Assembly: GCA_951812955.1 (NCBI GenBank)
Contig: OX638340.1
Span: 896,001-960,000, forward strand
From: an uncultured Gemmatimonadota bacterium
Lineage (GTDB): Bacteria; JAAXHH01
Length of the DNA: 64,000 nt
Direction of reading: 5' to 3'
Both the position numbers and the translations under genes were made by a program. Positions 1 through 64,000 of the stretch are shown piece by piece; positions within the stretch are counted from its first letter, which is position 1, and each line of letters opens with the position of its first letter. Below the pieces are notes generated by a model that was not told where the DNA came from, made no database searches, and saw only the letters and a list, made by a program, of their open reading frames with translations.

Positions 1-82
1 CCTTCCTCGACGCTTTCGCCCAGTCTCGGCATGGTGATGTTCACGTTGCACATCCTCTTGGTGCTTTACGATCGACAGGCAA

Positions 83-1063
83 TCAGTAGGCCAGGAGATC
101 CCGTAGGGCCGCGGTTACTTTCTCCGTGTTCGGCAGGAAATAGTGCTCCAGCGGCGGACTGAAGGGTACGGGCGTGTCGATGGCCGCCAGCCTGCGGACG
201 GGCGCGTCGAGATGCTCGAAGGCCTCTTCGGCCACGACGGCGGCGATTTCACCGCCGAAACCGCCGGTCAGCGTGTCCTCATGTACGATCAGTAGCCGGT
301 TCGTCTTCCGAACGGATTCGAGGATCGCCTGCTTGTCATACGGCAGCAGGGACCGCAGGTCGATCACCTCAGTCTCTATCCCCTCGCCGGCCAGGGTCTC
401 GGCGGCGTCCAGGCTGTGAAAGACCATCTTGCCGTAGGTGACGATCGTCGCATCGATGCCCTCCCGCCGGATCGCCGCCTCACCGATGGGTACGGTGTAA
501 TCGTCTTCAGGGATCTCTTCCCGGATCCGGGGAAAACGGTACAGGCCCTTGTGTTCAAAATACAGCACCGGGTTGTTGTCCCGGATTGACGACTTGAGCA
601 GGCCCTTCGCGTCGTAGGTCGTTGCCGGCGCCACGACCTTGAGACCGGGGACCTTGCAGAACCAGGCCTCGGGATTCTGGGAGTGGAAGGGGCCGGCGTT
701 GCCGATGGCGCCGGAAGGGCACCGCACCACGAGGGGCACGGCGGCGCCCCAGCGGTAGTGCGCCTTGGCCGCGTTGTTGACCAGTTGATTGAAACCGCAG
801 GTAATGAAATCGGCGAACTGCATTTCAGCCACCGGCCGCATGCCCATGATCGCCGCGCCCATGGCCGCGCCGATGATGACCGATTCCGCCACGGGAGCGT
901 CGATCACCCGGTTTTCCCCGAAATCGTCCAGGAATCCCTTCGTGATCTTGAACGCCCCGCCGTAGACGCCGATGTCCTCGCCCAGGCAGAAGACGCTCTC
1001 ATCCCGTTCCATCTCTTCTCGGAGTCCGGCCGATATGGCTTCCAGGTAGGTTACGGGCGGCAT
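83..1063 (-). CDS. 2-oxoacid (pyruvate/acetoin/branched-chain) dehydrogenase E1 component beta subunit (transketolase-like C-terminal fold)
   Basis: Translation from MPPVTYLEAISAG... has typical E1-beta motifs (GEDIGVYGGAF, VIDAPVAES, PSGA). The 404-aa ORF in the track is N-terminally over-extended. The real start is the ATG at 1061-1063, 23 bp after the E1-alpha stop. Confidence 0.85.
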   Translation of the reverse strand: MPPVTYLEAISAGLREEMERDESVFCLGEDIGVYGGAFKITKGFLDDFGENRVIDAPVAESVIIGAAMGAAIMGMRPVAEMQFADFITCGFNQLVNNAAKAHYRWGAAVPLVVRCPSGAIGNAGPFHSQNPEAWFCKVPGLKVVAPATTYDAKGLLKSSIRDNNPVLYFEHKGLYRFPRIREEIPEDDYTVPIGEAAIRREGIDATIVTYGKMVFHSLDAAETLAGEGIETEVIDLRSLLPYDKQAILESVRKTNRLLIVHEDTLTGGFGGEIAAVVAEEAFEHLDAPVRRLAAIDTPVPFSPPLEHYFLPNTEKVTAALRDLLAY

Positions 1064-1085
1064 AGTCTGGTTCCGATTGGGGACA

Positions 1086-2111
1086 TCAGTCCGCGTAGAC
1101 CCCGTCGAGCGCTTCTTCGGGTTCGGGAAGGGGGCTTTGTTCCGCGTAATCGACCGCGTCATCGACGATGCCCTTGACTTCTTCCTTGATCCCGTCGAGC
1201 TCTTCGCGGGTAAAGTACTGCCGTTCCAACAGGAGGTTTTCAGTTTTCGTGACCGGATCGTTGTTCCAACCGTCCTCAATAATATCCTTGGGAACATAAA
1301 AAGCGTCGTCGTGCTGGGCGTGACCCAGCAACCGGGTACAACGGGCCTCGATGAGCGTCGGACCGCCGCCCTCCCGGGCGAGCTCCACGGCGGTCCGCGT
1401 CGCCTTGTACATGGCGCGCACGTCCGTGCCGTCCACCAGCGAACCCGCGATGCCGTAACCCTGCGCGCGGTCCACGATGTGCTCGCAGGCGTACTCGTAC
1501 CGGGTCGGGGTGGAGTAGGCGAACTTGTTGTTCTCCACGATCAGCACCATGGGCAACCTGTGTACGGCCGCGAAGTTGAGTCCTTCGTGAAAGTCGCCGA
1601 TACTAGAGCCGCCCTCGCCGATGTAGGTGAGGGAGACCGCGCCGTCGCCGCGGATCTTGCTGGCCAGCGCGACGCCCGCGGTCACGGGAATGTTCGCGCC
1701 GAGATGACTGATCATCCCGACGATGTGGTGATCCCAGTTCCCGCAGTGCATGTTGCCGTCTTTACCCGCCGACGGTCCATTGGCCCGGCCGAGGTACTGG
1801 CACATCATGTCCCGGGCGGTATGGCCGCGAAGAAAATGGGCGCCGATCACCCGGTGCATGGGGACCAGGACGTCCGCATCGCCCAGTGCGTGGGCGCTGC
1901 CCGCGGCAATCGCCTCGTGTCCCGCGCCCGCGTAGGCCGCGCCCACGAGCCGGCCCTGCCGGAAGAGCCGGTAAATGCGCTCCTCGAATTCCCGCTGCAG
2001 GCGCATGGTAAGAAACAGTATTCGATAGTCGTCCCGACCGAGGCCGAGATCGTCGAGGCCGGACTCGTTAAGGTCGGGATCGGACAGGGCGGGGGCGGTC
2101 TCAACGTTCAT
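1086..2111 (-). CDS. 2-oxoacid dehydrogenase E1 component alpha subunit (TPP-binding)
   Basis: 341 aa with TPP-binding GDG...NN region (YIGEGGSSIGDFHEGLNFAAVHRLPMVLIVENNKFA). Lies directly upstream of the beta subunit on the same strand. Confidence 0.85.
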   Translation of the reverse strand: MNVETAPALSDPDLNESGLDDLGLGRDDYRILFLTMRLQREFEERIYRLFRQGRLVGAAYAGAGHEAIAAGSAHALGDADVLVPMHRVIGAHFLRGHTARDMMCQYLGRANGPSAGKDGNMHCGNWDHHIVGMISHLGANIPVTAGVALASKIRGDGAVSLTYIGEGGSSIGDFHEGLNFAAVHRLPMVLIVENNKFAYSTPTRYEYACEHIVDRAQGYGIAGSLVDGTDVRAMYKATRTAVELAREGGGPTLIEARCTRLLGHAQHDDAFYVPKDIIEDGWNNDPVTKTENLLLERQYFTREELDGIKEEVKGIVDDAVDYAEQSPLPEPEEALDGVYAD

Positions 2112-2144
2112 GGCGCCTCCTGGGTGCGAAATGGCGTATTTTGT

Positions 2145-2825
2145 TCATATTCTTTGTTTCAATTCAGGCAGGCTCATCTCTTCAAAAGCCATACCAAAAA
2201 CGTCGCCCAGGTTTCGGAGGAGGCTGTTTTCGACATCCTCCATCGTAACCGGCCGGCCGAGTATCCGCTCCATCGAGCTGACCTCGCGGTCGGCGATGCC
2301 GCAAGGGACGATCCCTTCATACAGGGACAGATCGGGATGGACGTTCACGGAAAACCCGTGCATGGCAATCCACCAGCTGACCCGAATACCCAGGGCTGCG
2401 ACTTTACTGTTTTCTACCCAGACTCCGGTAATCCCCTCCAGGCGGCGGGCCGCGATACCGAAATCTCCCAGCAGTCCAATGATCACCCTTTCGAGATCGC
2501 GCAGGAACCGGTAGACGTCCTGGTACCACGCCGCGATATCGAAGATGGTGTAGCCCACCAGTTGGCCGGGACCGTGGCAGGTAATGTCTCCTCCGCGGTC
2601 CGTTTCGTAGACCTGGATGCCGTGGGCCTGGAGCGATTCTTCCCCGTAGAGCAGGTGATCGCCTGCCCTCAGCCTACGTCCGATCGTGTACGTGGGGGGA
2701 TGTTCGAGAATCAGGAGCACATTGTCGATCAGGCCGGAACGACGCGCCGCGAGCAGTTGTCGCTGAAGAGAAAGCGCCACGCCGTAATCCATCGTGCCGG
2801 CCCGAACAACCCAGCAAGGCAGCAC
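2145..2825 (-). CDS. lipB: octanoyltransferase (lipoyl(octanoyl) transferase) LipB
   Basis: 226 aa with the LipB signature DRGGDITCHGPGQLVGY. Lies upstream of the E1 alpha/beta genes on the same strand, consistent with a lipoylation role. Confidence 0.8.
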   Translation of the reverse strand: MLPCWVVRAGTMDYGVALSLQRQLLAARRSGLIDNVLLILEHPPTYTIGRRLRAGDHLLYGEESLQAHGIQVYETDRGGDITCHGPGQLVGYTIFDIAAWYQDVYRFLRDLERVIIGLLGDFGIAARRLEGITGVWVENSKVAALGIRVSWWIAMHGFSVNVHPDLSLYEGIVPCGIADREVSSMERILGRPVTMEDVENSLLRNLGDVFGMAFEEMSLPELKQRI

Positions 2826-2904
2826 CTGCCCTCCTCATACACGGCGACCTCGTATACCACAGGCCATATACCCCGCGTAAGCTATGGTTTCGCGGGCTGT
2901 CGTG

Positions 2905-3747
2905 TCAAGGTTTTTCTCCCTCGACAATGGCCCCGTAGAACTCCACTCTGCGGTCCTCCAGGCGGTCGAGCTCATAGGCCTTGGCCACGTTCACGATGTG
3001 CTTTTCCCGTGCGCCGGCCAGGTCCACGTCGGCAAAGATGATCTCTTCGGTGGACCGGTCCCCTTCCGCCAGCGTCCGCCCGGTATAATCGACGATTTTG
3101 CTCTGTCCGATGAAGTTGGTGCCCCGTTCTCTTCCGACCCGGTTCACGGCGACGTAATTGATACGATTCTCGAAGGCGCGGGTATTCACCACGAATTCGG
3201 TGTTGCAGTCGGCGCCTACCGGCCAGTTGGTGGGCAGGGCGATCAGCTCCGCGTCGCGTAGCATCATCACCCGGGCGCTTTCGGGGAACGCCGCGTCGTA
3301 ACAGATATTCAGGCCGATTCGGCCGACTTCCGAATCGTACACGCGGAAGGGGCGGTCACCGGGGGACAGGAACCGGTCGATTCCGAGAAAGGGGAGGTGG
3401 ATCTTGCGGTAGTGTCCGATCAACCCGTTGGGAGCGATGAGGACCGCCGTATTGTAGATACTCGATCCATCGGCCTCCAACAGGCCGACGATGACGTGGA
3501 TGTCCAGTTCGCTGCACCGCCGTTCGATGCGTTCGGTGAAAGGACCGGGAACGGGCTGGGCGGACGCCCGGGCTTCGTCCAGGTCGTAAAAGCAGTAGCC
3601 GGTCAGCGCGCACTCGGGAAACACGGCCAGGTCGGCGCCTTCCCGTGAGGCAGACTGCATCGCGTCGAATACCTTGATCAGGTTCTGTTCGGTCTCGGCG
3701 AGTTTCAGATCCATCTGCACGCCGGCGACCCGGATGGTGTCTCGCAT
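2905..3747 (-). CDS. carbon-nitrogen hydrolase (nitrilase/amidohydrolase superfamily)
   Basis: 280 aa with catalytic-triad-like context (FPECALTGY, RKIHLP, LNICYD), typical of CN hydrolases. Confidence 0.75.
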   Translation of the reverse strand: MRDTIRVAGVQMDLKLAETEQNLIKVFDAMQSASREGADLAVFPECALTGYCFYDLDEARASAQPVPGPFTERIERRCSELDIHVIVGLLEADGSSIYNTAVLIAPNGLIGHYRKIHLPFLGIDRFLSPGDRPFRVYDSEVGRIGLNICYDAAFPESARVMMLRDAELIALPTNWPVGADCNTEFVVNTRAFENRINYVAVNRVGRERGTNFIGQSKIVDYTGRTLAEGDRSTEEIIFADVDLAGAREKHIVNVAKAYELDRLEDRRVEFYGAIVEGEKP

Positions 3748-3757
3748 ATATCCCTTT

Positions 3758-4912
3758 CTAGCTTTTTCTATACGCTGGCATGGCGCTCAATCCGGTCGAG
3801 GAAGGATGGAAAAGCCGGGTCAGGTGGGCTTCGATGACGCCCCGGTTGAGATCGGGACGCTCCATGCAGGCGACGACCAGTTCATGGTCCACCTGTTCCG
3901 TCATTTCAGCGATGGCCTTCATGCGGTCGATGGAATTGATCAGGGCCTGCCGGATGGGGATGCGTTCCGGAAAGATGTCGATGCCCATGTAACCGCTGTA
4001 GCCATACATCTTCAGCGCGTACATGCCGGCGAAGATCTGCTCCGGTGAAACGATGCCGACCTGCAGGTCCTGGTCGTAATTTCCCAGGGGCTGGCTGTTC
4101 CAGTGCGTGTGGGCCAGCCTTCCCTGGCGAAGAATGCGGCTCAGGGCATAGGGGAAATCCTCGAACCCCATGAGGACGTGGCCGAGTTCGGGATTCAAGC
4201 CCACGATGGCGTGACCCTCATCAAGAAGCGCTCGATTTTGGGGGGCCTGGAGCCGCTCGTCCACGTTCTGGGCCATGAGTATGCCGTCCGTCGTGTTCCG
4301 GTAGATGTTATTGCCCCGGGGCTCGTAAGGCTTCGGTTCGATGGCCGTTCGAACCCCCGGCACGGCGTCCAGCGCCTCGGCAAGTCCCGATTCGAAGAGG
4401 TCCCACATGGCAAAGAAATCGGTCCCGAAATTCAGTTCGTAGCCGTCGCCTCCAGGCCACACGACCATGAAGTCCGTGTCCAGTTCCCGGTTCATCCGCA
4501 GCGTCTCGATCACCCGGTCTATGGCGGCGCGGCGCGCTTCGGGCACGGGAGAGGACAGAGAACCGAATTCGAACCGGGCGTCCCAGAAGAGATTGGGAAT
4601 CACTGTAACCAGCCGCACGCCTGTATCCTTCTCCAGTTGCTGGTAAAGATGGGCGTTGTCTTCGTTGATCTCGTTGGGATAGTGGGCCTCGATCCCGCAC
4701 AGCCCGAATTCCGCCAGTTCGCCGGCAATGGCTAGGCGCTCTTCGATGGAATAAGGATCCATGTAGGCTTCGTGAAACCGGATCTGTGACGGCGAGAAGA
4801 ACCAGACGCCGGCGGTGATCTTCAGTTCCAGCGTATGGCTTCCGAGATGACGCACAAGGTCATCGCCACTGCGCTTCGTCGCCTGGTCCCGCAAGTCTGC
4901 GAACATAGCCAT
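3758..4912 (-). CDS. sugar phosphate isomerase/epimerase (xylose isomerase-like TIM barrel) family protein
   Basis: 384 aa; the fold assignment comes from overall similarity to TIM-barrel sugar isomerases. The stop lies 11 bp before the nitrilase-like gene start, so probably the same operon. Confidence 0.55.
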   Translation of the reverse strand: MAMFADLRDQATKRSGDDLVRHLGSHTLELKITAGVWFFSPSQIRFHEAYMDPYSIEERLAIAGELAEFGLCGIEAHYPNEINEDNAHLYQQLEKDTGVRLVTVIPNLFWDARFEFGSLSSPVPEARRAAIDRVIETLRMNRELDTDFMVVWPGGDGYELNFGTDFFAMWDLFESGLAEALDAVPGVRTAIEPKPYEPRGNNIYRNTTDGILMAQNVDERLQAPQNRALLDEGHAIVGLNPELGHVLMGFEDFPYALSRILRQGRLAHTHWNSQPLGNYDQDLQVGIVSPEQIFAGMYALKMYGYSGYMGIDIFPERIPIRQALINSIDRMKAIAEMTEQVDHELVVACMERPDLNRGVIEAHLTRLFHPSSTGLSAMPAYRKS

Positions 4913-5048
4913 CTCCTGAGGTTACGCGGTGTTGGTTCAGATGGGTTCTGGTTCGGATGATCAGCGTTTCGATTCGGTAGGTTCCTGTGAAAAATAATAG
5001 GAGGCTCTTCGGGTACTGTCAACTGGTATATCCCTTTCAAAAGAGCGC

Positions 5049-5078
5049 TTGACACCTGATACCAAATCGCCGTATTTA
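5049..5078 (+). promoter_or_regulatory. putative sigma70-type promoter (-35 TTGACA 5049-5054, 18-bp spacer, -10 TATTTA 5073-5078) for the UXS-like gene
   Basis: GCGCTTGACACC followed by TATTTA. The ORF-track N-terminus (TTG at 5049) is actually this -35 element. Confidence 0.3.
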
Positions 5079-5132
5079 CCCCTTCATCCCGTTAATAACA
5101 ATGGCCTTGCACGGCCCGGAAAGGAACTGCTT

Positions 5133-6071
5133 TTGCGCGTTGTCGTTACCGGCGGTGCGGGATTCCTGGGATCCCATCTATGCGACCGTTTGCTGTCCGA
5201 CGGCCACCAGGTAGTCGCCGTCGACAATCTGATTACGGGCCGGACCGTAAATATCGCCCACAACATGGACCGCGACGGGTTCTCCTACATCCGGCAGGAC
5301 GTATCCGAGTACCTGGACATCGACGGCGACGTGGACTTCATCATGCACTTCGCCAGTCCCGCCAGTCCGGTGGATTTCGAGCGTGTGCCGATCCAGATCC
5401 TGAAAGTAGGCGCTCTGGGCACGCACAACGCGCTCGGTCTGGCCAGGGCGAAGGGCGCGGGGTTCTTCCTGGCATCCACCTCCGAGGTTTACGGCGACCC
5501 GCAGGTCAACCCGCAGCCGGAAAGCTACTGGGGCAACGTCAACCCGATCGGAGTGCGGGGCGTCTACGACGAGGCCAAGCGCTTCGCGGAGGCGCTGACC
5601 ATGGCCTACCACCGAAAGCACGGCATCGACACGCGGATCGTCAGGATCTTCAACACTTACGGTCCGCGAATGAGGCCTGCGGATGGACGGGTCGCGCCTT
5701 CTTTCATCACCAAGGCGCTCAGGGGCGAACCGCTGACTATCTTCGGAGAGGGGCGGCAGACCCGTAGTTTCTGCTATTACGAGGATCTCATGGAAGGCAT
5801 CGTGCGGCTCATGCATTCCGGCGAGCACGGACCGGTAAACATCGGAAACGAAAACGAAATTACCATACTTGAACTCGCGCGCACCATCCTCCGGCTATGC
5901 GATTCAGACAGCGAGATCGTCTTCCGGCCGCTTCCCCAGGACGATCCACAGCTTAGGCGGCCGGATACGACAAGGGCCCGGGAGATCCTGGACTGGGAAG
6001 CCCGCGTGACTCTGGATGAGGGGATGGGGAAGACCATCGAGTATTTCAGATCCAACGACGCGTCCGGCTGA
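5133..6071 (+). CDS. NAD-dependent epimerase/dehydratase, UDP-glucuronate decarboxylase (UXS)-like
   Basis: N-terminal Rossmann motif [18 protein letters not shown] and downstream YDEAKR catalytic motif. Probable TTG start at 5133, preceded by AAGGAA at 5121-5126. The ORF-track start at 5049 is an over-extension. Confidence 0.75.
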
Positions 6072-6100
6072 GCCGGAATACGGGGAAAGGACCCTGGCCG

Positions 6101-7138
6101 ATGACAACGACCGACGCCACGCGACCCGCCGCGGAGGAAGGACCGGGGCAAGTACGCATCGAAGCCTTCCGGGAAGGACGGGAGAAGATCCTGGCCGAAG
6201 TGCGCAAGGTAATCACCGGCCAGGAAGAGGTCCTGGAGCAGGTGCTGATCGCCCTGTTCGCGGGAGGCCACTGCCTCGTGACCGGCATGCCCGGGCTCGC
6301 AAAGACGCTGCTCATCAAGACCTTCGCACAGGTATTGGACCTGGAATTCCGGCGAATCCAGTTCACGCCCGATCTCATGCCCGCAGACATCACCGGTACC
6401 GAGATCCTGGAGGAGGACAAGGCCACCGGCCAACGTCGGCTGAATTTCATCAAGGGCCCGATATTCGGCAATATCGTGCTGGCCGATGAAATCAACCGCA
6501 CACCGCCCAAGACCCAGGCCGCCCTGCTCGAGGCCATGCAGGAGCACCGCGTGACCGCGGGCGGCACGACTTTCCAGCTGGATGAACCCTTCTTCGTCCT
6601 CGCCACCCAGAACCCCATCGAACTGGAAGGTACCTATCCCCTGCCCGAGGCCCAGCTCGACCGGTTCATGTTCAACATCCACATCGACTATCTGAAGGAA
6701 GACGACGAGGTGGCGGTAGCCCGCTCGACGACCTCCGCCGAAACGGCCTCAGTCGACACCGTACTGTCGGGCAAGGTAGTCGGGGAGTACCAGCGGCTTG
6801 TCAGGGAAGTCCTTGTCTCCGAGCAGGTTGCGCGGTACGCCGTACGCCTGGCATCCTCGAGCAGACCCTCCAGAGGGGAAGCGCCGGATTTCGTCGAAAA
6901 CTGGGTTTCGTGGGGGGCCGGCCTGCGCGCCTCCCAGTACCTGATCCTGGGCGCCAAGGCCAGGGCGCTGCTCGACGGCCGGGGACACGTTTCCTGCGAC
7001 GACATCCGATCACTCGCCCATCCGGTCCTGCGCCATCGCATCCTGACGAATTTCTACGCAGAGGCGGAGAAGATAACGCCCGAACACATCGTAGATCGGC
7101 TGCTCGGCACCGTTCCGGCGCCGCAGTCCGGCATGTAA
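6101..7138 (+). CDS. MoxR-family AAA+ ATPase
   Basis: 345 aa with Walker A (GMPGLAKT), Walker B (VLADEINR) and the typical MoxR C-terminal region. Confidence 0.85.
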   Translation: MTTTDATRPAAEEGPGQVRIEAFREGREKILAEVRKVITGQEEVLEQVLIALFAGGHCLVTGMPGLAKTLLIKTFAQVLDLEFRRIQFTPDLMPADITGTEILEEDKATGQRRLNFIKGPIFGNIVLADEINRTPPKTQAALLEAMQEHRVTAGGTTFQLDEPFFVLATQNPIELEGTYPLPEAQLDRFMFNIHIDYLKEDDEVAVARSTTSAETASVDTVLSGKVVGEYQRLVREVLVSEQVARYAVRLASSSRPSRGEAPDFVENWVSWGAGLRASQYLILGAKARALLDGRGHVSCDDIRSLAHPVLRHRILTNFYAEAEKITPEHIVDRLLGTVPAPQSGM

Positions 7139-7166
7139 TCAAGCACTCAAGCGCAACGGCACTGCC

Positions 7167-8096
7167 ATGGCTGAAATCCCGCGGTTTTTGGATCCGAATA
7201 CCCTTTCCCGCCTGTCCTCGATGGAGATGCGCGCCCGCATCGTGGTCGAAGGATTCGTGTCTGGTCTCCACAAGAGCCCATACCGGGGTTTCGGCGTTGA
7301 GTTCGTGGAATACAGGCAGTATACGCCGGGCGACGACGTCCGGCACGTGGATTGGAAAACCGTGGCGCGGTCGGACCGGTACTATGTCAAGGAATACGAG
7401 GACGAAACCAACCTGCAGTGCGTGCTATTGCTCGATTGCAGCGCGTCCATGGGTTATCGCTCCGGGCAGTCCGGGCGGTCAGGGCAGTCCGGGCCGTCAG
7501 GCGGATTGGACAAGCTCGAATACGGTTCGTACCTGGCGGCGTCCCTGGCGCATCTGATCATGCGGCAGGGAGACGGCGTGGGCCTCGTCACCTTCGACCA
7601 GGCCGTCCGGGATTATCTTCCGCCCAGTTCGAAGAACACCCAGCTGCCGGCCATTCACACCATGCTCGATGGACTGCGCGCCTCCGAAGGGACCGATATC
7701 GGCAAACCCCTGCATGAACTTGCCGAATCGATATCCAGGCGGGGACTGGTCATCCTGATTTCCGATCTGATCGATGACGTCGATGAAATGATGAATGCCC
7801 TGATGCACTTCCGTTTCAAGGGACACGAGGTGCTGGTGTTCCATATCGTCGACCGGGAAGAACTCGACTTCTCCTTCACGGAGACGGCAAGATTCGACGA
7901 TCCAGAGACCGGCGAGCGAATCACGGTCACGCCTTCGGCCATTCGCGAAGACTATATGGATGCCGTTCAGACGTTCATGGAGTCGATCAGGACCGGTTGC
8001 GCGAAGATCAAGGTCGACTACGAGCGCATGGAAACCGAAAGACCGCTGGATTACGCGCTGTTCTCCTATCTGAGCAGGCGCACGGTGAAGCAATAG
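7167..8096 (+). CDS. DUF58 domain protein (vWA-like MoxR partner)
   Basis: 309 aa with the conserved DUF58 N-terminal region (SPYRGFGVEFVEYRQYTPGDDVRHVDWK) immediately after the moxR gene. Contains an 18-bp x2 in-frame repeat encoding GQSGRS/GQSGPS. Confidence 0.8.
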   Translation: MAEIPRFLDPNTLSRLSSMEMRARIVVEGFVSGLHKSPYRGFGVEFVEYRQYTPGDDVRHVDWKTVARSDRYYVKEYEDETNLQCVLLLDCSASMGYRSGQSGRSGQSGPSGGLDKLEYGSYLAASLAHLIMRQGDGVGLVTFDQAVRDYLPPSSKNTQLPAIHTMLDGLRASEGTDIGKPLHELAESISRRGLVILISDLIDDVDEMMNALMHFRFKGHEVLVFHIVDREELDFSFTETARFDDPETGERITVTPSAIREDYMDAVQTFMESIRTGCAKIKVDYERMETERPLDYALFSYLSRRTVKQ

Positions 8097-8122
8097 GGTA
8101 AGCTCCCGCATCGGGTTACGTC

Positions 8123-10195
8123 ATGGATCTGGCCTTCCTCAACGTTACTTTTCTCTTTGCGGCCCTGGGCGCGGCGATACCGCTGATCCTGCATCTGGTC
8201 AGAAGACAGCGGGCCGGGATCCATGTCTTCAGCATGGTCCGTTTCCTCGTCTCGACCCAGCGGGCCGTCGTTCGCCAGCAGAAAATCCGGCGACTGCTGC
8301 TGCTGCTGCTTCGCATGGCGGCCTGCGCGCTCCTGGCCGTGATATTCGCACGGCCCTTCGTCCGGGATCAGAACGAATCCTTCTTTACGGGCACCCAGCC
8401 TGAAGCCGTGGCGATACTGGTCGATACTTCCTACAGCATGGGATACGGGAATCGCCTCGCCCTGGCCAGGCGCAGGGCCGCGGAAGTCGTGAACACGTTG
8501 CAAACCGGCGACCAGGTCGCCCTGCTGACCTTCGCCGTTCAGGCCAGGGTCGTGCGGGAACTCGGGCCGGACCATTCCGGATTGCCCGCCCTGTTGGACA
8601 CCGGGATCAATTCGACTTTCGAAGGAACGGACTACGTTGAAGCGCTGCGCGCCGCCGACGATCAACTGAGCGGGGCGGACTTCGACAAACGCACCCTCTA
8701 CCTGGTGTCCGATTTTCAGCAGTCCGGCTGGAATCCGCGGTCGGCCGGATGGAAACTCAGTCCGGGCGTTCAGCTCAGGCTGATCGACGTCGGGGACGAG
8801 CAGGATGGCAATACGGCCGTCACCGGGGTGGAAATACCGGCCGCGCTCTCGGGCGAGAACCGGACGCTCGACGTGGTCGTCCGGGTCCGGAACTACGGGC
8901 AGGCGCCTGTCCGGGACGAACTCACGCTTCGGGTCAACGGGAACGCAGTCGAGAAGCGGCTGGTCGATATTGCTCCGCACTCAGGCCGGTTGGAGAACTT
9001 CAGGCACACTTTTGAACCGGCAACGAATACGGGCGAGGTGATCCTGGGAGATGACGAGCTTCCGGTGGACAACCGGTTTTACTTCACCGTGAATGCGCCT
9101 TCTCCCGTGCGTGTTCTCTGCCTGGAGGAGCGCAGGCGCCCGAACCGGCTGTCGGAAGCCGCATACTACCTGTCCCAGGCCCTGTCGCTGCGCCAGGATC
9201 CGCCGGTCGTGGTAGATGTACGATCCCCCCGTGCGATGCCCGAAGTCGATCCCGCGCAATACGACGTGGTCATTTCGTCCAACCTTTCCGTCCTGCCACG
9301 TAGCGCGAAGACCAGGCTGACCGACTATGTACGTTCGGGCGGAAGCTTGATTATCGCCTTGAATTCCGCCGTTTCTCCCGATATATTCCATTCGTCTTTC
9401 GGCGAACTGCTGCCTGGACGCATCGAGTCTTTGTCATCCCCCGACGCCCCACGCGACCGGTACCGGCTGTTGACCGGCGTGAACTACCAGCACCCGGTCT
9501 TTCAACCCTTCTCCGGTCCCCGGCATGGTGATTTCGGCACGGTACGGTTTTACAGGACGGCTCGGTTCGATCCAGACTCCTCGTCGTCGGTTCCGGCACG
9601 GTTCGACGACGGCAGCGCCGCGGTAGCGGAGAAGTCCCTGGGAAACGGCCGCACGTTCCTGGTCCTGACTACCTTCGATCTTTCGTGGACCGACTTTCCC
9701 ATACGCGAGGTATTCGTACCTTTTCTATACGAGAGTATCGACTACCTGGCTTCCCGCGGGTCCATGCACGGACGCGGGACCGATTTGTACCGGCTGACGG
9801 GGGAGGCGGTCAGACTGCCGGAAGATGCACGGCACGTTGAAGTTCCATCCGGCGAGCGGATCCCGGCGGAAGCGTCGCAGTCGGGAACGAAGCTGTTTAC
9901 GCGGACGGAGAGACCGGGGTTGTACCAGGTACAGTCGGAAGGAGCCCAACACGCGTTCGCGGTCAACCTCGACACCCGTGAATCCGACTTTACGAGGTTG
10001 GACGTGGAATCCTTCGCGTCTGCGCTGATCAATCCCGTGGCCCGGAGCCCGGAGTCGCGGGAAACGGAGACGCTGGCCAGGCTGGCCCTGGACTCCGAAG
10101 TGGAGCGCCGCCAGCGACTCTGGTGGTTTCTCGGATTCACGCTGATCGCACTGGTCCTCGGAGAAACTTTCCTGGCAAATCGAACGCACAGGTGA
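8123..10195 (+). CDS. BatA-like protein: N-terminal double-transmembrane domain plus von Willebrand factor A domain
   Basis: N-terminus MDLAFLNVTFLFAALGAAIPLILHLVRRQR matches the aerotolerance-regulator N-terminal double-TM domain. A vWA region follows (VDTSYSMGYGNRL). Contains a (CTG)6 run at 8293-8310 encoding LLLLLL. Confidence 0.7.
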   Translation: MDLAFLNVTFLFAALGAAIPLILHLVRRQRAGIHVFSMVRFLVSTQRAVVRQQKIRRLLLLLLRMAACALLAVIFARPFVRDQNESFFTGTQPEAVAILVDTSYSMGYGNRLALARRRAAEVVNTLQTGDQVALLTFAVQARVVRELGPDHSGLPALLDTGINSTFEGTDYVEALRAADDQLSGADFDKRTLYLVSDFQQSGWNPRSAGWKLSPGVQLRLIDVGDEQDGNTAVTGVEIPAALSGENRTLDVVVRVRNYGQAPVRDELTLRVNGNAVEKRLVDIAPHSGRLENFRHTFEPATNTGEVILGDDELPVDNRFYFTVNAPSPVRVLCLEERRRPNRLSEAAYYLSQALSLRQDPPVVVDVRSPRAMPEVDPAQYDVVISSNLSVLPRSAKTRLTDYVRSGGSLIIALNSAVSPDIFHSSFGELLPGRIESLSSPDAPRDRYRLLTGVNYQHPVFQPFSGPRHGDFGTVRFYRTARFDPDSSSSVPARFDDGSAAVAEKSLGNGRTFLVLTTFDLSWTDFPIREVFVPFLYESIDYLASRGSMHGRGTDLYRLTGEAVRLPEDARHVEVPSGERIPAEASQSGTKLFTRTERPGLYQVQSEGAQHAFAVNLDTRESDFTRLDVESFASALINPVARSPESRETETLARLALDSEVERRQRLWWFLGFTLIALVLGETFLANRTHR

Positions 10196-10198
10196 CCC

Positions 10199-13100
10199 AT
10201 GACATCTGAACGTTCCATCCTGCAATCCTGCCTGCGCAGCGTCCTTCGCCGCTGGCGTCTCATGTTTGTCTTCCGAGGCGTCTCGGTGCTCGCGATCGCC
10301 GGAGTGATGCTATTCATTTGCGGCGTGGCGGCCCTGCATTTGTTTGACCCCGGAGTATTCGCCCGCATCCTGTTCCTGGCCGGCGCCACGGGAGCCCTCG
10401 GTTGGCTCGCATACCGGTTCCTGCTCGTTCCGCTTCGCCGAACGCCTACGGACCTGCAGGTCGCCCGTTACATCGAAGAACGGCATCCCGCCTTGAACGA
10501 CGCCTTAGTCAGCGCCGTGGAATACGGCCATGGTCATCTTCGAAGACCGCAGAAGGTCCTCATGGACCAACTTATGGCGCACGTCGCCGACTACACCGAG
10601 CAGATCGACTTCAAAAAGATCGTAGACCGGAAGCGCTACTTTACCCTCCAGGCGGCCGCTGTCGGAGCCGCCCTCGTCCTTGCCGGCCTTGTCTTCCTGG
10701 AACCCGGGTTTTTCGGCCGTTCCGCCCTTCGCCTGGTGTCGTGGACCCATGCGGAACCGGCCGTTCCCGGAGGCATCAGGGTAGAGCCCGGCGACACGCG
10801 GGTCAGGCGAGGGGAAAGCCTGGACGTTACCGCCGTACTGGGCAGCGGTCTGACCCCGGACCCGAACCTGTTCGTCCGATTCGGAAATGACGAAAACTGG
10901 TCGACGCTGGATCTATACGAGACGGATGGCGAACGGACCTTCTCGAACCGCATCCACGGCATCAGCGAGGACGCCCTGTATTACGTCGCCGTGACCGGAA
11001 CCCGGTCGAAAGAATTCCACATTGCAGCGATCGATCCGCCCTATGTCGAACGGATCGACGCCCGGTATGTCTTCCCGGCATACACGGAGCTGGCCGCGAA
11101 GGTCGAGGAAGACCGCGGGGACATTACGGCGCCGGTGGACACGCGGGTCGCCCTGCGCATCACTGCGAGCAAGGCGGTGCGTTCCGCCGAGATGCGCTTC
11201 AGCAACGGTCGCGCGTTGGAACTCGCGGTTACCGGGTCAGACCTCGAGGGATCATTCGTCGTGCGAGAGGATCTCTCCTATTCCATACACCTGGTGGACT
11301 CGGACGACTTCGCAAATGACGACCCGGTGGAATACTACGTCCGGGCGCTGCAGGACCGGGCGCCCCGGGTGACCATCCTCGAACCGAAGCGGGATACACG
11401 GGTATCCCCTGTCGATGAGGTGACCATTCGCGCCGAGGCCGTGGATGATTTCGGCCTATCGACCTTCTCTCTCAATTACGCGGTGAACGGCGGCGAGGAA
11501 GTCCTGGTGGACCTGGGTGCGCTGCAGGACGAATCGAGCGGCACGGTCTGGGAAGGGGAACATGTGGTCTACCTGGAGAATCTTTCGGTCCAGCCGGGCG
11601 ATTTCGTCGCCTATTACGCGGAGGCGGGTGATCGCCGGAGCGAGGGCGGCACGTCCGCGACGGACATTTACTTTATCGAAATCACGCCTTTCGATGCGTC
11701 CTACCGGCAGGGCGAGGGCGGAAGCGGTGGCGGAGGAGGAGGTGCCGGGAACGACGTGATGCAGACGAGACAGCTTTCTCGCAAGCAGAAGGAGATCATC
11801 TCGGCCACGTGGCGCGTAAAGAGAACGCTCGCGTCAGTCCCCGGGACGGAGGTAGCGGAAGACCTCGAAGCGATCGCCGAGGTCCAGGACGCACTTAGGA
11901 GCCAGGCGGATGAAGCGCTCGCGTTCATGCGGTTCACGGTCGGGATTTCGAGCGAGTCCATGGAAATGGTCGAAATGCTGGAGCTGGCGCTGGAACCGAT
12001 GTCGGCCGCCTCCGAAGCACTGCGGTCCGGTTCGGTCGACGATGCCCTGGTCCACGAGCGTTTAGCGCTTATGTACCTCACGAGGCTCGATGCGCTGATG
12101 CGGGATTTTACTGTGAACAGGGCACGCGGCATGGCGGGCAGGGCTCCGCTGGACTTCTCCGACACCTCCGAACTCGAGCTGGAGGATGAAAGGAACAGGT
12201 ACGAGGTACCCGATCAGCCGGCCCTGGATCGCCAGAGGGAGCGGAGCATCGAAGAGCACCATCAACGTGTCCAGGACCTGGCCCGGCGCCAACAACAACT
12301 GAATAACCAGCTCCGGGAGCTGACGGAGGTGGAAGATCGCCAGGAAGCCGAACGCCGCAGGGAATTGGACCGCCTGACCAGGACGCAGCGTGAGCTCAGG
12401 GAAGAGACGGAGGAAATCGCGCGATCGCTCTCCGGGAACCGGACCGATCCGGCCAATCGGGACCCGCGATCGGGCTCCCCCGGTCCCATGCTGGAGCAAG
12501 CGAACCAGGATCTGCGTGACAGTTCCGAGTCGATGGGCGAAACGATCGAGCAACTGCGCAGGAACCAGCTGCGGCCAGCAGCGGAAGACGGCGCTCAGAC
12601 CGCACAGCATCTGGCCGACGCGTCCAGACAACTGAAGCGTGCGCAGGGGGAGTCGCTGGAGCGGCTGGCGAGGGAAGCGGCTAGACAGGCGGATCAGCTG
12701 GCTGTCCGGCAGGAACAACTCGAACGGAACGTCAACGCGTTGAAAGAGGAGAAGGATAACGGCTTCGAGGGCATCATCAACCGTTTGGACGCGATCGAAT
12801 CGCGGCGCGGCGGCCTGGACCTGGAGTCGGATACGCGGCGCCTGGACCGGTTTGTGCGCGAACGGTTGAGGGGGGTCGAAGCGGCAAAGGACGAAATCCG
12901 TTCCGATCTCGAACGGCTAGAGAGCGACCTGGACCACCTCGCCCGGAGTTCGTCCCGTGCGCAGGCCGGGACGGCGGCAGCCGCGGATCGGGCCAGCGAG
13001 ATGATCGATGACGAGCGGTTGAAAGAACAGATCGAGCAATCGAAGCGCCTTTTGAGACGGGACACCCTGGACCAGTCCGCCCTCAGGGAGTCGGAAATCT

Positions 13101-13624
13101 CCGAAGCAATGGACCGGCTGGCGGAACAGGTCCGTACCGCGCGGGACAAGCTGATTACCCGGGACATGGATCATCTGTCCCGTACGCAGGAAAGCGCTCG
13201 GGATGCCATGTCCGAATGGCAGAACCTCCAACGGCAGCTATTCAGATTGAACCGCGGCATTCCCAATTCCGAGACCCTGGACCAGATTTCCCGGGATTAC
13301 CAGCGTCAGTTGCAGCGTCTGCGGGATCTTTCGGGTCAGGTTCCGCAGATGTCCGGAGAAACGCGGCAGTTGCAGAACGACCTGGACCGAGCGCTCGCCC
13401 TCGGCAATGAACCGTGGAAGATCGACCGGGGCCAATGGAACGAACTCCATCTCAACCTGGCCCGCAGTCTCGGTGATTTCTACGACGGGCTGCGCGCGGA
13501 GGTACGGGATATGCGCCGCAAGGAGCGTCTCTACCTGGCCAGGGAAGAGGATGTACCCCCGGGATACAGGGACCTCGTGAATGACTATTTCGAGAAGCTC
13601 TCAAAAAACGGGGACAGCAACTGA
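10199..13624 (+). CDS. large (1141 aa) membrane-anchored protein with a long C-terminal coiled-coil/charged region; possibly DUF4175-like companion of the MoxR/DUF58/BatA operon
   Basis: Two predicted N-terminal TM helices, then a globular region, a Gly run (GEGGSGGGGGGAGND), and about 500 aa of heptad-like Q/R/E/L-rich sequence. The start lies 4 bp after the BatA-like stop. The family assignment is an inference. Confidence 0.6.
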   Translation: MTSERSILQSCLRSVLRRWRLMFVFRGVSVLAIAGVMLFICGVAALHLFDPGVFARILFLAGATGALGWLAYRFLLVPLRRTPTDLQVARYIEERHPALNDALVSAVEYGHGHLRRPQKVLMDQLMAHVADYTEQIDFKKIVDRKRYFTLQAAAVGAALVLAGLVFLEPGFFGRSALRLVSWTHAEPAVPGGIRVEPGDTRVRRGESLDVTAVLGSGLTPDPNLFVRFGNDENWSTLDLYETDGERTFSNRIHGISEDALYYVAVTGTRSKEFHIAAIDPPYVERIDARYVFPAYTELAAKVEEDRGDITAPVDTRVALRITASKAVRSAEMRFSNGRALELAVTGSDLEGSFVVREDLSYSIHLVDSDDFANDDPVEYYVRALQDRAPRVTILEPKRDTRVSPVDEVTIRAEAVDDFGLSTFSLNYAVNGGEEVLVDLGALQDESSGTVWEGEHVVYLENLSVQPGDFVAYYAEAGDRRSEGGTSATDIYFIEITPFDASYRQGEGGSGGGGGGAGNDVMQTRQLSRKQKEIISATWRVKRTLASVPGTEVAEDLEAIAEVQDALRSQADEALAFMRFTVGISSESMEMVEMLELALEPMSAASEALRSGSVDDALVHERLALMYLTRLDALMRDFTVNRARGMAGRAPLDFSDTSELELEDERNRYEVPDQPALDRQRERSIEEHHQRVQDLARRQQQLNNQLRELTEVEDRQEAERRRELDRLTRTQRELREETEEIARSLSGNRTDPANRDPRSGSPGPMLEQANQDLRDSSESMGETIEQLRRNQLRPAAEDGAQTAQHLADASRQLKRAQGESLERLAREAARQADQLAVRQEQLERNVNALKEEKDNGFEGIINRLDAIESRRGGLDLESDTRRLDRFVRERLRGVEAAKDEIRSDLERLESDLDHLARSSSRAQAGTAAAADRASEMIDDERLKEQIEQSKRLLRRDTLDQSALRESEISEAMDRLAEQVRTARDKLITRDMDHLSRTQESARDAMSEWQNLQRQLFRLNRGIPNSETLDQISRDYQRQLQRLRDLSGQVPQMSGETRQLQNDLDRALALGNEPWKIDRGQWNELHLNLARSLGDFYDGLRAEVRDMRRKERLYLAREEDVPPGYRDLVNDYFEKLSKNGDSN

Positions 13625-13675
13625 AGGCATCGGCCGGCGGTCCCTTAAGACCGCGGCCGCCTGTATCTCCACACC

Positions 13676-14656
13676 ATGCCCACCGCATTGATCAGCCATC
13701 CCGATCTCCTGCTGCACGACACAGGCTCCTTCCATCCCGAACGGCCGGAGCGCATTACGTCCGTTCTTTCCCACCTCGGCGTGTCCGGCGACGAATCCAG
13801 CAACGAATCCGGCGACGAATCCCCCGGCACGAACCGGACCGGCCTGGTGCGCCTGTCGCCGTCCGCAGCCGATGAAGCCCGGATCAAGGCCGTCCACGAT
13901 GCGTCGTATGTCGACGCGGTAGCGGCGTGGTGCGCGGAAGGGTACCGGATTCTGCCCACCGGGGACACGACCCTTTCTTCCGCATCCGAGACCGTGGCCC
14001 GAATGGCTGCCGGCGCGGCAATACGAGCCGTCGACGCGGTACTGTCCAGGGAAGCGGACCGGGCATTCTGTGCCATCCGTCCTCCCGGGCATCATGCCGA
14101 ATCCGACCGGGGGATGGGCTTCTGCATCTACAACAACGCCGCCGTCGCGGCCCGTTACGCCCAGTCCCGCTTCGGGGTGGAACGGGTGGTCATCCTGGAC
14201 TGGGATGTCCACCACGGTAACGGGACCCAGGAGATTTTCGAGGACGACCCGTCCGTGTACTATATCAGCGTTCACCAGTCACCGCTCTATCCCTTTACCG
14301 GTGCTATGTGGGAAAAGGGCAGGGGAGAAGGGACGGGGTACACGATGAACGTCCCGGTTGCCGCGGGGTCCGGCGACGCGGTTTTCGTCGACGTGCTGCG
14401 CGGGCAGGTCATCCCGGCCATGAAGTCCTACCAACCGGATCTCCTCATTCTATCGGCGGGATTCGACGCCCACGTGGACGACCCGCTGTCCGGTACCCTG
14501 GTCACCGACGCGGGATTCCAGACCATGTCGCGCATCCTGATGGACTTCGTGGACGACGCCTGCGGGGGCCGCCTCGTATCCCTGCTGGAGGGCGGTTATG
14601 ATCTTGAAGTCCTGGGCCGGTGCGTCGCGGACCACGTAGGCATGATGGCGTCCTGA
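13676..14656 (+). CDS. histone deacetylase-family (acetoin utilization AcuC/HDAC-like) amidohydrolase
   Basis: 326 aa with HDAC-family motifs (RPPGHHAE, DWDVHHGNGTQ, EGGY). Confidence 0.8.
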   Translation: MPTALISHPDLLLHDTGSFHPERPERITSVLSHLGVSGDESSNESGDESPGTNRTGLVRLSPSAADEARIKAVHDASYVDAVAAWCAEGYRILPTGDTTLSSASETVARMAAGAAIRAVDAVLSREADRAFCAIRPPGHHAESDRGMGFCIYNNAAVAARYAQSRFGVERVVILDWDVHHGNGTQEIFEDDPSVYYISVHQSPLYPFTGAMWEKGRGEGTGYTMNVPVAAGSGDAVFVDVLRGQVIPAMKSYQPDLLILSAGFDAHVDDPLSGTLVTDAGFQTMSRILMDFVDDACGGRLVSLLEGGYDLEVLGRCVADHVGMMAS

Positions 14657-14726
14657 CACCCACTGTTAAACACGATGCCAGGCTGCATTTCCCGGAAAGT
14701 AGCGCACAACCTGTGACCATCTGCCA

Positions 14727-16152
14727 ATGAGACGAGAAGACTACCTGCAATGGGCCGAACGCGCGGCCCAATGGGGCGCCAGTTACCTGGCTACGCTCGA
14801 AGACCGTCCCGTCCGGGCGCAGACCGAACCGGGCGAAATCGCCGCGATGCTGCCGGTTATGCCACCGGAAGAGCCGGTGGACATGGAGACGATCTTCGAC
14901 GATTTCGAGCGCATCGTGCCGGACGGTATGACCCACTGGCAACACCGCCGTTTTTTCGCGTACTTCAGCGCCAACGCCGCGCCGGCTTCGATGATCGCCG
15001 AACACTTGACGGCCGTCATGGCGGCCCAATGCATGCTCTGGCAGACCTCGCCCGCGGCTACGGAGATCGAGACCCGCATGGTCGACTGGATGCGACAGGC
15101 ACTCGGTCTGCCGGAGGGGTTTCGCGGGGTTATCCAGGAGTCGGGCACCTCGGCGAATATCTGCGCCGTACTGACCATGCGAGAGCGCGCACTCGACTGG
15201 CGTGGGAACGACACCGGATTGGCGGGAGAGCATCAGCTCCGAATCTACGCCTCGCCGGAGGGCCATTCGTCGATCGACAAGGCGATCCGGATCACCGGTA
15301 TCGGCCAACAGCATCTCGTCAAAATCCCGACAGATGGTTCCTGGGCACTCGACCCTGATGCCCTTGGCCGTTCAATCGAAGCGGACCTCGCGGCGGGCTT
15401 CCGGCCGGCCGGTGTCATCCTCTGCGTCGGAGGCACGTCGATCGGCGCCTCTGACCACGTGCGCAAGACAATCGAAGTATCACGGGCATACGGGGCTCTA
15501 CGTCCATGTGGATGCGGCGTGGGCCGGTTCCGCGATGATCTGTCCCGAACTGCGGGCATTGTGGACGGGCGTCGAAGGCGCAGACAGCATCGTCTTCAAT
15601 CCGCACAAGTGGCTTGGCGCACAGTTCGACTGCTCGATCCAGTTTCTTGCAGACCCCGAACCGCAGGTACATACGCTGGGAATCCGACCGGATTATCTCG
15701 AAACCCTGGACCAGCGCGATATAACCAATTACAGCGAATGGACGATCCCTCTGGGGCGGCGCTTCCGCGCCCTGAAGCTATGGTTTCTGCTCCGTGCCCA
15801 CGGTCTGGAGGACCTCCGCAACCGTATCCGGAACCATATCGCCTGGGCAGGGGAGGCCGCGGACGCTATCGCATCGCTGGACGGATTTCGCCTGGCGACG
15901 GAACGCCATTTGGCACTCTTCACGTTCCAGTATGCTCCTGATGGTGTGCATGCCGACGACGCCACCGAACGCCTGCTTCGCGCCGTCAACGATGACGGTC
16001 GGATCTATTTGACGCACACAGTTCACGAGGGACGGTTCGTCATCCGCTTCCAGATCGGACAGTTCGATTGCCGGCGGGAGGACGTGCTCTTCGCAGTCGA
16101 GGTGCTGCGTGAGCTGGCCACTAAAGTAAACGTGAGCTGGCCACCAAATTGA
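14727..16152 (+). pseudogene. group II PLP-dependent decarboxylase (aromatic-L-amino-acid/tyrosine decarboxylase-like), disrupted by a +1 frameshift in a G4 run at 15492-15495
   Basis: Two overlapping ORFs (14727..15941 in frame 0, 15202..16152 in frame +1) together give a full-length decarboxylase of about 474 aa. Deleting one G from GGGG at 15492-15495 restores ...EVSRAYGLYVHVDAAWAGS..., including the PLP region (NPHKW). Confidence 0.7.
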
Positions 16153-16241
16153 AAATGTAATGGCGCGTCTGCGTGACCGGGGATCGGTGTATACCGGATC
16201 GGCACAAGTCCACACAACGCTACATCAAAGGAGATCAGGCC

Positions 16242-17195
16242 GTGCAGTACAGAATTCTGGGCCGGACCGGCTTAAGCGTTTCCGAAGTTTCCCTCGGAAC
16301 AGTAGAACTGGGTATGGAGTACGGGCTGAAGGAAGACGGCGAATCCAGCGTACCAGCGGAGACCGTTGCCAGGAACCTGCTGAACCGGGCAATCGATTCG
16401 GGCGTGAACTTCATCGACACCGCGGCCCAGTACGGCAACAGCGAGGAGATCATCGGCCGGGCGCTCAAAGACCGACGGTCCGAATACGTGCTCGCCACCA
16501 AGTGCATGCACCGGCTCGATGAAGGACTCGATTACCCCGGATCGAGACGGAGCATCTCCGAGTCGATAGACCAGAGCCTGTCCAGGCTCCAGACGGGCCA
16601 CATCGACCTGCTCCAGATACATGGCCGGGACAGCATTGAGCTGGAACAGCGGATGATCAGGGACGGCGAGGTGATGGATGAGCTCGAGAAGGCCCGAAAG
16701 GCGGGCAAGGTGCGCTACTTAGGTTATTCGTCCTACAGCAAAGAGGCCGCGCTGGCAGCCATCGAGGACGGCCGGTGGGACACGCTTCAGATCGCGTGCA
16801 ACATCCTGGACCGGCGTAACCTGAAACGCGTCATTCCCGAGGCACGCAGGCGCGGCGTGGGGGTCATCGTGCGATCCGCACTGCTGAAAGGCGCCTTGAC
16901 CGAGAAAATCAGGTTCATGCCGGAAAAGCTGAAGCCCCTCAGCGAGCACATCGACCGGCTGGTCGAAATCCAGTCAGCGACCCCTTACAGTCTGCCTGAA
17001 CTGGCCCTTCGCTTCGTGCTTTCCATCCCGGACATCTCCACCATCATCGTGGGCGTCGACAGGATGAAATACCTGGAAGAAGCCGTTTCCACGTCGGATG
17101 GCCTGGGGCTGAGCGTGGAGTTGCGCTTGAAGCTGGACGACATGTCGCTGGACGACCCGTTCCTGCTCAATCCAGGCAACTGGGGCATTCCCTGA
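16242..17195 (+). CDS. aldo/keto reductase
   Basis: Translation from GTG at 16242 (VQYRILGRTGLSVSEVSLGT...) with RBS AAGGAG at 16228-16233. The ORF-track ATG start at 16173 is probably an over-extension. Confidence 0.8.
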   Translation: MQYRILGRTGLSVSEVSLGTVELGMEYGLKEDGESSVPAETVARNLLNRAIDSGVNFIDTAAQYGNSEEIIGRALKDRRSEYVLATKCMHRLDEGLDYPGSRRSISESIDQSLSRLQTGHIDLLQIHGRDSIELEQRMIRDGEVMDELEKARKAGKVRYLGYSSYSKEAALAAIEDGRWDTLQIACNILDRRNLKRVIPEARRRGVGVIVRSALLKGALTEKIRFMPEKLKPLSEHIDRLVEIQSATPYSLPELALRFVLSIPDISTIIVGVDRMKYLEEAVSTSDGLGLSVELRLKLDDMSLDDPFLLNPGNWGIP

Positions 17196-17233
17196 AAGCC
17201 GCCTCGCGGCCAGTACCGCCGAAAGCCCTGGAT

Positions 17234-17851
17234 TCAATCCATTTTGCGGTACACCCCGACCACCTTCCCCACGATGGACACCTCATCGGCAATTATGGGT
17301 TCCATGGTCGGATGGGCGGGCACGAGCTCGAAGCGGTTGTTGCGGCGATAGAATCTCTTGACCGTGGCCTCGTCGTCCAGCATCGCGACGACCGTTTCAC
17401 CCGTCTCGGCCACGGGCTGCTCGCGGACCAGGACGTAATCGCCGTCCATGATGCCGTCTTGAATCATGCTGTCCCCATGTACCTCCAGGGCAAATACATT
17501 GCCGTCCTGCTTCACCATGCCGACTGGAAAAGTCATGTACTCTTCGATGTTCTCTTCGGCAAGAATCGGCAGTCCCGCGGCTACGCGGCCGAGGAGGGGA
17601 ACCCGAACTACGTCTTCTGCGCCCGGTGCCCCGGTATCCCTTGAACCCACGATTTCTATCGCACGGGGCTTCATGGGGTCGCGCCGGATATGGCCTTTTT
17701 TCTCGATCGCCCGAAGGTGATCGTACGCCGCGCGGGTACTAATTCCGAAATGCTGTGCGATCTCCCTGACACTGGGTGGATACCCTATCCGGCCGACATT
17801 TTTGCGTATATACTCGTATACGTTCTGCTGCTTGGCCGTTAGCGCTTTCAT
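17234..17851 (-). CDS. lexA: LexA repressor (SOS regulator, S24 peptidase)
   Basis: 205 aa from MKALTAKQQNVYEYI... with an N-terminal wHTH, cleavage-site region and C-terminal S24 Ser/Lys dyad region (GDSM...KRF). The ORF-track N-terminus (246 aa) is over-extended. AGGAG lies 10 nt upstream of the ATG at 17851. Confidence 0.85.
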   Translation of the reverse strand: MKALTAKQQNVYEYIRKNVGRIGYPPSVREIAQHFGISTRAAYDHLRAIEKKGHIRRDPMKPRAIEIVGSRDTGAPGAEDVVRVPLLGRVAAGLPILAEENIEEYMTFPVGMVKQDGNVFALEVHGDSMIQDGIMDGDYVLVREQPVAETGETVVAMLDDEATVKRFYRRNNRFELVPAHPTMEPIIADEVSIVGKVVGVYRKMD

Positions 17852-17912
17852 GAGGATGAACTCCTGAGCTTCAAGCAGACGATATTGCGCTCCTGAGGGA
17901 ATATGACCGAGA

Positions 17913-17941
17913 AATATACACAACATACGGTTAGTCGTCAA
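17913..17941 (-). promoter_or_regulatory. putative sigma70-type promoter of lexA (minus strand: TAATCGCTTGACG, 17 bp, TATATT)
   Basis: Reverse complement of 17913-17948 reads TAATCGCTTGACG-N17-TATATT. About 55 nt upstream of the lexA start. Confidence 0.35.
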
Positions 17942-18086
17942 GCGATTATTTTCGATTCCGTCACCGGTCCGCATTGATCACGCGATTGGATTTATGCTCA
18001 GGCCGGCGCTAAAAATCCATGTGCATGGACCGGCGGCGGGCTTATATTGAGTCGACCCTTAAGAGCCAGGAAAACAGGAGACCGCC

Positions 18087-18434
18087 ATGCCCGTCAACGA
18101 GATGATCCATACCATGCTGGAGGAATTGCGGCAGATCGCCGACACGGAGGTTCACGTGGGCAAACCCCTACATATCGGGGATTCCTATGTGGTTCCGGTT
18201 TCCAGGCTGTCCCTGGGGTTCGGTGCCGGGGGGTTTGGCGGCGAGGCCGATCAGAAGAGGGGGGCGGGGGGCGGTGTATCGGTCGAACCGGTCGCGTTTC
18301 TGGTCATCCAACAGGATCGCGCGCAACTGCTGCATATGAATTCGCCCAGCAGTCCCATGGGCAAGCTGCTGGATATCATGCCGGACGTCATCGAGGAACT
18401 GAAGAAGTATACCAGAAAAGACGGCGATCAGTAG
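18087..18434 (+). CDS. YtfJ/GerW-family small protein
   Basis: 115 aa with the characteristic glycine-rich core (GFGAGGFGGE...GAGGGVSVEPVAFLVI). GGAG-type RBS upstream. Transcribed divergently from lexA. Confidence 0.55.
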   Translation: MPVNEMIHTMLEELRQIADTEVHVGKPLHIGDSYVVPVSRLSLGFGAGGFGGEADQKRGAGGGVSVEPVAFLVIQQDRAQLLHMNSPSSPMGKLLDIMPDVIEELKKYTRKDGDQ

Positions 18435-20422
18435 ACCAGAGGCGCTACGGTCTTCGAAATCAGCGCGACGGCTACCGTGGCCATGCCGACCAATCCCGTG
18501 CCACAGGCATATCCGGCCGCGAGCACGGGCGTGTACCGCATCCATCTTTGCCTGCCGAACTTCCTTTCCATGTAGAACCTGCCCAGCAGTGCGCCGAAAA
18601 ACTGGGGAATGAAGGCGTGGGGCACCGTTCCCACGCTGGCGATCATACCGAAAATAAGCATGACAGGTAGATTGAAGGCTGCCAGGACGGCGTAGGCCAA
18701 TACGCCGAAAGCTGCGCCGCCTATCATGTAGGGGATTTTCAGCGCTTCGATCAGGTAGCTGGACTCGAATCCCGACCCGGCCGTGCTGGAATACCACAGC
18801 GCCTGCATCGTGGCCTGCTGCTGCCAGAACTTCTGCGCGTAGGGATAGGCCTGAGACGGAATAGGCGCGAGCCCCCAGACGAAGTGCCAGAACAGGAGAC
18901 TGCAGACCAGCAAAACGGGGATCATGACCAGCTCGGCCTTCAGCACGCTCGTGAACCGTGTTCCGGTGAGCTCGACTTCTCTAAAGGCCTGGGCCTGCCC
19001 CCCGTAGTTGAAAATCGGAATGGGCGCGAACCAGATGTCCACCCCCTTGTAGCCGCTGAGGATAAACGTGGCTTCCTTAATGAGGGGGAACTGCAGGTCG
19101 GCGCCCGTGATCGCGCGCAGGCGGGCGCTCGCGTACGAACTGATTGGCGTGTAAACGAACCCGTAGAACACGAAAAAGAGGATGGGGAACCCGGGCACCA
19201 GGCGCCAGCTCAGTACGACGTACCCAACTGTCAGAAGCAGAAAAGCGCCTAGAATCAGGGAGAAGGGAAAATCCCCCCTGCCGGTCGGCGTGGCGTTCCC
19301 GCTTGCAGATCCGCCCTTCGACTCTTCGCGCCCTTTTCCGCTCTTCCTTTTCCTGAGCCCGGCCAAAATGCTCCACCCGCCGATCAGCGCGACGGCTAAG
19401 CCCGTGCCGATGCGTACGCTCATCCAGAAATCGATATCGTTGACCAGCGTGGTCTGGATGGCGTCCATGCCCGGCGACCACGTACGCAGTATATTCAGAT
19501 CGTAGAGCAGCGGGTTGAGGACCACGGTAAGCAAAGCCCCGATGGCGGAACCGACCACGATCCAGAATGGCAGGACAAACCCCGTCAGCACTGGTCCCAG
19601 TCCCAGCTCGACCGCCATGGCCGCGGCCGGCAGAATGTTCTCGGTATTGCGCGTCAGGTCTGCAAAGGGAATGGGAATCAGTGTGATCGGTTCGGCCAGC
19701 AGCGCGCCCGTGACTGCCGGTATGCCGATATAGAACGCCCCGAATACGAGTCCCAGCATGGCCCCGATGCTGAATGCGCGCCAGCGCCATGATTCCTGTC
19801 CCGCCGAACTCTCCGCCAGGGCCGTGGCGCCTTCCGCCTGGATAGGAGCCAGGGGAAAGGGAAGGCGTTCCACGTCGGCCGTAACGCGGAATAATCCGTA
19901 ACCCAGCGTAAAGGCGCTCGCCCGGTTGAAGATGTGGAGCACGGCGACGAGCAGTATCGGCACGAGCCATTCCCCGTGCAGCAGCGTGCGGAGCACGATG
20001 GCTTCGGAGTCTCCACCGGGAGAGATCCACGAGGGAATCTGTTCGTCGATGCCGAAAGCCCGGGCTCCGGGGGACTGGACGAAGTACTGGTACCAGATCA
20101 GCTGGGCAAAGGGGCCCCCTGAAAGGGCCAGGCCCACGCCGGCGGTGAGGCTGGCCGCCACGTAGTACAGCATGTAAATTTCCTGGCGGCTGAGCTTGGT
20201 GAAGGACCGGCGCGCGACCTCGATAAACAGGATGATCGTGGTCCACTCCGCCGCGGGCCCCAGGCTCTGTCCGGCGATCAGGTTCAGGTAGATCGAACCG
20301 GGGATCATGAACAGCCCGAGAAAGACGATCCCAATGACCGTCTTTACGTTGAATCCTTCCTCGTAGACCTGGGGATGGTCGGAAAAGGCGGAGGTTGGCA
20401 GGTCGTCCTTAACTAGGGTCAT
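18428..20422 (-). CDS. polytopic membrane transporter, probably OPT (oligopeptide transporter) superfamily
   Basis: 664 aa and highly hydrophobic with about 15 or more predicted TM segments. The N-terminal region resembles OPT-family architecture. The call is by resemblance only. Confidence 0.45.
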   Translation of the reverse strand: MTLVKDDLPTSAFSDHPQVYEEGFNVKTVIGIVFLGLFMIPGSIYLNLIAGQSLGPAAEWTTIILFIEVARRSFTKLSRQEIYMLYYVAASLTAGVGLALSGGPFAQLIWYQYFVQSPGARAFGIDEQIPSWISPGGDSEAIVLRTLLHGEWLVPILLVAVLHIFNRASAFTLGYGLFRVTADVERLPFPLAPIQAEGATALAESSAGQESWRWRAFSIGAMLGLVFGAFYIGIPAVTGALLAEPITLIPIPFADLTRNTENILPAAAMAVELGLGPVLTGFVLPFWIVVGSAIGALLTVVLNPLLYDLNILRTWSPGMDAIQTTLVNDIDFWMSVRIGTGLAVALIGGWSILAGLRKRKSGKGREESKGGSASGNATPTGRGDFPFSLILGAFLLLTVGYVVLSWRLVPGFPILFFVFYGFVYTPISSYASARLRAITGADLQFPLIKEATFILSGYKGVDIWFAPIPIFNYGGQAQAFREVELTGTRFTSVLKAELVMIPVLLVCSLLFWHFVWGLAPIPSQAYPYAQKFWQQQATMQALWYSSTAGSGFESSYLIEALKIPYMIGGAAFGVLAYAVLAAFNLPVMLIFGMIASVGTVPHAFIPQFFGALLGRFYMERKFGRQRWMRYTPVLAAGYACGTGLVGMATVAVALISKTVAPLVY

Positions 20423-20443
20423 GCCCTGGTTCTTTCGGAGGCG

Positions 20444-20980
20444 TTATGGATCCGGTGAGGTTTCGCCGGGGGCCTGCTTCAGCCAGACGTCCTCAACGTT
20501 GAACTGTCTTCCCGAGGAGTGTCGGATTACCATGGAGGTGCGAACCAGCCTCAGACCGTCGAAAGTGAAGCGGTCCTCGAACTGCTGGTTATCATCGGTT
20601 ATGAAGTAGAAGAAACTGTCCAGAACGCTCCACCGTCCGTTCTGGATACGGACGACCGTGGAATCCGATACAGCGGTCGTATCGACCTGGCCATATCGGC
20701 CGTTGACACTGAGGCGGAGCAGGCCCCGTACCTGGGGAGGAACCAGCACGGTTTGTTCCAGCACGCTTTCGGAATCGGTCTGCGGGGCAAAGTTGACCGT
20801 GCGGCTTTCAAGATCGTAGATTCCGACGAGGGGGCGGGCGATATTGCCGGGACCGACATTGTTTTCGGCGCACCCGGCGATCAACGCGCTCAAGAGCAAA
20901 CCGTAAGAAAGGATCTGCTTGATCAAGGTTTTCTCCGGCGGGTTGACCACGAAATCGCGCAATGCCCCTGGGCGTTCCAT
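20444..20980 (-). CDS. hypothetical lipoprotein
   Basis: Signal peptide with lipobox (KQILSYGLLLSALIAGC). An alternative TTG start at 20926, preceded by GGAG, would give MIKQIL... 21 bp downstream of the OPT-like gene start on the same strand. Confidence 0.5.
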   Translation of the reverse strand: MERPGALRDFVVNPPEKTLIKQILSYGLLLSALIAGCAENNVGPGNIARPLVGIYDLESRTVNFAPQTDSESVLEQTVLVPPQVRGLLRLSVNGRYGQVDTTAVSDSTVVRIQNGRWSVLDSFFYFITDDNQQFEDRFTFDGLRLVRTSMVIRHSSGRQFNVEDVWLKQAPGETSPDP

Positions 20981-21036
20981 CAGCGATCCGGACGATTTTA
21001 GATCAGGGCCGGCACGCCGGTCGGGGAACGCTTGAG

Positions 21037-21065
21037 ATAATAGGCAAGCTCCACGGGGACGTCAA
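21037..21065 (-). promoter_or_regulatory. putative sigma70-type promoter of the lipoprotein/OPT operon (TAATCGCTTGACG, 17 bp, TATTAT)
   Basis: Reverse complement of 21037-21072 reads TAATCGCTTGACG-N17-TATTAT. About 55 nt upstream of 20980. Confidence 0.3.
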
Positions 21066-21275
21066 GCGATTACAGGTCCGTCCAACGGCATATTTCGCTT
21101 GACGTGCGCGGCCCGTCGGGTTAGAAGTGATGGGGTTTATCCGGCGGGATTCGCGTCGCCGGGTGGTGAATACGCTCCACGAAGGCGACGCCCGTTTCGT
21201 AACGAATTAAAGCGACGCCGGGCAATCCGTGCGCGTTTTCCGGTATCCTTTATTGCAATGGAGAAACGAAATCCC

Positions 21276-22379
21276 ATGTCAGCGTTCAGAGCGGGTATCA
21301 TCGGATGCGGCAACATCAGTAGTGTGTACTTCGAGGCGGGGCGTAAGTTCGAGGCTTTCGACGTGGTCGCATGTGCCGACATGGTCCCGGAACGGTCGCG
21401 GGCCAGGGCCGCCGAATTCGAGGGCGTGGAAGCCCGCACGGCCGAGGCCCTGCTAAACGATCCCGCCATAGAGATCGTCATCAACCTTACCATACCCGCC
21501 GCACATGCCGGAATCGCCCGGGCTGCTTTGGAGCACGGAAAATCGGTTTATACAGAAAAACCCATGGCGATCCGGAAAGAGGATGGGCGGGCCTTGCTCG
21601 ATCTCGCACGGAGATCGGGAAAACTGGTGGGCGGAGCGCCGGACACCTTCATGGGGGCCGGCATTCAGACCTGCCGAAAGCTCATCGACGACGGTTGGAT
21701 CGGCGAACCGGTGGCCGCCACGGCCTTTATGCTGAGTCCGGGACACGAGAGGTGGCATCCCGACCCCGGTTTCTTCTACAAGCCCGGCGCCGGTCCCATG
21801 CTGGACATGGGTCCGTACTACGTCACGGCGCTGGTCAATCTGCTGGGACCGGTCGCCCGGCTTACGGGCGCCACACGCATCACCCGTTCCGAGCGCACGA
21901 TAACGAGCGAACCTTTGTACGGAGAGAAAATAGAGGTCGAAGTGCCCACGCACCTGGCGGGCGTGATCGAATTCGAAAGCGGACCCATCGGGACGATCGT
22001 GACCAGTTTCGACGTGTGGCACCATGAACTGCCCCGCATCGAGATATACGGTACGGAGGGATCCCTGAGCGTACCCGATCCCAATTCGTTCGGCGGACCC
22101 GTGAAACTGCGCCGCGCCGGAGCCGAAACCTGGACGGAAATGCCCCTGAGCCACGGTTACGAGGAACAAAGCCGCGGGTTGGGCGTGGCGGACATGGTCT
22201 ATGCCCTGCGCTCGGGACGCCCGCACCGGGCCAGCGGCGAACTGACCTTTCACGTGCTTGACGTCATGCTGTCCATCGAGGAATCATCGGAGTCGGGACG
22301 GCATATTAACCTGGAAAGCACCTGTACCAGGCCGGCGCCCCTTCCGCTAGAACTGGCGCCTTACACCCTGGACCCATGA
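21276..22379 (+). CDS. Gfo/Idh/MocA-family NAD(P)-dependent oxidoreductase
   Basis: Start [15 protein letters not shown]... (Rossmann GxGxxG) at the ATG at 21276 with GGAG 12 nt upstream. The ORF-track start at 21099 is over-extended. Confidence 0.8.
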
Positions 22380-22410
22380 AGGAACACGGAAGCGGACCGG
22401 AAACGTAACC

Positions 22411-23319
22411 ATGCCCGATCATCCCGTAAGAAACCTGACCGATCTCCTGCCACGACTCGAACGGCTGATGGACCGCATCGAATCGCTCCTCTCCGCTTAT
22501 ACCGGAGGGTCGGGCAGCGAGTCCGGCGACGTCTATGCCGATTCGGTCGCATTCCAATGGCGGAAAAAGGGCGGAAAGGGATTCCTCGAACCGATCGTAC
22601 ACCCCGACCTGGCGGACCTGGGCGATCTCTTCGGCCTCGACCGCGAGATCGGGATCCTTGTCCGGAATACCCGCCAGTTCGTCCGGGGAATGCCCGCGAA
22701 CAACACGCTGATCTGGGGAGAACGCGGAACCGGCAAGTCCTCGGTGGTAAAGGGACTGCTGGCCCGTTTCGCCGGCGAGGGACTGCGCATGATCGAAGTC
22801 CGCAAGCAGGATCTGACGGATCTGCCCGAGATCGTTGAGATCCTGTGGGACCGCCCCGAGCGTTTCGTCCTGTTCTGCGACGACCTGTCCTTTTTGGATG
22901 ACGAATCCGTCTACCTCGAGCTCAAAGCGCTCCTCGAAGGCAGTCTTTCCGCCCGTCCCGACAACGTGCTCGTCTACGCCACGTCCAACCGCAGACACCT
23001 GATGTCGGAGAAGTTCGCCGACAACACGCCGCGATTCAGTCTGGACGACGACGAAATCCATCCACAGGAGACCGTGGAGGAGAAGGTTTCGTTGAGCGAC
23101 CGTTTCGGCCTCTCCATCGGATTCTATCGGATCACCCAGGACACCTATTTCGAAATCGTTCGCCATCTCGTCGATCAACGCGGAATCCATATCGACGGGG
23201 ACCTGCTGCGGCGGGAGTCCCTCCGGTGGGTGCAGCGCGCCAGCGGCCGTTCGGGCAGGGTCGCGCGGCAGTTCGTGGACGATCTGGAGGGGCGGCTCAA
23301 ACTGGGCGAATTGCCGTAG
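22411..23319 (+). CDS. DUF815-family AAA-like ATP-binding protein
   Basis: 302 aa with Walker A (GERGTGKSS) and Walker B (FVLFCDDLSF). Confidence 0.6.
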   Translation: MPDHPVRNLTDLLPRLERLMDRIESLLSAYTGGSGSESGDVYADSVAFQWRKKGGKGFLEPIVHPDLADLGDLFGLDREIGILVRNTRQFVRGMPANNTLIWGERGTGKSSVVKGLLARFAGEGLRMIEVRKQDLTDLPEIVEILWDRPERFVLFCDDLSFLDDESVYLELKALLEGSLSARPDNVLVYATSNRRHLMSEKFADNTPRFSLDDDEIHPQETVEEKVSLSDRFGLSIGFYRITQDTYFEIVRHLVDQRGIHIDGDLLRRESLRWVQRASGRSGRVARQFVDDLEGRLKLGELP

Positions 23320-23364
23320 ATTCCGGTGCGCCTCAGCAATTCGGGAAGTGGTTTTCTTTCCCAC

Positions 23365-23393
23365 TTGACACCGTATTTGACACAGCCTAATTA
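23365..23393 (+). promoter_or_regulatory. putative sigma70-type promoter for the molybdenum hydroxylase operon (-35 TTGACA 23365-23370, 17-bp spacer, -10 TAATTA)
   Basis: CACTTGACACC with a second TTGACA 12 bp downstream. AT-rich 180-bp intergenic region. Confidence 0.3.
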
Positions 23394-23411
23394 TGTAGAT
23401 CGTATTTTTGT

Positions 23412-23438
23412 ATATGCGCGGATTGAACTCGCGCATAT
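23412..23438. promoter_or_regulatory. perfect 9-bp inverted repeat ATATGCGCG-N9-CGCGCATAT; candidate operator or hairpin between promoter and first gene
   Basis: Arms at 23412-23420 and 23430-23438 are exact reverse complements. Lies about 65 bp upstream of the FAD-subunit start. Confidence 0.3.
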
Positions 23439-23503
23439 CCTGTACCTGATTTTCAGAATGATCACGCAGTTATCAGTTAAGGTCAACAGCAAAGGAGTGT
23501 GTC

Positions 23504-24376
23504 TTGCACGCATTCGACTATGCCACGCCGGAAAGCGTGGCCGATGCGGTGGTAATGCTCAGCGATCACGGGGAAAACGCCTGTGTGCTCGCGGGCGGAA
23601 CGGACCTGATCGTTCAGCTTCGGGAGAACCGGCGGCGTACCGACCTAGTGGTGGACGTCAAGAAAATCGCCGAACTGAACGCGTTGTCCTACAACGTCGC
23701 GACCGGTCTCACGATCGGAGCGGCCGTGCCCTGTTACCGGATCTACGGAGACGCGGAAATCGCAGCGGCCTATCCGGGACTCATGGACGCGGCGAAACTG
23801 GTAGGAGGCACGGGGATCCAGGGCAGGGCCAGCCTGGGTGGGAACCTGTGCAACGCATCCCCGGCGGGCGATACGATTCCCCCCATGATTGTCCTGGGCG
23901 GCGAGGCGGAAATCGCCGGTCCCGCCGGAACCCGGAACGTGGCGGTGGAAGACTTCTGTACGGCGCCCGGCCGCACCGTGCTGGCGGACGGCGAGTTCCT
24001 GGTGTCGCTCCGTTTCCCCGCGCCCGCGCCGAATTCCGGTGCGTTCTACCGGAGGTTCATCCCCCGCAACGAAATGGATATCGCCGTGGTGGGCGTCGGC
24101 GCGTCGGTGGTTCTCAGTGGCGACGGTTCTTCCTTCGTCTCCGCACGCATCGCCATAGGCGCCGTGGCCCCGACGCCGTTATTTGTAAGTGAAGCCGGAG
24201 CGGCCCTGGCCGGACAGCCCGTGTCCGACGAGTCGATCCAACGGGCTGCCGATATAGCCCGCGACGCGGCCCGGCCCATCAGCGACATGCGGGGTACCGC
24301 GGAATACCGAAAACATCTGACCAGCGTATTGACGCGCCGGGTTCTGCAGGGCGCGGTACAACGAGCCAAGGAGTAG
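23504..24376 (+). CDS. molybdenum hydroxylase FAD-binding (medium) subunit (CoxM/XdhB-like)
   Basis: 290 aa with the FAD-binding motif AGGTDLIVQL and a CO-dehydrogenase-flavoprotein C-terminal-domain-like region. Confidence 0.8.
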   Translation: MHAFDYATPESVADAVVMLSDHGENACVLAGGTDLIVQLRENRRRTDLVVDVKKIAELNALSYNVATGLTIGAAVPCYRIYGDAEIAAAYPGLMDAAKLVGGTGIQGRASLGGNLCNASPAGDTIPPMIVLGGEAEIAGPAGTRNVAVEDFCTAPGRTVLADGEFLVSLRFPAPAPNSGAFYRRFIPRNEMDIAVVGVGASVVLSGDGSSFVSARIAIGAVAPTPLFVSEAGAALAGQPVSDESIQRAADIARDAARPISDMRGTAEYRKHLTSVLTRRVLQGAVQRAKE

Positions 24377-24382
24377 CCGTCG

Positions 24383-24853
24383 ATGTCGAAAAAAGTACAC
24401 GTACAGACGAACATAAACGGAGAATCCGTCGATTTTCTTTGTGAACCGCGCAACAGCCTGCTCGAAGTACTGCGCGACGAGCTGGATCTCACCGGCGCGA
24501 AGGAAGGGTGCAACAACGGCAATTGCGGCGCCTGCAACGTGATCATGGACGGCAGGCTGGTCAATTCCTGCTGCGTGCTGGGCGTAGAAGCCGACGGTTG
24601 CGAGTTAACGACCATCGAAGGGGTCGGGTCGGCCGCTAACCTGCATCCGTTGCAGCAGAAGTTCCTGGAACACGCGGCGCTGCAGTGCGGCATATGCACG
24701 CCCGGGTTCATCGTTTCCGCCAAGGCCCTGCTGGACCGTAATCCGAACCCCTCCGAGGACGAGGTTCGCTACTGGCTGGCCGGCAATCTCTGCCGCTGCA
24801 CCGGATACGACAAAATCGTCCGCGCGGTCCTGGACGCCAGGAACGGCGCCTGA
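24383..24853 (+). CDS. molybdenum hydroxylase (2Fe-2S)-binding small subunit (CoxS/XdhC-like)
   Basis: 156 aa with two [2Fe-2S] motifs (CNNGNCGACNV and CGICTPGF...CRCTGY). Confidence 0.85.
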   Translation: MSKKVHVQTNINGESVDFLCEPRNSLLEVLRDELDLTGAKEGCNNGNCGACNVIMDGRLVNSCCVLGVEADGCELTTIEGVGSAANLHPLQQKFLEHAALQCGICTPGFIVSAKALLDRNPNPSEDEVRYWLAGNLCRCTGYDKIVRAVLDARNGA

Positions 24854-24946
24854 CCCGTCGCCTGACCCGTAACGATCGGCGCGCGTCTGCTCAGGGAACG
24901 CGGCCGGAAATGGCCAAATTGGAATGACTAAACGGAGGTAAGAAAC

Positions 24947-27223
24947 GTGTCACAAAACGGACATAAAGTCATCGGCACCCGTCCAATACGCCATGACGGG
25001 GTGGATAAGGTTACCGGCCGGGCGATCTACGGCGCCGATATACAGCTGACGGGCCTGCTTTATGGCGCAATAAAGCGCAGTCCCCACCCGCATGCGCGGA
25101 TCAAGCATATCGACACGAGCCGGGCGGAGGCCCATCCTGGGGTCCGGGCGGTAGTCACAGCCCACGACCTTCCTCAGATCGCCGACAAGATCGCCGATCT
25201 GGGCGAAGCGATCGTCAACCTGCGCGATTCCAGCAATAACGTGCTGGCCTATGGCAAGGTGCTTTACAAGGGCCATGCCGTCGCCGGCGTCGCGGCAATC
25301 AACCTGCACGTCGCCCAGGAAGCGGTGGAACTGATCGACGTGGAATACGAACTGCTGCCCCACGTGACGGGCGTACTGGAGGCCATGGAAGACGGCGCCC
25401 CGATCTTGCACGAGGACATGAAGACCACGTCCATGGGCGAGGAAACGGACAAGGTCAGCAATATCGCCAACCACTTCCAGCACAAGATGGGCGAGCCGGA
25501 CGACGGTTTTGCCGAAGCCGACGTGGTGATCGAGCGCGAATTCACGACGCAGACCGTCCACCAGGGCTATATCGAGTCTCATAACGCCACGGCGCTCTGG
25601 AACGAAGAAGGCCAGCTCACCGTCTGGACGAGTACGCAGGGCGCTTTTGCCGTACGGGATCAACTGGCCGAGATCCTCCAGATGCCCGTTTCGAAGGTCA
25701 AGATCGTACCCCTGGAGATCGGCGGCGGATTCGGAGGCAAGATTTCAGTTTACCTGGACCCGGTCGCCGCGCTGCTTTCGAAGAAGACGGGGCATCCCGT
25801 AAAGATGACGATGACCCGCGACGAGGTATTCGAAGCAACGGGCCCGACGCCGGGTTCCTACCTGAAGGTCAAGATGGGCGCCACCAGCGACGGACGGCTT
25901 ACGGCCGCCACGGCGTACATGGCCTACGAGGCCGGTGCCTATCCCGGCTCACCGGTCGGCGCGGGCGCGGGCTGCATATTCACGCCCTACGACATACCCA
26001 ATGTGCAGATCGACGGGTACGACGTGTGCGTAAACAAGCCCAAGACGAACGCCTACCGCGCGCCCGGGGCCACCAATGCGGCCTATGCGTCCGAAACGGT
26101 CGTGGACGAAATATGCGAGAAAATCGGCATGGACCCACTCGAGTTCCGGGTGAAGAACGGCGCGAAGGAAGGTGGTCGCCGGGCCGACGGTCCCGTGCAT
26201 CCGCGCATCGGCTGCATCGAGACCACCCAAGCCGCGCTCAACAGCGAACACTACCAATCCACGCTCGAGAAGACGGCGAACGGCAAGGTACGCGGACGGG
26301 GCGTAGCATCCGGTTACTGGTTCAACTTCAACGGCGGAAGGTCGGCCATCTCGGTAAGCATCAATCCCGACGGCACCATCAACATGCTCGAGGGTTCTAC
26401 CGATATCGGCGGGTCACGGGCATCCATCGCCATGCAGCTGGCCGAGACCATCGGTCTTGAAGCAACCGACATCAAGCCCTACGTGGTGGATACGGACTCG
26501 ATCGGCTACACCGACGTGACCGGCGGCAGCCGCACCACCTTCGGAACGGGCTACGCCGCCCACGCCACGGGCCTGGCCCTCATACGCGAAATCAAGGAGA
26601 GGGCGTCGAAGCTCTGGGACGTGCCTGCCGACGCCATCGACTTCGCCGACGGGGTCTTCTCCTACAAGGACGACGCGGAAAAGCGGGGCACCTTCAAGGA
26701 GGTTGCCAGCCAGGCCGGCGACGCCGGCGGTCCCGTGGTCGCCCAGGTCAGCACGAATCCCGACGGCAGCGGCGGCGGCGCCTTCGCCACCCACGTCGTC
26801 GACGTGGAAGTCGACAGGGAAACGGGCAAGGTGGACATACTCCGCTATACCGCGGTCCAGGACGCCGGAACGGCCATTCACCCAAGCTACGTGGAAGGCC
26901 AGATGCAGGGCGGCGTGGTGCAAGGCATCGGCTGGGGTCTCAACGAGGAGTACATCTACAACGACGAAGGCTCCATGACCAACGCCAGTTTCCTGGATTA
27001 CCGTATGCCCACGACGCTCGACCTGCCCATGATCGAGACGATCATCGTGGAAGTGCCCAACGAGTCCCATCCCTACGGCGTGCGGGGCGTCGGTGAAGTG
27101 CCGATCGTACCGCCTCCGGCCGCTCTCTCCAACGCGATCTACGACGCGACGGGCGTAAGGCTGCGTGACCTGCCCATGTCCCCGCCCCGGGTACAGAAGG
27201 CCGTAGCGGAGAACGGCGGGTAA
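24947..27223 (+). CDS. molybdopterin-binding large subunit of xanthine dehydrogenase/aldehyde oxidase-family molybdenum hydroxylase (substrate unknown)
   Basis: 758 aa, GTG start with GGAGG RBS. GGGFGGK motif and C-terminal GVGE active-site glutamate region. The active-site loop reads AYRAPGA, which matches neither form I CODH (AYRCSFR) nor form II (AYRGAGR). Confidence 0.85.
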   Translation: MSQNGHKVIGTRPIRHDGVDKVTGRAIYGADIQLTGLLYGAIKRSPHPHARIKHIDTSRAEAHPGVRAVVTAHDLPQIADKIADLGEAIVNLRDSSNNVLAYGKVLYKGHAVAGVAAINLHVAQEAVELIDVEYELLPHVTGVLEAMEDGAPILHEDMKTTSMGEETDKVSNIANHFQHKMGEPDDGFAEADVVIEREFTTQTVHQGYIESHNATALWNEEGQLTVWTSTQGAFAVRDQLAEILQMPVSKVKIVPLEIGGGFGGKISVYLDPVAALLSKKTGHPVKMTMTRDEVFEATGPTPGSYLKVKMGATSDGRLTAATAYMAYEAGAYPGSPVGAGAGCIFTPYDIPNVQIDGYDVCVNKPKTNAYRAPGATNAAYASETVVDEICEKIGMDPLEFRVKNGAKEGGRRADGPVHPRIGCIETTQAALNSEHYQSTLEKTANGKVRGRGVASGYWFNFNGGRSAISVSINPDGTINMLEGSTDIGGSRASIAMQLAETIGLEATDIKPYVVDTDSIGYTDVTGGSRTTFGTGYAAHATGLALIREIKERASKLWDVPADAIDFADGVFSYKDDAEKRGTFKEVASQAGDAGGPVVAQVSTNPDGSGGGAFATHVVDVEVDRETGKVDILRYTAVQDAGTAIHPSYVEGQMQGGVVQGIGWGLNEEYIYNDEGSMTNASFLDYRMPTTLDLPMIETIIVEVPNESHPYGVRGVGEVPIVPPPAALSNAIYDATGVRLRDLPMSPPRVQKAVAENGG

Positions 27224-27267
27224 GTGCTGGGAGCAGGGTGAAGGAAAGCGTTTCAGATGTGAAATAT

Positions 27268-27300
27268 GAAAGGGCGGGAGAGTCATCTTCCCGCCCTTTC
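27268..27300 (+). terminator. stem-loop terminator candidate after the Mo-hydroxylase operon
   Basis: GAAAGGGCGGGA (27268-27279) pairs perfectly with TCCCGCCCTTTC (27289-27300) around a 9-nt loop. Lies 45 bp after the large-subunit stop. No canonical U-tract. Confidence 0.5.
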
Positions 27301-27379
27301 GCATTGACGGTAAATGAAGCCCGGTCTTTTGGTAGACCCTCAATTATCCGACGATTTCGGAACTGCGGAAAGAAAACCC

Positions 27380-27652
27380 ATGGCGACCATCTACATCCCG
27401 TCCCTCATGCGCGATCTGACCGGCGGCATGGAGGTCATCCAGATTGAAGGGGCCGATATGCGGCAGATCATCGCCAACCTGGAGGCGGCCTACCCCGGAT
27501 TTAAGCAACGCCTGCTGGAGGAAGGTACGCAACGCATCAAACCCAACATCGCCGTCATGATAGACGGCCGGAACGCCCGCCGCATCCTGATCGACAAGGT
27601 GAACGAAAACAGCGAGATACACTTCCTGCCTGCGATCAGCGGGGGAAGTTGA
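27380..27652 (+). CDS. MoaD/ThiS-family ubiquitin-like sulfur-carrier protein (C-terminus ...ISGGS)
   Basis: About 90 aa from MATIYIPSLMRDL... with a beta-grasp-like pattern ending in GlyGly followed by one extra Ser. The ORF-track start at 27314 is probably over-extended. Confidence 0.5.
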   Translation: MATIYIPSLMRDLTGGMEVIQIEGADMRQIIANLEAAYPGFKQRLLEEGTQRIKPNIAVMIDGRNARRILIDKVNENSEIHFLPAISGGS

Positions 27653-27653
27653 T

Positions 27654-27920
27654 ATGCGTCTTCCCGTTCGCGTATATCCCAGGGCAGGACGTAACGAAGT
27701 GGCGCGGAACGACGACAGCAGCCTTTCCGTCCGGGTCACGGCCGTGCCGGAGGACGGTAAGGCCAACGCCGCATTGCTGGAGTTGCTGGCGGATCGGCTG
27801 AAAATCCCCCGGTCCAGCATCCGCATTGTCAGGGGACGACGGACACGCGACAAGGTCGTGCAGTTGGATGGTCTGACCAGTGAGGATCTTACGCGTCTGG
27901 CAGGATCGGCGGGTCGATAA
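27654..27920 (+). CDS. DUF167 (YggU-like) family protein
   Basis: 88 aa (VRVYPRAGRNEV...DGKANAALLELLA...). Start lies 2 bp after the MoaD-like stop, suggesting translational coupling. Confidence 0.6.
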   Translation: MRLPVRVYPRAGRNEVARNDDSSLSVRVTAVPEDGKANAALLELLADRLKIPRSSIRIVRGRRTRDKVVQLDGLTSEDLTRLAGSAGR

Positions 27921-27939
27921 GGGCTGCGGATGGTTTACG

Positions 27940-27960
27940 GGCCGTGTCGGATACACGGTC
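27940..27960. terminator. hairpin between convergent DUF167 gene and tex (possible bidirectional terminator)
   Basis: GGCCGTGT cggat ACACGGTC forms a stem of about 8 bp with a 5-nt loop, in the 46-bp convergent gap. Confidence 0.25.
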
Positions 27961-27966
27961 GTGCAG

Positions 27967-30378
27967 CTACAATTTCCGGTTCAGCTTGCGGAGGTGATCG
28001 ACCGTAAGGACTCTTTCCCGGGCCGGGGCGCCGGCGGGACCGGCCGCTTTGTTTCGGGGCTTCCTGTTCCGTCGTTTCTTCTGTGAATCCACCTTTGCAG
28101 ACGCCTCCGGCTCGCTCGCCGCGACCGGTTGTTCGGACTTATCCGTTTTGCCGCCGACGGCCTGTGCTGCCTGCATGTTCTTCGCCGGCCTCCGCCTTCT
28201 TCGGCGATCCGGCTTCCCGTTCTGCTGACCCTGCTCTTCCCGCATGGACAGCGAAATCCGGTTTCTCTCCTGGTCTACACCGAGCACACGCACCTCTACC
28301 TGCTGCCCCACCTTGACCGCTTCGCCCGCATGCTTGACATACCGGTCCACGAGCTGGCTGATATGCACGAGCCCATCGAGGTGGACCCCGACATCCACGA
28401 AGGCGCCGAAGTTCGTGACGTTGGTGACGACACCGTTGAGCCGCATCCCTTCCTTGACTTCATCGATGGTATGGATCCCTTCGGTGTATTCAACCGGCTT
28501 GAACGCGTCGCGCGGGTCGCGCCCCGGCCGTGCCAGTTCCACCATGATGTCCTCGAGGGTAGGCAGTCCCACGGTGTCGTTGACGTAGGAATCGAGCGCG
28601 ATTCGGCTCCGTAACTCAGCATCGTCCATGAGATCCTTCACCCCGCACTTCTGGTCGCTGGCCATCCGGTCCACGATACCGTAGCTTTCAGGATGGACGG
28701 CACTGGCATCCAGGGGGTTCTCGCCGTTTCCTATTCTCAGGAAGCCCGCGGCCTGTTCGAAGGCCCGGGGGCCCAGGTTCGGAACCTGCTGCAGATCCGT
28801 CCTCGCTGAGAAAGGTCCCGCCGACTCGCGGTGGGCAACGATGTGCTTCGCCAGTGCGGGTCCGATGCCGGACACGTAGGACAGGAGCTGGGCGCTGGCC
28901 GTATTCACTTCGACACCCACGTTGTTCACGCAACTCATCACCACGTCGTCCAGACTCTTCTTCAGAGACCCCTGGTCGACGTCGTGCTGGTATTGCCCGA
29001 CGCCTATCGATTTAGGATCGATCTTAACCAGTTCGGCAAGGGGATCCATAAGCCGCCGACCGATCGAAATCGCTCCGCGTACGGTGACATCCAACCTGGG
29101 GAATTCCTCCCGTGCCACGGCCGACGCCGAATAGACCGAAGCGCCGCTTTCGTTCACGAGCACGATGGACGGATCTCCGGCAAACTCGACCGTACGAAGG
29201 AACTGGGTCGTCTCCCGTCCGGCCGTCCCGTTGCCGACGGCGATGGCATCGAACTCGTACTGCTCGTGCAGGGACCGTAAGATCCGCGCCGCCCTTTCCT
29301 TCTTCTTCTCCCCCGAGTGGGGAAAGATGCTCGCTCTGTCCAGCAGTTTACCCTGTTCGTCCAGGCAGACGATCTTGCAACCCGTGCGGAAACCCGGGTC
29401 GATCGCCATGATGCGGCGGCGGCCCATGGGAGGCGCCATCAGCAGTTCCCGCAGGTTCCGCGCAAATACGAGGGTCGCCTCTTCTTCGGCCTTCTGGCGG
29501 ACATGGGACCTCAATTCCGTTTCGAGAGACAGCGAAAGCAGGCGGCGGTAACTGTCGGAGACGGCCAGGCGTACCTGCTCGGACGCGGGGCCTTCACCCT
29601 TGACGAACTGTTTCTCGAGACCCGCGATCGCCTCTCCTTCCGGCGGGGCGATGGTCAAGCGCAACACGTCCTCTTTCTCACCGCGCCGAATGGCGAGCAC
29701 GCGGTGCGAAGGCGCTTTCACAGCCGGCTCGGACCAATCGAAATAATCCCGGAACTTGATCCCCGATGATTCCTTTTCCGCTACCACTGTAGACCGGATT
29801 ACCGCCTTTTCGTGGAACAGCCGGCGCAAAGTAGACCTCGCCGTCGGATCTTCGTTAATCCATTCGGCGATGATGTCGCGAGCGCCGGACAGGGCATCTT
29901 CCGCGGTGGCGACTTCCTTTTCCGGATCGACGAATGCCGCGGCTTCCGCTTCCAGGTCCACGTCCTCCTGCCCGAATATGCGCTCCGCCAGGGGTTCCAG
30001 GCCCTTCTCCCGGGCCGCCGTGGCCCTTGTGCGACGCTTCGGACGAAATGGAAGGTAGATATCTTCCAGCGCGGTCAGAGTTTCCGCGGCGCGTACTTTC
30101 GATTCCAGCTCGTCGGTGAGCAGGGAGCGGTCTTTCAGGGAGGCAAGGATCGAAGTCCTGCGCTTTTCGAGTTCGCGGAGTTGGACGATCCGGTCTCGGA
30201 TCGCCGTGACGGCCACTTCGTCAAGCGACCCCGTTCGCTCTTTGCGATAGCGCGCGATAAAGGGTACCGTGGCTTCTTCATCCAGCAGCCGCGCTACGGC
30301 TTCCACCTGCTCGGGCCGGATGCCCAGTTCATTGGATATCTGCGTGATATGCGTGGTGATATGCGTGTCTTCACTCAT
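27967..30378 (-). CDS. tex: transcription accessory protein Tex (YqgF/HhH/S1 domains) with a basic C-terminal tail
   Basis: 803 aa; N-terminus (PEQVEAVARLLDEEATVPFIARYRKERTG) and C-terminal S1 domain are diagnostic of Tex. Confidence 0.85.
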   Translation of the reverse strand: MSEDTHITTHITQISNELGIRPEQVEAVARLLDEEATVPFIARYRKERTGSLDEVAVTAIRDRIVQLRELEKRRTSILASLKDRSLLTDELESKVRAAETLTALEDIYLPFRPKRRTRATAAREKGLEPLAERIFGQEDVDLEAEAAAFVDPEKEVATAEDALSGARDIIAEWINEDPTARSTLRRLFHEKAVIRSTVVAEKESSGIKFRDYFDWSEPAVKAPSHRVLAIRRGEKEDVLRLTIAPPEGEAIAGLEKQFVKGEGPASEQVRLAVSDSYRRLLSLSLETELRSHVRQKAEEEATLVFARNLRELLMAPPMGRRRIMAIDPGFRTGCKIVCLDEQGKLLDRASIFPHSGEKKKERAARILRSLHEQYEFDAIAVGNGTAGRETTQFLRTVEFAGDPSIVLVNESGASVYSASAVAREEFPRLDVTVRGAISIGRRLMDPLAELVKIDPKSIGVGQYQHDVDQGSLKKSLDDVVMSCVNNVGVEVNTASAQLLSYVSGIGPALAKHIVAHRESAGPFSARTDLQQVPNLGPRAFEQAAGFLRIGNGENPLDASAVHPESYGIVDRMASDQKCGVKDLMDDAELRSRIALDSYVNDTVGLPTLEDIMVELARPGRDPRDAFKPVEYTEGIHTIDEVKEGMRLNGVVTNVTNFGAFVDVGVHLDGLVHISQLVDRYVKHAGEAVKVGQQVEVRVLGVDQERNRISLSMREEQGQQNGKPDRRRRRRPAKNMQAAQAVGGKTDKSEQPVAASEPEASAKVDSQKKRRNRKPRNKAAGPAGAPARERVLTVDHLRKLNRKL

Positions 30379-31609
30379 GATGTTCAGTGGCCTCGCTTGT
30401 CGATCGGCCGCCCAGGATCGTCCTCAGACGCAGGGCTACCCGTTCCGGTTCACCGGGCTTCAGGCAGACCGGTCCGAAAAGCACGATCCCTTCCGAAATC
30501 CTTGCGGAATTGGCCTGGATGGGGGGACTGCCCTGTTGCAGTTCAAGGATCACGTCCAGGGCGGTTTTGCCCAATGCGGATTCGTCCAGTTTCAACTCTG
30601 TCATCGGTACCTCGCTGGGCCTGCTTTCGGTATCTATCGCGAACCGGCATCCCGGAATATCCCCGGCGGCGGCCACGAGTTCATCCATGCGATCCCGCCA
30701 CGCCGCGGCGCGTTCTTCAAGCTCCACTCCGGCAAAACGCCCAAGAGCGGTCAACAGGCCGACGATCTGTTCCTTCCCTACCTTGCAGGGCCTCCCGATT
30801 CCGTGGTGAGGCGCCCCGGGCAGAATCGACTTGTCGATGAGGGATTCGGGTGGATTCCACTGCTGCTTAAGTACGTCCATGTCAAGGTGCTGAAGCGCTA
30901 CGCACATGATGAGGTCCCGGCGGCCGCAGAGGATGCCCGAACCCTGGGGACCGCCGATCGCCTTGCCGCCGCTGAAGGCCACGAGATCGGCCCCCTGGGC
31001 AATGAAAGTCTGCAGGTTCGACCTTGGAGGCAATTGTCCCGCGGCATCGACGATTACCGGAACGCCGCGAGCGTGGGCGACTTCGACGACTTCCTCCAGG
31101 GGCGGCAGGGAGCGGGGATGGGCGACATAGCATATGGCCGCCGTTCGATCCGTGACGGCATCGGCGATCTCCCAGGCTTCGGTGTCCCGCACGCCGGCCC
31201 CGCTGTACCGGTCCGCAATCCCCACCTCGACGAGCTTTACGCCGACGGAACGGATCGCGTGGTCGTAGAAGTTACGCTGGCTGCGGGATATGATGACTTC
31301 GTTCTTCATGCCTTCGGTGTCCGGCAGCCGGTTCATCTTGCCGGGATCCGGTCCGGTGACGCATGCCGCCGTACCTAGAAGGAGACCCGCGGCCGCGCCG
31401 GACGTAACGTATCCTGCTTCGGCTCCGGTGATCTTCGCGATGATCCCGCTCGCCCGGGCCTGGAGTTCGGCGATGTCGACGCAGTACTGCGATGCCTCGC
31501 GCATGGCGTCCGCCACTTCGGGATCCATGATACCGCCGCTTAGTCGTGTCGTGGGTCCCGATGCGTTGATGATCGGACGTATGCCGATCTGCTCGTAGAT
31601 GTTGGGCAT
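30371..31609 (-). CDS. SelA-like (L-seryl-tRNA selenium transferase-fold) PLP-dependent enzyme, DgaE-like
   Basis: Start MPNIYEQIGIRPIINASGPTTRLSGG..., about 412 aa, lacking the SelA N-terminal domain. Stop overlaps the tex start by 8 bp. No selB or selD in the window. Confidence 0.55.
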   Translation of the reverse strand: MPNIYEQIGIRPIINASGPTTRLSGGIMDPEVADAMREASQYCVDIAELQARASGIIAKITGAEAGYVTSGAAAGLLLGTAACVTGPDPGKMNRLPDTEGMKNEVIISRSQRNFYDHAIRSVGVKLVEVGIADRYSGAGVRDTEAWEIADAVTDRTAAICYVAHPRSLPPLEEVVEVAHARGVPVIVDAAGQLPPRSNLQTFIAQGADLVAFSGGKAIGGPQGSGILCGRRDLIMCVALQHLDMDVLKQQWNPPESLIDKSILPGAPHHGIGRPCKVGKEQIVGLLTALGRFAGVELEERAAAWRDRMDELVAAAGDIPGCRFAIDTESRPSEVPMTELKLDESALGKTALDVILELQQGSPPIQANSARISEGIVLFGPVCLKPGEPERVALRLRTILGGRSTSEATEHHE

Positions 31610-31840
31610 GTATGACCCTGGCGTGAATCGAAGGTGGTGCCTAGAAAGCAGCACTAATCCTATTACATCGGACCCTGGTATGCAACCTGTTTTTTTCGCG
31701 TGGGCGGGAGACGGTGGGGTTGCCCGCCGGATCGCATTCCGCGCATGACGCGGAAATACAGGTTTCGATCACGCAGGGAAGGGCGCTCTAGCCGGCGTGG
31801 AACGGCGACCGGCCCGCTGCGTCGACCCACGAGTATTGAA

Positions 31841-31869
31841 TTGACGCGGCGTTACGTTAAGGCTATTTT
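31841..31869 (+). promoter_or_regulatory. putative sigma70-type promoter for the ubiD-like/mqn operon (-35 TTGACG, 17 bp, -10 TATTTT)
   Basis: GAATTGACGCGG...TATTTT about 70 bp upstream of 31943. Confidence 0.3.
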
Positions 31870-31942
31870 AGACCGTGGAAAAACCGTCGCGAGAAGGCAC
31901 TGAACGTCGTGTCAACCCAGAATCCAGGTAAGCAGTAGCCCA

Positions 31943-33388
31943 ATGGCCCACAGAGATTTACAATCGTTCGTCGACCTGCTCCGGGACGAAGGCGAGTTAA
32001 AGGAAATCACCGTCGAAATCGATCCCGACCTGGAGATCAGCGCCATCGCGGACCGCGTGGTCAAACGGAACGGTCCCGCGTTGTTGTTCACCAACGTCAA
32101 GGGCCATGCTGGTATTCCCGTGCTGATCAATACCTTCGGGTCGAAGCGCCGCATGGAACTGGCGCTGGGCGCGGAAGACCTCGACGACATCGCGGCCGAG
32201 ATCGCCGAACTGATCAATCCCCGGATGCCGGCCTCGCTCGCGGGAAAGCTGCAGATGCTGCCCCGGCTTGCCCGGTTGAAGGACACCCAGACGCGGACCG
32301 TCCGCAACGGCCCCTGCCAGGAGGTAGTGGAGACGGACACAGCGTCCTTCGAAACCCTTCCGGTCATCAAATGCTGGCCCGGCGACGGCGGGAAGTACAT
32401 CACCTTCCCCCAGGTCATTACGAAGCATCCCGAAAAGGGGACGCGCAACGTGGGTATGTACCGGCTGCAGGTCTTCGACGACAAGACGCTGGGACTGCAC
32501 TGGCAGCGTCACAAGGGTGGGGCCCACCACTACCACGTCGCGGAACAGGCCGGTAAGCGGCTGGAAGTCGCCGTCGTCCTCGGCCCCGATCCGGAGACCA
32601 TGTACGCCGCGACGGCGCCCCTGCCCGACGAGATCGACGAATACATGCTGGCCGGGTTTCTCCGCAGGCGGCCGGTGGAGCTAGTAAAGTGCCGGACGGT
32701 GGACCTGGAGGTGCCGGCCAACGCCCAGATCGTGCTGGAAGGCTACGCCGAGCCCCGCGAACGGCGTGTCGAGGGTCCCTTCGGCGATCACCAGGGTTAT
32801 TACTCGCTGACCGACGAATACCCGGTATTTCACCTTACGGCCATCACGCGAAGAAAAGAACCCATCTATCCCACGATCATCGTCGGGCCGCCTCCGCAGG
32901 AAGACGGTTGGCTCGGGAAGGCCACCGAACGCATTTTCCTGCCGCTCCTCAAGACCACGCTACCGGAGATCGTGGACATCGACCTGCCCATCGAAGGCAT
33001 TTTTCACAACCTGGCCATCGTATCTATCGACAAACGCTATCCGGGCCACGCCCGGAAGGTGATGCATGCCCTCTGGGGCCTGGGCCAGATGATGTTCACC
33101 AAGGTGATTATCGTTGTGGACAAGGACGTGGACGTGCATAATATGAGGGAGGTCGCCTGGCGGGTCGGGGTATCCATCGATCCGAAACGGGATCTGTTGA
33201 TCAGCGAGGGACCTTGTGACGTCCTGGATTTCGCCGCGCAGACCGCGGATGTAAGTGGCAAGCTGGGCATCGACGCCACCGAGAAATGGCCGGACGAAGG
33301 GTTCGACCGGGGATGGCCGGAAATCCTGCGCATGCCCGACGAGGTCGACCGGCGCATCGATGCGCTATGGCCGAAGCTGGATCTTTGA
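31943..33388 (+). CDS. UbiD-family decarboxylase (futalosine-pathway-associated menaquinone biosynthesis decarboxylase-like)
   Basis: 481 aa with UbiD-family N-terminus and core. Lies immediately upstream of the mqn radical-SAM genes. Confidence 0.8.
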   Translation: MAHRDLQSFVDLLRDEGELKEITVEIDPDLEISAIADRVVKRNGPALLFTNVKGHAGIPVLINTFGSKRRMELALGAEDLDDIAAEIAELINPRMPASLAGKLQMLPRLARLKDTQTRTVRNGPCQEVVETDTASFETLPVIKCWPGDGGKYITFPQVITKHPEKGTRNVGMYRLQVFDDKTLGLHWQRHKGGAHHYHVAEQAGKRLEVAVVLGPDPETMYAATAPLPDEIDEYMLAGFLRRRPVELVKCRTVDLEVPANAQIVLEGYAEPRERRVEGPFGDHQGYYSLTDEYPVFHLTAITRRKEPIYPTIIVGPPPQEDGWLGKATERIFLPLLKTTLPEIVDIDLPIEGIFHNLAIVSIDKRYPGHARKVMHALWGLGQMMFTKVIIVVDKDVDVHNMREVAWRVGVSIDPKRDLLISEGPCDVLDFAAQTADVSGKLGIDATEKWPDEGFDRGWPEILRMPDEVDRRIDALWPKLDL

Positions 33389-33403
33389 TTCAGGGAGAAT
33401 CGG

Positions 33404-34570
33404 ATGTTTGAAGCACTGATCGCCGAAGCAGGCCTTGAGGACATACACGGGAAAGTCGTGGCGGGCGAGCGGCTTTCTGCCGATGACGGGAGAAGGCTGT
33501 ACCGGCACGGTAACCTGCCGGCCGTCGGCTACCTGGCTAATCTCGTTCGCGAGCGCATGCACGGCGAACGGGTCTACTTCGTGCGTAACCAGCACCTGAA
33601 CTACACCAACATCTGCAACAAAAGCTGCCTCTTCTGTTCCTTTTACGCCCTGCCTAAAGATCCGGAAGGATACGTGCTTTCGCCCGACGACATCAGGACG
33701 CGGATGGAGACCTACTCGGACATGCCGATCTCCGAGATCCACATGGTCGGCGGAGTGAACCCCAGGTTGCCCTACGCCTATTACCTGGATATCGTCCGGG
33801 CGATCAAGGAAATGCGGCCTGGCGTGTCGCTCAAGGCCTTCACCATGATCGAGCTTGAGCAGATCCGTAGAATCGCCAAAAAACCCATGGACGAGACCCT
33901 GGCGGACCTGAAAGAGGCCGGGGTGGACGCGCTGCCTGGAGGCGGCGCCGAGGTTTTCAGCGAAAGGGTGCACGAGGAATTGTTCCAGGCCAAATCGGAC
34001 TCCGATAAATGGCTGGAAACCGCGCGCGTAGCACACGAGGTGGGTCTGCCCTCCAACGCGACCATGCTGTACGGCCACGTGGAGCAGACGGAGGAAAAGG
34101 TCTATCACCTCATGAAACTTCGGGAATTGCAGGATGAAACGAACGGGTTCCTGGCCTTCATTCCCCTTTCGTGGCACCCGGAGCGCACGGCTATCGAACA
34201 CCTGCCCGGACCGACGGGTCAGATGGACCTTCGGGAGATCGCGGTCGCACGGCTCATGCTGGACAACGTGCCCCATATCAAGTCGTTCTGGATCATGAAC
34301 ACCCCCGCGGTAACTCAGGTGGGACTGTGGTACGGCGCGGACGACATGGACGGCAGCGTCCTGGAGTACGAAATCACCCGCGATCCCGTTACCGACCGTG
34401 TGCAGGCCCTGACCCATCCCCAGATGCTCGACATGATCAGCGAGTCGGGCCGGCAGCCCGTCGAGCGCGACGCGCTCTACAACGTCGTGGACCGGCCGGA
34501 ATCGATTCGGCCGGCCTATCTGGATCCGGTCGGCGGTGCCACGGCCGACGCCCTCGCGAGCGCAGGATGA
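33404..34570 (+). CDS. radical SAM enzyme of the MqnE/MqnC family (aminofutalosine synthase or cyclic dehypoxanthine-futalosine synthase), paralog 1
   Basis: 388 aa with CNKSCLFC radical-SAM cluster motif and the MqnC/MqnE-type N-terminus (GERLSADDGRRLY). Which paralog it is cannot be decided by eye. Confidence 0.75.
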   Translation: MFEALIAEAGLEDIHGKVVAGERLSADDGRRLYRHGNLPAVGYLANLVRERMHGERVYFVRNQHLNYTNICNKSCLFCSFYALPKDPEGYVLSPDDIRTRMETYSDMPISEIHMVGGVNPRLPYAYYLDIVRAIKEMRPGVSLKAFTMIELEQIRRIAKKPMDETLADLKEAGVDALPGGGAEVFSERVHEELFQAKSDSDKWLETARVAHEVGLPSNATMLYGHVEQTEEKVYHLMKLRELQDETNGFLAFIPLSWHPERTAIEHLPGPTGQMDLREIAVARLMLDNVPHIKSFWIMNTPAVTQVGLWYGADDMDGSVLEYEITRDPVTDRVQALTHPQMLDMISESGRQPVERDALYNVVDRPESIRPAYLDPVGGATADALASAG

Positions 34571-34600
34571 CTCCATGCATCACGAGCGCAGGATGACTTC

Positions 34601-35725
34601 ATGATTGCAGATATCGCAGAAAAGGTCCTGGCCGGCGCCCGCCTGAGCGCCAACGACGGACGCCGTCTGTTCCGGCACCCGAACGTTACAGAACTGGGCA
34701 TGTTGGCCGACCACGTGCGTCGACGGAAGCACCCCGAACCGGTAGTGACATACAATATCGGCCGTAACATCAATTACACCAACGTGTGCTGGGTGCGGTG
34801 CAAGTTTTGCGCTTTCTACCGCCCGCCGGGCGATGGCGAAGGATACACGCTCCCAGACGAGGAGATTTTCGCCAAGGTCGAGGAACTGATCGACGTCGGG
34901 GGTGACGCGGGGGAGTCCTGCGAGATCCTCATGCAGGGCGGACTCAATCCCAGGCTGAAGATCGACTATTATGAAACCCTCTTCTCGGAAATCACCCGTC
35001 GCTATCCCGCGGCCTATCTCCATTCGCTTTCCGTAGCGGAAATCGTTTACCTCGCCCATATCTCCCGGATCTCGGTCGAAGAAGCGCTGGTCCGTCTGCG
35101 CGCGGCTGGATTGAAGTCCCTCCCGGGCGCCGGCGCCGAAATCCTAGACACCGAAGTCCGCGACGCCATCGCCTTCCGTAAGGAAACGGTTCAGGAGTGG
35201 TTGGACGTACACAGCCTGACCCATCGGCTGGGCATGAAATCGACGGCGACCATGATGTTCGGATCGGTGGAAACCGTCGAGCACCGATTGAATCACCTCC
35301 TCCGTGTTCGCGAAGTACAGGACGAGTCGCTCGCACGCCACGACGGTTACTTCACGGCATTTATCGCCTGGAGCTTCCAACCCGAAGGCACCGAACTGCC
35401 CGATACGCGAAAGGCTACGGGATACGATTACCTGCGGACAGTAGCCATTGCCAGGCTTATGTTGGACAACATAGAGAACATCCAGGCTTCCTACGTAACG
35501 CAGGGACCGAAGATCGCGCAGATCGCTCTCGGTTACGGCGTGAACGATTTCGGCAGCACCATGATGGAAGAAAACGTCATCAGCGCCGGCGGCACGAGTT
35601 TCGTGATGCCCACCCCGGAGATCGAGCGGCTGATCGGCGACGCGGGGTTTATTCCGCGCCGGCGCAACACGCGGTATGAATTCGTAGAAAACGGCACTCC
35701 CGCAAATCATGAATCCGCAGTATAG
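34601..35725 (+). CDS. radical SAM enzyme of the MqnE/MqnC family, paralog 2
   Basis: 374 aa with CWVRCKFC motif and N-terminus GARLSANDGRRLF, paralogous to the upstream gene. Confidence 0.75.
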   Translation: MIADIAEKVLAGARLSANDGRRLFRHPNVTELGMLADHVRRRKHPEPVVTYNIGRNINYTNVCWVRCKFCAFYRPPGDGEGYTLPDEEIFAKVEELIDVGGDAGESCEILMQGGLNPRLKIDYYETLFSEITRRYPAAYLHSLSVAEIVYLAHISRISVEEALVRLRAAGLKSLPGAGAEILDTEVRDAIAFRKETVQEWLDVHSLTHRLGMKSTATMMFGSVETVEHRLNHLLRVREVQDESLARHDGYFTAFIAWSFQPEGTELPDTRKATGYDYLRTVAIARLMLDNIENIQASYVTQGPKIAQIALGYGVNDFGSTMMEENVISAGGTSFVMPTPEIERLIGDAGFIPRRRNTRYEFVENGTPANHESAV

Positions 35726-35859
35726 GCGAACGTACGCCCGGGCCCAACCCGCTCGTCCCGCCCAACCTGGCGGATTCGCCAATACCGCGACCACCTGGAT
35801 GAACAGGCTGTAATCACCGCCGGAAGGCGTTGACGGAGCAACCGGCGGACGATTGAAGC

Positions 35860-36675
35860 ATGGTCTCTAAAACCCGTCTTAACGCCGTGAGTTTTCTGAA
35901 TACCAGGCCCTTGACCTATGGCCTGGAACGCGGAGGCCGGGATCACGGATTCGAAATCCTCTATGATATCCCCTCCGTATGCGCCAGGCAGGTGAGGACG
36001 GGCGAAGCCTCGGCGGGCGTCATTCCCAGCATCGAATACGCACGCAGTGCGGTACCTTACTCAATCGTTCCCGAGGTATCCATCGCATCCAACGGTCCAG
36101 TCGCCAGCATTCTACTGTTCCACAGGGTGCCGGTCCGGGGCATCCGAAAGGTCGCGATGGATGTGAGTTCCCGGACAGCCGCGGCCCTGGTCCATATCGT
36201 CCTGTATGAGCGGTACGGCCTGGAAATCGAATCGGTCGACCACCCGCCGGACGTATCTGCGATGCTTGAACGGGCGGACGCGGCCCTGGTCATCGGCGAT
36301 CCTGCCCTGGAGAATACGAACCGGCCCGAACCCCGTCTGGACCTGGGGCAGGCATGGCGGGAACTGACCGGGTTGCCTTTTGTGTACGCCTTCTGGGCGG
36401 GGAAGGATGGTGGTCTCACGCCCGGCGAGGTCGAACTGCTGATCGCGTCGAAGAACCAGGGGATGTCCGCCTTCGACGAGATCGCCGAAGTTCACGCGAG
36501 GGACCGCTCACATCCGACTTCGTACTACGCGTCGTACCTCAGCGATAACCTGGTTTACGACCTGGGAGAAGAGGAACAACGAGGACTCATGGAGTTTTAC
36601 GGGATGGCCCATGTTCGCGGCCTGATCCCGTACGTACCGGAATTGCGTTTTTATCCGCGTCAAGGAAGGAGATGA
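35860..36675 (+). CDS. MqnA/MqnD-family protein (PF02621, futalosine-pathway menaquinone biosynthesis)
   Basis: 271 aa with the N-terminal SFLNTRPL motif typical of MqnA-like periplasmic-binding-fold enzymes. Confidence 0.7.
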   Translation: MVSKTRLNAVSFLNTRPLTYGLERGGRDHGFEILYDIPSVCARQVRTGEASAGVIPSIEYARSAVPYSIVPEVSIASNGPVASILLFHRVPVRGIRKVAMDVSSRTAAALVHIVLYERYGLEIESVDHPPDVSAMLERADAALVIGDPALENTNRPEPRLDLGQAWRELTGLPFVYAFWAGKDGGLTPGEVELLIASKNQGMSAFDEIAEVHARDRSHPTSYYASYLSDNLVYDLGEEEQRGLMEFYGMAHVRGLIPYVPELRFYPRQGRR

Positions 36676-37637
36676 TCATGGCATCGGCAACAACGGTCGG
36701 CATCGGCACGGGAAGCAACCGCCGCGAGAACGTGCGCGTGGCGGTGGAACGCTCCGCCCCGCAATTGGCCTCCCTCATGGGGGAAGAGGTCATGCTCAAG
36801 CCTAATTTCCTCTCCGGCACCAACCCGGTGGTATGCACCCACCCGGACGCGGTCCGCGGCGTGCTGGACGTCATCATGACCCTGCCGGAGAAACCGCGCC
36901 GGGTACTGATCGCAGAGGGCGGCAATGAATCCGTGCCGGGAGAGTGCTTCCGTCACATGGGATACACCGACATCCCGGACGAATACGACATCCCCATCGA
37001 ACTGGTGGACCTGAACCAGGAGACCAGGTGGCGAAATACCCGGGTGTACATGGTCGACGGCACCTGGACTACGGTCAGGATGCCGCGTACCGTGCTGGAC
37101 TGTCCCTGCGTTATCTCGGTCGCCGTGGCCAAGACCCATGACGGCGCCATGGTTACCCTGGCGCTGAAGAATCTCATCATGGGTACGATATTGAAGAAAG
37201 ACCGAATCAAGGTCCATGGCTATACGACCCACCACGACCGGCGCCATCCTCCGGAAGCCCGGGCGCTCAGCAGGAACCTGATCCGCCTCGCCCGCCACCT
37301 CTACCCCCACTACAGCGTGGTGGACGGTACGGTCGGCATACAGGGTAACGGTCCAGGGGGAACTGACACCGTGCCGCTGGGCCTGGCGGCGGCCGGGGAG
37401 GACACCATCGCCGTGGACGCCGTCATTTCAAAGGCCATGGGATTCGAACCATTGGAGGTGGGAACGGTATTCTACGGGGACGCAATCGGCCTGGGCGTGG
37501 GCGATCTGGAACGCATCTGCGTGAACGGCGGACGGCTGGATGAACTTGCCCTGTCCTTCAAGGGGCATGAATCCATCGATCTGCAGCGTCAGTGGGCTTT
37601 CGAAGGCGCGTGGGAATCGGCGGCGGTCGGCGGTTGA
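36672..37637 (+). CDS. DUF362 domain protein
   Basis: 321 aa. The ATG at 36672 overlaps the mqnA/D stop by 4 bp (ATGA), suggesting translational coupling. The last 7 codons plus stop are copied into the downstream 22-bp repeat array. Confidence 0.6.
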   Translation: MIMASATTVGIGTGSNRRENVRVAVERSAPQLASLMGEEVMLKPNFLSGTNPVVCTHPDAVRGVLDVIMTLPEKPRRVLIAEGGNESVPGECFRHMGYTDIPDEYDIPIELVDLNQETRWRNTRVYMVDGTWTTVRMPRTVLDCPCVISVAVAKTHDGAMVTLALKNLIMGTILKKDRIKVHGYTTHHDRRHPPEARALSRNLIRLARHLYPHYSVVDGTVGIQGNGPGGTDTVPLGLAAAGEDTIAVDAVISKAMGFEPLEVGTVFYGDAIGLGVGDLERICVNGGRLDELALSFKGHESIDLQRQWAFEGAWESAAVGG

Positions 37638-37712
37638 AACGGCGGCGGTCGGCGGTTGAAACGGCGGCGGTCGACGGTTGAAACGGCGGCGGTCGACGGT
37701 TGAAACGGCGGG
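37618..37712. repeat. tandem repeat, 22-bp unit CGGCGGCGGTCG(G/A)CGGTTGAAA, about 4.3 copies
   Basis: Near-perfect copies at 37618, 37640, 37662 and 37684 plus a partial. The array begins within the last codons of the DUF362 gene and includes its stop, and fills the convergent gap to the minus-strand aminotransferase. Confidence 0.85.
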
Positions 37713-37737
37713 GACACAGGCATCTACAGGTTTGAGA

Positions 37738-39006
37738 TCAATGCCCCGGCAGGACATCTGGGACGCGCAGCACCTCTTCTTCCGTGTTGTAGAAGTGCGG
37801 TGAAATGCGAATGCCACCCCCGCGGCGGGCGCCGATAATCTGGTGGCTTCGCAACGTTCGATGCAGGTCTTCGGTCTCGTGGACCGGGCTGTCGAAGGTC
37901 ACGATACCCGACCATTCGGACTCGCCCCGTGGACTCAGGACGCGGAAGCCCGAGTCGCACAGGGCTTCGGCCAGTCGGTCGGTCAACTGGCGCAGCCTCT
38001 CCTGTACAACGTCGATACCCACCTCCAGCAGCAGTTCCAGCGAAGCCCCCAGCGCGTGTATGCCCAGCGTGTTGTGGGATCCGCATTCGAAGCGGCGCGC
38101 CGTCGGCGCCGGGGTCGGATCGTAGACGTCGTAGTTGCCCGCATTAGCCACCGAATTCCAACCCACCTCGTAGAGCCTCAACTGCTCGGTCATGTGTGGC
38201 GCGCAGTAGAAGATGCCGATCCCTTCGGGACTCAGAAGCCATTTGTGTCCATCGGCCGTGAGGATGTCGATATTCATCGCATCCACGTCAACCGGAGTCT
38301 GACCGAGGGATTGTATGGCGTCGACGACGAAACAGACGCCCTTTTCCCGGCATAGAGCGCCGATCGCAGCAATGTCGTTGCGGAATCCGTTACCGTACTC
38401 GACGTGGCTGATGGAGACTGCGCGCGTCCTGGAATCGATCCTGTCCGAGATCGCATCCACCGTGAGACGGCCGTCCACGGACTTGACCATCCGCGTTTCC
38501 ACTCCGTCTCGCGAGAGATTAAGCCACGGATATACGTTGGATGGAAATTCGAGGTCGTTCAGGACCACGTTGTCGCCCCTGCGCCAGTCGATGCCGTTGG
38601 CGGCAAAACAGAGCCCTTCCGTGGTATTCTTGACAAATGCGATCTGACTGGGATCGGCGTTGATCAGCCTGGCCGACCGGGACCGGGCGGTCTCGATAGC
38701 CGATTCCCAGTCGCGGTAGTTGGAGGCGGCGTACTCGCTGAAATCCGCTGCATAGGCTCGCACGGCCTCGAAGGCGCGGCCGGGCAACGTGCCGACCGCA
38801 GCGTGGTTCAGGTAGGTACAGTGGTGGACAACAGGAAATTCCTGGCGGATGCGGTCCAGGTTCAATAGAGGCCGTTCCGGTTCTGCGGGAAGGAGCAGGT
38901 TGGTGACTGCCGCCGATTGATGCGAAGCCGGGATCGATTCGAAAGCGGTCCGATCAGAAACTTGCCGCGGCGTCCTCCGTCGAGTCGAAAATATTGAATA
39001 CGGCAT
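37738..39006 (-). CDS. class V aminotransferase-fold PLP-dependent enzyme (cysteine desulfurase/IPN-epimerase-like)
   Basis: 422-aa ORF with YLNHAAVG N-terminal motif and PLP-lysine context (DGHKWL). The annotated ATG start overlaps the STAS gene by 53 bp, so the true start may be a downstream non-ATG codon. Confidence 0.7.
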   Translation of the reverse strand: MPYSIFSTRRRTPRQVSDRTAFESIPASHQSAAVTNLLLPAEPERPLLNLDRIRQEFPVVHHCTYLNHAAVGTLPGRAFEAVRAYAADFSEYAASNYRDWESAIETARSRSARLINADPSQIAFVKNTTEGLCFAANGIDWRRGDNVVLNDLEFPSNVYPWLNLSRDGVETRMVKSVDGRLTVDAISDRIDSRTRAVSISHVEYGNGFRNDIAAIGALCREKGVCFVVDAIQSLGQTPVDVDAMNIDILTADGHKWLLSPEGIGIFYCAPHMTEQLRLYEVGWNSVANAGNYDVYDPTPAPTARRFECGSHNTLGIHALGASLELLLEVGIDVVQERLRQLTDRLAEALCDSGFRVLSPRGESEWSGIVTFDSPVHETEDLHRTLRSHQIIGARRGGGIRISPHFYNTEEEVLRVPDVLPGH

Positions 39007-39286
39007 CCAGTCGGGTTACGACGACGAGCACGTTGTGCGTGCGTTCGCTCAGGTTGGCCAGCCTCAGGTCGCCTCCGGCCTCGCGGAGGGTCTTGGCGCT
39101 GCCTACGAGCGCGCCGACACCGGAACTGCTGATGAGGTTCAACCTGCCGAGATCTACTACGGCTCCGGTCGTACCTTCGGACTTCAACGCCCTTACACGA
39201 TCGTGGAAGGCGGTCACTTCGGGATCGCCCAGGAAGCTGCCAACGAGTTCGATAACCGGTACTCCGTTAATCCTGCGTTCGTTCAT
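38954..39286 (-). CDS. STAS-domain protein (anti-sigma-factor antagonist-like)
   Basis: 110 aa from MNERRINGVPVIELVGSF... with a SpoIIAA-like pattern and a conserved Ser region (SSSGVGALV). The 237-aa ORF in the track is over-extended. Confidence 0.6.
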   Translation of the reverse strand: MNERRINGVPVIELVGSFLGDPEVTAFHDRVRALKSEGTTGAVVDLGRLNLISSSGVGALVGSAKTLREAGGDLRLANLSERTHNVLVVVTRLDAVFNIFDSTEDAAASF

Positions 39287-39420
39287 TACACGTCCCCTTC
39301 GTCTGTACGCTGCTGAAGCGAAAACCGGCCTTTTGAATGTGCCATCATTAAACACCTCGTATTCGGTTTCCGCAAGGATAAATTGCGCGGGGGCAGGTAG
39401 ACCCGTCCGGGGCATTGGTG

Positions 39421-39474
39421 CGGCAGGGACGCGGCAGAGCAGCGGCACGGCAGGGACGCGGTGTGCACGACGGC
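39421..39474. repeat. 27-bp tandem duplication (CGGCAGGGACGCGG... x2, second copy diverged at its 3' half)
   Basis: The 14-bp core CGGCAGGGACGCGG occurs at 39421 and 39448, just downstream of the iorA-like stop. Confidence 0.5.
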
Positions 39475-39504
39475 CGTCCGTCCATTTCCTGCACCTGCCG
39501 ATGG

Positions 39505-41199
39505 TCACGGATTCGACGCGAAAACGGCGGTCTCGGCGCCCGCGGCGCTGTATCCCGGGCAGAACCCCGCCTCGATGTAGGGACAGGGACTCCGGGCGAT
39601 GATCACGCGGATACCTGCCTGGCGCAGGCCCTTGCCGATCACGTCTCGTGTCCGGACTTCGTCCCACGGATCGACGGTTTCGTTCAGCGAGACCGGACAG
39701 GCTCCCACGATATCGTCTATACTAAGCGCCGTCGTCTCGTGGCCCAGTTCGGTTCCGCCCAGGTTGGGTGTACCCTGGAACCCGGACAGGGCCGTCGTGG
39801 CGTTGTCCAGTATGAGGATGAGCAGATCCGACCCCTGGTGGACCACATTGAACAGCGCGTTTGCGCTCAGGTGGAAGAAGTCGGAATCCCCGACGACGGC
39901 AATCACCGGGTCGGTCACGCCGGACAGAACGAGACCCGATGCGATTCCGATGCTCGAACCCATGGAATACTTCACGTCGAGCATCTCGAAGGGCGGCGTA
40001 TTGATCTTGATCGCGCAACCGGGATCGACCACGTACACCGGCGACATGCCGTATCGCGCACTCAAATCGCGCAGGATTTCGAAAACCGGTGTATAGGGGC
40101 AGTTCGACGGCAGTCCGGCCTCGCTGGGCAGGTACTTCTGTTCGTCTTCCGGCGAGAAGTCTCGGTCGGGTTTATAACCGGGGACGAAACCGGCCAGGGA
40201 CTCCGCGATCTGCCAGCGGAACAACTCCCCTTCCCGCGGCACGGCCCGGTCGTGCTTGCCGCTGACCGGCGTCGATATCTTCGCATCATAGGCAACCGAC
40301 TTGATCAACGTTTCCAGAAAGGGCTCGTTCTCTTCCAGTACCAGGGTTTTCTCCGTCGAACGTAGAAATCCGGTGATCTGGTCGGCGGGCAGCGGCCACA
40401 GGGTGGACAGCTTGAGGATGGACAGACCGGAAGTGTCCGCCCCATGAAGCACGTCCATCAACTTGGTGTGAATTACGCCCGCGGCGATTATGCCGGTCTT
40501 TCCCGTGCCGGTTACGGTGTTGAAATCCGCCCGTTCGAAATGCCGCGCGATCGATTCGAGCCGGTCGTGCAGACGCCTGTGCAATCGGACGGCGTTTCCG
40601 GGAACCGAAATCCACCGCATGGGATGCCGTTCGAAGGCATGGGGCCGCACGTAAGTCGTACGAGGAATCTCTGGTCGTTCCAGTTCTTCTTCCATCGTGC
40701 CGAAGGATTTCGTGATCCGCACGATGAAGGGCATCTGCGTTTCGCGGGAAAGCCGGAACGCCTCCCGCGTCATTGCGATCCCTTCCGAGGGTGTCGCCGG
40801 TTCCAGCATGGGCAGTTCGCTACCCCAGGCGATCGGACGGGTATCCTGGTCGTTCTGGGAGGCCCATGCGCCCGGATCGTCCCCGAGCAGGATGACCAGC
40901 CCCGCGCCCACGTCCGTCAGGTTGGCCACCATGACGGCGTCGAGTGCGACGTTGAACCCGACGCCCTTGCACCCCATCAGGGCCGGCACCCCTCCGATGG
41001 ACGCGCCGACCGCCGTCTCAAAGGCGACCTTTTCGTTGGCGGACCATTCAACGTGCAGACCGTGACTGTCCACGAAGCCGCGCAGGAACTCGATGGTGCT
41101 GCTGCTCGGCGAACCAGGATAGCTTGTCGCCACCGCGACACCCGACTGCAGTGCGCCGTAGGCGATGGCCTGGTCACCGGTGATTCGCATCCCGGCCAC
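39505..41199 (-). CDS. indolepyruvate/2-oxoacid:ferredoxin oxidoreductase alpha-subunit-like TPP enzyme (IorA-like), apparently lacking the canonical 2x[4Fe-4S] ferredoxin domain
   Basis: 564 aa with an IorA-like N-terminus (AIAYGALQSGVAVATSYPGSPSS) and TPP region (GDSDFFH). The C-terminus carries only one CP...CPG pair, not two CxxCxxCxxxCP motifs. No iorB partner in the window. Confidence 0.65.
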   Translation of the reverse strand: MAGMRITGDQAIAYGALQSGVAVATSYPGSPSSSTIEFLRGFVDSHGLHVEWSANEKVAFETAVGASIGGVPALMGCKGVGFNVALDAVMVANLTDVGAGLVILLGDDPGAWASQNDQDTRPIAWGSELPMLEPATPSEGIAMTREAFRLSRETQMPFIVRITKSFGTMEEELERPEIPRTTYVRPHAFERHPMRWISVPGNAVRLHRRLHDRLESIARHFERADFNTVTGTGKTGIIAAGVIHTKLMDVLHGADTSGLSILKLSTLWPLPADQITGFLRSTEKTLVLEENEPFLETLIKSVAYDAKISTPVSGKHDRAVPREGELFRWQIAESLAGFVPGYKPDRDFSPEDEQKYLPSEAGLPSNCPYTPVFEILRDLSARYGMSPVYVVDPGCAIKINTPPFEMLDVKYSMGSSIGIASGLVLSGVTDPVIAVVGDSDFFHLSANALFNVVHQGSDLLILILDNATTALSGFQGTPNLGGTELGHETTALSIDDIVGACPVSLNETVDPWDEVRTRDVIGKGLRQAGIRVIIARSPCPYIEAGFCPGYSAAGAETAVFASNP

Positions 41200-41244
41200 G
41201 AAACGCTCCTGTTAAATGTAAAACAGCCTGTGAATGAACGGGTG

Positions 41245-41273
41245 AATATAGACTTTCACCCCATCCCGGTCAA
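41245..41273 (-). promoter_or_regulatory. putative sigma70-type promoter of the iorA-like gene (TAATCGCTTGACC, 17 bp, TATATT)
   Basis: Reverse complement of 41245-41280 reads TAATCGCTTGACC-N17-TATATT. About 40 nt upstream of the start at 41199. Confidence 0.35.
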
Positions 41274-41454
41274 GCGATTACCATCGTGGAGAACCGGTCA
41301 GAAACCGCTTGCGACCGTTTCGCTGTCCGGCTATATTTGACCCGTTTCCTCTTAAGGTATGGCAACAGGATTCGGATGGCGCGCGCATTTCCACGGCGGT
41401 CGTTCGTTCCACGCTTTCCGCTCCGAATATCCTCTCAATCGACGGAGTATTGGA

Positions 41455-42744
41455 ATGGCCAGAAAAAAGCAAGCTGCCAGAAAAAAGCAAGCTGAAGGAA
41501 GTAAAAAAGCAGCAGTTAAAAACAATCGAGCCATCGGGATGGCGGACACCATAGACGAATTGAAAAAGACGCTCGGTAGCACCGGTCCGGCCGAGGTGGA
41601 CAACGAGGAATACTGGCGCGCCGTGCGGGCCCAGTTTCCGTACAATGGTTCGATACGATACACCAATAACGGGACGATAGGCATCCTGCCCCACATGGTC
41701 CTGCAGGCCCAGATCGCCACCCTGAAGGAGGCGGAGGTTCAGGATGGGGATACCGGGGGCGTCGCCTATCCCGCTCCCCACGAAGCCCACGGGAAGCTGG
41801 CCGCGCTGATCAACGCGGATCCCAGCGAGGTCGCCATTACGCGGAATTCGACCGAGAGCATGAACATCATCGCCCTCGGACTCGACCTGAAACCGGAAGA
41901 CGAGATCCTGACCACGACGCACGAGCATTACGGCGGCTGGTCCTGCTGGCAGCATCGGCACGCCCTCTTCGGAAACCCGATCCGGAAACTCGACCTATAC
42001 GATCCGCCTGAAGACGAAGACGAGATCGTGGGGCTGATCGAAGAAGCCATTCGGCCGGAAACCCGCGTGCTCAGTTTCTGCCATGTCACCTGCACCACGG
42101 CCTGGCGCCTGCCCGTCAAGAAGATCTGCGCGATGGCCCGCAAGCGGGGGCTTATTACGGTCGTCGACGGCGCCCAGTCTGTGGGCATGATCGCGGTCGA
42201 CGTGAAGGACCTAGGCGGTGATTTCTACGTAAGCAGCACGCACAAATGGCTTTTTACGCCCAAAGGTACGGGCCTGTTGTACGTGGATGAGGCGGCACAG
42301 GACACGATCACGCTGGGTTACTACTCCGGAGGCGGCCGGCTGACGGCGAGGCGTTTCGAGAACAACGCGAGCCAGAGCTACGCGCCGTTCGTGGGGTTCG
42401 CCTTGGCCGTGGATTTCCACAACGCCATCGGTACCAGTCTGATCGAGGACCGCGGCGCGGCCATGGCGAAGTGGCTCAAGACCCGTCTTTCCGATATACC
42501 CGGCGTCCGTGTGTGGACACCCATGAGCCGCGGGCTGTCCGCATCCATGGTTTCCTTCTCCATCGCCGGCATGACCTCCTCCGACGTGGGTACGCCGCTC
42601 AGGGAACGGTACCGTATACACAGCCGCGGCCTGCACGAAGGCGGATATCACGGCGCCCGCATTTCCTGCGCCATGCACAACAGTTATGATGAGATGGAGC
42701 AAGTCGTTAGCGCCGTGCAAGAAATCGCGGCGAACCGGTGCTGA
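41455..42744 (+). CDS. class V aminotransferase-fold PLP-dependent enzyme with lysine-rich N-terminal extension
   Basis: Start MARKKQAARKKQA... (ATG at 41455, GGAG 8 nt upstream). IRYTNNGTIG and SSTHKW PLP-lysine motifs. An 18-bp x2 perfect in-frame repeat at 41458-41493 encodes ARKKQA twice. An alternative start lies at M(ADTID) 41539. Confidence 0.7.
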   Translation: MARKKQAARKKQAEGSKKAAVKNNRAIGMADTIDELKKTLGSTGPAEVDNEEYWRAVRAQFPYNGSIRYTNNGTIGILPHMVLQAQIATLKEAEVQDGDTGGVAYPAPHEAHGKLAALINADPSEVAITRNSTESMNIIALGLDLKPEDEILTTTHEHYGGWSCWQHRHALFGNPIRKLDLYDPPEDEDEIVGLIEEAIRPETRVLSFCHVTCTTAWRLPVKKICAMARKRGLITVVDGAQSVGMIAVDVKDLGGDFYVSSTHKWLFTPKGTGLLYVDEAAQDTITLGYYSGGGRLTARRFENNASQSYAPFVGFALAVDFHNAIGTSLIEDRGAAMAKWLKTRLSDIPGVRVWTPMSRGLSASMVSFSIAGMTSSDVGTPLRERYRIHSRGLHEGGYHGARISCAMHNSYDEMEQVVSAVQEIAANRC

Positions 42745-42808
42745 ATCCGAGTTCATTCCAGAACCCGCGGCTATCCATACGCGGGCTCACTCAGCGGGAG
42801 AACGGATC

Positions 42809-44518
42809 ATGTCCGATACTGTACTTACCATAAAAGCACTGAAGGATCAATTGGGCGAGAAGTTCGCGGAGAACGTCGTCCTTCGGATTAAGCGCGACGG
42901 AGAATACGTTGAATTCACTGGAGGAGAAGCGGCTCGACGTGCCGACGCGCTCGCCGGACTGCTGTCCTCCCTCGGGTTGCAGCCCGGCGACCGGGTCGCG
43001 CTGCTGGCGGACAACCAGCCCGAGTGGGGCGTCACCTACCTGGCCATCGTGGGACACGGGATGACGGCCGTTCCCATCGACCGCCTGTTGAAACCCGGTG
43101 AATACCAGCGGATTCTCGAGGATTCCGGGACCCGGGCGATCGTCGTGTCGGACGCCTTCCGCGATGAGTTCCATTCCATTGCGGGCTCGCTGCCCGAGCT
43201 GAAGCACGTGCTGAGTCTTGAAGAAGTCATGGCCAGCGAGACAGGTGCTCCTGCGCCGGACAACCCGGTCAGCCCGGACGATCTGGCCGTTCTGATCTAT
43301 ACCTCGGGCACTACCGGACAGCCCAAGGGCGTGATGCTTTCCCACCGGAATATCATGTCCAACGTGGTGGCCGCCAGCCAGGTCATCTCCATTTCATCCG
43401 ACGACAGCTTCGTTTCGGTACTCCCCCTTCACCACACTTTCGAATGCACCGCCGGGTTCCTCGCGCCGATATACAACGGCGCCATGGTTTCCTACGTGGG
43501 CAGCCTCAAGTCACGGGACATCGTCGATACGATGAAGGACTCCAAGGCGACCATCATGCTGGCGGTCCCGCTGCTTTACGAGAAGATGTTCCAGGGAATC
43601 ATGCGCAAGGTAGGCTCACAGCCCGCCGTCACGCGGACGGTGTTCAATCTTTTGATGGGCGCGGTGAAACTGGGCGAGAAGTTCAACAAGCGCATGGGGA
43701 CGGCCCTGTTCAGAAGCCTGCGCGACAAGGGCGGACTCGGGACCATCCGGTTCTTCGTGTCCGGCGCCGCCGCGCTTCCGCCTGAAGTGGCCACGGGATT
43801 CGATCGCCTGGGCCTTCGCATCCTGCAGGGTTACGGACTCACGGAAACCTCGCCGGTCGTTTCGGTACATCGCGTGGAGCAACCACCCAAACCCGATTCC
43901 GTCGGACCGCCCCTAAACGGCGTGGAAGTGGAAGTCGTGGACCCGGACGAAACGGGCGTGGGTGAACTCATCGTCCGGGGAGACAACGTGATGCTGGGCT
44001 ATTACAACAACCCGGAGGCCACGGCGGAGGTGCTCAAGGACGGAGCGCTGTACACCGGCGATTCGGGATGGATCGACGAGGAAGGACACCTGCACATTGC
44101 GGGGCGCCTGAAGAACGTGATCGTTACCCGGGCAGGCAAGAACATCTATCCCGAAGAAATCGAGGGGGAACTCGTCCTCAGTCCCTATATCGCCGAGGTG
44201 CTCGTCTTCGGCGCCGAAGTCCCGGACACAGGGGAAGAATACGTACGGGCGGTCGTTGTCCCCGATTTCGAGTACCTGGAAGAGGAAGGCACGCCGAACG
44301 ACGACGAAACCCTGAACACGCTCATAAACAAGGAAGTGCGGGACCGGTGCGGAAACCTTGCGGACTACAAGCGGGTCCGGGAAGTGGAGATCCGCAGGGA
44401 GGAGTTCTCCAAGACCTCGACACGCAAGATCAAGCGGTTTCTCTTCCAATCCGGACAGTCCGCACAGTCCGAGCAGTCCGGACAGGCGGCCCCGTCAGAA
44501 GAAGCTGACGGCCAATAG
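42809..44518 (+). CDS. long-chain-fatty-acid--CoA ligase-like AMP-dependent synthetase
   Basis: 569 aa from MSDTVLTIK... with AMP-binding motif LIYTSGTTGQPKGVMLSHRNI and C-terminal GYGLTE/ARK motifs. C-terminus has a 9-bp-period QSGQSAQSEQSGQ repeat (44448-44492). Confidence 0.8.
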   Translation: MSDTVLTIKALKDQLGEKFAENVVLRIKRDGEYVEFTGGEAARRADALAGLLSSLGLQPGDRVALLADNQPEWGVTYLAIVGHGMTAVPIDRLLKPGEYQRILEDSGTRAIVVSDAFRDEFHSIAGSLPELKHVLSLEEVMASETGAPAPDNPVSPDDLAVLIYTSGTTGQPKGVMLSHRNIMSNVVAASQVISISSDDSFVSVLPLHHTFECTAGFLAPIYNGAMVSYVGSLKSRDIVDTMKDSKATIMLAVPLLYEKMFQGIMRKVGSQPAVTRTVFNLLMGAVKLGEKFNKRMGTALFRSLRDKGGLGTIRFFVSGAAALPPEVATGFDRLGLRILQGYGLTETSPVVSVHRVEQPPKPDSVGPPLNGVEVEVVDPDETGVGELIVRGDNVMLGYYNNPEATAEVLKDGALYTGDSGWIDEEGHLHIAGRLKNVIVTRAGKNIYPEEIEGELVLSPYIAEVLVFGAEVPDTGEEYVRAVVVPDFEYLEEEGTPNDDETLNTLINKEVRDRCGNLADYKRVREVEIRREEFSKTSTRKIKRFLFQSGQSAQSEQSGQAAPSEEADGQ

Positions 44519-44552
44519 GAGACACCGCGACGGCAGGGCGGAATCGCGATCG

Positions 44553-45554
44553 ATGGATAAAATGGAGCAATCAGGTTCAGATCCGGTGCCGCCTTCCCCG
44601 AAGGACGCGCTCTCTGATACCCCGTTACGTATCGATGCGGGACAGCAGAGAACGCATTGGCGACGCCCTGCCATCCTTTTCGCCTGTACCTTCCTTACCA
44701 CCCTTGTTTCCGGTACGATCATGGAGCACCCCGCCGTGCCGCCGCTGGTGGTGCTTTTCACCCTGTTGAGCGTCCCGTCGCTTCTCCTGGACGGCCTGCC
44801 CTTTTCCCTGTCGGTACTCGGTATACTCATGGCCCACGAGATGGGCCACTATCTCTACGCCAGGTGGTATGGCGTCCATACCTCCCTCCCCCATTTCATC
44901 CCCTCGCCCTTCGTCTTCATCACGCCGAATCCGGGCACCTTCGGCGCCGTCATCGTCACGAAGGCGCCTTACCCGAACAGGCAAGCGCTGATGGACATCG
45001 GCGCCGCCGGACCTATCGCCGGTTTCATCGTGGCCGTCCCGATCATGGCCTACAGTCTCGTCGGAGCCAGGGTGGATCTCGTCCCCGGCGAGGGAGAGGG
45101 CCTTTACCTTGGCGAACCCCTGGTGTTTCAGGCGCTCGCATACCTGATACACGGCCCGCTGCCCGAGAACTATACCATTTACCTTGATTCCGTTGGCCTT
45201 GCGGCATGGTTCGGCTGCCTGGTGACCATGCTCAACCTGCTGCCGGTGGGACAATTGGACGGCGGCCATATTCTGTACGCGTTCACGGGTGGCGCGGTCC
45301 GGAGCAGGCGTCTCCAGCGGAACCTTACGATCGCGAGTTTCCTGGCACTGGCGGTGCTAGGTATGTATTCGCCGGGTTGGTGGGTTTTCGGGGCGCTGCT
45401 GCTGCTCATGGGCAGGTTCAGCGGCTTCAGGCACCCCGCGCCGATCGACGATGCCGCGCCGCTTCCCAGGCACAGCAAGTGGCTGGGCTGGCTCGCGGTC
45501 CTGGTCTTTATTCAGACCTGCATGCCGGTGCCGATCTCGTTTACGGGACCGTAG
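44553..45554 (+). CDS. M50-family (site-2 protease-like) membrane metalloprotease
   Basis: 333 aa from MDKMEQ... with HEMGH zinc motif and LDGG motif (GQLDGGHILYA), and multiple TM segments. The 398-aa ORF-track N-terminus overlaps the ligase gene and is an over-extension. Confidence 0.7.
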   Translation: MDKMEQSGSDPVPPSPKDALSDTPLRIDAGQQRTHWRRPAILFACTFLTTLVSGTIMEHPAVPPLVVLFTLLSVPSLLLDGLPFSLSVLGILMAHEMGHYLYARWYGVHTSLPHFIPSPFVFITPNPGTFGAVIVTKAPYPNRQALMDIGAAGPIAGFIVAVPIMAYSLVGARVDLVPGEGEGLYLGEPLVFQALAYLIHGPLPENYTIYLDSVGLAAWFGCLVTMLNLLPVGQLDGGHILYAFTGGAVRSRRLQRNLTIASFLALAVLGMYSPGWWVFGALLLLMGRFSGFRHPAPIDDAAPLPRHSKWLGWLAVLVFIQTCMPVPISFTGP

Positions 45555-45609
45555 GATGATCGTCGCGTCGCGGGACGGCGTTGAGGTGGGTAGGGGATCG
45601 GCGCGGGGA

Positions 45610-46383
45610 TCAACTGATCAGTAGCCGTTCCAGTTTCTTGTGGATTCGTTCGTCGTCCCCGTCGATACGATGGGCCTTGAGCAATTCGTCGATCGCCCGG
45701 GCGTTTTCCCCCATGATCTCGAAAATGGATCCCAGTGCGTAGTGGGCCGCGAAATTGGTAGCGTCGAGTTCGAGGGCCTTCTGGTACTCACCGATCGCGA
45801 AGTCCCATTTCTCCTGACGGACGTAGATTTCCGCGAGACTCATATGGACTTCCGAAACATCACCATCCCAGCGTAACGCTTCCCGGTATGAGACGACGGC
45901 TTCATCGTACATCGTGCGCCGTTTGTACACCATGCCCAGGAGTTTGTATGCGTCGCCGTTCCGAGGTGATCTGCGGATGACTTCCCGGAAGCAGTTGGTC
46001 GCTTTTTCGAATTCGCCGAGATAGCAGTAGATTCTACCAAGATCCTGAAAAAGGACATCGGTGCGATACCCGCCTTCGAGGGCGTTCAGCATGTATCCGC
46101 GGGCTTCGCTGTAGCATTCCTGCTTCATGTAGATCAGGCCGATATCATACTGTACCGCAACTTTCTTCGGATACTCCCTGGCACACTTGCTGAGCCACTC
46201 GAAGGCCTCACTCGTGCGGCCGGTATACATGAGCCCAAGGCCAAGGCCCCGCAGGGTCCAGTAGTCGGTCTGGTGTTGCTCCAGGCGCTCGAAGCAAAGG
46301 CGCACAATGGTTTCGTAGTCCTTCTTCGCCAGGAGGAGCTTGAGCTTATGAGACCAAAACCACATATTTGTTTTCTCTTCCAA
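45610..46383 (-). CDS. tetratricopeptide repeat (TPR) protein
   Basis: 257 aa with several 34-residue TPR-like units (W-LG-Y...A...F...A). Locally lower GC (about 52-54% by eye) than surroundings. Confidence 0.7.
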   Translation of the reverse strand: MEEKTNMWFWSHKLKLLLAKKDYETIVRLCFERLEQHQTDYWTLRGLGLGLMYTGRTSEAFEWLSKCAREYPKKVAVQYDIGLIYMKQECYSEARGYMLNALEGGYRTDVLFQDLGRIYCYLGEFEKATNCFREVIRRSPRNGDAYKLLGMVYKRRTMYDEAVVSYREALRWDGDVSEVHMSLAEIYVRQEKWDFAIGEYQKALELDATNFAAHYALGSIFEIMGENARAIDELLKAHRIDGDDERIHKKLERLLIS

Positions 46384-46456
46384 AAACGGCCGGTACCTTC
46401 GAGGGGATTAGATCCCGGGGTATCGGGCCGAGCGAAATCCTCGTCCCGACACTTTA

Positions 46457-46485
46457 AATATACGGCCGGCGGCCAGGGGTGTCAA
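46457..46485 (-). promoter_or_regulatory. putative sigma70-type promoter of the TPR gene (CGCTTGACA, 17 bp, TATATT)
   Basis: Reverse complement of 46457-46489 reads CGCTTGACA-N17-TATATT. About 65 nt upstream of the start at 46383. Confidence 0.3.
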
Positions 46486-46575
46486 GCGGTGGGGACGGAC
46501 CGGAACCTGGGTGACTTCATGGTACGAACAGGTGGATTCACCCACCCTGAAACCTGGTTGGGGAGCACTGGATAA

Positions 46576-47193
46576 ATGACCGATAGAGATGAGGTTACGG
46601 GCGTCATCCTCGCGGGAGGAATGAGCAGCCGATTCGGTTCCAACAAGGCGCTGAGCAGGTTTGATGGAGAACGGTTGATCCTCCGGCTGTGCAAGAGGGT
46701 GGGCGCAGTGACGGACCGGATGGCACTGATCACAAATACGCCGGAAGAATACGCCTTTCTGAACCTGGATTCCCGGAAGGACCTGGTACCCCGATGTGGT
46801 CCTATCGGCGGCATCTACACCGCGCTCAAAACGGCTGAAACTCCACTGTGCCTGTGTGTCGCGTGCGACATGCCCTTCATCAGGCCGGCACTGCTGGAGT
46901 ACATGGTCGAAAGGTCGCCAGGGTACGACGTGATCGTCCCCGTACAAGACGGCCGCGAGGAACCGCTGTGTGCGGTTTACCGGAACACCTGCGTCCCGGC
47001 GATCGACAACCGGATCCAGGCAGGGAAGTACAGGATTACCGGGTTTTTCAACGAGGTTCGCGTCCTTCGCGTCGCTTTGGAAGACGCGGGGATCCATGAT
47101 GCGGATATGTTCTTCAACATCAACCGGCCGGAGGACTATGACGAGGCGTTGAAACGGCTGAACCGGCCGGAGGATCGGCGGTCGTCGCAGTGA
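46576..47193 (+). CDS. molybdenum cofactor nucleotidyltransferase (MobA/MocA-like)
   Basis: 205 aa with N-terminus GVILAGGMSSRFGSNKAL typical of MobA-like NTP transferases. The sequence does not decide between guanylyl- and cytidylyl-transferase. C-terminal NRPEDYDEALKRL/NRPEDRRSSQ duplication (39-bp period). Confidence 0.7.
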   Translation: MTDRDEVTGVILAGGMSSRFGSNKALSRFDGERLILRLCKRVGAVTDRMALITNTPEEYAFLNLDSRKDLVPRCGPIGGIYTALKTAETPLCLCVACDMPFIRPALLEYMVERSPGYDVIVPVQDGREEPLCAVYRNTCVPAIDNRIQAGKYRITGFFNEVRVLRVALEDAGIHDADMFFNINRPEDYDEALKRLNRPEDRRSSQ

Positions 47194-47244
47194 TCGCAGG
47201 GACCCGGGCACGGTGCGGAGGATTGCCGACGGACAGACCGGCAC

Positions 47245-47304
47245 GGCCTTTCAAGGCGGATAGGCCGGAGTACCGGCCATTCCGGGCGGATAGGCTACCC
47301 GCCG
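47245..47304. repeat. 30-bp x2 degenerate tandem repeat (CGGCCTTTCAAGGCGGATAGGCCGGAGTAC / CGGCCATTCCGGGCGGATAGGCTACCCGCC) in the convergent gap after mobA
   Basis: Core GGCGGATAGGC at 47256 and 47285, with a further CTACCCGCC x2 at 47295 and 47311. Confidence 0.5.
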
Positions 47305-47311
47305 GATCCGT

Positions 47312-47983
47312 CTACCCGCCCGATCGGCCCTCGATCAACAGGATGAATTCTCCCCTGAGCCGCCGGTCGCGGGTCTCCTCCAGCAGCCGGGACAGTGAAT
47401 GCCGGTCGATTTTCTCGTGAAGCTTCGTCAGTTCGTTCGCCAGAACCGCCCTGCGGTCTCCGAATACCTCCAGGGCGGCGGCGATGAGCGCGGGTACCCG
47501 GTGGGGACTCTCGAAATAGATCAGCGTATCTTCCCGTTCCACGTCCACTTCGAGATAGCGTCGCCGGGCTCCGGGTTTTCGGGGAGGAAATCCGCAGAAG
47601 GCGAAGCGATGCACGGGCAGGCCCGACAGGACCAGCGCCATAATCAACGCGCTCGGTCCCGGAGCCATGCTCACGGGGATTTCGGCCTGTACCGCAGCCC
47701 GTACCAGACGGTAACCAGGATCGGCGATTCCGGGCGTGCCCGCATCCGTGACCAGGGCAAGTTCCCGGCCCTTTTCAAGGAGCGAAAGCGCCCTGGTTAC
47801 GGCCCGTTGTTCGTTGTGTTCGTGATAGGCCATCTGCCGGGCGTTGATCCCGAAATGCTTGAGCAGGCGTCCGGTCCTGCGCGTATCTTCGCTGAGAACG
47901 ATATCCACGCCGCGCAGGATCTCCAGCGCCCTGAGCGTGATGTCGTCAAGATGGCCGATCGGCGTGGCTACAAGGTAGAGCAT
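47312..47983 (-). CDS. rsmI: 16S rRNA (cytidine1402-2'-O)-methyltransferase RsmI
   Basis: 223 aa with N-terminal [22 protein letters not shown] and tetrapyrrole-methylase-fold motifs diagnostic of RsmI. Confidence 0.85.
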
Positions 47984-47986
47984 GAA

Positions 47987-49033
47987 TCAGTTCGACTGTT
48001 CGGGAAACGGCGCGCGTATGTCGTAGCGTCCGTGTATCTCCACGGGAAGTGTCCCCTCCTCTACCATGATGTCCAGTGGATTGTCTCCCGTCCGGAGCGG
48101 CAATTCGACCGCGTCGCGGATTCGCGCCGACTCGTAGATCGCCATCATGAGTTCCATGGTCAGGCGGGCCGTTCCGCCCTCGTTGCGGTGCGCATCGATG
48201 CGGCCGTCCAGCCAGGATATGAACTCGTCGTACTGGTCGGCCTCCACCGGCGGTGGCTGGATGGACTGCCAGTCGCTGGAATGCCGGTTCAACAACAGTA
48301 GGCTGCCCTCCGGACCGCGCTTCAAAATCCCCTCCGTCCCGTAAATGACGTCGCCCTGAAGGCCCGGTTCGGGCAGATCGCTTTCGTAGGTTCCCCTTAT
48401 CCCACCCTCGAAGGCGATGATCGCCGCGCACCGGTCCTCGCACCGCACCCGACGCTCCCACCGGTCCGTCTTGCGCGTCACCTGGCCGATCACCCAGATC
48501 GGTCTGGGGTCGCCCAGCACATACATCATTTCATCGAGTTCGTGGGTACCCCTGTTGAGCAGGCCGTGGGCGTCCCTGCGCAGCATGGCCGTGGGCGTTC
48601 CGATCGCGCCTTCCAGCACGAGGCGTCGCGCTTCCACGTTCTGCGGGGTGAACCGGCGCTGGTGACCGATTGCCAGCTTGACACCGTGTTCCGCGCAGGC
48701 TTCCAGCATGCGGTCGGCCTCGCCCAGACTGGACGCCATGGGCTTTTCGCCCAGGATTCCTACCACGCCCGACTCCGCCGCCGTCACGGTGATCTCGGCC
48801 CGGACGTTCTGCCATGTGGTGACGCTGACGATGTCACACGCCTCGCTCTCCAGCATGTGCTCGTAATCCGTGTAGGACTTCGCGCCGAATTCGCCGGCCA
48901 GTTTACGGGCGCTTCGCTCGTTGACGTCAGCGACCGCGACCACCTCGGTGTGCGTCTTCTGCGTCCAGTGGCGCGCATGAGAACCGCCCATGCCCCCGCT
49001 GCCTATGATGCCGACCCGATATGACCCGGTCAT
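47987..49033 (-). CDS. Gfo/Idh/MocA-family oxidoreductase
   Basis: 348 aa with N-terminal Rossmann motif YRVGIIGSGGMGGSH. Stop lies 4 bp upstream of the rsmI start, so likely co-transcribed. Confidence 0.8.
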   Translation of the reverse strand: MTGSYRVGIIGSGGMGGSHARHWTQKTHTEVVAVADVNERSARKLAGEFGAKSYTDYEHMLESEACDIVSVTTWQNVRAEITVTAAESGVVGILGEKPMASSLGEADRMLEACAEHGVKLAIGHQRRFTPQNVEARRLVLEGAIGTPTAMLRRDAHGLLNRGTHELDEMMYVLGDPRPIWVIGQVTRKTDRWERRVRCEDRCAAIIAFEGGIRGTYESDLPEPGLQGDVIYGTEGILKRGPEGSLLLLNRHSSDWQSIQPPPVEADQYDEFISWLDGRIDAHRNEGGTARLTMELMMAIYESARIRDAVELPLRTGDNPLDIMVEEGTLPVEIHGRYDIRAPFPEQSN

Positions 49034-49168
49034 GTATACTCCTTGAATACGGTCAGTTTCATGATCTCACGGCTCGACAGCGCGCCGTCCCGCGCAATTT
49101 ACTCCTTTCGCGACCGACCCGCAACCCCTGATTAGTAACGCCCGCGAGGTGGAATTCACGCCAACTTA

Positions 49169-49202
49169 TTGTATTGCACCGTGTCTGTATCGTCTGTATG
49201 AT
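49169..49202 (+). promoter_or_regulatory. putative promoter region of hemE (-10 TATGAT at 49197-49202, weak -35 TTGTAT/TTGCAC) with a TCTGTAT x2 direct repeat
   Basis: TGTCTGTATCGTCTGTATGATAGAT. RBS AAAGGA lies 5 nt upstream of the ATG at 49232. Confidence 0.25.
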
Positions 49203-49231
49203 AGATCTGGTCATCATGAGAAAGGATGGAC

Positions 49232-50737
49232 ATGGACTATAATGGATTGCAGGTCGCGACGCTCGATGAGTCTCTGAGCGACGCCATTGCCGCGCGCGGT
49301 GGCAAACCTGTGGTATCCAGGGCGGACGACACGGAGAGCCTGGATTCCTTTCTTGAAAACCTGGCACGGGACGACATCGCCGTACTGTTACTGACAGAAC
49401 CTGAACATGTCCGTGCGTTGTTCGGTCGCGCGTCCGCAACAGGGCGCGTCGAGCCCCTGCTGGATGCAGTCAGGCAAATTGCCGTGGGTTCGGCGGGACC
49501 CGCGTGCACGAAAATCTGGAGAAACCACCATCTTTCCGTCGATTTCGAACCTGACGGGACCGGCGGAGAAGCACTCGTGTCGGGCATGGCGCGCCTCGCC
49601 GCATACCTGGTCAACAAGAAACGCACCGCCGTGGACAGTGGGGTGGACACCTCGCACTGGCAACGCATCGACATGCGGTGGCATTTCGAAAGCGATCCCT
49701 ACGGAACCCGGGGCGAGTCTGCCTTCCTCCGGGCGTGCCGCCGGGAACCGACGGAATATACGCCCGTATGGCTGCTGCGTCAGGCGGGCCGATACCAGCG
49801 GGCCTATCGGGAACTGAAATCCGACCTGGATTTCCTGGACATGTGCAAGACCCCGGAACTCACCGCCGAGATCACGTTGATGGCCGTAGAACGCCTGGGG
49901 GTGGACGCCGCCATCCTATTCGCAGACATCCTCCCGCTGCTGCAACCGATGGGCTTCCACCTGGAATACGTCAAGGGACAGGGACCCGTCATTCGCAATC
50001 CGATTCGGTCGGACCGGGCCGTGGATCAACTCGAGGAGGAAGGACCGGAATCCCAGCATTTCGTTTACGAGGCCATCCGCATGGCATTGCCGGCGCTTCC
50101 ACCCCATATCCCGCTCATCGGTTTTTCCGGCGCTCCATTCACCCTGGCCGCCTATGCCATCGAGGGGCAGAGTTCGCGGGACTTCAGGCGCGTCAAGACC
50201 TTCATGTATTCCGAACCGAGGGCCTGGCATGCCTTGATGGCGAAACTGGCGAGAACCGTCACGGCCTACCTCAACGAACAGATCGAGGCGGGCGTTCATG
50301 CCGTACAGTTATTCGACAGCTGGGCAGGCTGCCTTTCGCCCGATGATTACAGGACATTCGTCCTTCCCCATACCGGGTACGTCTTCTCCAATCTGCGCCC
50401 CGGCGTTCCTTCCATACATTTCGGGGTCTGCACCGGTTCTCTGCTCGATTTGATGCGGGAGGCGGGTGGTGAGGTCATCGGGCTGGATTGGCGCGTGGAC
50501 CTGTCCGAAGCATGGCAGGACCTTGAACACGAGGTGGCGGTCCAGGGAAACCTGGATCCCATGGTCCTCTTTTCGTCCCCCGATGTAATCCGCCAGCATG
50601 CGGCGACCGTCCTGCACAAGGCCGGGGGACGTCCCGGACATGTCTTCAACCTGGGTCACGGCATACTGCCCGGCACACCGGAAGACCACGTCATCGCGCT
50701 CGTGGACGCCGTGCATGAATTGGGAATCGCTCGATGA
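49232..50737 (+). CDS. hemE: uroporphyrinogen decarboxylase HemE with an N-terminal ~150-aa HemD (uroporphyrinogen-III synthase, HEM4)-like half-domain in the same reading frame
   Basis: C-terminal ~350 aa is canonical HemE (FLRACRREPTEYTPVWLLRQAGRYQRAYR...). The N-terminal 150 aa resembles one HEM4 domain. There is no stop between the two parts, and an RBS and promoter precede the ATG at 49232. An alternative reading is a separate HemE start at M150 (ATG 49673). Confidence 0.75.
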   Translation: MDYNGLQVATLDESLSDAIAARGGKPVVSRADDTESLDSFLENLARDDIAVLLLTEPEHVRALFGRASATGRVEPLLDAVRQIAVGSAGPACTKIWRNHHLSVDFEPDGTGGEALVSGMARLAAYLVNKKRTAVDSGVDTSHWQRIDMRWHFESDPYGTRGESAFLRACRREPTEYTPVWLLRQAGRYQRAYRELKSDLDFLDMCKTPELTAEITLMAVERLGVDAAILFADILPLLQPMGFHLEYVKGQGPVIRNPIRSDRAVDQLEEEGPESQHFVYEAIRMALPALPPHIPLIGFSGAPFTLAAYAIEGQSSRDFRRVKTFMYSEPRAWHALMAKLARTVTAYLNEQIEAGVHAVQLFDSWAGCLSPDDYRTFVLPHTGYVFSNLRPGVPSIHFGVCTGSLLDLMREAGGEVIGLDWRVDLSEAWQDLEHEVAVQGNLDPMVLFSSPDVIRQHAATVLHKAGGRPGHVFNLGHGILPGTPEDHVIALVDAVHELGIAR

Positions 50738-52155
50738 AAGTCGTCGTGGTCGGCGGGGGCATAGCCGGGTTGAGCGCCGCGCACCGGCTGGCGGAAACGA
50801 AACGTCACGACCTGGAAGTGACGCTGCTGGAGCGGACGGACCGATTCGGTGGCACGATACGCACGATCGAGCTCGGCGGATGTCTGGTCGAACTGGGTCC
50901 GGATTCCTTTCTTTCGTCCAAGCCCTGGTTGACGCAACTGGCTGAGCGATTGGGCGTGGCTGATCGGATCATCGCCACTGCAACCACCCATCGCAGGTCC
51001 CACGTCGTCCATCGCGGCAAGCTGCACCCGTTGCCCGACGGGTTCCTGATGATGGCGCCTACCCGCCTCTGGCCCATGGTGACCACTTCGCTTTTTTCGT
51101 GGACGGGCAAGATCCGGTGCGCTTTGGACCTGGTACTGCCACGTTCGCGTGCAACCGGAGACGAGAGTCTGGGCGCGTTCGTCCGCCGGCGTTTCGGCGG
51201 AGAGGTGCTCGAGCGCGTCGTACAACCGCTCATCGGGGGCATCTATGCGGGAGACCCCGATAGGCTCAGCCTGAAGGCCACCATCCCGCGGTTCCTCGAG
51301 ATGGAAACCCGATACCGCAGTGTCATACGGGCCATGGTCGCACAGCGGCGCGCGGCCGCCCGGCGCGGAGGCGGTCCCACGGCCGGCAGCGGCGCGCGCT
51401 ACGGTGAACTGGTCACCTTCGACCATGGCATGAAAACCATCGTGCAGGCGTTGATGGAAAGCCTTCCGGAAGAAACGATGCGCACGCATTCCGACGTCGT
51501 GAGCCTGAGCCGCGAAGGGGACCTCTGGCGTCTGGCATGCGGCGACGGACAGCATATCGATGCGGATGCGGTCATTCTTGCCCTGCCTGCCCGAAAGGCC
51601 GCGGATCTGCTTCGCGGCATCGAAACGGGCCTTCATGATGAACTGTCGGCCATCCCCCACGCGTCGACGGCCGTCCTGAACCTCGTGTACCGGCGTTCGG
51701 ATGTGCCCCATCCCATGGACTGCTTCGGGTTTGTGGTTCCCGCGGTAGAGGAACGGGATATCATCGCCTGCACCTTCAGCAGCGTTAAGTTCCCGAACCG
51801 GGCGCCGGAGGACCACGTGCTGTTGCGCGCTTTCATCGGCGGCGCCCGGCAGCGGCACATGCTCGGTTTCGATGACGGGGAGCTGAACCGGATCGTCCGG
51901 GCGGAGCTGAAAGACCTCATGGGCATCGAAGCCGCTCCTCTTCACACCGCGCTTGCCCGGTACCCGGACGCCATGCCCCAGTACCTCGTCGGCCATAGCC
52001 GGCGCGTTGAGCGGATCGAATCACTGCTCGATCGGTATCCCGGACTTGCGTTGGCAGGCAATGCCTATGGCGGCGTGGGCCTGCCCGATTGCGTGCGTTC
52101 GGGTGAACAGGCAGCGGAGCGGGTACTGGAGATGGAGGAGAACGGCTCCCGTTAG
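50734..52155 (+). CDS. hemY: protoporphyrinogen/coproporphyrinogen oxidase (HemY/CgoX-family FAD amine-oxidase fold)
   Basis: 473 aa with N-terminal FAD motif VVVVGGGIAGLSAA. ATGA overlap with the hemE stop. The last 8 codons plus stop are tandemly copied downstream. Confidence 0.8.
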   Translation: MKVVVVGGGIAGLSAAHRLAETKRHDLEVTLLERTDRFGGTIRTIELGGCLVELGPDSFLSSKPWLTQLAERLGVADRIIATATTHRRSHVVHRGKLHPLPDGFLMMAPTRLWPMVTTSLFSWTGKIRCALDLVLPRSRATGDESLGAFVRRRFGGEVLERVVQPLIGGIYAGDPDRLSLKATIPRFLEMETRYRSVIRAMVAQRRAAARRGGGPTAGSGARYGELVTFDHGMKTIVQALMESLPEETMRTHSDVVSLSREGDLWRLACGDGQHIDADAVILALPARKAADLLRGIETGLHDELSAIPHASTAVLNLVYRRSDVPHPMDCFGFVVPAVEERDIIACTFSSVKFPNRAPEDHVLLRAFIGGARQRHMLGFDDGELNRIVRAELKDLMGIEAAPLHTALARYPDAMPQYLVGHSRRVERIESLLDRYPGLALAGNAYGGVGLPDCVRSGEQAAERVLEMEENGSR

Positions 52156-52238
52156 CAGATGGAGAAGGGCGACTTTCGCTAGCAGTTGAAGGAGCACGAC
52201 TCCTGTTCGGAGATGGAGCAGGGCGACTCTTGTTGACC
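52129..52238. repeat. 4 degenerate tandem copies of a 27-bp unit (GATGGAG-AGGGCGACT-T-GTTAGCA-like) starting in the last codons of hemY
   Basis: Units at 52129-52157, 52158-52184, 52185-52211 and 52212-52238. In the hemY frame they read EMEENGSR*, QMEKGDFR*, QLKEHDSCS and EMEQGDSC*. Three of the four keep an in-frame stop. Confidence 0.8.
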
Positions 52239-52276
52239 GACGCCGCCCGCGGGATTCATGCGTCGTGTTCCCGTTC

Positions 52277-52378
52277 TCCGGATGACATTCAATCCGTCCC
52301 CCGGTCCCGCAGCATCGTGTTCCAGCTCGCCGGATGCCATTCAAGCAGTCCCCTGGTCCCGCAGCATCGCAATCGCCG
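52277..52378. repeat. direct repeat, about 50 bp x2 (period 52 bp, about 88% identity over the 41-bp core), spanning the sulP stop codon
   Basis: R2 (52329-52378) is the 3' end of sulP on the minus strand (...AIAMLRDQGTA*). R1 (52277-52326), downstream of the stop, translates on the minus strand to a degenerate copy NTMLRDRGTD* with its own TGA. Confidence 0.7.
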
Positions 52379-53969
52379 TCTTCCGGGCTTCCTCCATGCT
52401 TCCGACCAGGCGCCAATCGGGGATGCTCCTTACGATGTCGAAGGACTTCAGTGTTTTAGATGCTGCGCCCGAGAGTCCCATCACGATCGTACCGGTTTTC
52501 TGTTCTTCGGCGACCTCAAACAGCCGTTGAATCACAAGGGCCGCACTGTCGTCCACATACTGGGTGTCAGAAAAATCGAAGATGACCACCTGGTGTTCCT
52601 TGATGTCTTCACCAATGGCCATGACCAGTTTCCTTGATGAAGCGATGGTAAAGCTACCCCTGAGAGAGACCAGACCCACCCGAGCTGTATGGGGTTCCAC
52701 ACCGGCCTGGATTCCTTCGGTGGAGAAAAACTCGCGGTCCAACAGGGGCACTGAGACCACGTTGTCGAGCTCCAGGTGTTCCAGCTGCCGGGCGTGGACC
52801 ATCCCGGCGGCGATCAGCCCGATGGCCACTGCCGTGATCAGATCGATGAAAACCGTGAGGCCCAGCGTGAGCGCCATCACCAGCAGATGTTCCCGCTGGA
52901 GACGATGAATCCGGGCGAGTACCCGCCAGTCGATGATGTTCCATCCGACCACAATGAGGATACCGGCCAGGACGGCATGGGGAACCGGCTCGACAAACCT
53001 GCCCAACCCGAGTAGAATCAACAGCAGGAACACGGCGCGCAGAACGCCTGAGACCGGAGTCTGTCCTCCCGAACGGATATTCGCCACGGTACTGACGGTG
53101 GCACCTGATCCAGGAAGACCGCCAAACAGCCCTGCCGCCATGTTGCCTATACCCTGACCCACCAGTTCCCGGTCAGGATTATGGCTTGATCCCGTGAGCG
53201 AATCCGCGATGAGGCAGGCGAGCAGACTGTCCACGGAGCCCAAAAGGGCGATAATCAGCGCGGGTTGGACCGCATACAGCAGAAACGACCAGGAAGGCAA
53301 CTGGAACTGTAGCGCGGGCAGTCCGGCCGGTATCTCTCCAATAACCGGCACGTCACTCAGCCAGAATACGCCCACCATCGTGCCGGCCAGCAAAGCCAGC
53401 AAGGGCGCGGGCACGTACCGGCTCAGCTGCCGAGGCCAGAAAACCGCCAGGACAAGGGTGACCACGGCGATGGCTACTGCGCTGAAGTTCGTGCTGTTCA
53501 ATGCATCGGGAAGGGATCGGATCGCGGCAAGTGCGCCCCCAGGGGCGACAGGCGTGCCGAGAAACGGAAGGGCCTGCATGAGGATGATGATGATGCCGAT
53601 ACCGGACATGAATCCGGATACAACCACATGGGGGGTGTAGGCGATGTATCGGCCCAAATTGGAAATACCCAGCAGCACCTGGATCGCTCCGGCGAGCATG
53701 ACAACGATCAGCGCCTCCGAGAGCGTGCTCACCTGGCTGGTGACGATTAACGCCATCGCGATCGTGACGGATGGCGCAGGACCGGAAACCACCGTCCGCG
53801 TGCCGCCGAACACTGAAGCAAAGAAACCTACCGCGATCGCGCCGTACATGCCCGCGGCCGCACCCATGCCGGACGCAACGCCAAAGGCCAGTGCGAAAGG
53901 CAATGACACCACGGCGGAGGTGAGTCCGCCGGTAAAATCACCTCTGAATGTACCCGGATCATACTTCAA
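52341..53969 (-). CDS. SulP-family sulfate/anion permease with C-terminal STAS domain
   Basis: 542 aa with a SulP-type N-terminus (FRGDFTGGLTSAVVSLPFALAFGVASG), many TM segments and a C-terminal STAS region. Confidence 0.85.
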   Translation of the reverse strand: MKYDPGTFRGDFTGGLTSAVVSLPFALAFGVASGMGAAAGMYGAIAVGFFASVFGGTRTVVSGPAPSVTIAMALIVTSQVSTLSEALIVVMLAGAIQVLLGISNLGRYIAYTPHVVVSGFMSGIGIIIILMQALPFLGTPVAPGGALAAIRSLPDALNSTNFSAVAIAVVTLVLAVFWPRQLSRYVPAPLLALLAGTMVGVFWLSDVPVIGEIPAGLPALQFQLPSWSFLLYAVQPALIIALLGSVDSLLACLIADSLTGSSHNPDRELVGQGIGNMAAGLFGGLPGSGATVSTVANIRSGGQTPVSGVLRAVFLLLILLGLGRFVEPVPHAVLAGILIVVGWNIIDWRVLARIHRLQREHLLVMALTLGLTVFIDLITAVAIGLIAAGMVHARQLEHLELDNVVSVPLLDREFFSTEGIQAGVEPHTARVGLVSLRGSFTIASSRKLVMAIGEDIKEHQVVIFDFSDTQYVDDSAALVIQRLFEVAEEQKTGTIVMGLSGAASKTLKSFDIVRSIPDWRLVGSMEEARKTAIAMLRDQGTA

Positions 53970-54021
53970 TGACAGGTATCCCTTGCAGATTACGACCGAT
54001 TACACGACGAGACCGCCCATA

Positions 54022-55359
54022 TCATCTTACCAGCCTTCTGAAGGGTTCTTTCTTCAGATCGCATTCCAGCAATTCCGCCAGGTTGCCACGGTCCAGGCCC
54101 GACTTGATGAGGCCGAAGACCTCCGACGCGGCTTCGCCGAGCTGCCGGATGTCTTCCTCCGTGTGGGCCATGGTTACCCGGAACGAGGTCGGGGTGAAAA
54201 CGCCCCGCCGCGACATCTCCTGGACGAATAGCGTGGAGACGACGGGCAGTAGTTCTGGATCGGGCAGGTCGAAGGAAAGGCCGGGATTGTAGGACAGGCC
54301 CACGCAGGCGCCCGGAAGCCCCGCGCTCGCCAGGGCGTCGTTTATCGTGGCTTTGACCAATGTACCCATGGATTCGAAGAAGGTTTCTGAATCCCGTCGT
54401 TTCAACTCGCGAATCGTGGTCAGCGCGGCGGCCAGACCCACGTTGTCGCTCCAGTAGGAACTGGAAACGAACATCGAAGCGGCCGGCGCCATGGCTTCGC
54501 GGGATCCCACGACGGCGCCCATGGCGTATCCGTTCGACATGGCTTTGGCCAGGGTCGTCACGTCGGGCGTCACCCCGGTATACTCCTGAAATCCCCCGAT
54601 GCGAAAGCGCCATCCGCAGGACACCTCGTCGAACACCAGCAGCGCGTCGTGTTCATGGGCCAGCCGCTTCACGGATTCCAGGTATCCGGGAGGCGGAAGC
54701 TCGGACCGCGCGGGTTCCATCATGACCGCCGCGACCTGTCCGTCGTACTGCTTGAGCAGGTCCGAGAGCATGTCCAGGTCACCGTACGTGAAGGGTATGG
54801 CCGTCCCCGCCAGTACGCGCGGCACGCCGATGGGCTCGATGCCCGCGAAGGGATATTCGCCGCTTTCGGGATCGACGAGGTAGTTGGCGGACTGGTACCA
54901 GTCGTGCCAGCCATGGTATCCGCAGAAGAGGATAATGTCCTTCCCGGTCGTACCCCGCACGATACGCACCGCCAGGGCGCAGGTCTCGCCGCCCGCCTTG
55001 GCGTACCGCACCATCTCGGCGCTGGGGATGGTATCGACGAGTTCCTCGGCGAGTTCGATTTCGAGCGCGCTGTTCAGCGTGTAGATGCTGCCCCGGTCGA
55101 TCTGTTCCTTCACCGCCTGGTCCACAACGTCATCGGCATGGCCCAGGATGATGGCGCTGACGGCGTTCATCATGTCCAGGTACTCGTTGCCGTCCACGTC
55201 TGTGAACCGCGCGCCCTTGGCCCGTTCCGCGTACACGGGGCTCACCCCGTTTGCGAACTGGCTGGCCCGCCTGCTGATCAGTTGCGTCCAGCCAGGGATC
55301 AATTGCTCGGCCCGTCTGTACATGCTCATGGACTGTTCTACGGAACGGATGACGGTCAT
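54022..55359 (-). CDS. class III aminotransferase (glutamate-1-semialdehyde 2,1-aminomutase-like fold)
   Basis: 445 aa with N-terminal AEQLIPGWTQ, GYHGWHDW and PLP-lysine region typical of GSA-AM-like enzymes. Last gene of a three-gene minus-strand operon. Confidence 0.75.
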   Translation of the reverse strand: MTVIRSVEQSMSMYRRAEQLIPGWTQLISRRASQFANGVSPVYAERAKGARFTDVDGNEYLDMMNAVSAIILGHADDVVDQAVKEQIDRGSIYTLNSALEIELAEELVDTIPSAEMVRYAKAGGETCALAVRIVRGTTGKDIILFCGYHGWHDWYQSANYLVDPESGEYPFAGIEPIGVPRVLAGTAIPFTYGDLDMLSDLLKQYDGQVAAVMMEPARSELPPPGYLESVKRLAHEHDALLVFDEVSCGWRFRIGGFQEYTGVTPDVTTLAKAMSNGYAMGAVVGSREAMAPAASMFVSSSYWSDNVGLAAALTTIRELKRRDSETFFESMGTLVKATINDALASAGLPGACVGLSYNPGLSFDLPDPELLPVVSTLFVQEMSRRGVFTPTSFRVTMAHTEEDIRQLGEAASEVFGLIKSGLDRGNLAELLECDLKKEPFRRLVR

Positions 55360-55401
55360 GCCTTCCTTCCTTTCACAATGTAAGTACGTCGTCGCGGCGC
55401 A

Positions 55402-56232
55402 TCAGCCGCGCGTCCGGTGCCAGGGTTTGAACAGCGCGCGCTGGTCGTCGTCCCAGCGCTTGAAAGTCGATTCGGTTATGTACTGCGCTTCGTCCATGGT
55501 GGCCTGATTCTGCGAAAGCATCCAGTAGGGACCGTATCCTACGTGGATGGTCTTCCGGACCTGGACGGACCGGTTGGTAATGCCGCCGTGCCTCAGGTTT
55601 TCCGTGAACAGAATGGCGTCGCCGGCCTTGACTTCCAGGGCGATCATGCCGGGTTCCTCGTCCGGATTGCCGCCATGGGGGCAGGGAAGGTTCGTCTTGT
55701 GGGTGCCGGGGACAACGGAAAAAGCGCCCTGGTCCCGGGAAACATCGTGAATGAAGTAGATCATGCGCACCATCATGCAGTCGATTCCGCCCGCGTTGAA
55801 CGCGTATCGGTACTTCTGATTCTCCGGACGCATGCCGCCGTGGGAGCCCGACTGGTTGCCGCGGTAGCGTATCCGGATCTCCGAGTTGTTAATCGTGGCC
55901 CTGCCCTGGACGATCCCGCCGATATACGCCATCGTGCGCGGGTCGTTCACCAGTACGTCGAATCGCTCGTCGGCATTCCAGAAATCCTCTATGATAATGG
56001 TTCTTCCTTCTTCATTCGATCCATCGGCGTGGTATCCCAGTTCGGGATTGCGGTGATAGTCCGGTCCCCACGGGCTGGCCTTTCGGGGCGGTTCATCGAG
56101 GTGCCGCAAAGCATGGACTTCCAGTTCGTCCACGGCGGACGCAAGCGAGGACACGGTATCGGAATCCAGCATGTCCTCGATCACGATATAGCCCTGTCGG
56201 TCGAATTCGTAGCGTTCGACATCGTTCATCAC
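55402..56232 (-). CDS. phytanoyl-CoA dioxygenase (PhyH)-family Fe(II)/2-oxoglutarate-dependent oxygenase
   Basis: 276 aa with PhyH-like HxD...H context (HAD...H near the C-terminus). Start lies 7 bp after the stop of the upstream PBP-like gene. Confidence 0.7.
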   Translation of the reverse strand: MMNDVERYEFDRQGYIVIEDMLDSDTVSSLASAVDELEVHALRHLDEPPRKASPWGPDYHRNPELGYHADGSNEEGRTIIIEDFWNADERFDVLVNDPRTMAYIGGIVQGRATINNSEIRIRYRGNQSGSHGGMRPENQKYRYAFNAGGIDCMMVRMIYFIHDVSRDQGAFSVVPGTHKTNLPCPHGGNPDEEPGMIALEVKAGDAILFTENLRHGGITNRSVQVRKTIHVGYGPYWMLSQNQATMDEAQYITESTFKRWDDDQRALFKPWHRTRG

Positions 56233-56238
56233 GACTCC

Positions 56239-57072
56239 TTAGCTGCCGGGTTCCCAGAGTGGAACGTAACCCGCCCGTTCGACGACGGCCTGACCCTCGT
56301 CGCTCAGTATCCAATCGACGAAGGACTTGATGGCGCCACGCGGCGAATGGGCGATGTAGAAATACAGGTACCTGTTCAGAGGATAGGTGCCGTCCCGCAC
56401 GGTGGCGGCCGTGGGAAACACACCGTTGATGCTGCAGGGCACAGTCCCCTCGCCAGATCGGATCCCTCCGTATCCGATCGCGTTGGGCCAGCGCGCCACG
56501 GTCTCGACCACGGCCCTGGAAGTGGGCACGATCCGCGCTTGCGGAGTAAAATCCAACTCCTGAAGCACGAATTGGTCGAAATACACGCGCGTGCCCGAGT
56601 TCGGGGGACGGTTTACCACGAGGATAGGTGCTTGCGGTCCATTAACCTGGCGCCAGTTATCGATCTTTCCCGAGAAAATCGCCCTGACCTGGTCGATGGA
56701 GAGATCGCGAACGGTATTCTCGCGATGGACATATATGCTCAGCGCGTCCCGTGCTGTCAGAATGCTCATGCCGAGCGAACCGCGCTTCTCCAGCAACCGC
56801 TTGACTTCATCGGCAAGCATGGTCCGCGAGGCTGCCCCAATATCGGTTTTCCCGGAGATCAACGACTCGATGCCAAAACGGCTGCTTCCGCTTTCGGTTT
56901 CGATGAACACCCCGGGGTGGGCGTCCATGTATGCGAACGCCCACTGCTGCACCAACCGGTTCATCGTGGTCGACCCGGTGATTTTGAATCGTACGGGTCC
57001 ATCCATCACGGGCGGCGCCGCGATACCGCACGATAAAAGAAACAGGCCCGCTATCCCAATGAGTCGCTTCAT
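56239..57072 (-). CDS. PstS-family (PBP-like 2) phosphate/phosphonate-type substrate-binding lipoprotein
   Basis: 277 aa with lipoprotein signal (LFLLSCG) and a GSTTM..NRPPNSGTR pattern typical of PstS-like binding proteins. No permease or ATPase genes adjacent. Confidence 0.6.
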   Translation of the reverse strand: MKRLIGIAGLFLLSCGIAAPPVMDGPVRFKITGSTTMNRLVQQWAFAYMDAHPGVFIETESGSSRFGIESLISGKTDIGAASRTMLADEVKRLLEKRGSLGMSILTARDALSIYVHRENTVRDLSIDQVRAIFSGKIDNWRQVNGPQAPILVVNRPPNSGTRVYFDQFVLQELDFTPQARIVPTSRAVVETVARWPNAIGYGGIRSGEGTVPCSINGVFPTAATVRDGTYPLNRYLYFYIAHSPRGAIKSFVDWILSDEGQAVVERAGYVPLWEPGS

Positions 57073-57092
57073 TTCTCAATCCGCGCCGGCAT

Positions 57093-58751
57093 CTACCGGC
57101 TTTCGATGATGGACCGCAGCCGCGCCACGTTGTACCGTGACTGCGAAACCCATTGCACAGGCCGAAAGGTATCGGCCAGGGCGCCGACGTAGGCGAGCAG
57201 CACCTGGACGTGCTGCCGGACTGCGGCGCGGTTGAACGGCTGTTCGAGATCGTCGAAGGGCGTGTGGTACCGGAGCCGGCCCCAATTAACGAAGATCTCG
57301 ATGCCCGCCTCGCTCGAAAGGTTCTTGAACTGTATCCCTTCCATGAGCAGTATCGCAGGAATGCCTGCCTGGGCAAAAGCGAACTGGTCAGACAGAGCGA
57401 AGGGGTCCAGACCCTGGAACATCAGGGGAATCTGCGAGACCGTCATGTCCAGTTCACCGGCGACTGTTTGCAGCAGTTCTCCCAGGGTGGACAGTTCGGC
57501 GCCGACCCCAATGATATCCCTGAAGGTGTCGACGATGGCGAGTCCATCCACGTTAACCGCCGCCATCGTCCGATGCAGCGGTACGGCCGGGTGGTCCAGG
57601 TAGAATCGGCTGCCGAGCATGCCCTTCTCTTCTCCCGTTACGAAAAGAAAGACCAGAGACCTCCTCGGCGGCTCGGGCATGGCCGCGATCCCGCGGGCTA
57701 TCTCCAGCACACCGGAACACCCCAACGCGTTATCGACCACGCCGTTGTATATGGAATCCGCCAAGACTGGAGGGCCGACTCCCAGGTGGTCGTAATGGGC
57801 CGAGACGATCACGTACTCGTTCCGAAGTATCGGATCGCTGCCCGGCAGGACGCCAATGACATTGGACGAGAAGAACTCGCGCTCCCGGAATCTTCCCACG
57901 AAGCGTAGCTGCGTTTCGAGCGGAAAACTGCGCATTTCGTAATTCAGGTCCATTTCATACACGTCACCCAGACTGTAGGAGGCTCCTTCAAAAAAAACGG
58001 AGGCCCGGGCCGGGTTCACCAGCATGGTCAGGTTCGCGGGCTCACCGTAAAGCAGCGTGACATGCTCGAAGGCGAACATATCCCGCCATTCGCTCCACGT
58101 ACGTCCACCATGTTCCCGGTATGAAGGAATCATGATGCTGCCCACCGCGCCCCTGGACAGGGCCTGGCGCTGCTTCATCCCGGGAATGGAATGGACGGTC
58201 GGTCGTACCCCCTTGAAATAGTCTGTCACTTCCGAGTAGGGTTCGCCCGATAGAAAAACCACGACCGCTCCCTCTACCTGGAGGTCCTGGTAATCGTCGT
58301 AGTCGTATTCCGGCGCGATGATACCATAGCCGACGAACACGATAGGCACCGGCTGGGGTATGATGGTATAGTCCCCAGTGTCGTACAGGAGATAGTCCTG
58401 GACCAATTCGAGTTGATAGACCGTGTCAGCGACAATGACCTGTAACAGGCTACCTGAAAGCGCGTGGCTGCCATGTAGCGGTACACGTTGCAGGTATGAT
58501 CCGTCTTCCGCACCTGGCCTGATTTTCAGGTGCCGCAGTTGGTCTGCAAGGTATTGCGCCGCGGTATCAGCACCCGCGGTGCCCACGGCCCTTCCCATCA
58601 ACCGATCATTGCCCAGGTACTCCGTATGGGACCATATCCGTTCGATGGATACCGATTCCATTGCCATCCGCACCCTGGGGGATAGGGCCTGCTGCGCATG
58701 GCAGGGCGCAACAAGGAGCAATTGCAGCAGCATCAGTGCGTAACGCGGCAT
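57093..58751 (-). CDS. M28-family peptidase (aminopeptidase-like with PA domain), secreted
   Basis: 552 aa with N-terminal signal peptide and M28 zinc-ligand regions (HYDHLG, DNALGCS...EEKG). Confidence 0.7.
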   Translation of the reverse strand: MPRYALMLLQLLLVAPCHAQQALSPRVRMAMESVSIERIWSHTEYLGNDRLMGRAVGTAGADTAAQYLADQLRHLKIRPGAEDGSYLQRVPLHGSHALSGSLLQVIVADTVYQLELVQDYLLYDTGDYTIIPQPVPIVFVGYGIIAPEYDYDDYQDLQVEGAVVVFLSGEPYSEVTDYFKGVRPTVHSIPGMKQRQALSRGAVGSIMIPSYREHGGRTWSEWRDMFAFEHVTLLYGEPANLTMLVNPARASVFFEGASYSLGDVYEMDLNYEMRSFPLETQLRFVGRFREREFFSSNVIGVLPGSDPILRNEYVIVSAHYDHLGVGPPVLADSIYNGVVDNALGCSGVLEIARGIAAMPEPPRRSLVFLFVTGEEKGMLGSRFYLDHPAVPLHRTMAAVNVDGLAIVDTFRDIIGVGAELSTLGELLQTVAGELDMTVSQIPLMFQGLDPFALSDQFAFAQAGIPAILLMEGIQFKNLSSEAGIEIFVNWGRLRYHTPFDDLEQPFNRAAVRQHVQVLLAYVGALADTFRPVQWVSQSRYNVARLRSIIESR

Positions 58752-58994
58752 AAGACCGGTTTCTCGTTTGTGGCTGCGGGTGGCGACCCACTGCCGGTCT
58801 GTTCATCGTAACCTGTTCTTTAGGAAGCGATCCTTCAGCATGCTTCGATCCGATGGCTAGTTCAGCAGGTGGAAAACCAAACCAGGACCACGTATCCTCG
58901 TGATTCAAAATAACGCAAGAACGGGAGCCTGACAATATGCGCGTGGACCGTATGGTTTATTTTCCAGTGGCGGTCGTCTACGCCAATCTGAGAG

Positions 58995-59023
58995 TTGACG
59001 CGTCTCACGGGAATCTTTATATA
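58995..59023 (+). promoter_or_regulatory. putative sigma70-type promoter of the pntAA-pntAB-pntB operon (-35 TTGACG 58995-59000, 17 bp, -10 TATATA 59018-59023)
   Basis: Near-consensus hexamers with optimal spacing in an AT-richer 400-bp intergenic region. Predicts a 5' leader of about 125 nt. Confidence 0.4.
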
Positions 59024-59153
59024 TAGAACTCGGCCGGCCAGGATCCGGCAGTCGCCAATTAAGCAGCGCTTCATGGGCGGGGCCGGACAAGACGACGGGC
59101 CGTTGCCTCCAGGCGTCCTCGATTACCGAGCAAGCATCCAGTCGGAGCACTAA

Positions 59154-60311
59154 ATGACCATCGGCGTCCCTACTGAAACCAGTCCGGGCGAGCGGCGCGT
59201 ATCCATCGTTCCGGCCGGGGTTTCCAACCTGGTGAAGGCGGGATGCGCCGTCCGGGTCTCCGCGGGCGCGGGCCGGGAGGCGGGCATCTCGGACGCAGAA
59301 TACGAAGAAGCCGGCGCCACAGTCGTGCAGGAGCGCGGATCCGTATTCGACGAGTCCGACGTGATCGTGCAGGTAAGAGGCGGCGGCGCGAATCCCGACT
59401 CAGGCATGGCGGACGTGGAGCGATTGCGCGAGGGACAGGTGCTGATCAGTTTCCTGGAACCGTTGTCGGCCCCGGCGGAGATCAAGGCGCTCTCCAACCG
59501 GCGGGTGACCGCCTGCGCCATGGAATTCATACCGCGGACATCCCGTGCGCAAAGCATGGACGCCCTTTCTTCCCAGGCCAACATCGGGGGGTACAAGGCC
59601 GCGCTGGTAGCGGCCGAATACCTGCCCAGACTTTTCCCCATGATGATGACCGCGGCCGGGACCATAACGCCCGCCCACATTTTCGTGGTCGGCGTCGGTG
59701 TGGCCGGGCTGCAGGCCATCGCCACGTGCAAGCGGCTGGGCGCCGTGATCCAGGCCTACGACGTGCGTCCCGCCGTCAAGGAGCAGGTCCAGAGCGTCGG
59801 GGCCCGGTTCGTGGAGCTGGAACTGGATACGGCCGATTCGGAAGGATCGGGTGGGTACGCCCAGGCCATGGACGAGCAGTTCTATGCAAAACAACGCGAG
59901 ATGATGGCCCGCGTCGTATCTGAAAACGACGTCGTGATCACCACGGCCGCCGTACCCGGCAAGCCAGCGCCCGTGCTGGTTACAGAAGACATGATTAAAA
60001 GCATGCGGCCCGGCTCGGTCGTGATCGATCTCGCTGCGGAGCGGGGGGGAAACTGCGAAATCACCGAACCCGGCAGGACCGTCGTCAAGCACGGCGTGAC
60101 GCTCGTGGGCGAGGTGAATCTTCCTTCAACCGTGCCCTTTCATGCCAGCCAGATGTATTCCAACAACATCGTGAATTTCCTTAAGCTGATGATAAACGAC
60201 GGTACGCTTGACGTGGGCATCGACGACGACATCGTGCAAGGCGCAACGGTAACCCGCGACGGCGAGATCGTCAACGAGCAGGTGAGCGCCCTGCTTACCG
60301 AAGCCGGGTGA
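59154..60311 (+). CDS. pntA: NAD(P) transhydrogenase subunit alpha part 1 (PntAA, alanine-dehydrogenase-like dI domain)
   Basis: 385 aa with N-terminus IGVPTETSPGERRVSIVP and Rossmann region VVGVGVAGLQAIA diagnostic of PntAA. Confidence 0.85.
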   Translation: MTIGVPTETSPGERRVSIVPAGVSNLVKAGCAVRVSAGAGREAGISDAEYEEAGATVVQERGSVFDESDVIVQVRGGGANPDSGMADVERLREGQVLISFLEPLSAPAEIKALSNRRVTACAMEFIPRTSRAQSMDALSSQANIGGYKAALVAAEYLPRLFPMMMTAAGTITPAHIFVVGVGVAGLQAIATCKRLGAVIQAYDVRPAVKEQVQSVGARFVELELDTADSEGSGGYAQAMDEQFYAKQREMMARVVSENDVVITTAAVPGKPAPVLVTEDMIKSMRPGSVVIDLAAERGGNCEITEPGRTVVKHGVTLVGEVNLPSTVPFHASQMYSNNIVNFLKLMINDGTLDVGIDDDIVQGATVTRDGEIVNEQVSALLTEAG

Positions 60312-60379
60312 CGGGCGGAGCGACTGCGATCGAAGCCGGGTGACGAGCGGAGCACCATCGAACGAAGCGAGGAGTTCCC

Positions 60380-60661
60380 ATGGGTGAAACCATTGCCATT
60401 CTGACTATATTCGTCCTGGCGGTATTCGTCGGATTCGAAGTCATAACCAAGGTGCCGCCCATATTGCATACGCCGCTCATGTCGGGCTCGAACGCCATAT
60501 CGGGCATCACGATCATTGGCGCCATCCTGTCGGCCGGGGCACAGTACAGCACGCTGACAACCGTCCTCGGCTTCGCCGCGGTGGTCTTCGCGACCATCAA
60601 CGTGGTCGGCGGCTACCTCGTTACCAACCGCATGCTGGACATGTTCAAGGGAAAGGAGTAG
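60380..60661 (+). CDS. NAD(P) transhydrogenase subunit alpha part 2 (PntAB, membrane)
   Basis: 93 aa with three TM helices; typical PntAB sequence (PLMSGSNAISGITIIGA). Confidence 0.8.
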   Translation: MGETIAILTIFVLAVFVGFEVITKVPPILHTPLMSGSNAISGITIIGAILSAGAQYSTLTTVLGFAAVVFATINVVGGYLVTNRMLDMFKGKE

Positions 60662-60665
60662 GCGG

Positions 60666-62066
<1,401 letters not shown>

Positions 62067-62118
62067 CCTCGGCGCCCGCGAATGTGGGAATCAGAAAATA
62101 CACCGGAAGGACCGTCCG

Positions 62119-63300
62119 ATGAGCGCGATAGGAACGCCGTTATCCCCTTCGGCGACCCGGGTTCTGATGTGCGGTTCGGGCGAGCTGGGCAAGGAAGTAG
62201 CCATCGAGTTTCAACGCCTCGGCGTCGAAGTGATCGCGGTGGACCGCTACCCCAACGCGCCGGCCATGCAGGTAGCCCACCGCTCCCATGTCGTGGATAT
62301 GCTGGACCCATCCGCCCTGCGCGCGGTGATCGAGAAAGAAAAACCGGATTATATCGTACCCGAAATAGAAGCCATTGCCACAGACGCCCTGGTGGACCTG
62401 GAATCGGAAGGCTTCAACGTCGTTCCCACCGCGCGGGCCGTACACCTTACGATGAACCGGGAGGGGATACGCAGGCTCGCCGCGGAGCAGCTCGGCCTTC
62501 CCACGTCGCCCTATCGCTTCGCCGGGACCAGCAATGAATACGATCGGGCGGTGAGAGAAATCGGGCTTCCCTGCGTGATCAAACCGGTCATGAGTTCCTC
62601 CGGTAAGGGACAGAGTACGGTCAGAGAAAGATCGGAAGTGTCCGGCGCCTGGCGGAGGGCGCACGACGAGACCCGCGGCGGCGCAGGCAAGGTGATCGTC
62701 GAGGGGTTCGTCGAATTCGACTACGAAATCACGCTGCTGACCGTTCGCCACGCGGGAGGCACGGGTTTCTGCCAGCCCATCGGGCACCAGCAGATCGACG
62801 GCGATTACAGGTACTCCTGGCAGCCCCAGCCCATGAGCGAAAGGGCGTGGGAACGCGCCAGGCGGACCGCGGAGAAGATAACCGAAGCTCTGGGCGGGTA
62901 CGGCGTCTTCGGCGTAGAACTGTTCGTCAAGGGCGACGACGTGGTTTTCAGCGAGGTGTCGCCCCGACCCCACGATACCGGCATGGTAACGCTCATTTCG
63001 CAGGATCTTTCCGAATTTGCCCTGCACGCGCGGGCAGTGCTGGGACTCCCGATCCCCGGGATCCGACAGCATGGTCCTTCCGCCTCGGCGGCGCTCGTCG
63101 TGGAAGGCGAGTCCAACCGGATGAAATTCGACAATCTCGGCGCCGCTGTCTCCCAGCCTGACACGGGCCTGTACCTATTCGGCAAGCCCGAAGTTTCTGG
63201 TCACCGGCGTCTCGGCGTATCCGTCGCCCGTGGACCCAACATCGAATCGGCCCGCGCGAAGGCGGTCCGGGCCATGGAAGCCGTTCGCGTCGTATTGTAA
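62119..63300 (+). CDS. purT: formate-dependent phosphoribosylglycinamide formyltransferase (PurT, GAR transformylase 2)
   Basis: 393 aa with ATP-grasp motifs and PurT N-terminus ([32 protein letters not shown]). Confidence 0.85.
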
Positions 63301-63370
63301 CGCCCCGCGCGCATGATCAGTGGGAGAACGCCCGCCACCCGCGGCGCCTGCATCACCGGCGAAAGGAGGG

Positions 63371-64000
63371 ATGATGCAATCGCAGAAGGCAGATGAGATC
63401 AACGTGGACGACCGGGACTGGCGCGCGTTGACCCGGGGCGAGCGTATCCGGATGATCGAAGAGGAGGGCTATCTGATCATACCGGACTGGATCCCGCCCG
63501 GCTATCTGGCGGAACTGAAAGCGGAATGCAGAAAACTCGAAACGGTCGGACGGGACTACAGCGAAAAGCAACGGGGCTGCAGGGATCCCCACCTGAGCAG
63601 CCGGAAACTGGCCGAACTCATCGCCTACGAACCCACTGTCGCATTCCTGGAAGCGTTGTTCGGCGACCGACTCGTTTTTATTCACTATACCTACGACCGG
63701 TCCGAGCCCGGCACCCCTGGCATCAGTCTACATACCGACGGTCAGCCCTACGGATCCAAGATATTCGGTTACGAAGGGAGTTGTCCCATCACCGTGCGGG
63801 TACTCTACTATCTCGACGACCTGACGATGGACGTATCACCTTTCCGGGTGGTTCCAAGGTCCCATCTCTGCATGCACGCGGACGCCCATCCGTACAAAAG
63901 GTACGACGGGCATCCCGAAGAGGTCGTCGTACCGTGCACCGCGGGTTCGGCGCTGTTTCTCAACCACCGGACGTTTCACGGCACCCTGCCCAACAGGGGA
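63371..64000 (+). CDS. phytanoyl-CoA dioxygenase (PhyH)-family protein, 3'-truncated by the window end
   Basis: ATG at 63371 with RBS AAAGGAGGG. The translation MMQSQKADEINVDDRDWRAL...HTDGQPYG... has a PhyH-like His-x-Asp facial triad region. It is not in the ORF track because it has no stop within the window. Confidence 0.55.
   Translation, partial: MMQSQKADEINVDDRDWRALTRGERIRMIEEEGYLIIPDWIPPGYLAELKAECRKLETVGRDYSEKQRGCRDPHLSSRKLAELIAYEPTVAFLEALFGDRLVFIHYTYDRSEPGTPGISLHTDGQPYGSKIFGYEGSCPITVRVLYYLDDLTMDVSPFRVVPRSHLCMHADAHPYKRYDGHPEEVVVPCTAGSALFLNHRTFHGTLPNRG

Follow-up and report, generated by a model that had tools for sequence, protein, structure and literature searches.

A minus-strand gene array of an uncultured Gemmatimonadota bacterium is probably a composite of two unrelated modules

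Introduction

Do neighbouring genes for a binding lipoprotein (PBP), a PhyH-family oxygenase and a class-III aminotransferase (AT) serve one pathway? A first-pass annotation of the 64-kb stretch of DNA analysed here (the window) had proposed that the three together bind or take up, hydroxylate and transaminate a small compound, either an amino or a phosphonate one, along the lines of PhnY*-type catabolism of 2-AEP. It had also stated that the combination is not a canonical operon, which holds. All genes concerned are ordinary members of known families. The pathway proposal was attractive but appears to be wrong: tight spacing in a single genome mimicked a unit, and the relatives reveal two modules with different histories.

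Organization of the array

The three ORFs were present on the minus strand as described. Yet the array is longer than three genes. An M28 peptidase gene ends 20 nt upstream of PBP and a SulP gene starts 52 nt downstream of AT on the same strand, so that the order is M28 peptidase, PBP, PhyH, AT, SulP; the successive gaps measure 20, 9, 42 and 52 bp. The features, all on the minus strand, are:

58907..58935, minus strand: predicted promoter, sigma-70-like with TTGTCA-N17-TATTTT, upstream of the M28 gene
57093..58751, minus strand: M28 peptidase, 552 aa with signal peptide (Pfam Peptidase_M28)
56239..57072, minus strand: PBP, PstS-family lipoprotein of the TIGR02136 type, 277 aa
56235..56240, minus strand: putative ribosome-binding site of PhyH, AAGGAG, as read from the sequence; shares nucleotides with the PBP stop codon, 5 nt ahead of the ATG at 56229
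55402..56229, minus strand: PhyH oxygenase, 275 aa from the ATG at 56229; the ORF with a GTG start spans 55402-56232
54022..55359, minus strand: AT, GSA-aminomutase-like class-III aminotransferase, 445 aa
52341..53969, minus strand: SulP/STAS anion transporter by Pfam and NCBIfam family matches, BicA-like below cut-off; variable last gene of the array

The tight spacing reported earlier was confirmed, while the gap values of 7 and 43 bp were each off by one: PBP and PhyH are separated by 6 nt with the GTG start, or 9 nt with the ATG start, and PhyH and AT by 42 nt. The ATG at 56229 is the likelier start of PhyH and agrees with the start of all homologs.

Between positions 52000 and 59300 the site at 58907..58935 was the sole promoter-like site on the minus strand, and no terminator-like site was found on that strand. 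Both promoter hexamers are invariant in eight related genomes. In one of these, L007, M28 and PBP are deleted and the promoter-like site is now located just upstream of PhyH. The conserved promoter-like site and the lack of an internal terminator-like site, both judged by consensus matches, indicate that the block from M28 to SulP is very likely co-transcribed from one promoter upstream of M28; the predicted site at 58907..58935 probably drives the whole minus-strand array. As noted in the first annotation, neither a permease nor an ATPase is located near PBP. There was no ABC ATPase signature anywhere in the 64-kb window, and no ABC permease, phosphonate gene or HD phosphohydrolase among the about 40 window ORFs annotated with Pfam.

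Gene content of related genomes

If the three genes formed a unit they should be kept or lost together. We compared 21 related species-level genomes. PhyH and AT were adjacent in all 21, with PhyH proteins 76-97% identical. M28 and an intact PBP were present in six genomes and M28 with a truncated PBP in one, while the other 14 lacked M28 and all or nearly all of PBP. The M28-less genomes retain a leftover of the PBP 3'-end, which is clear in nine (45-236 nt), limited to 12-36 aligned nt in four and missing in one. The remnants end at at least three distinct points, which indicates repeated deletion; except in the genome without any remnant, the deletions spared the AAGGAG stretch and the PBP 3' end. 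In L007, at about 94% nucleotide identity the closest complete genome, M28, SulP and most of PBP are missing. At least 75% of the SulP gene was present in just 7 of the 21 genomes. In this lineage the M28-PBP module is accessory, and deletions are removing it.

In our view the block probably combines two unrelated modules, M28-PBP and PhyH-AT, which very likely share one promoter upstream of M28. The first module would consist of the M28 peptidase and the PstS-family lipoprotein, both predicted to be exported. The second would consist of the PhyH-fold oxygenase and AT, both predicted to be cytoplasmic, a pair kept by every relative. The different compartments, PBP being extracytoplasmic and the two enzymes cytoplasmic, count against a single pathway. 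Because the array is made up of two separately conserved gene pairs side by side, the three-gene set gives no evidence of an uptake pathway for a phosphonate or amino compound.

The PhyH-fold oxygenase

The assignment of the oxygenase to the PhyH family of Fe/2OG enzymes was confirmed by Pfam (PhyH, 58 bits). The AF2 model had a pLDDT of 93.5. A fold search with it returned more than 500 solved PhyH-type matches, the best of which were all HygX, the hygromycin B orthoester synthase (PDB 4XC9, 4XCA and 4XCB), with E = 2e-18 and TM 0.68-0.75. The residues of the predicted metal site, H130-G-G, R155, E210-x3-H214 (spelled E210-N-L-R-H214) and R225, are invariant in 50 orthologs. R225 is an Arg of the 2OG-binding type, placed about 11 residues C-terminal to the distal His. 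H130 aligned with the His of the H-x-D in canonical paralogs (MAFFT); E-x3-H and R155 aligned with the E-x3-H and the basic Lys137 of HygX (HMMER). By its modelled fold, the two His and the Arg, the protein qualifies as a PhyH-fold Fe(II)/2-oxoglutarate oxygenase. Its sequence carries a HygX-type metal motif: Gly takes the place of the usual Asp, and the carboxylate would be supplied by a Glu four positions ahead of the distal His; H130, E210 and H214 are predicted to cluster in space. This type of motif, H-x-G…E-x3-H with a basic residue filling the gap, has been described (PMC13374393).

Although HygX has the best-matching solved fold and the same variant iron site, its identity to the oxygenase is just about 20%. 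No orthosomycin or aminoglycoside cluster is located at the window, and an orthosomycin cluster was also absent from 80 related loci. Members of the oxygenase family occur in Gemmatimonadota, Latescibacterota, Planctomycetota, Chloroflexota and others, at least six phyla in total, with 63-97% conservation. This conservation suggests a role in housekeeping or catabolism and not in secondary metabolism. By analogy, the HygX-type iron site makes oxidation of a polar metabolite at a C-H or O-H position the most likely reaction; the substrate is possibly sugar- or glycoside-like. Such a highly conserved family, which has the rare HygX-type iron site yet belongs to no antibiotic cluster, is one of two recurring associations at this locus that are of modest interest. 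The other is the pairing of M28 and PBP.

Linkage of oxygenase and aminotransferase

Because the whole region is syntenic in the clade, the adjacency of PhyH and AT there is weak evidence of a common function, and it is possible, if unlikely, that the two are merely inherited neighbours acting on unrelated substrates, with no pathway anywhere in the array. Orthologs of each enzyme do occur in other phyla without the other nearby. About 55 PhyH orthologs from other phyla (63-74% identical) had no class-III aminotransferase within 10 kb, and three distant AT orthologs had other neighbours, i.e. Zn-ADH and M19 dipeptidase; thus the two enzymes may not be obligate partners. On the other hand, the PhyH-AT pair survived every deletion of flanking genes. 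Furthermore, in L051 and L083 both genes are part of one same-strand cluster in the order unknown gene, PhyH, RmlD-like gene, second HygX-type PhyH and AT. AT orthologs again adjoin PhyH-family genes in L087 and L088. A Caldilineaceae MAG has the ortholog of the window's second PhyH gene right after its AT ortholog. We infer from these linkages that PhyH and AT are functionally coupled.

NCBIfam analysis of conserved neighbours of the distant PhyH and AT orthologs gave no clue to the substrate. The matches were weak and non-diagnostic: lactonase-like Amidohydro_2, RmlD-like, GH130-like and rhodanese proteins, and further Zn-ADH, M19 dipeptidase and a sarcosine-oxidase-like protein. For the pair we favor the view that the oxygenase most likely oxidises a polar metabolite and that AT would interconvert an aldehyde or ketone and a primary amine.

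The M28 peptidase and the PstS-family lipoprotein

The M28 protein matched Pfam Peptidase_M28 with 136 bits over residues 297-521. Its nearest solved relatives, weakly matched, are the leucyl aminopeptidases of Vibrio and Aeromonas; E. coli Iap is a further known M28 aminopeptidase to compare with it. Like these enzymes it has a catalytic domain with all dizinc ligands, yet it bears an N-terminal region of about 290 residues without a Pfam match. The metal and catalytic residues H319, D321, D340, E374, E375, D402 and H496 are kept in all of 45 full-length orthologs that adjoin PBP homologs and are 40-54% identical.

The pairing of M28 with PBP extends well beyond the clade. In 61 of 66 other metagenomic loci, spanning 30-72% GC, the gene directly preceding the PBP relative on its strand was an M28 ortholog, and by the gene calls the M28 and PBP genes overlap by 4 bp in L089 and L090. 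PhyH or an AT of the window type was found near PBP relatives in none of the 66 loci. Dozens of environmental lineages share the pair, which often has pst and pho genes nearby.

PBP was called a PBP-like-2 lipoprotein before, and both parts of that call stand: Pfam PBP_like_2 matched with 131 bits, and the lipobox LLSC contains Cys15, which is invariant across the PBP family. As to the ligand, an assignment to the phosphate/phosphonate type had been made, of which the phosphate side was borne out and the PhnD side was not. PBP narrowly passed the NCBIfam PstS-family model TIGR02136 (208.3 bits, cut-off 206.6) and remained below the equivalog TIGR00975 (51, cut-off 205). Solved PstS proteins, e.g. 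4GD5, 4Q8R and 4EXL, matched it over the full length with E = 3e-30. GS[TD]T, ASR and R-x-P-N-S-G-T do not vary among 18 family members, and in alignments these motifs correspond to those of solved PstS proteins. By E. coli PstS, we take GS-T, ASR and R-x-x-x-S-G-T to be the contacts of the phosphate ligand clamp. A PhnD-type binding of phosphonate was rejected, since Pfam matched just PBP_like_2, PBP_like and SBP_bac_11, and NCBIfam just PstS models.

Full-length match, family motifs and lipoprotein anchor make PBP resemble the PstS family, and so does the location of relatives before pstCAB. In contrast to that family, PBP lies in a window without pstC, pstA, pstB or any other ABC component over 64 kb, and the usual neighbour of its relatives is the M28 peptidase. 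Linkage to pstCAB was seen for relatives in L152, L157, L123, L134 and L142. In L152 and L157 the relative, 43% identical, is located directly before pstC-pstA-pstB as the sole binding protein; in L123, L134, L142 and others the relatives are upstream of a porin-PstS-PstCAB cluster. Neighbours of PBP relatives included pstC, pstA, pstB, a porin O/P-like gene, a canonical 348-aa PstS, PhoR/B-like two-component genes and LMWPc. The clade keeps PhyH-AT without PBP, PBP relatives pair with M28 and never with PhyH or AT, and their neighbours are pst and pho genes; thus PBP is part of a conserved M28-PstS module, which probably serves phosphate scavenging. Its most likely ligand is orthophosphate bound in the periplasm, which the lipoprotein would pass to a PstCAB encoded elsewhere. 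The M28 dizinc hydrolase, as the conserved partner of the lipoprotein, may have an accessory role in this scavenging.

A bolder reading goes further in two respects. M28 and a dedicated PstS lipoprotein would constitute an undescribed, widespread phosphate-scavenging module, where the hydrolase releases or unmasks phosphate or matures a phosphatase and the binding protein captures phosphate for PstCAB. Separately, primary or catabolic metabolism, and not antibiotic synthesis, would be where the HygX-type family performs a common oxidation. We regard this reading as rather doubtful. A literature search on M28 peptidase, PstS and phosphate starvation found no description of an M28/PstS-like gene pairing.

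Loci with a full pst operon also carry a second, canonical PstS besides the M28-linked paralog, with about 24% identity between the 348-aa protein and PBP. Thus the M28-linked paralog could have a different ligand or role. Instead of acting in phosphate uptake, it might bind ligands as a partner of the peptidase, e.g. to present a phosphorylated substrate or to regulate the enzyme. The very consistent pairing with M28, the separate canonical PstS where a pst operon follows and the lack of pstCAB in the window fit such a role. Yet we hold it to be improbable, as the motifs of the PstS family are conserved and the relatives in L152 and L157 are the only binding proteins before pstCAB.

The aminotransferase

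The earlier call of a GSA-aminomutase-like aminotransferase was corroborated by Pfam (Aminotran_3, 138 bits) and by NCBIfam, where the best matches were GSA-aminomutase models, all far below their cut-offs: TIGR00713 hemL scored 229.7 (cut-off 527.3), NF000818 237.7 (398) and PRK06209/NF004856 268.8 (486). Lys272 for the Schiff base and Asp244 for the pyridine-N are conserved without exception across 27 orthologs and HemL. AT thus shares the class-III fold and the PLP-binding Lys and Asp with HemL and with GSAM-like transaminases, i.e. GntE, the C-6' aminotransferases GenB and NeoN and D-phenylglycine aminotransferase, which are its best sequence matches. It differs from them in scoring below every curated cut-off, by a 5-residue insertion and a conserved C-terminal extension of about 27 residues relative to HemL, and in having orthologs elsewhere without hem context.

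That AT might be a divergent HemL acting with the adjacent hemE and hemY in haem synthesis, with PhyH being unrelated, is very improbable. The best-scoring families and solved structures are indeed GSA aminomutases, and in the whole clade hemY and hemE follow directly downstream in convergent orientation. However, all HemL models scored at about half of their cut-off or less, identity to B. subtilis HemL was just 30-32%, orthologs in other phyla (67-73% identical) have no hem neighbours, and AT is co-directional and tightly linked with PhyH and not with the convergent hem genes. By cut-offs, indels and context we ruled out HemL orthology. As to co-occurrence with AT in other genomes, on which the first-pass annotation had made its proposal depend together with HemL orthology, PBP does not co-occur whereas PhyH does.

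In the Synechococcus enzyme a Glu406-type residue of HemL excludes 2-oxo acids. The corresponding loop is 4 residues shorter in the AT family; HMMER placed Lys/Arg opposite the HemL Glu, while the MAFFT alignment differed. By analogy to the related transaminases, the most likely activity of AT is to convert an aldehyde or ketone to a primary amine and back.

The proposed phosphonate or amino-compound pathway

The PhyH family includes PhnY* and EctD. Neither identity applies to the oxygenase: TIGR02408 EctD scored 19.6 bits (cut-off 336.5) over the N-terminal 37 residues only, the motif is H-G-G and not H-x-D, the closest solved fold is HygX, and no other NCBIfam family, phosphonate ones included, matched. 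One pathway of uptake, hydroxylation and transamination for PBP, PhyH and AT, which the tight spacing, the probable co-transcription in this genome and the family membership of PhnY* and EctD had made conceivable, is therefore exceedingly unlikely, being largely refuted by the absence or decay of PBP in 15 of the 21 relatives that keep PhyH-AT and opposed by the M28 partnership and PstS type of PBP relatives, some with pstCAB, by the separate compartments, by the profile results and by a 64-kb window without transporter permease or ATPase, phnZ-type HD gene, phnW or phnX.

The closest relatives of the window are MAGs from sponges and corals. In sponge symbionts PhyH-domain proteins are expanded, with mostly unknown roles (PMC3909097).

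Layout of the gene array

The first-pass annotation had described a tightly spaced minus-strand block of three genes, a PstS-like binding lipoprotein (PBP), a PhyH-family Fe/2OG oxygenase (PhyH) and a GSA-aminomutase-like class-III aminotransferase (AT). The coordinates of the three ORFs were matched exactly. Their spacing is indeed tight, yet the gaps, given as 7 and 43 bp, measure 9 nt (6 nt with a GTG start) and 42 nt. The ATG at 56229 is the PhyH start used by all homologs. Furthermore, the array is longer than three genes, with an M28 peptidase upstream and a SulP/STAS transporter downstream:

58935-58907, minus strand: promoter-like TTGTCA-N17-TATTTT upstream of M28 (consensus match)
57093-58751, minus strand: M28 peptidase, ending 20 nt before PBP
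56239-57072, minus strand: PBP, 277 aa
56235-56240, minus strand: ribosome-binding site AAGGAG of PhyH, overlapping the PBP stop codon
55402-56232 (56229 if ATG start), minus strand: PhyH, 275 aa from the ATG at 56229
54022-55359, minus strand: AT, 445 aa
52341-53969, minus strand: SulP/STAS transporter, beginning 52 nt past AT

The three family calls were correct by Pfam and NCBIfam scores. PBP matched PBP_like_2 in Pfam, the oxygenase matched PhyH with 58 bits, and AT matched Aminotran_3, with GSA-aminomutase models scoring best, every one below its cut-off. The profile searches proposed at first pass placed PBP above the cut-off of the PstS-family model TIGR02136 (208.3 vs 206.6 bits) and the oxygenase below that of the EctD model. 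As had been stated, no permease or ATPase accompanies PBP: an ABC ATPase signature was absent from the 64-kb window, and Pfam searches of ~40 further window ORFs turned up neither an ABC permease nor a phosphonate gene nor an HD phosphohydrolase.

Thus the block itself was confirmed, while its interpretation as a single pathway for binding, hydroxylation and transamination of an amino or phosphonate compound gave way to two modules. We favor the view that these would lie beneath one probable promoter, M28 and PBP forming an accessory, decaying pair that probably serves phosphate scavenging, and PhyH and AT a retained pair of putative cytoplasmic enzymes. Each array protein adds a new member to a known family, and none of the array findings would greatly surprise a specialist; worth noting are two recurring associations, M28-PstS and PhyH-AT, and the HygX-type metal site of the oxygenase.

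The binding lipoprotein and its M28 neighbour

Beyond a clade of 21 close relatives the identity of PBP homologs drops to ~50%. Two such homologs (loci L089 and L090) directly follow an M28 peptidase of 554-557 aa with a 4-bp overlap, in an otherwise unrelated neighbourhood. A scan of metagenomes for the PBP family yielded 80 more loci, some of them redundant, and upstream neighbours were counted in the 66 with at least 600 bp 5' of PBP. PhyH was absent from all 66, and so was this AT, the only aminotransferase genes being two unrelated ones on the opposite strand (31% identical). Two findings had been named at first pass as speaking against a single operon: orthology of AT to HemL was not found, but PBP did prove to go with M28 instead of PhyH and AT, a full-length M28 ortholog (42-55% identical) on the same strand ending at most 400 bp upstream in 61 of the 66 loci. 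The PBP-linked loci cover 30-72% GC, with 40-54% identity among the M28 proteins compared for their residues. The dizinc and catalytic residues of M28 are all kept (H319, D321, D340, E374, E375, D402 and H496). A single literature search yielded no account of an M28-PstS pairing.

The neighbourhoods of PBP relatives point to phosphate. Six loci (L123, L134, L142, L143, L145 and L149) encode M28, PBP, a porin O/P-like protein, a canonical 348-aa PstS, PstC, PstA and PstB, and thus hold two PstS paralogs within one phosphate locus. An example of this seven-gene arrangement is L123 1529-9041, where the small PstS-like protein is the PBP. In L152 and L157 a 43%-identical PBP lies right before pstC-pstA-pstB without M28, and further PBP loci include PhoR/PhoB-like two-component genes or one for a low-molecular-weight phosphatase. 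The window PBP matched solved PstS proteins with E ~1e-30. Conserved in the family are the lipobox Cys and three motifs, GS[TD]T, ASR and R-P-N-S-G-T, the last of which corresponds to the Arg/Ser-Gly-Thr clamp that holds phosphate in E. coli PstS. From sequence and context we conclude that PBP is a predicted PstS-type phosphate-binding lipoprotein with the M28 enzyme as its conserved partner.

Retention and loss within the clade

A PhyH-family scan with one genome per species returned 80 loci, 21 of which form the close clade (PhyH 76-97% identical). Its members are MAGs of sponge, coral and seawater origin labelled Gemmatimonadota or Latescibacterota. DNA identity with the window is ~97.5% for L006, an Aplysina MAG contig, and ~94% for L007, a complete chromosome (OY762445). 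PhyH and AT are adjacent in 21 of 21 genomes, flanked by divergent pntAA and convergent hemY-hemE. M28 and an intact PBP are present only in six (L006, L008, L011-L014), M28 with half a PBP in one (L020), and M28 is absent from 14. Directly before PhyH, nine of these 14 keep a clear remnant of the PBP 3'-end (45-236 nt), four have only 12-36 alignable nt, and L025, the most distant clade genome, has no trace. The aligned remnants end at different points in different genomes, which argues that the clade ancestor would have carried M28-PBP-PhyH-AT and that M28-PBP was deleted on at least three separate occasions. The stretch with the PhyH ribosome-binding site was spared every time. The SulP/STAS gene is patchy (e.g. 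window, L001, L012, L024, L028): intact, fragmented or partly deleted, and absent in most genomes; 7 of the 21 have it at ≥75% length.

Consensus matching in 52000-59300 gave one minus-strand promoter-like site, that upstream of M28, and no minus-strand terminator-like site. Both of its hexamers are invariant across 8 related genomes, and after M28-PBP deletion the element comes to stand just upstream of PhyH, so that the same promoter probably serves PhyH-AT whether M28-PBP is present or not. The surrounding region, 58752-59153, is a strongly conserved divergent promoter region; on the plus strand TTGACG-N17-TATATA, read from the aligned sequence, faces pntAA.

The oxygenase

Against the EctD model the oxygenase scored 19.6 bits, where the cut-off is 336.5, and it matched no further NCBIfam family. 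Its orthologs are unusually conserved, with 62-70% identity over MAGs labelled Gemmatimonadota, Latescibacterota, Zixibacteria, Planctomycetota, Chloroflexota, Spirochaetia and Capsulimonadaceae, and are annotated no more specifically than "phytanoyl-CoA dioxygenase family" or "ectoine hydroxylase-related dioxygenase". An AlphaFold2 model built with 50 orthologs in the alignment was confident (pLDDT 93.5), and each of its best 16 matches among solved structures was the hygromycin B orthoester synthase HygX (E = 2e-18, TM 0.64-0.77). The iron site of HygX is a variant, H-x-G…E-x3-H, in which Lys137 fills the gap of the missing Asp (PMC13374393). The oxygenase motif is H130-G-G, R155, E210-N-L-R-H214 and R225, invariant or nearly so in the 50 orthologs except for G131. 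By HMMER alignment E210-x3-H214 falls on the E-x3-H of HygX and R155 on Lys137. When PhyH paralogs from the retrieved loci were aligned with it, H130 coincided with the His of the canonical H-x-D, and the three Asp-less proteins were the only ones to have Glu at the fourth position ahead of the distal His. The oxygenase thus shares with HygX the H-x-G…E-x3-H pattern and a basic residue at the Lys137 position; fold and motif together assign it to the HygX type of PhyH-fold oxygenases. Unlike HygX, it is not surrounded by an orthosomycin cluster, which rules out membership of such a pathway. Orthologs from other phyla have an Amidohydro_2 protein immediately upstream in 27 loci, and their other usual neighbours are PhyH paralogs, SDR, malate synthase G and sulfatase, a setting suggestive of polar-compound breakdown.

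A third, unrelated PhyH paralog (~23% identical; L087 14795-15622) reads H-C-A…E-x3-H, a halogenase-like H-x-A joined with the relocated Glu.

The aminotransferase and its coupling to the oxygenase

AT retains the PLP lysine K272 and the aspartate D244. With B. subtilis HemL it shares only 30-32% identity; it reaches about half of the HemL model cut-offs or less and, unlike HemL, has a 5-residue insertion following the YHG motif and a conserved C-terminal extension of ~27 residues. Poribacteria, Caldilineaceae and other groups have orthologs with 67-73% identity; near the three distant ones inspected there were no hem genes, while a Zn-type alcohol dehydrogenase (3/3) and an M19 dipeptidase (2/3) were found. 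On these grounds HemL orthology was rejected. The nearest characterised relatives besides HemL are GntE, aminoglycoside C-6' aminotransferases and fumonisin aminopentol aminotransferase, whose substrates are aldehydes, ketones and primary amines.

We put a functional coupling of PhyH and AT at roughly even odds. The pair outlasts every flanking deletion in the clade, yet synteny across the entire region leaves adjacency there with little weight. Outside the clade, both genes belong, in two more distant relatives (L051 and L083), to a cluster on a single strand that also encodes an RmlD-like reductase and another PhyH of the HygX type, and AT orthologs elsewhere again adjoin PhyH-family genes, as in a Caldilineaceae MAG whose PhyH is 60% identical to the second PhyH gene of the clade (L001). 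On the other hand, no class-III aminotransferase gene lies within 10 kb of ~55 distant PhyH orthologs.

The cluster of L051 (~9000-14010) and L083 (261-5058) may preserve the PhyH-AT module in a more complete ancestral state. It encodes a 262-aa protein without Pfam or NCBIfam match, the PhyH ortholog, the reductase (NAD-dependent), the second PhyH (H-R-G…E-x3-H) and the AT ortholog. The Caldilineaceae PhyH gene (L088 9571-10425) lies directly downstream of the AT ortholog. Of the second clade PhyH-family gene, the window holds only the 5' part (63371-64000, plus strand), which is cut by the window end and encodes a canonical H-T-D motif; L001 has the full-length copy.

Other genes of the window

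Two large ORFs had no Pfam match at E <= 1e-5: 10199-13624 (plus strand, 1141 aa), behind a MoxR/DUF58/BatA-type cluster at 6101-10195, and 18428-20422 (minus strand, 664 aa). The uroporphyrinogen decarboxylase gene (49226-50737, plus strand, 503 aa) has its URO-D domain only at residues 165-498, preceded by an N-terminal extension of ~160 residues without Pfam match; relatives encode a protein of matching length (500-503 aa).
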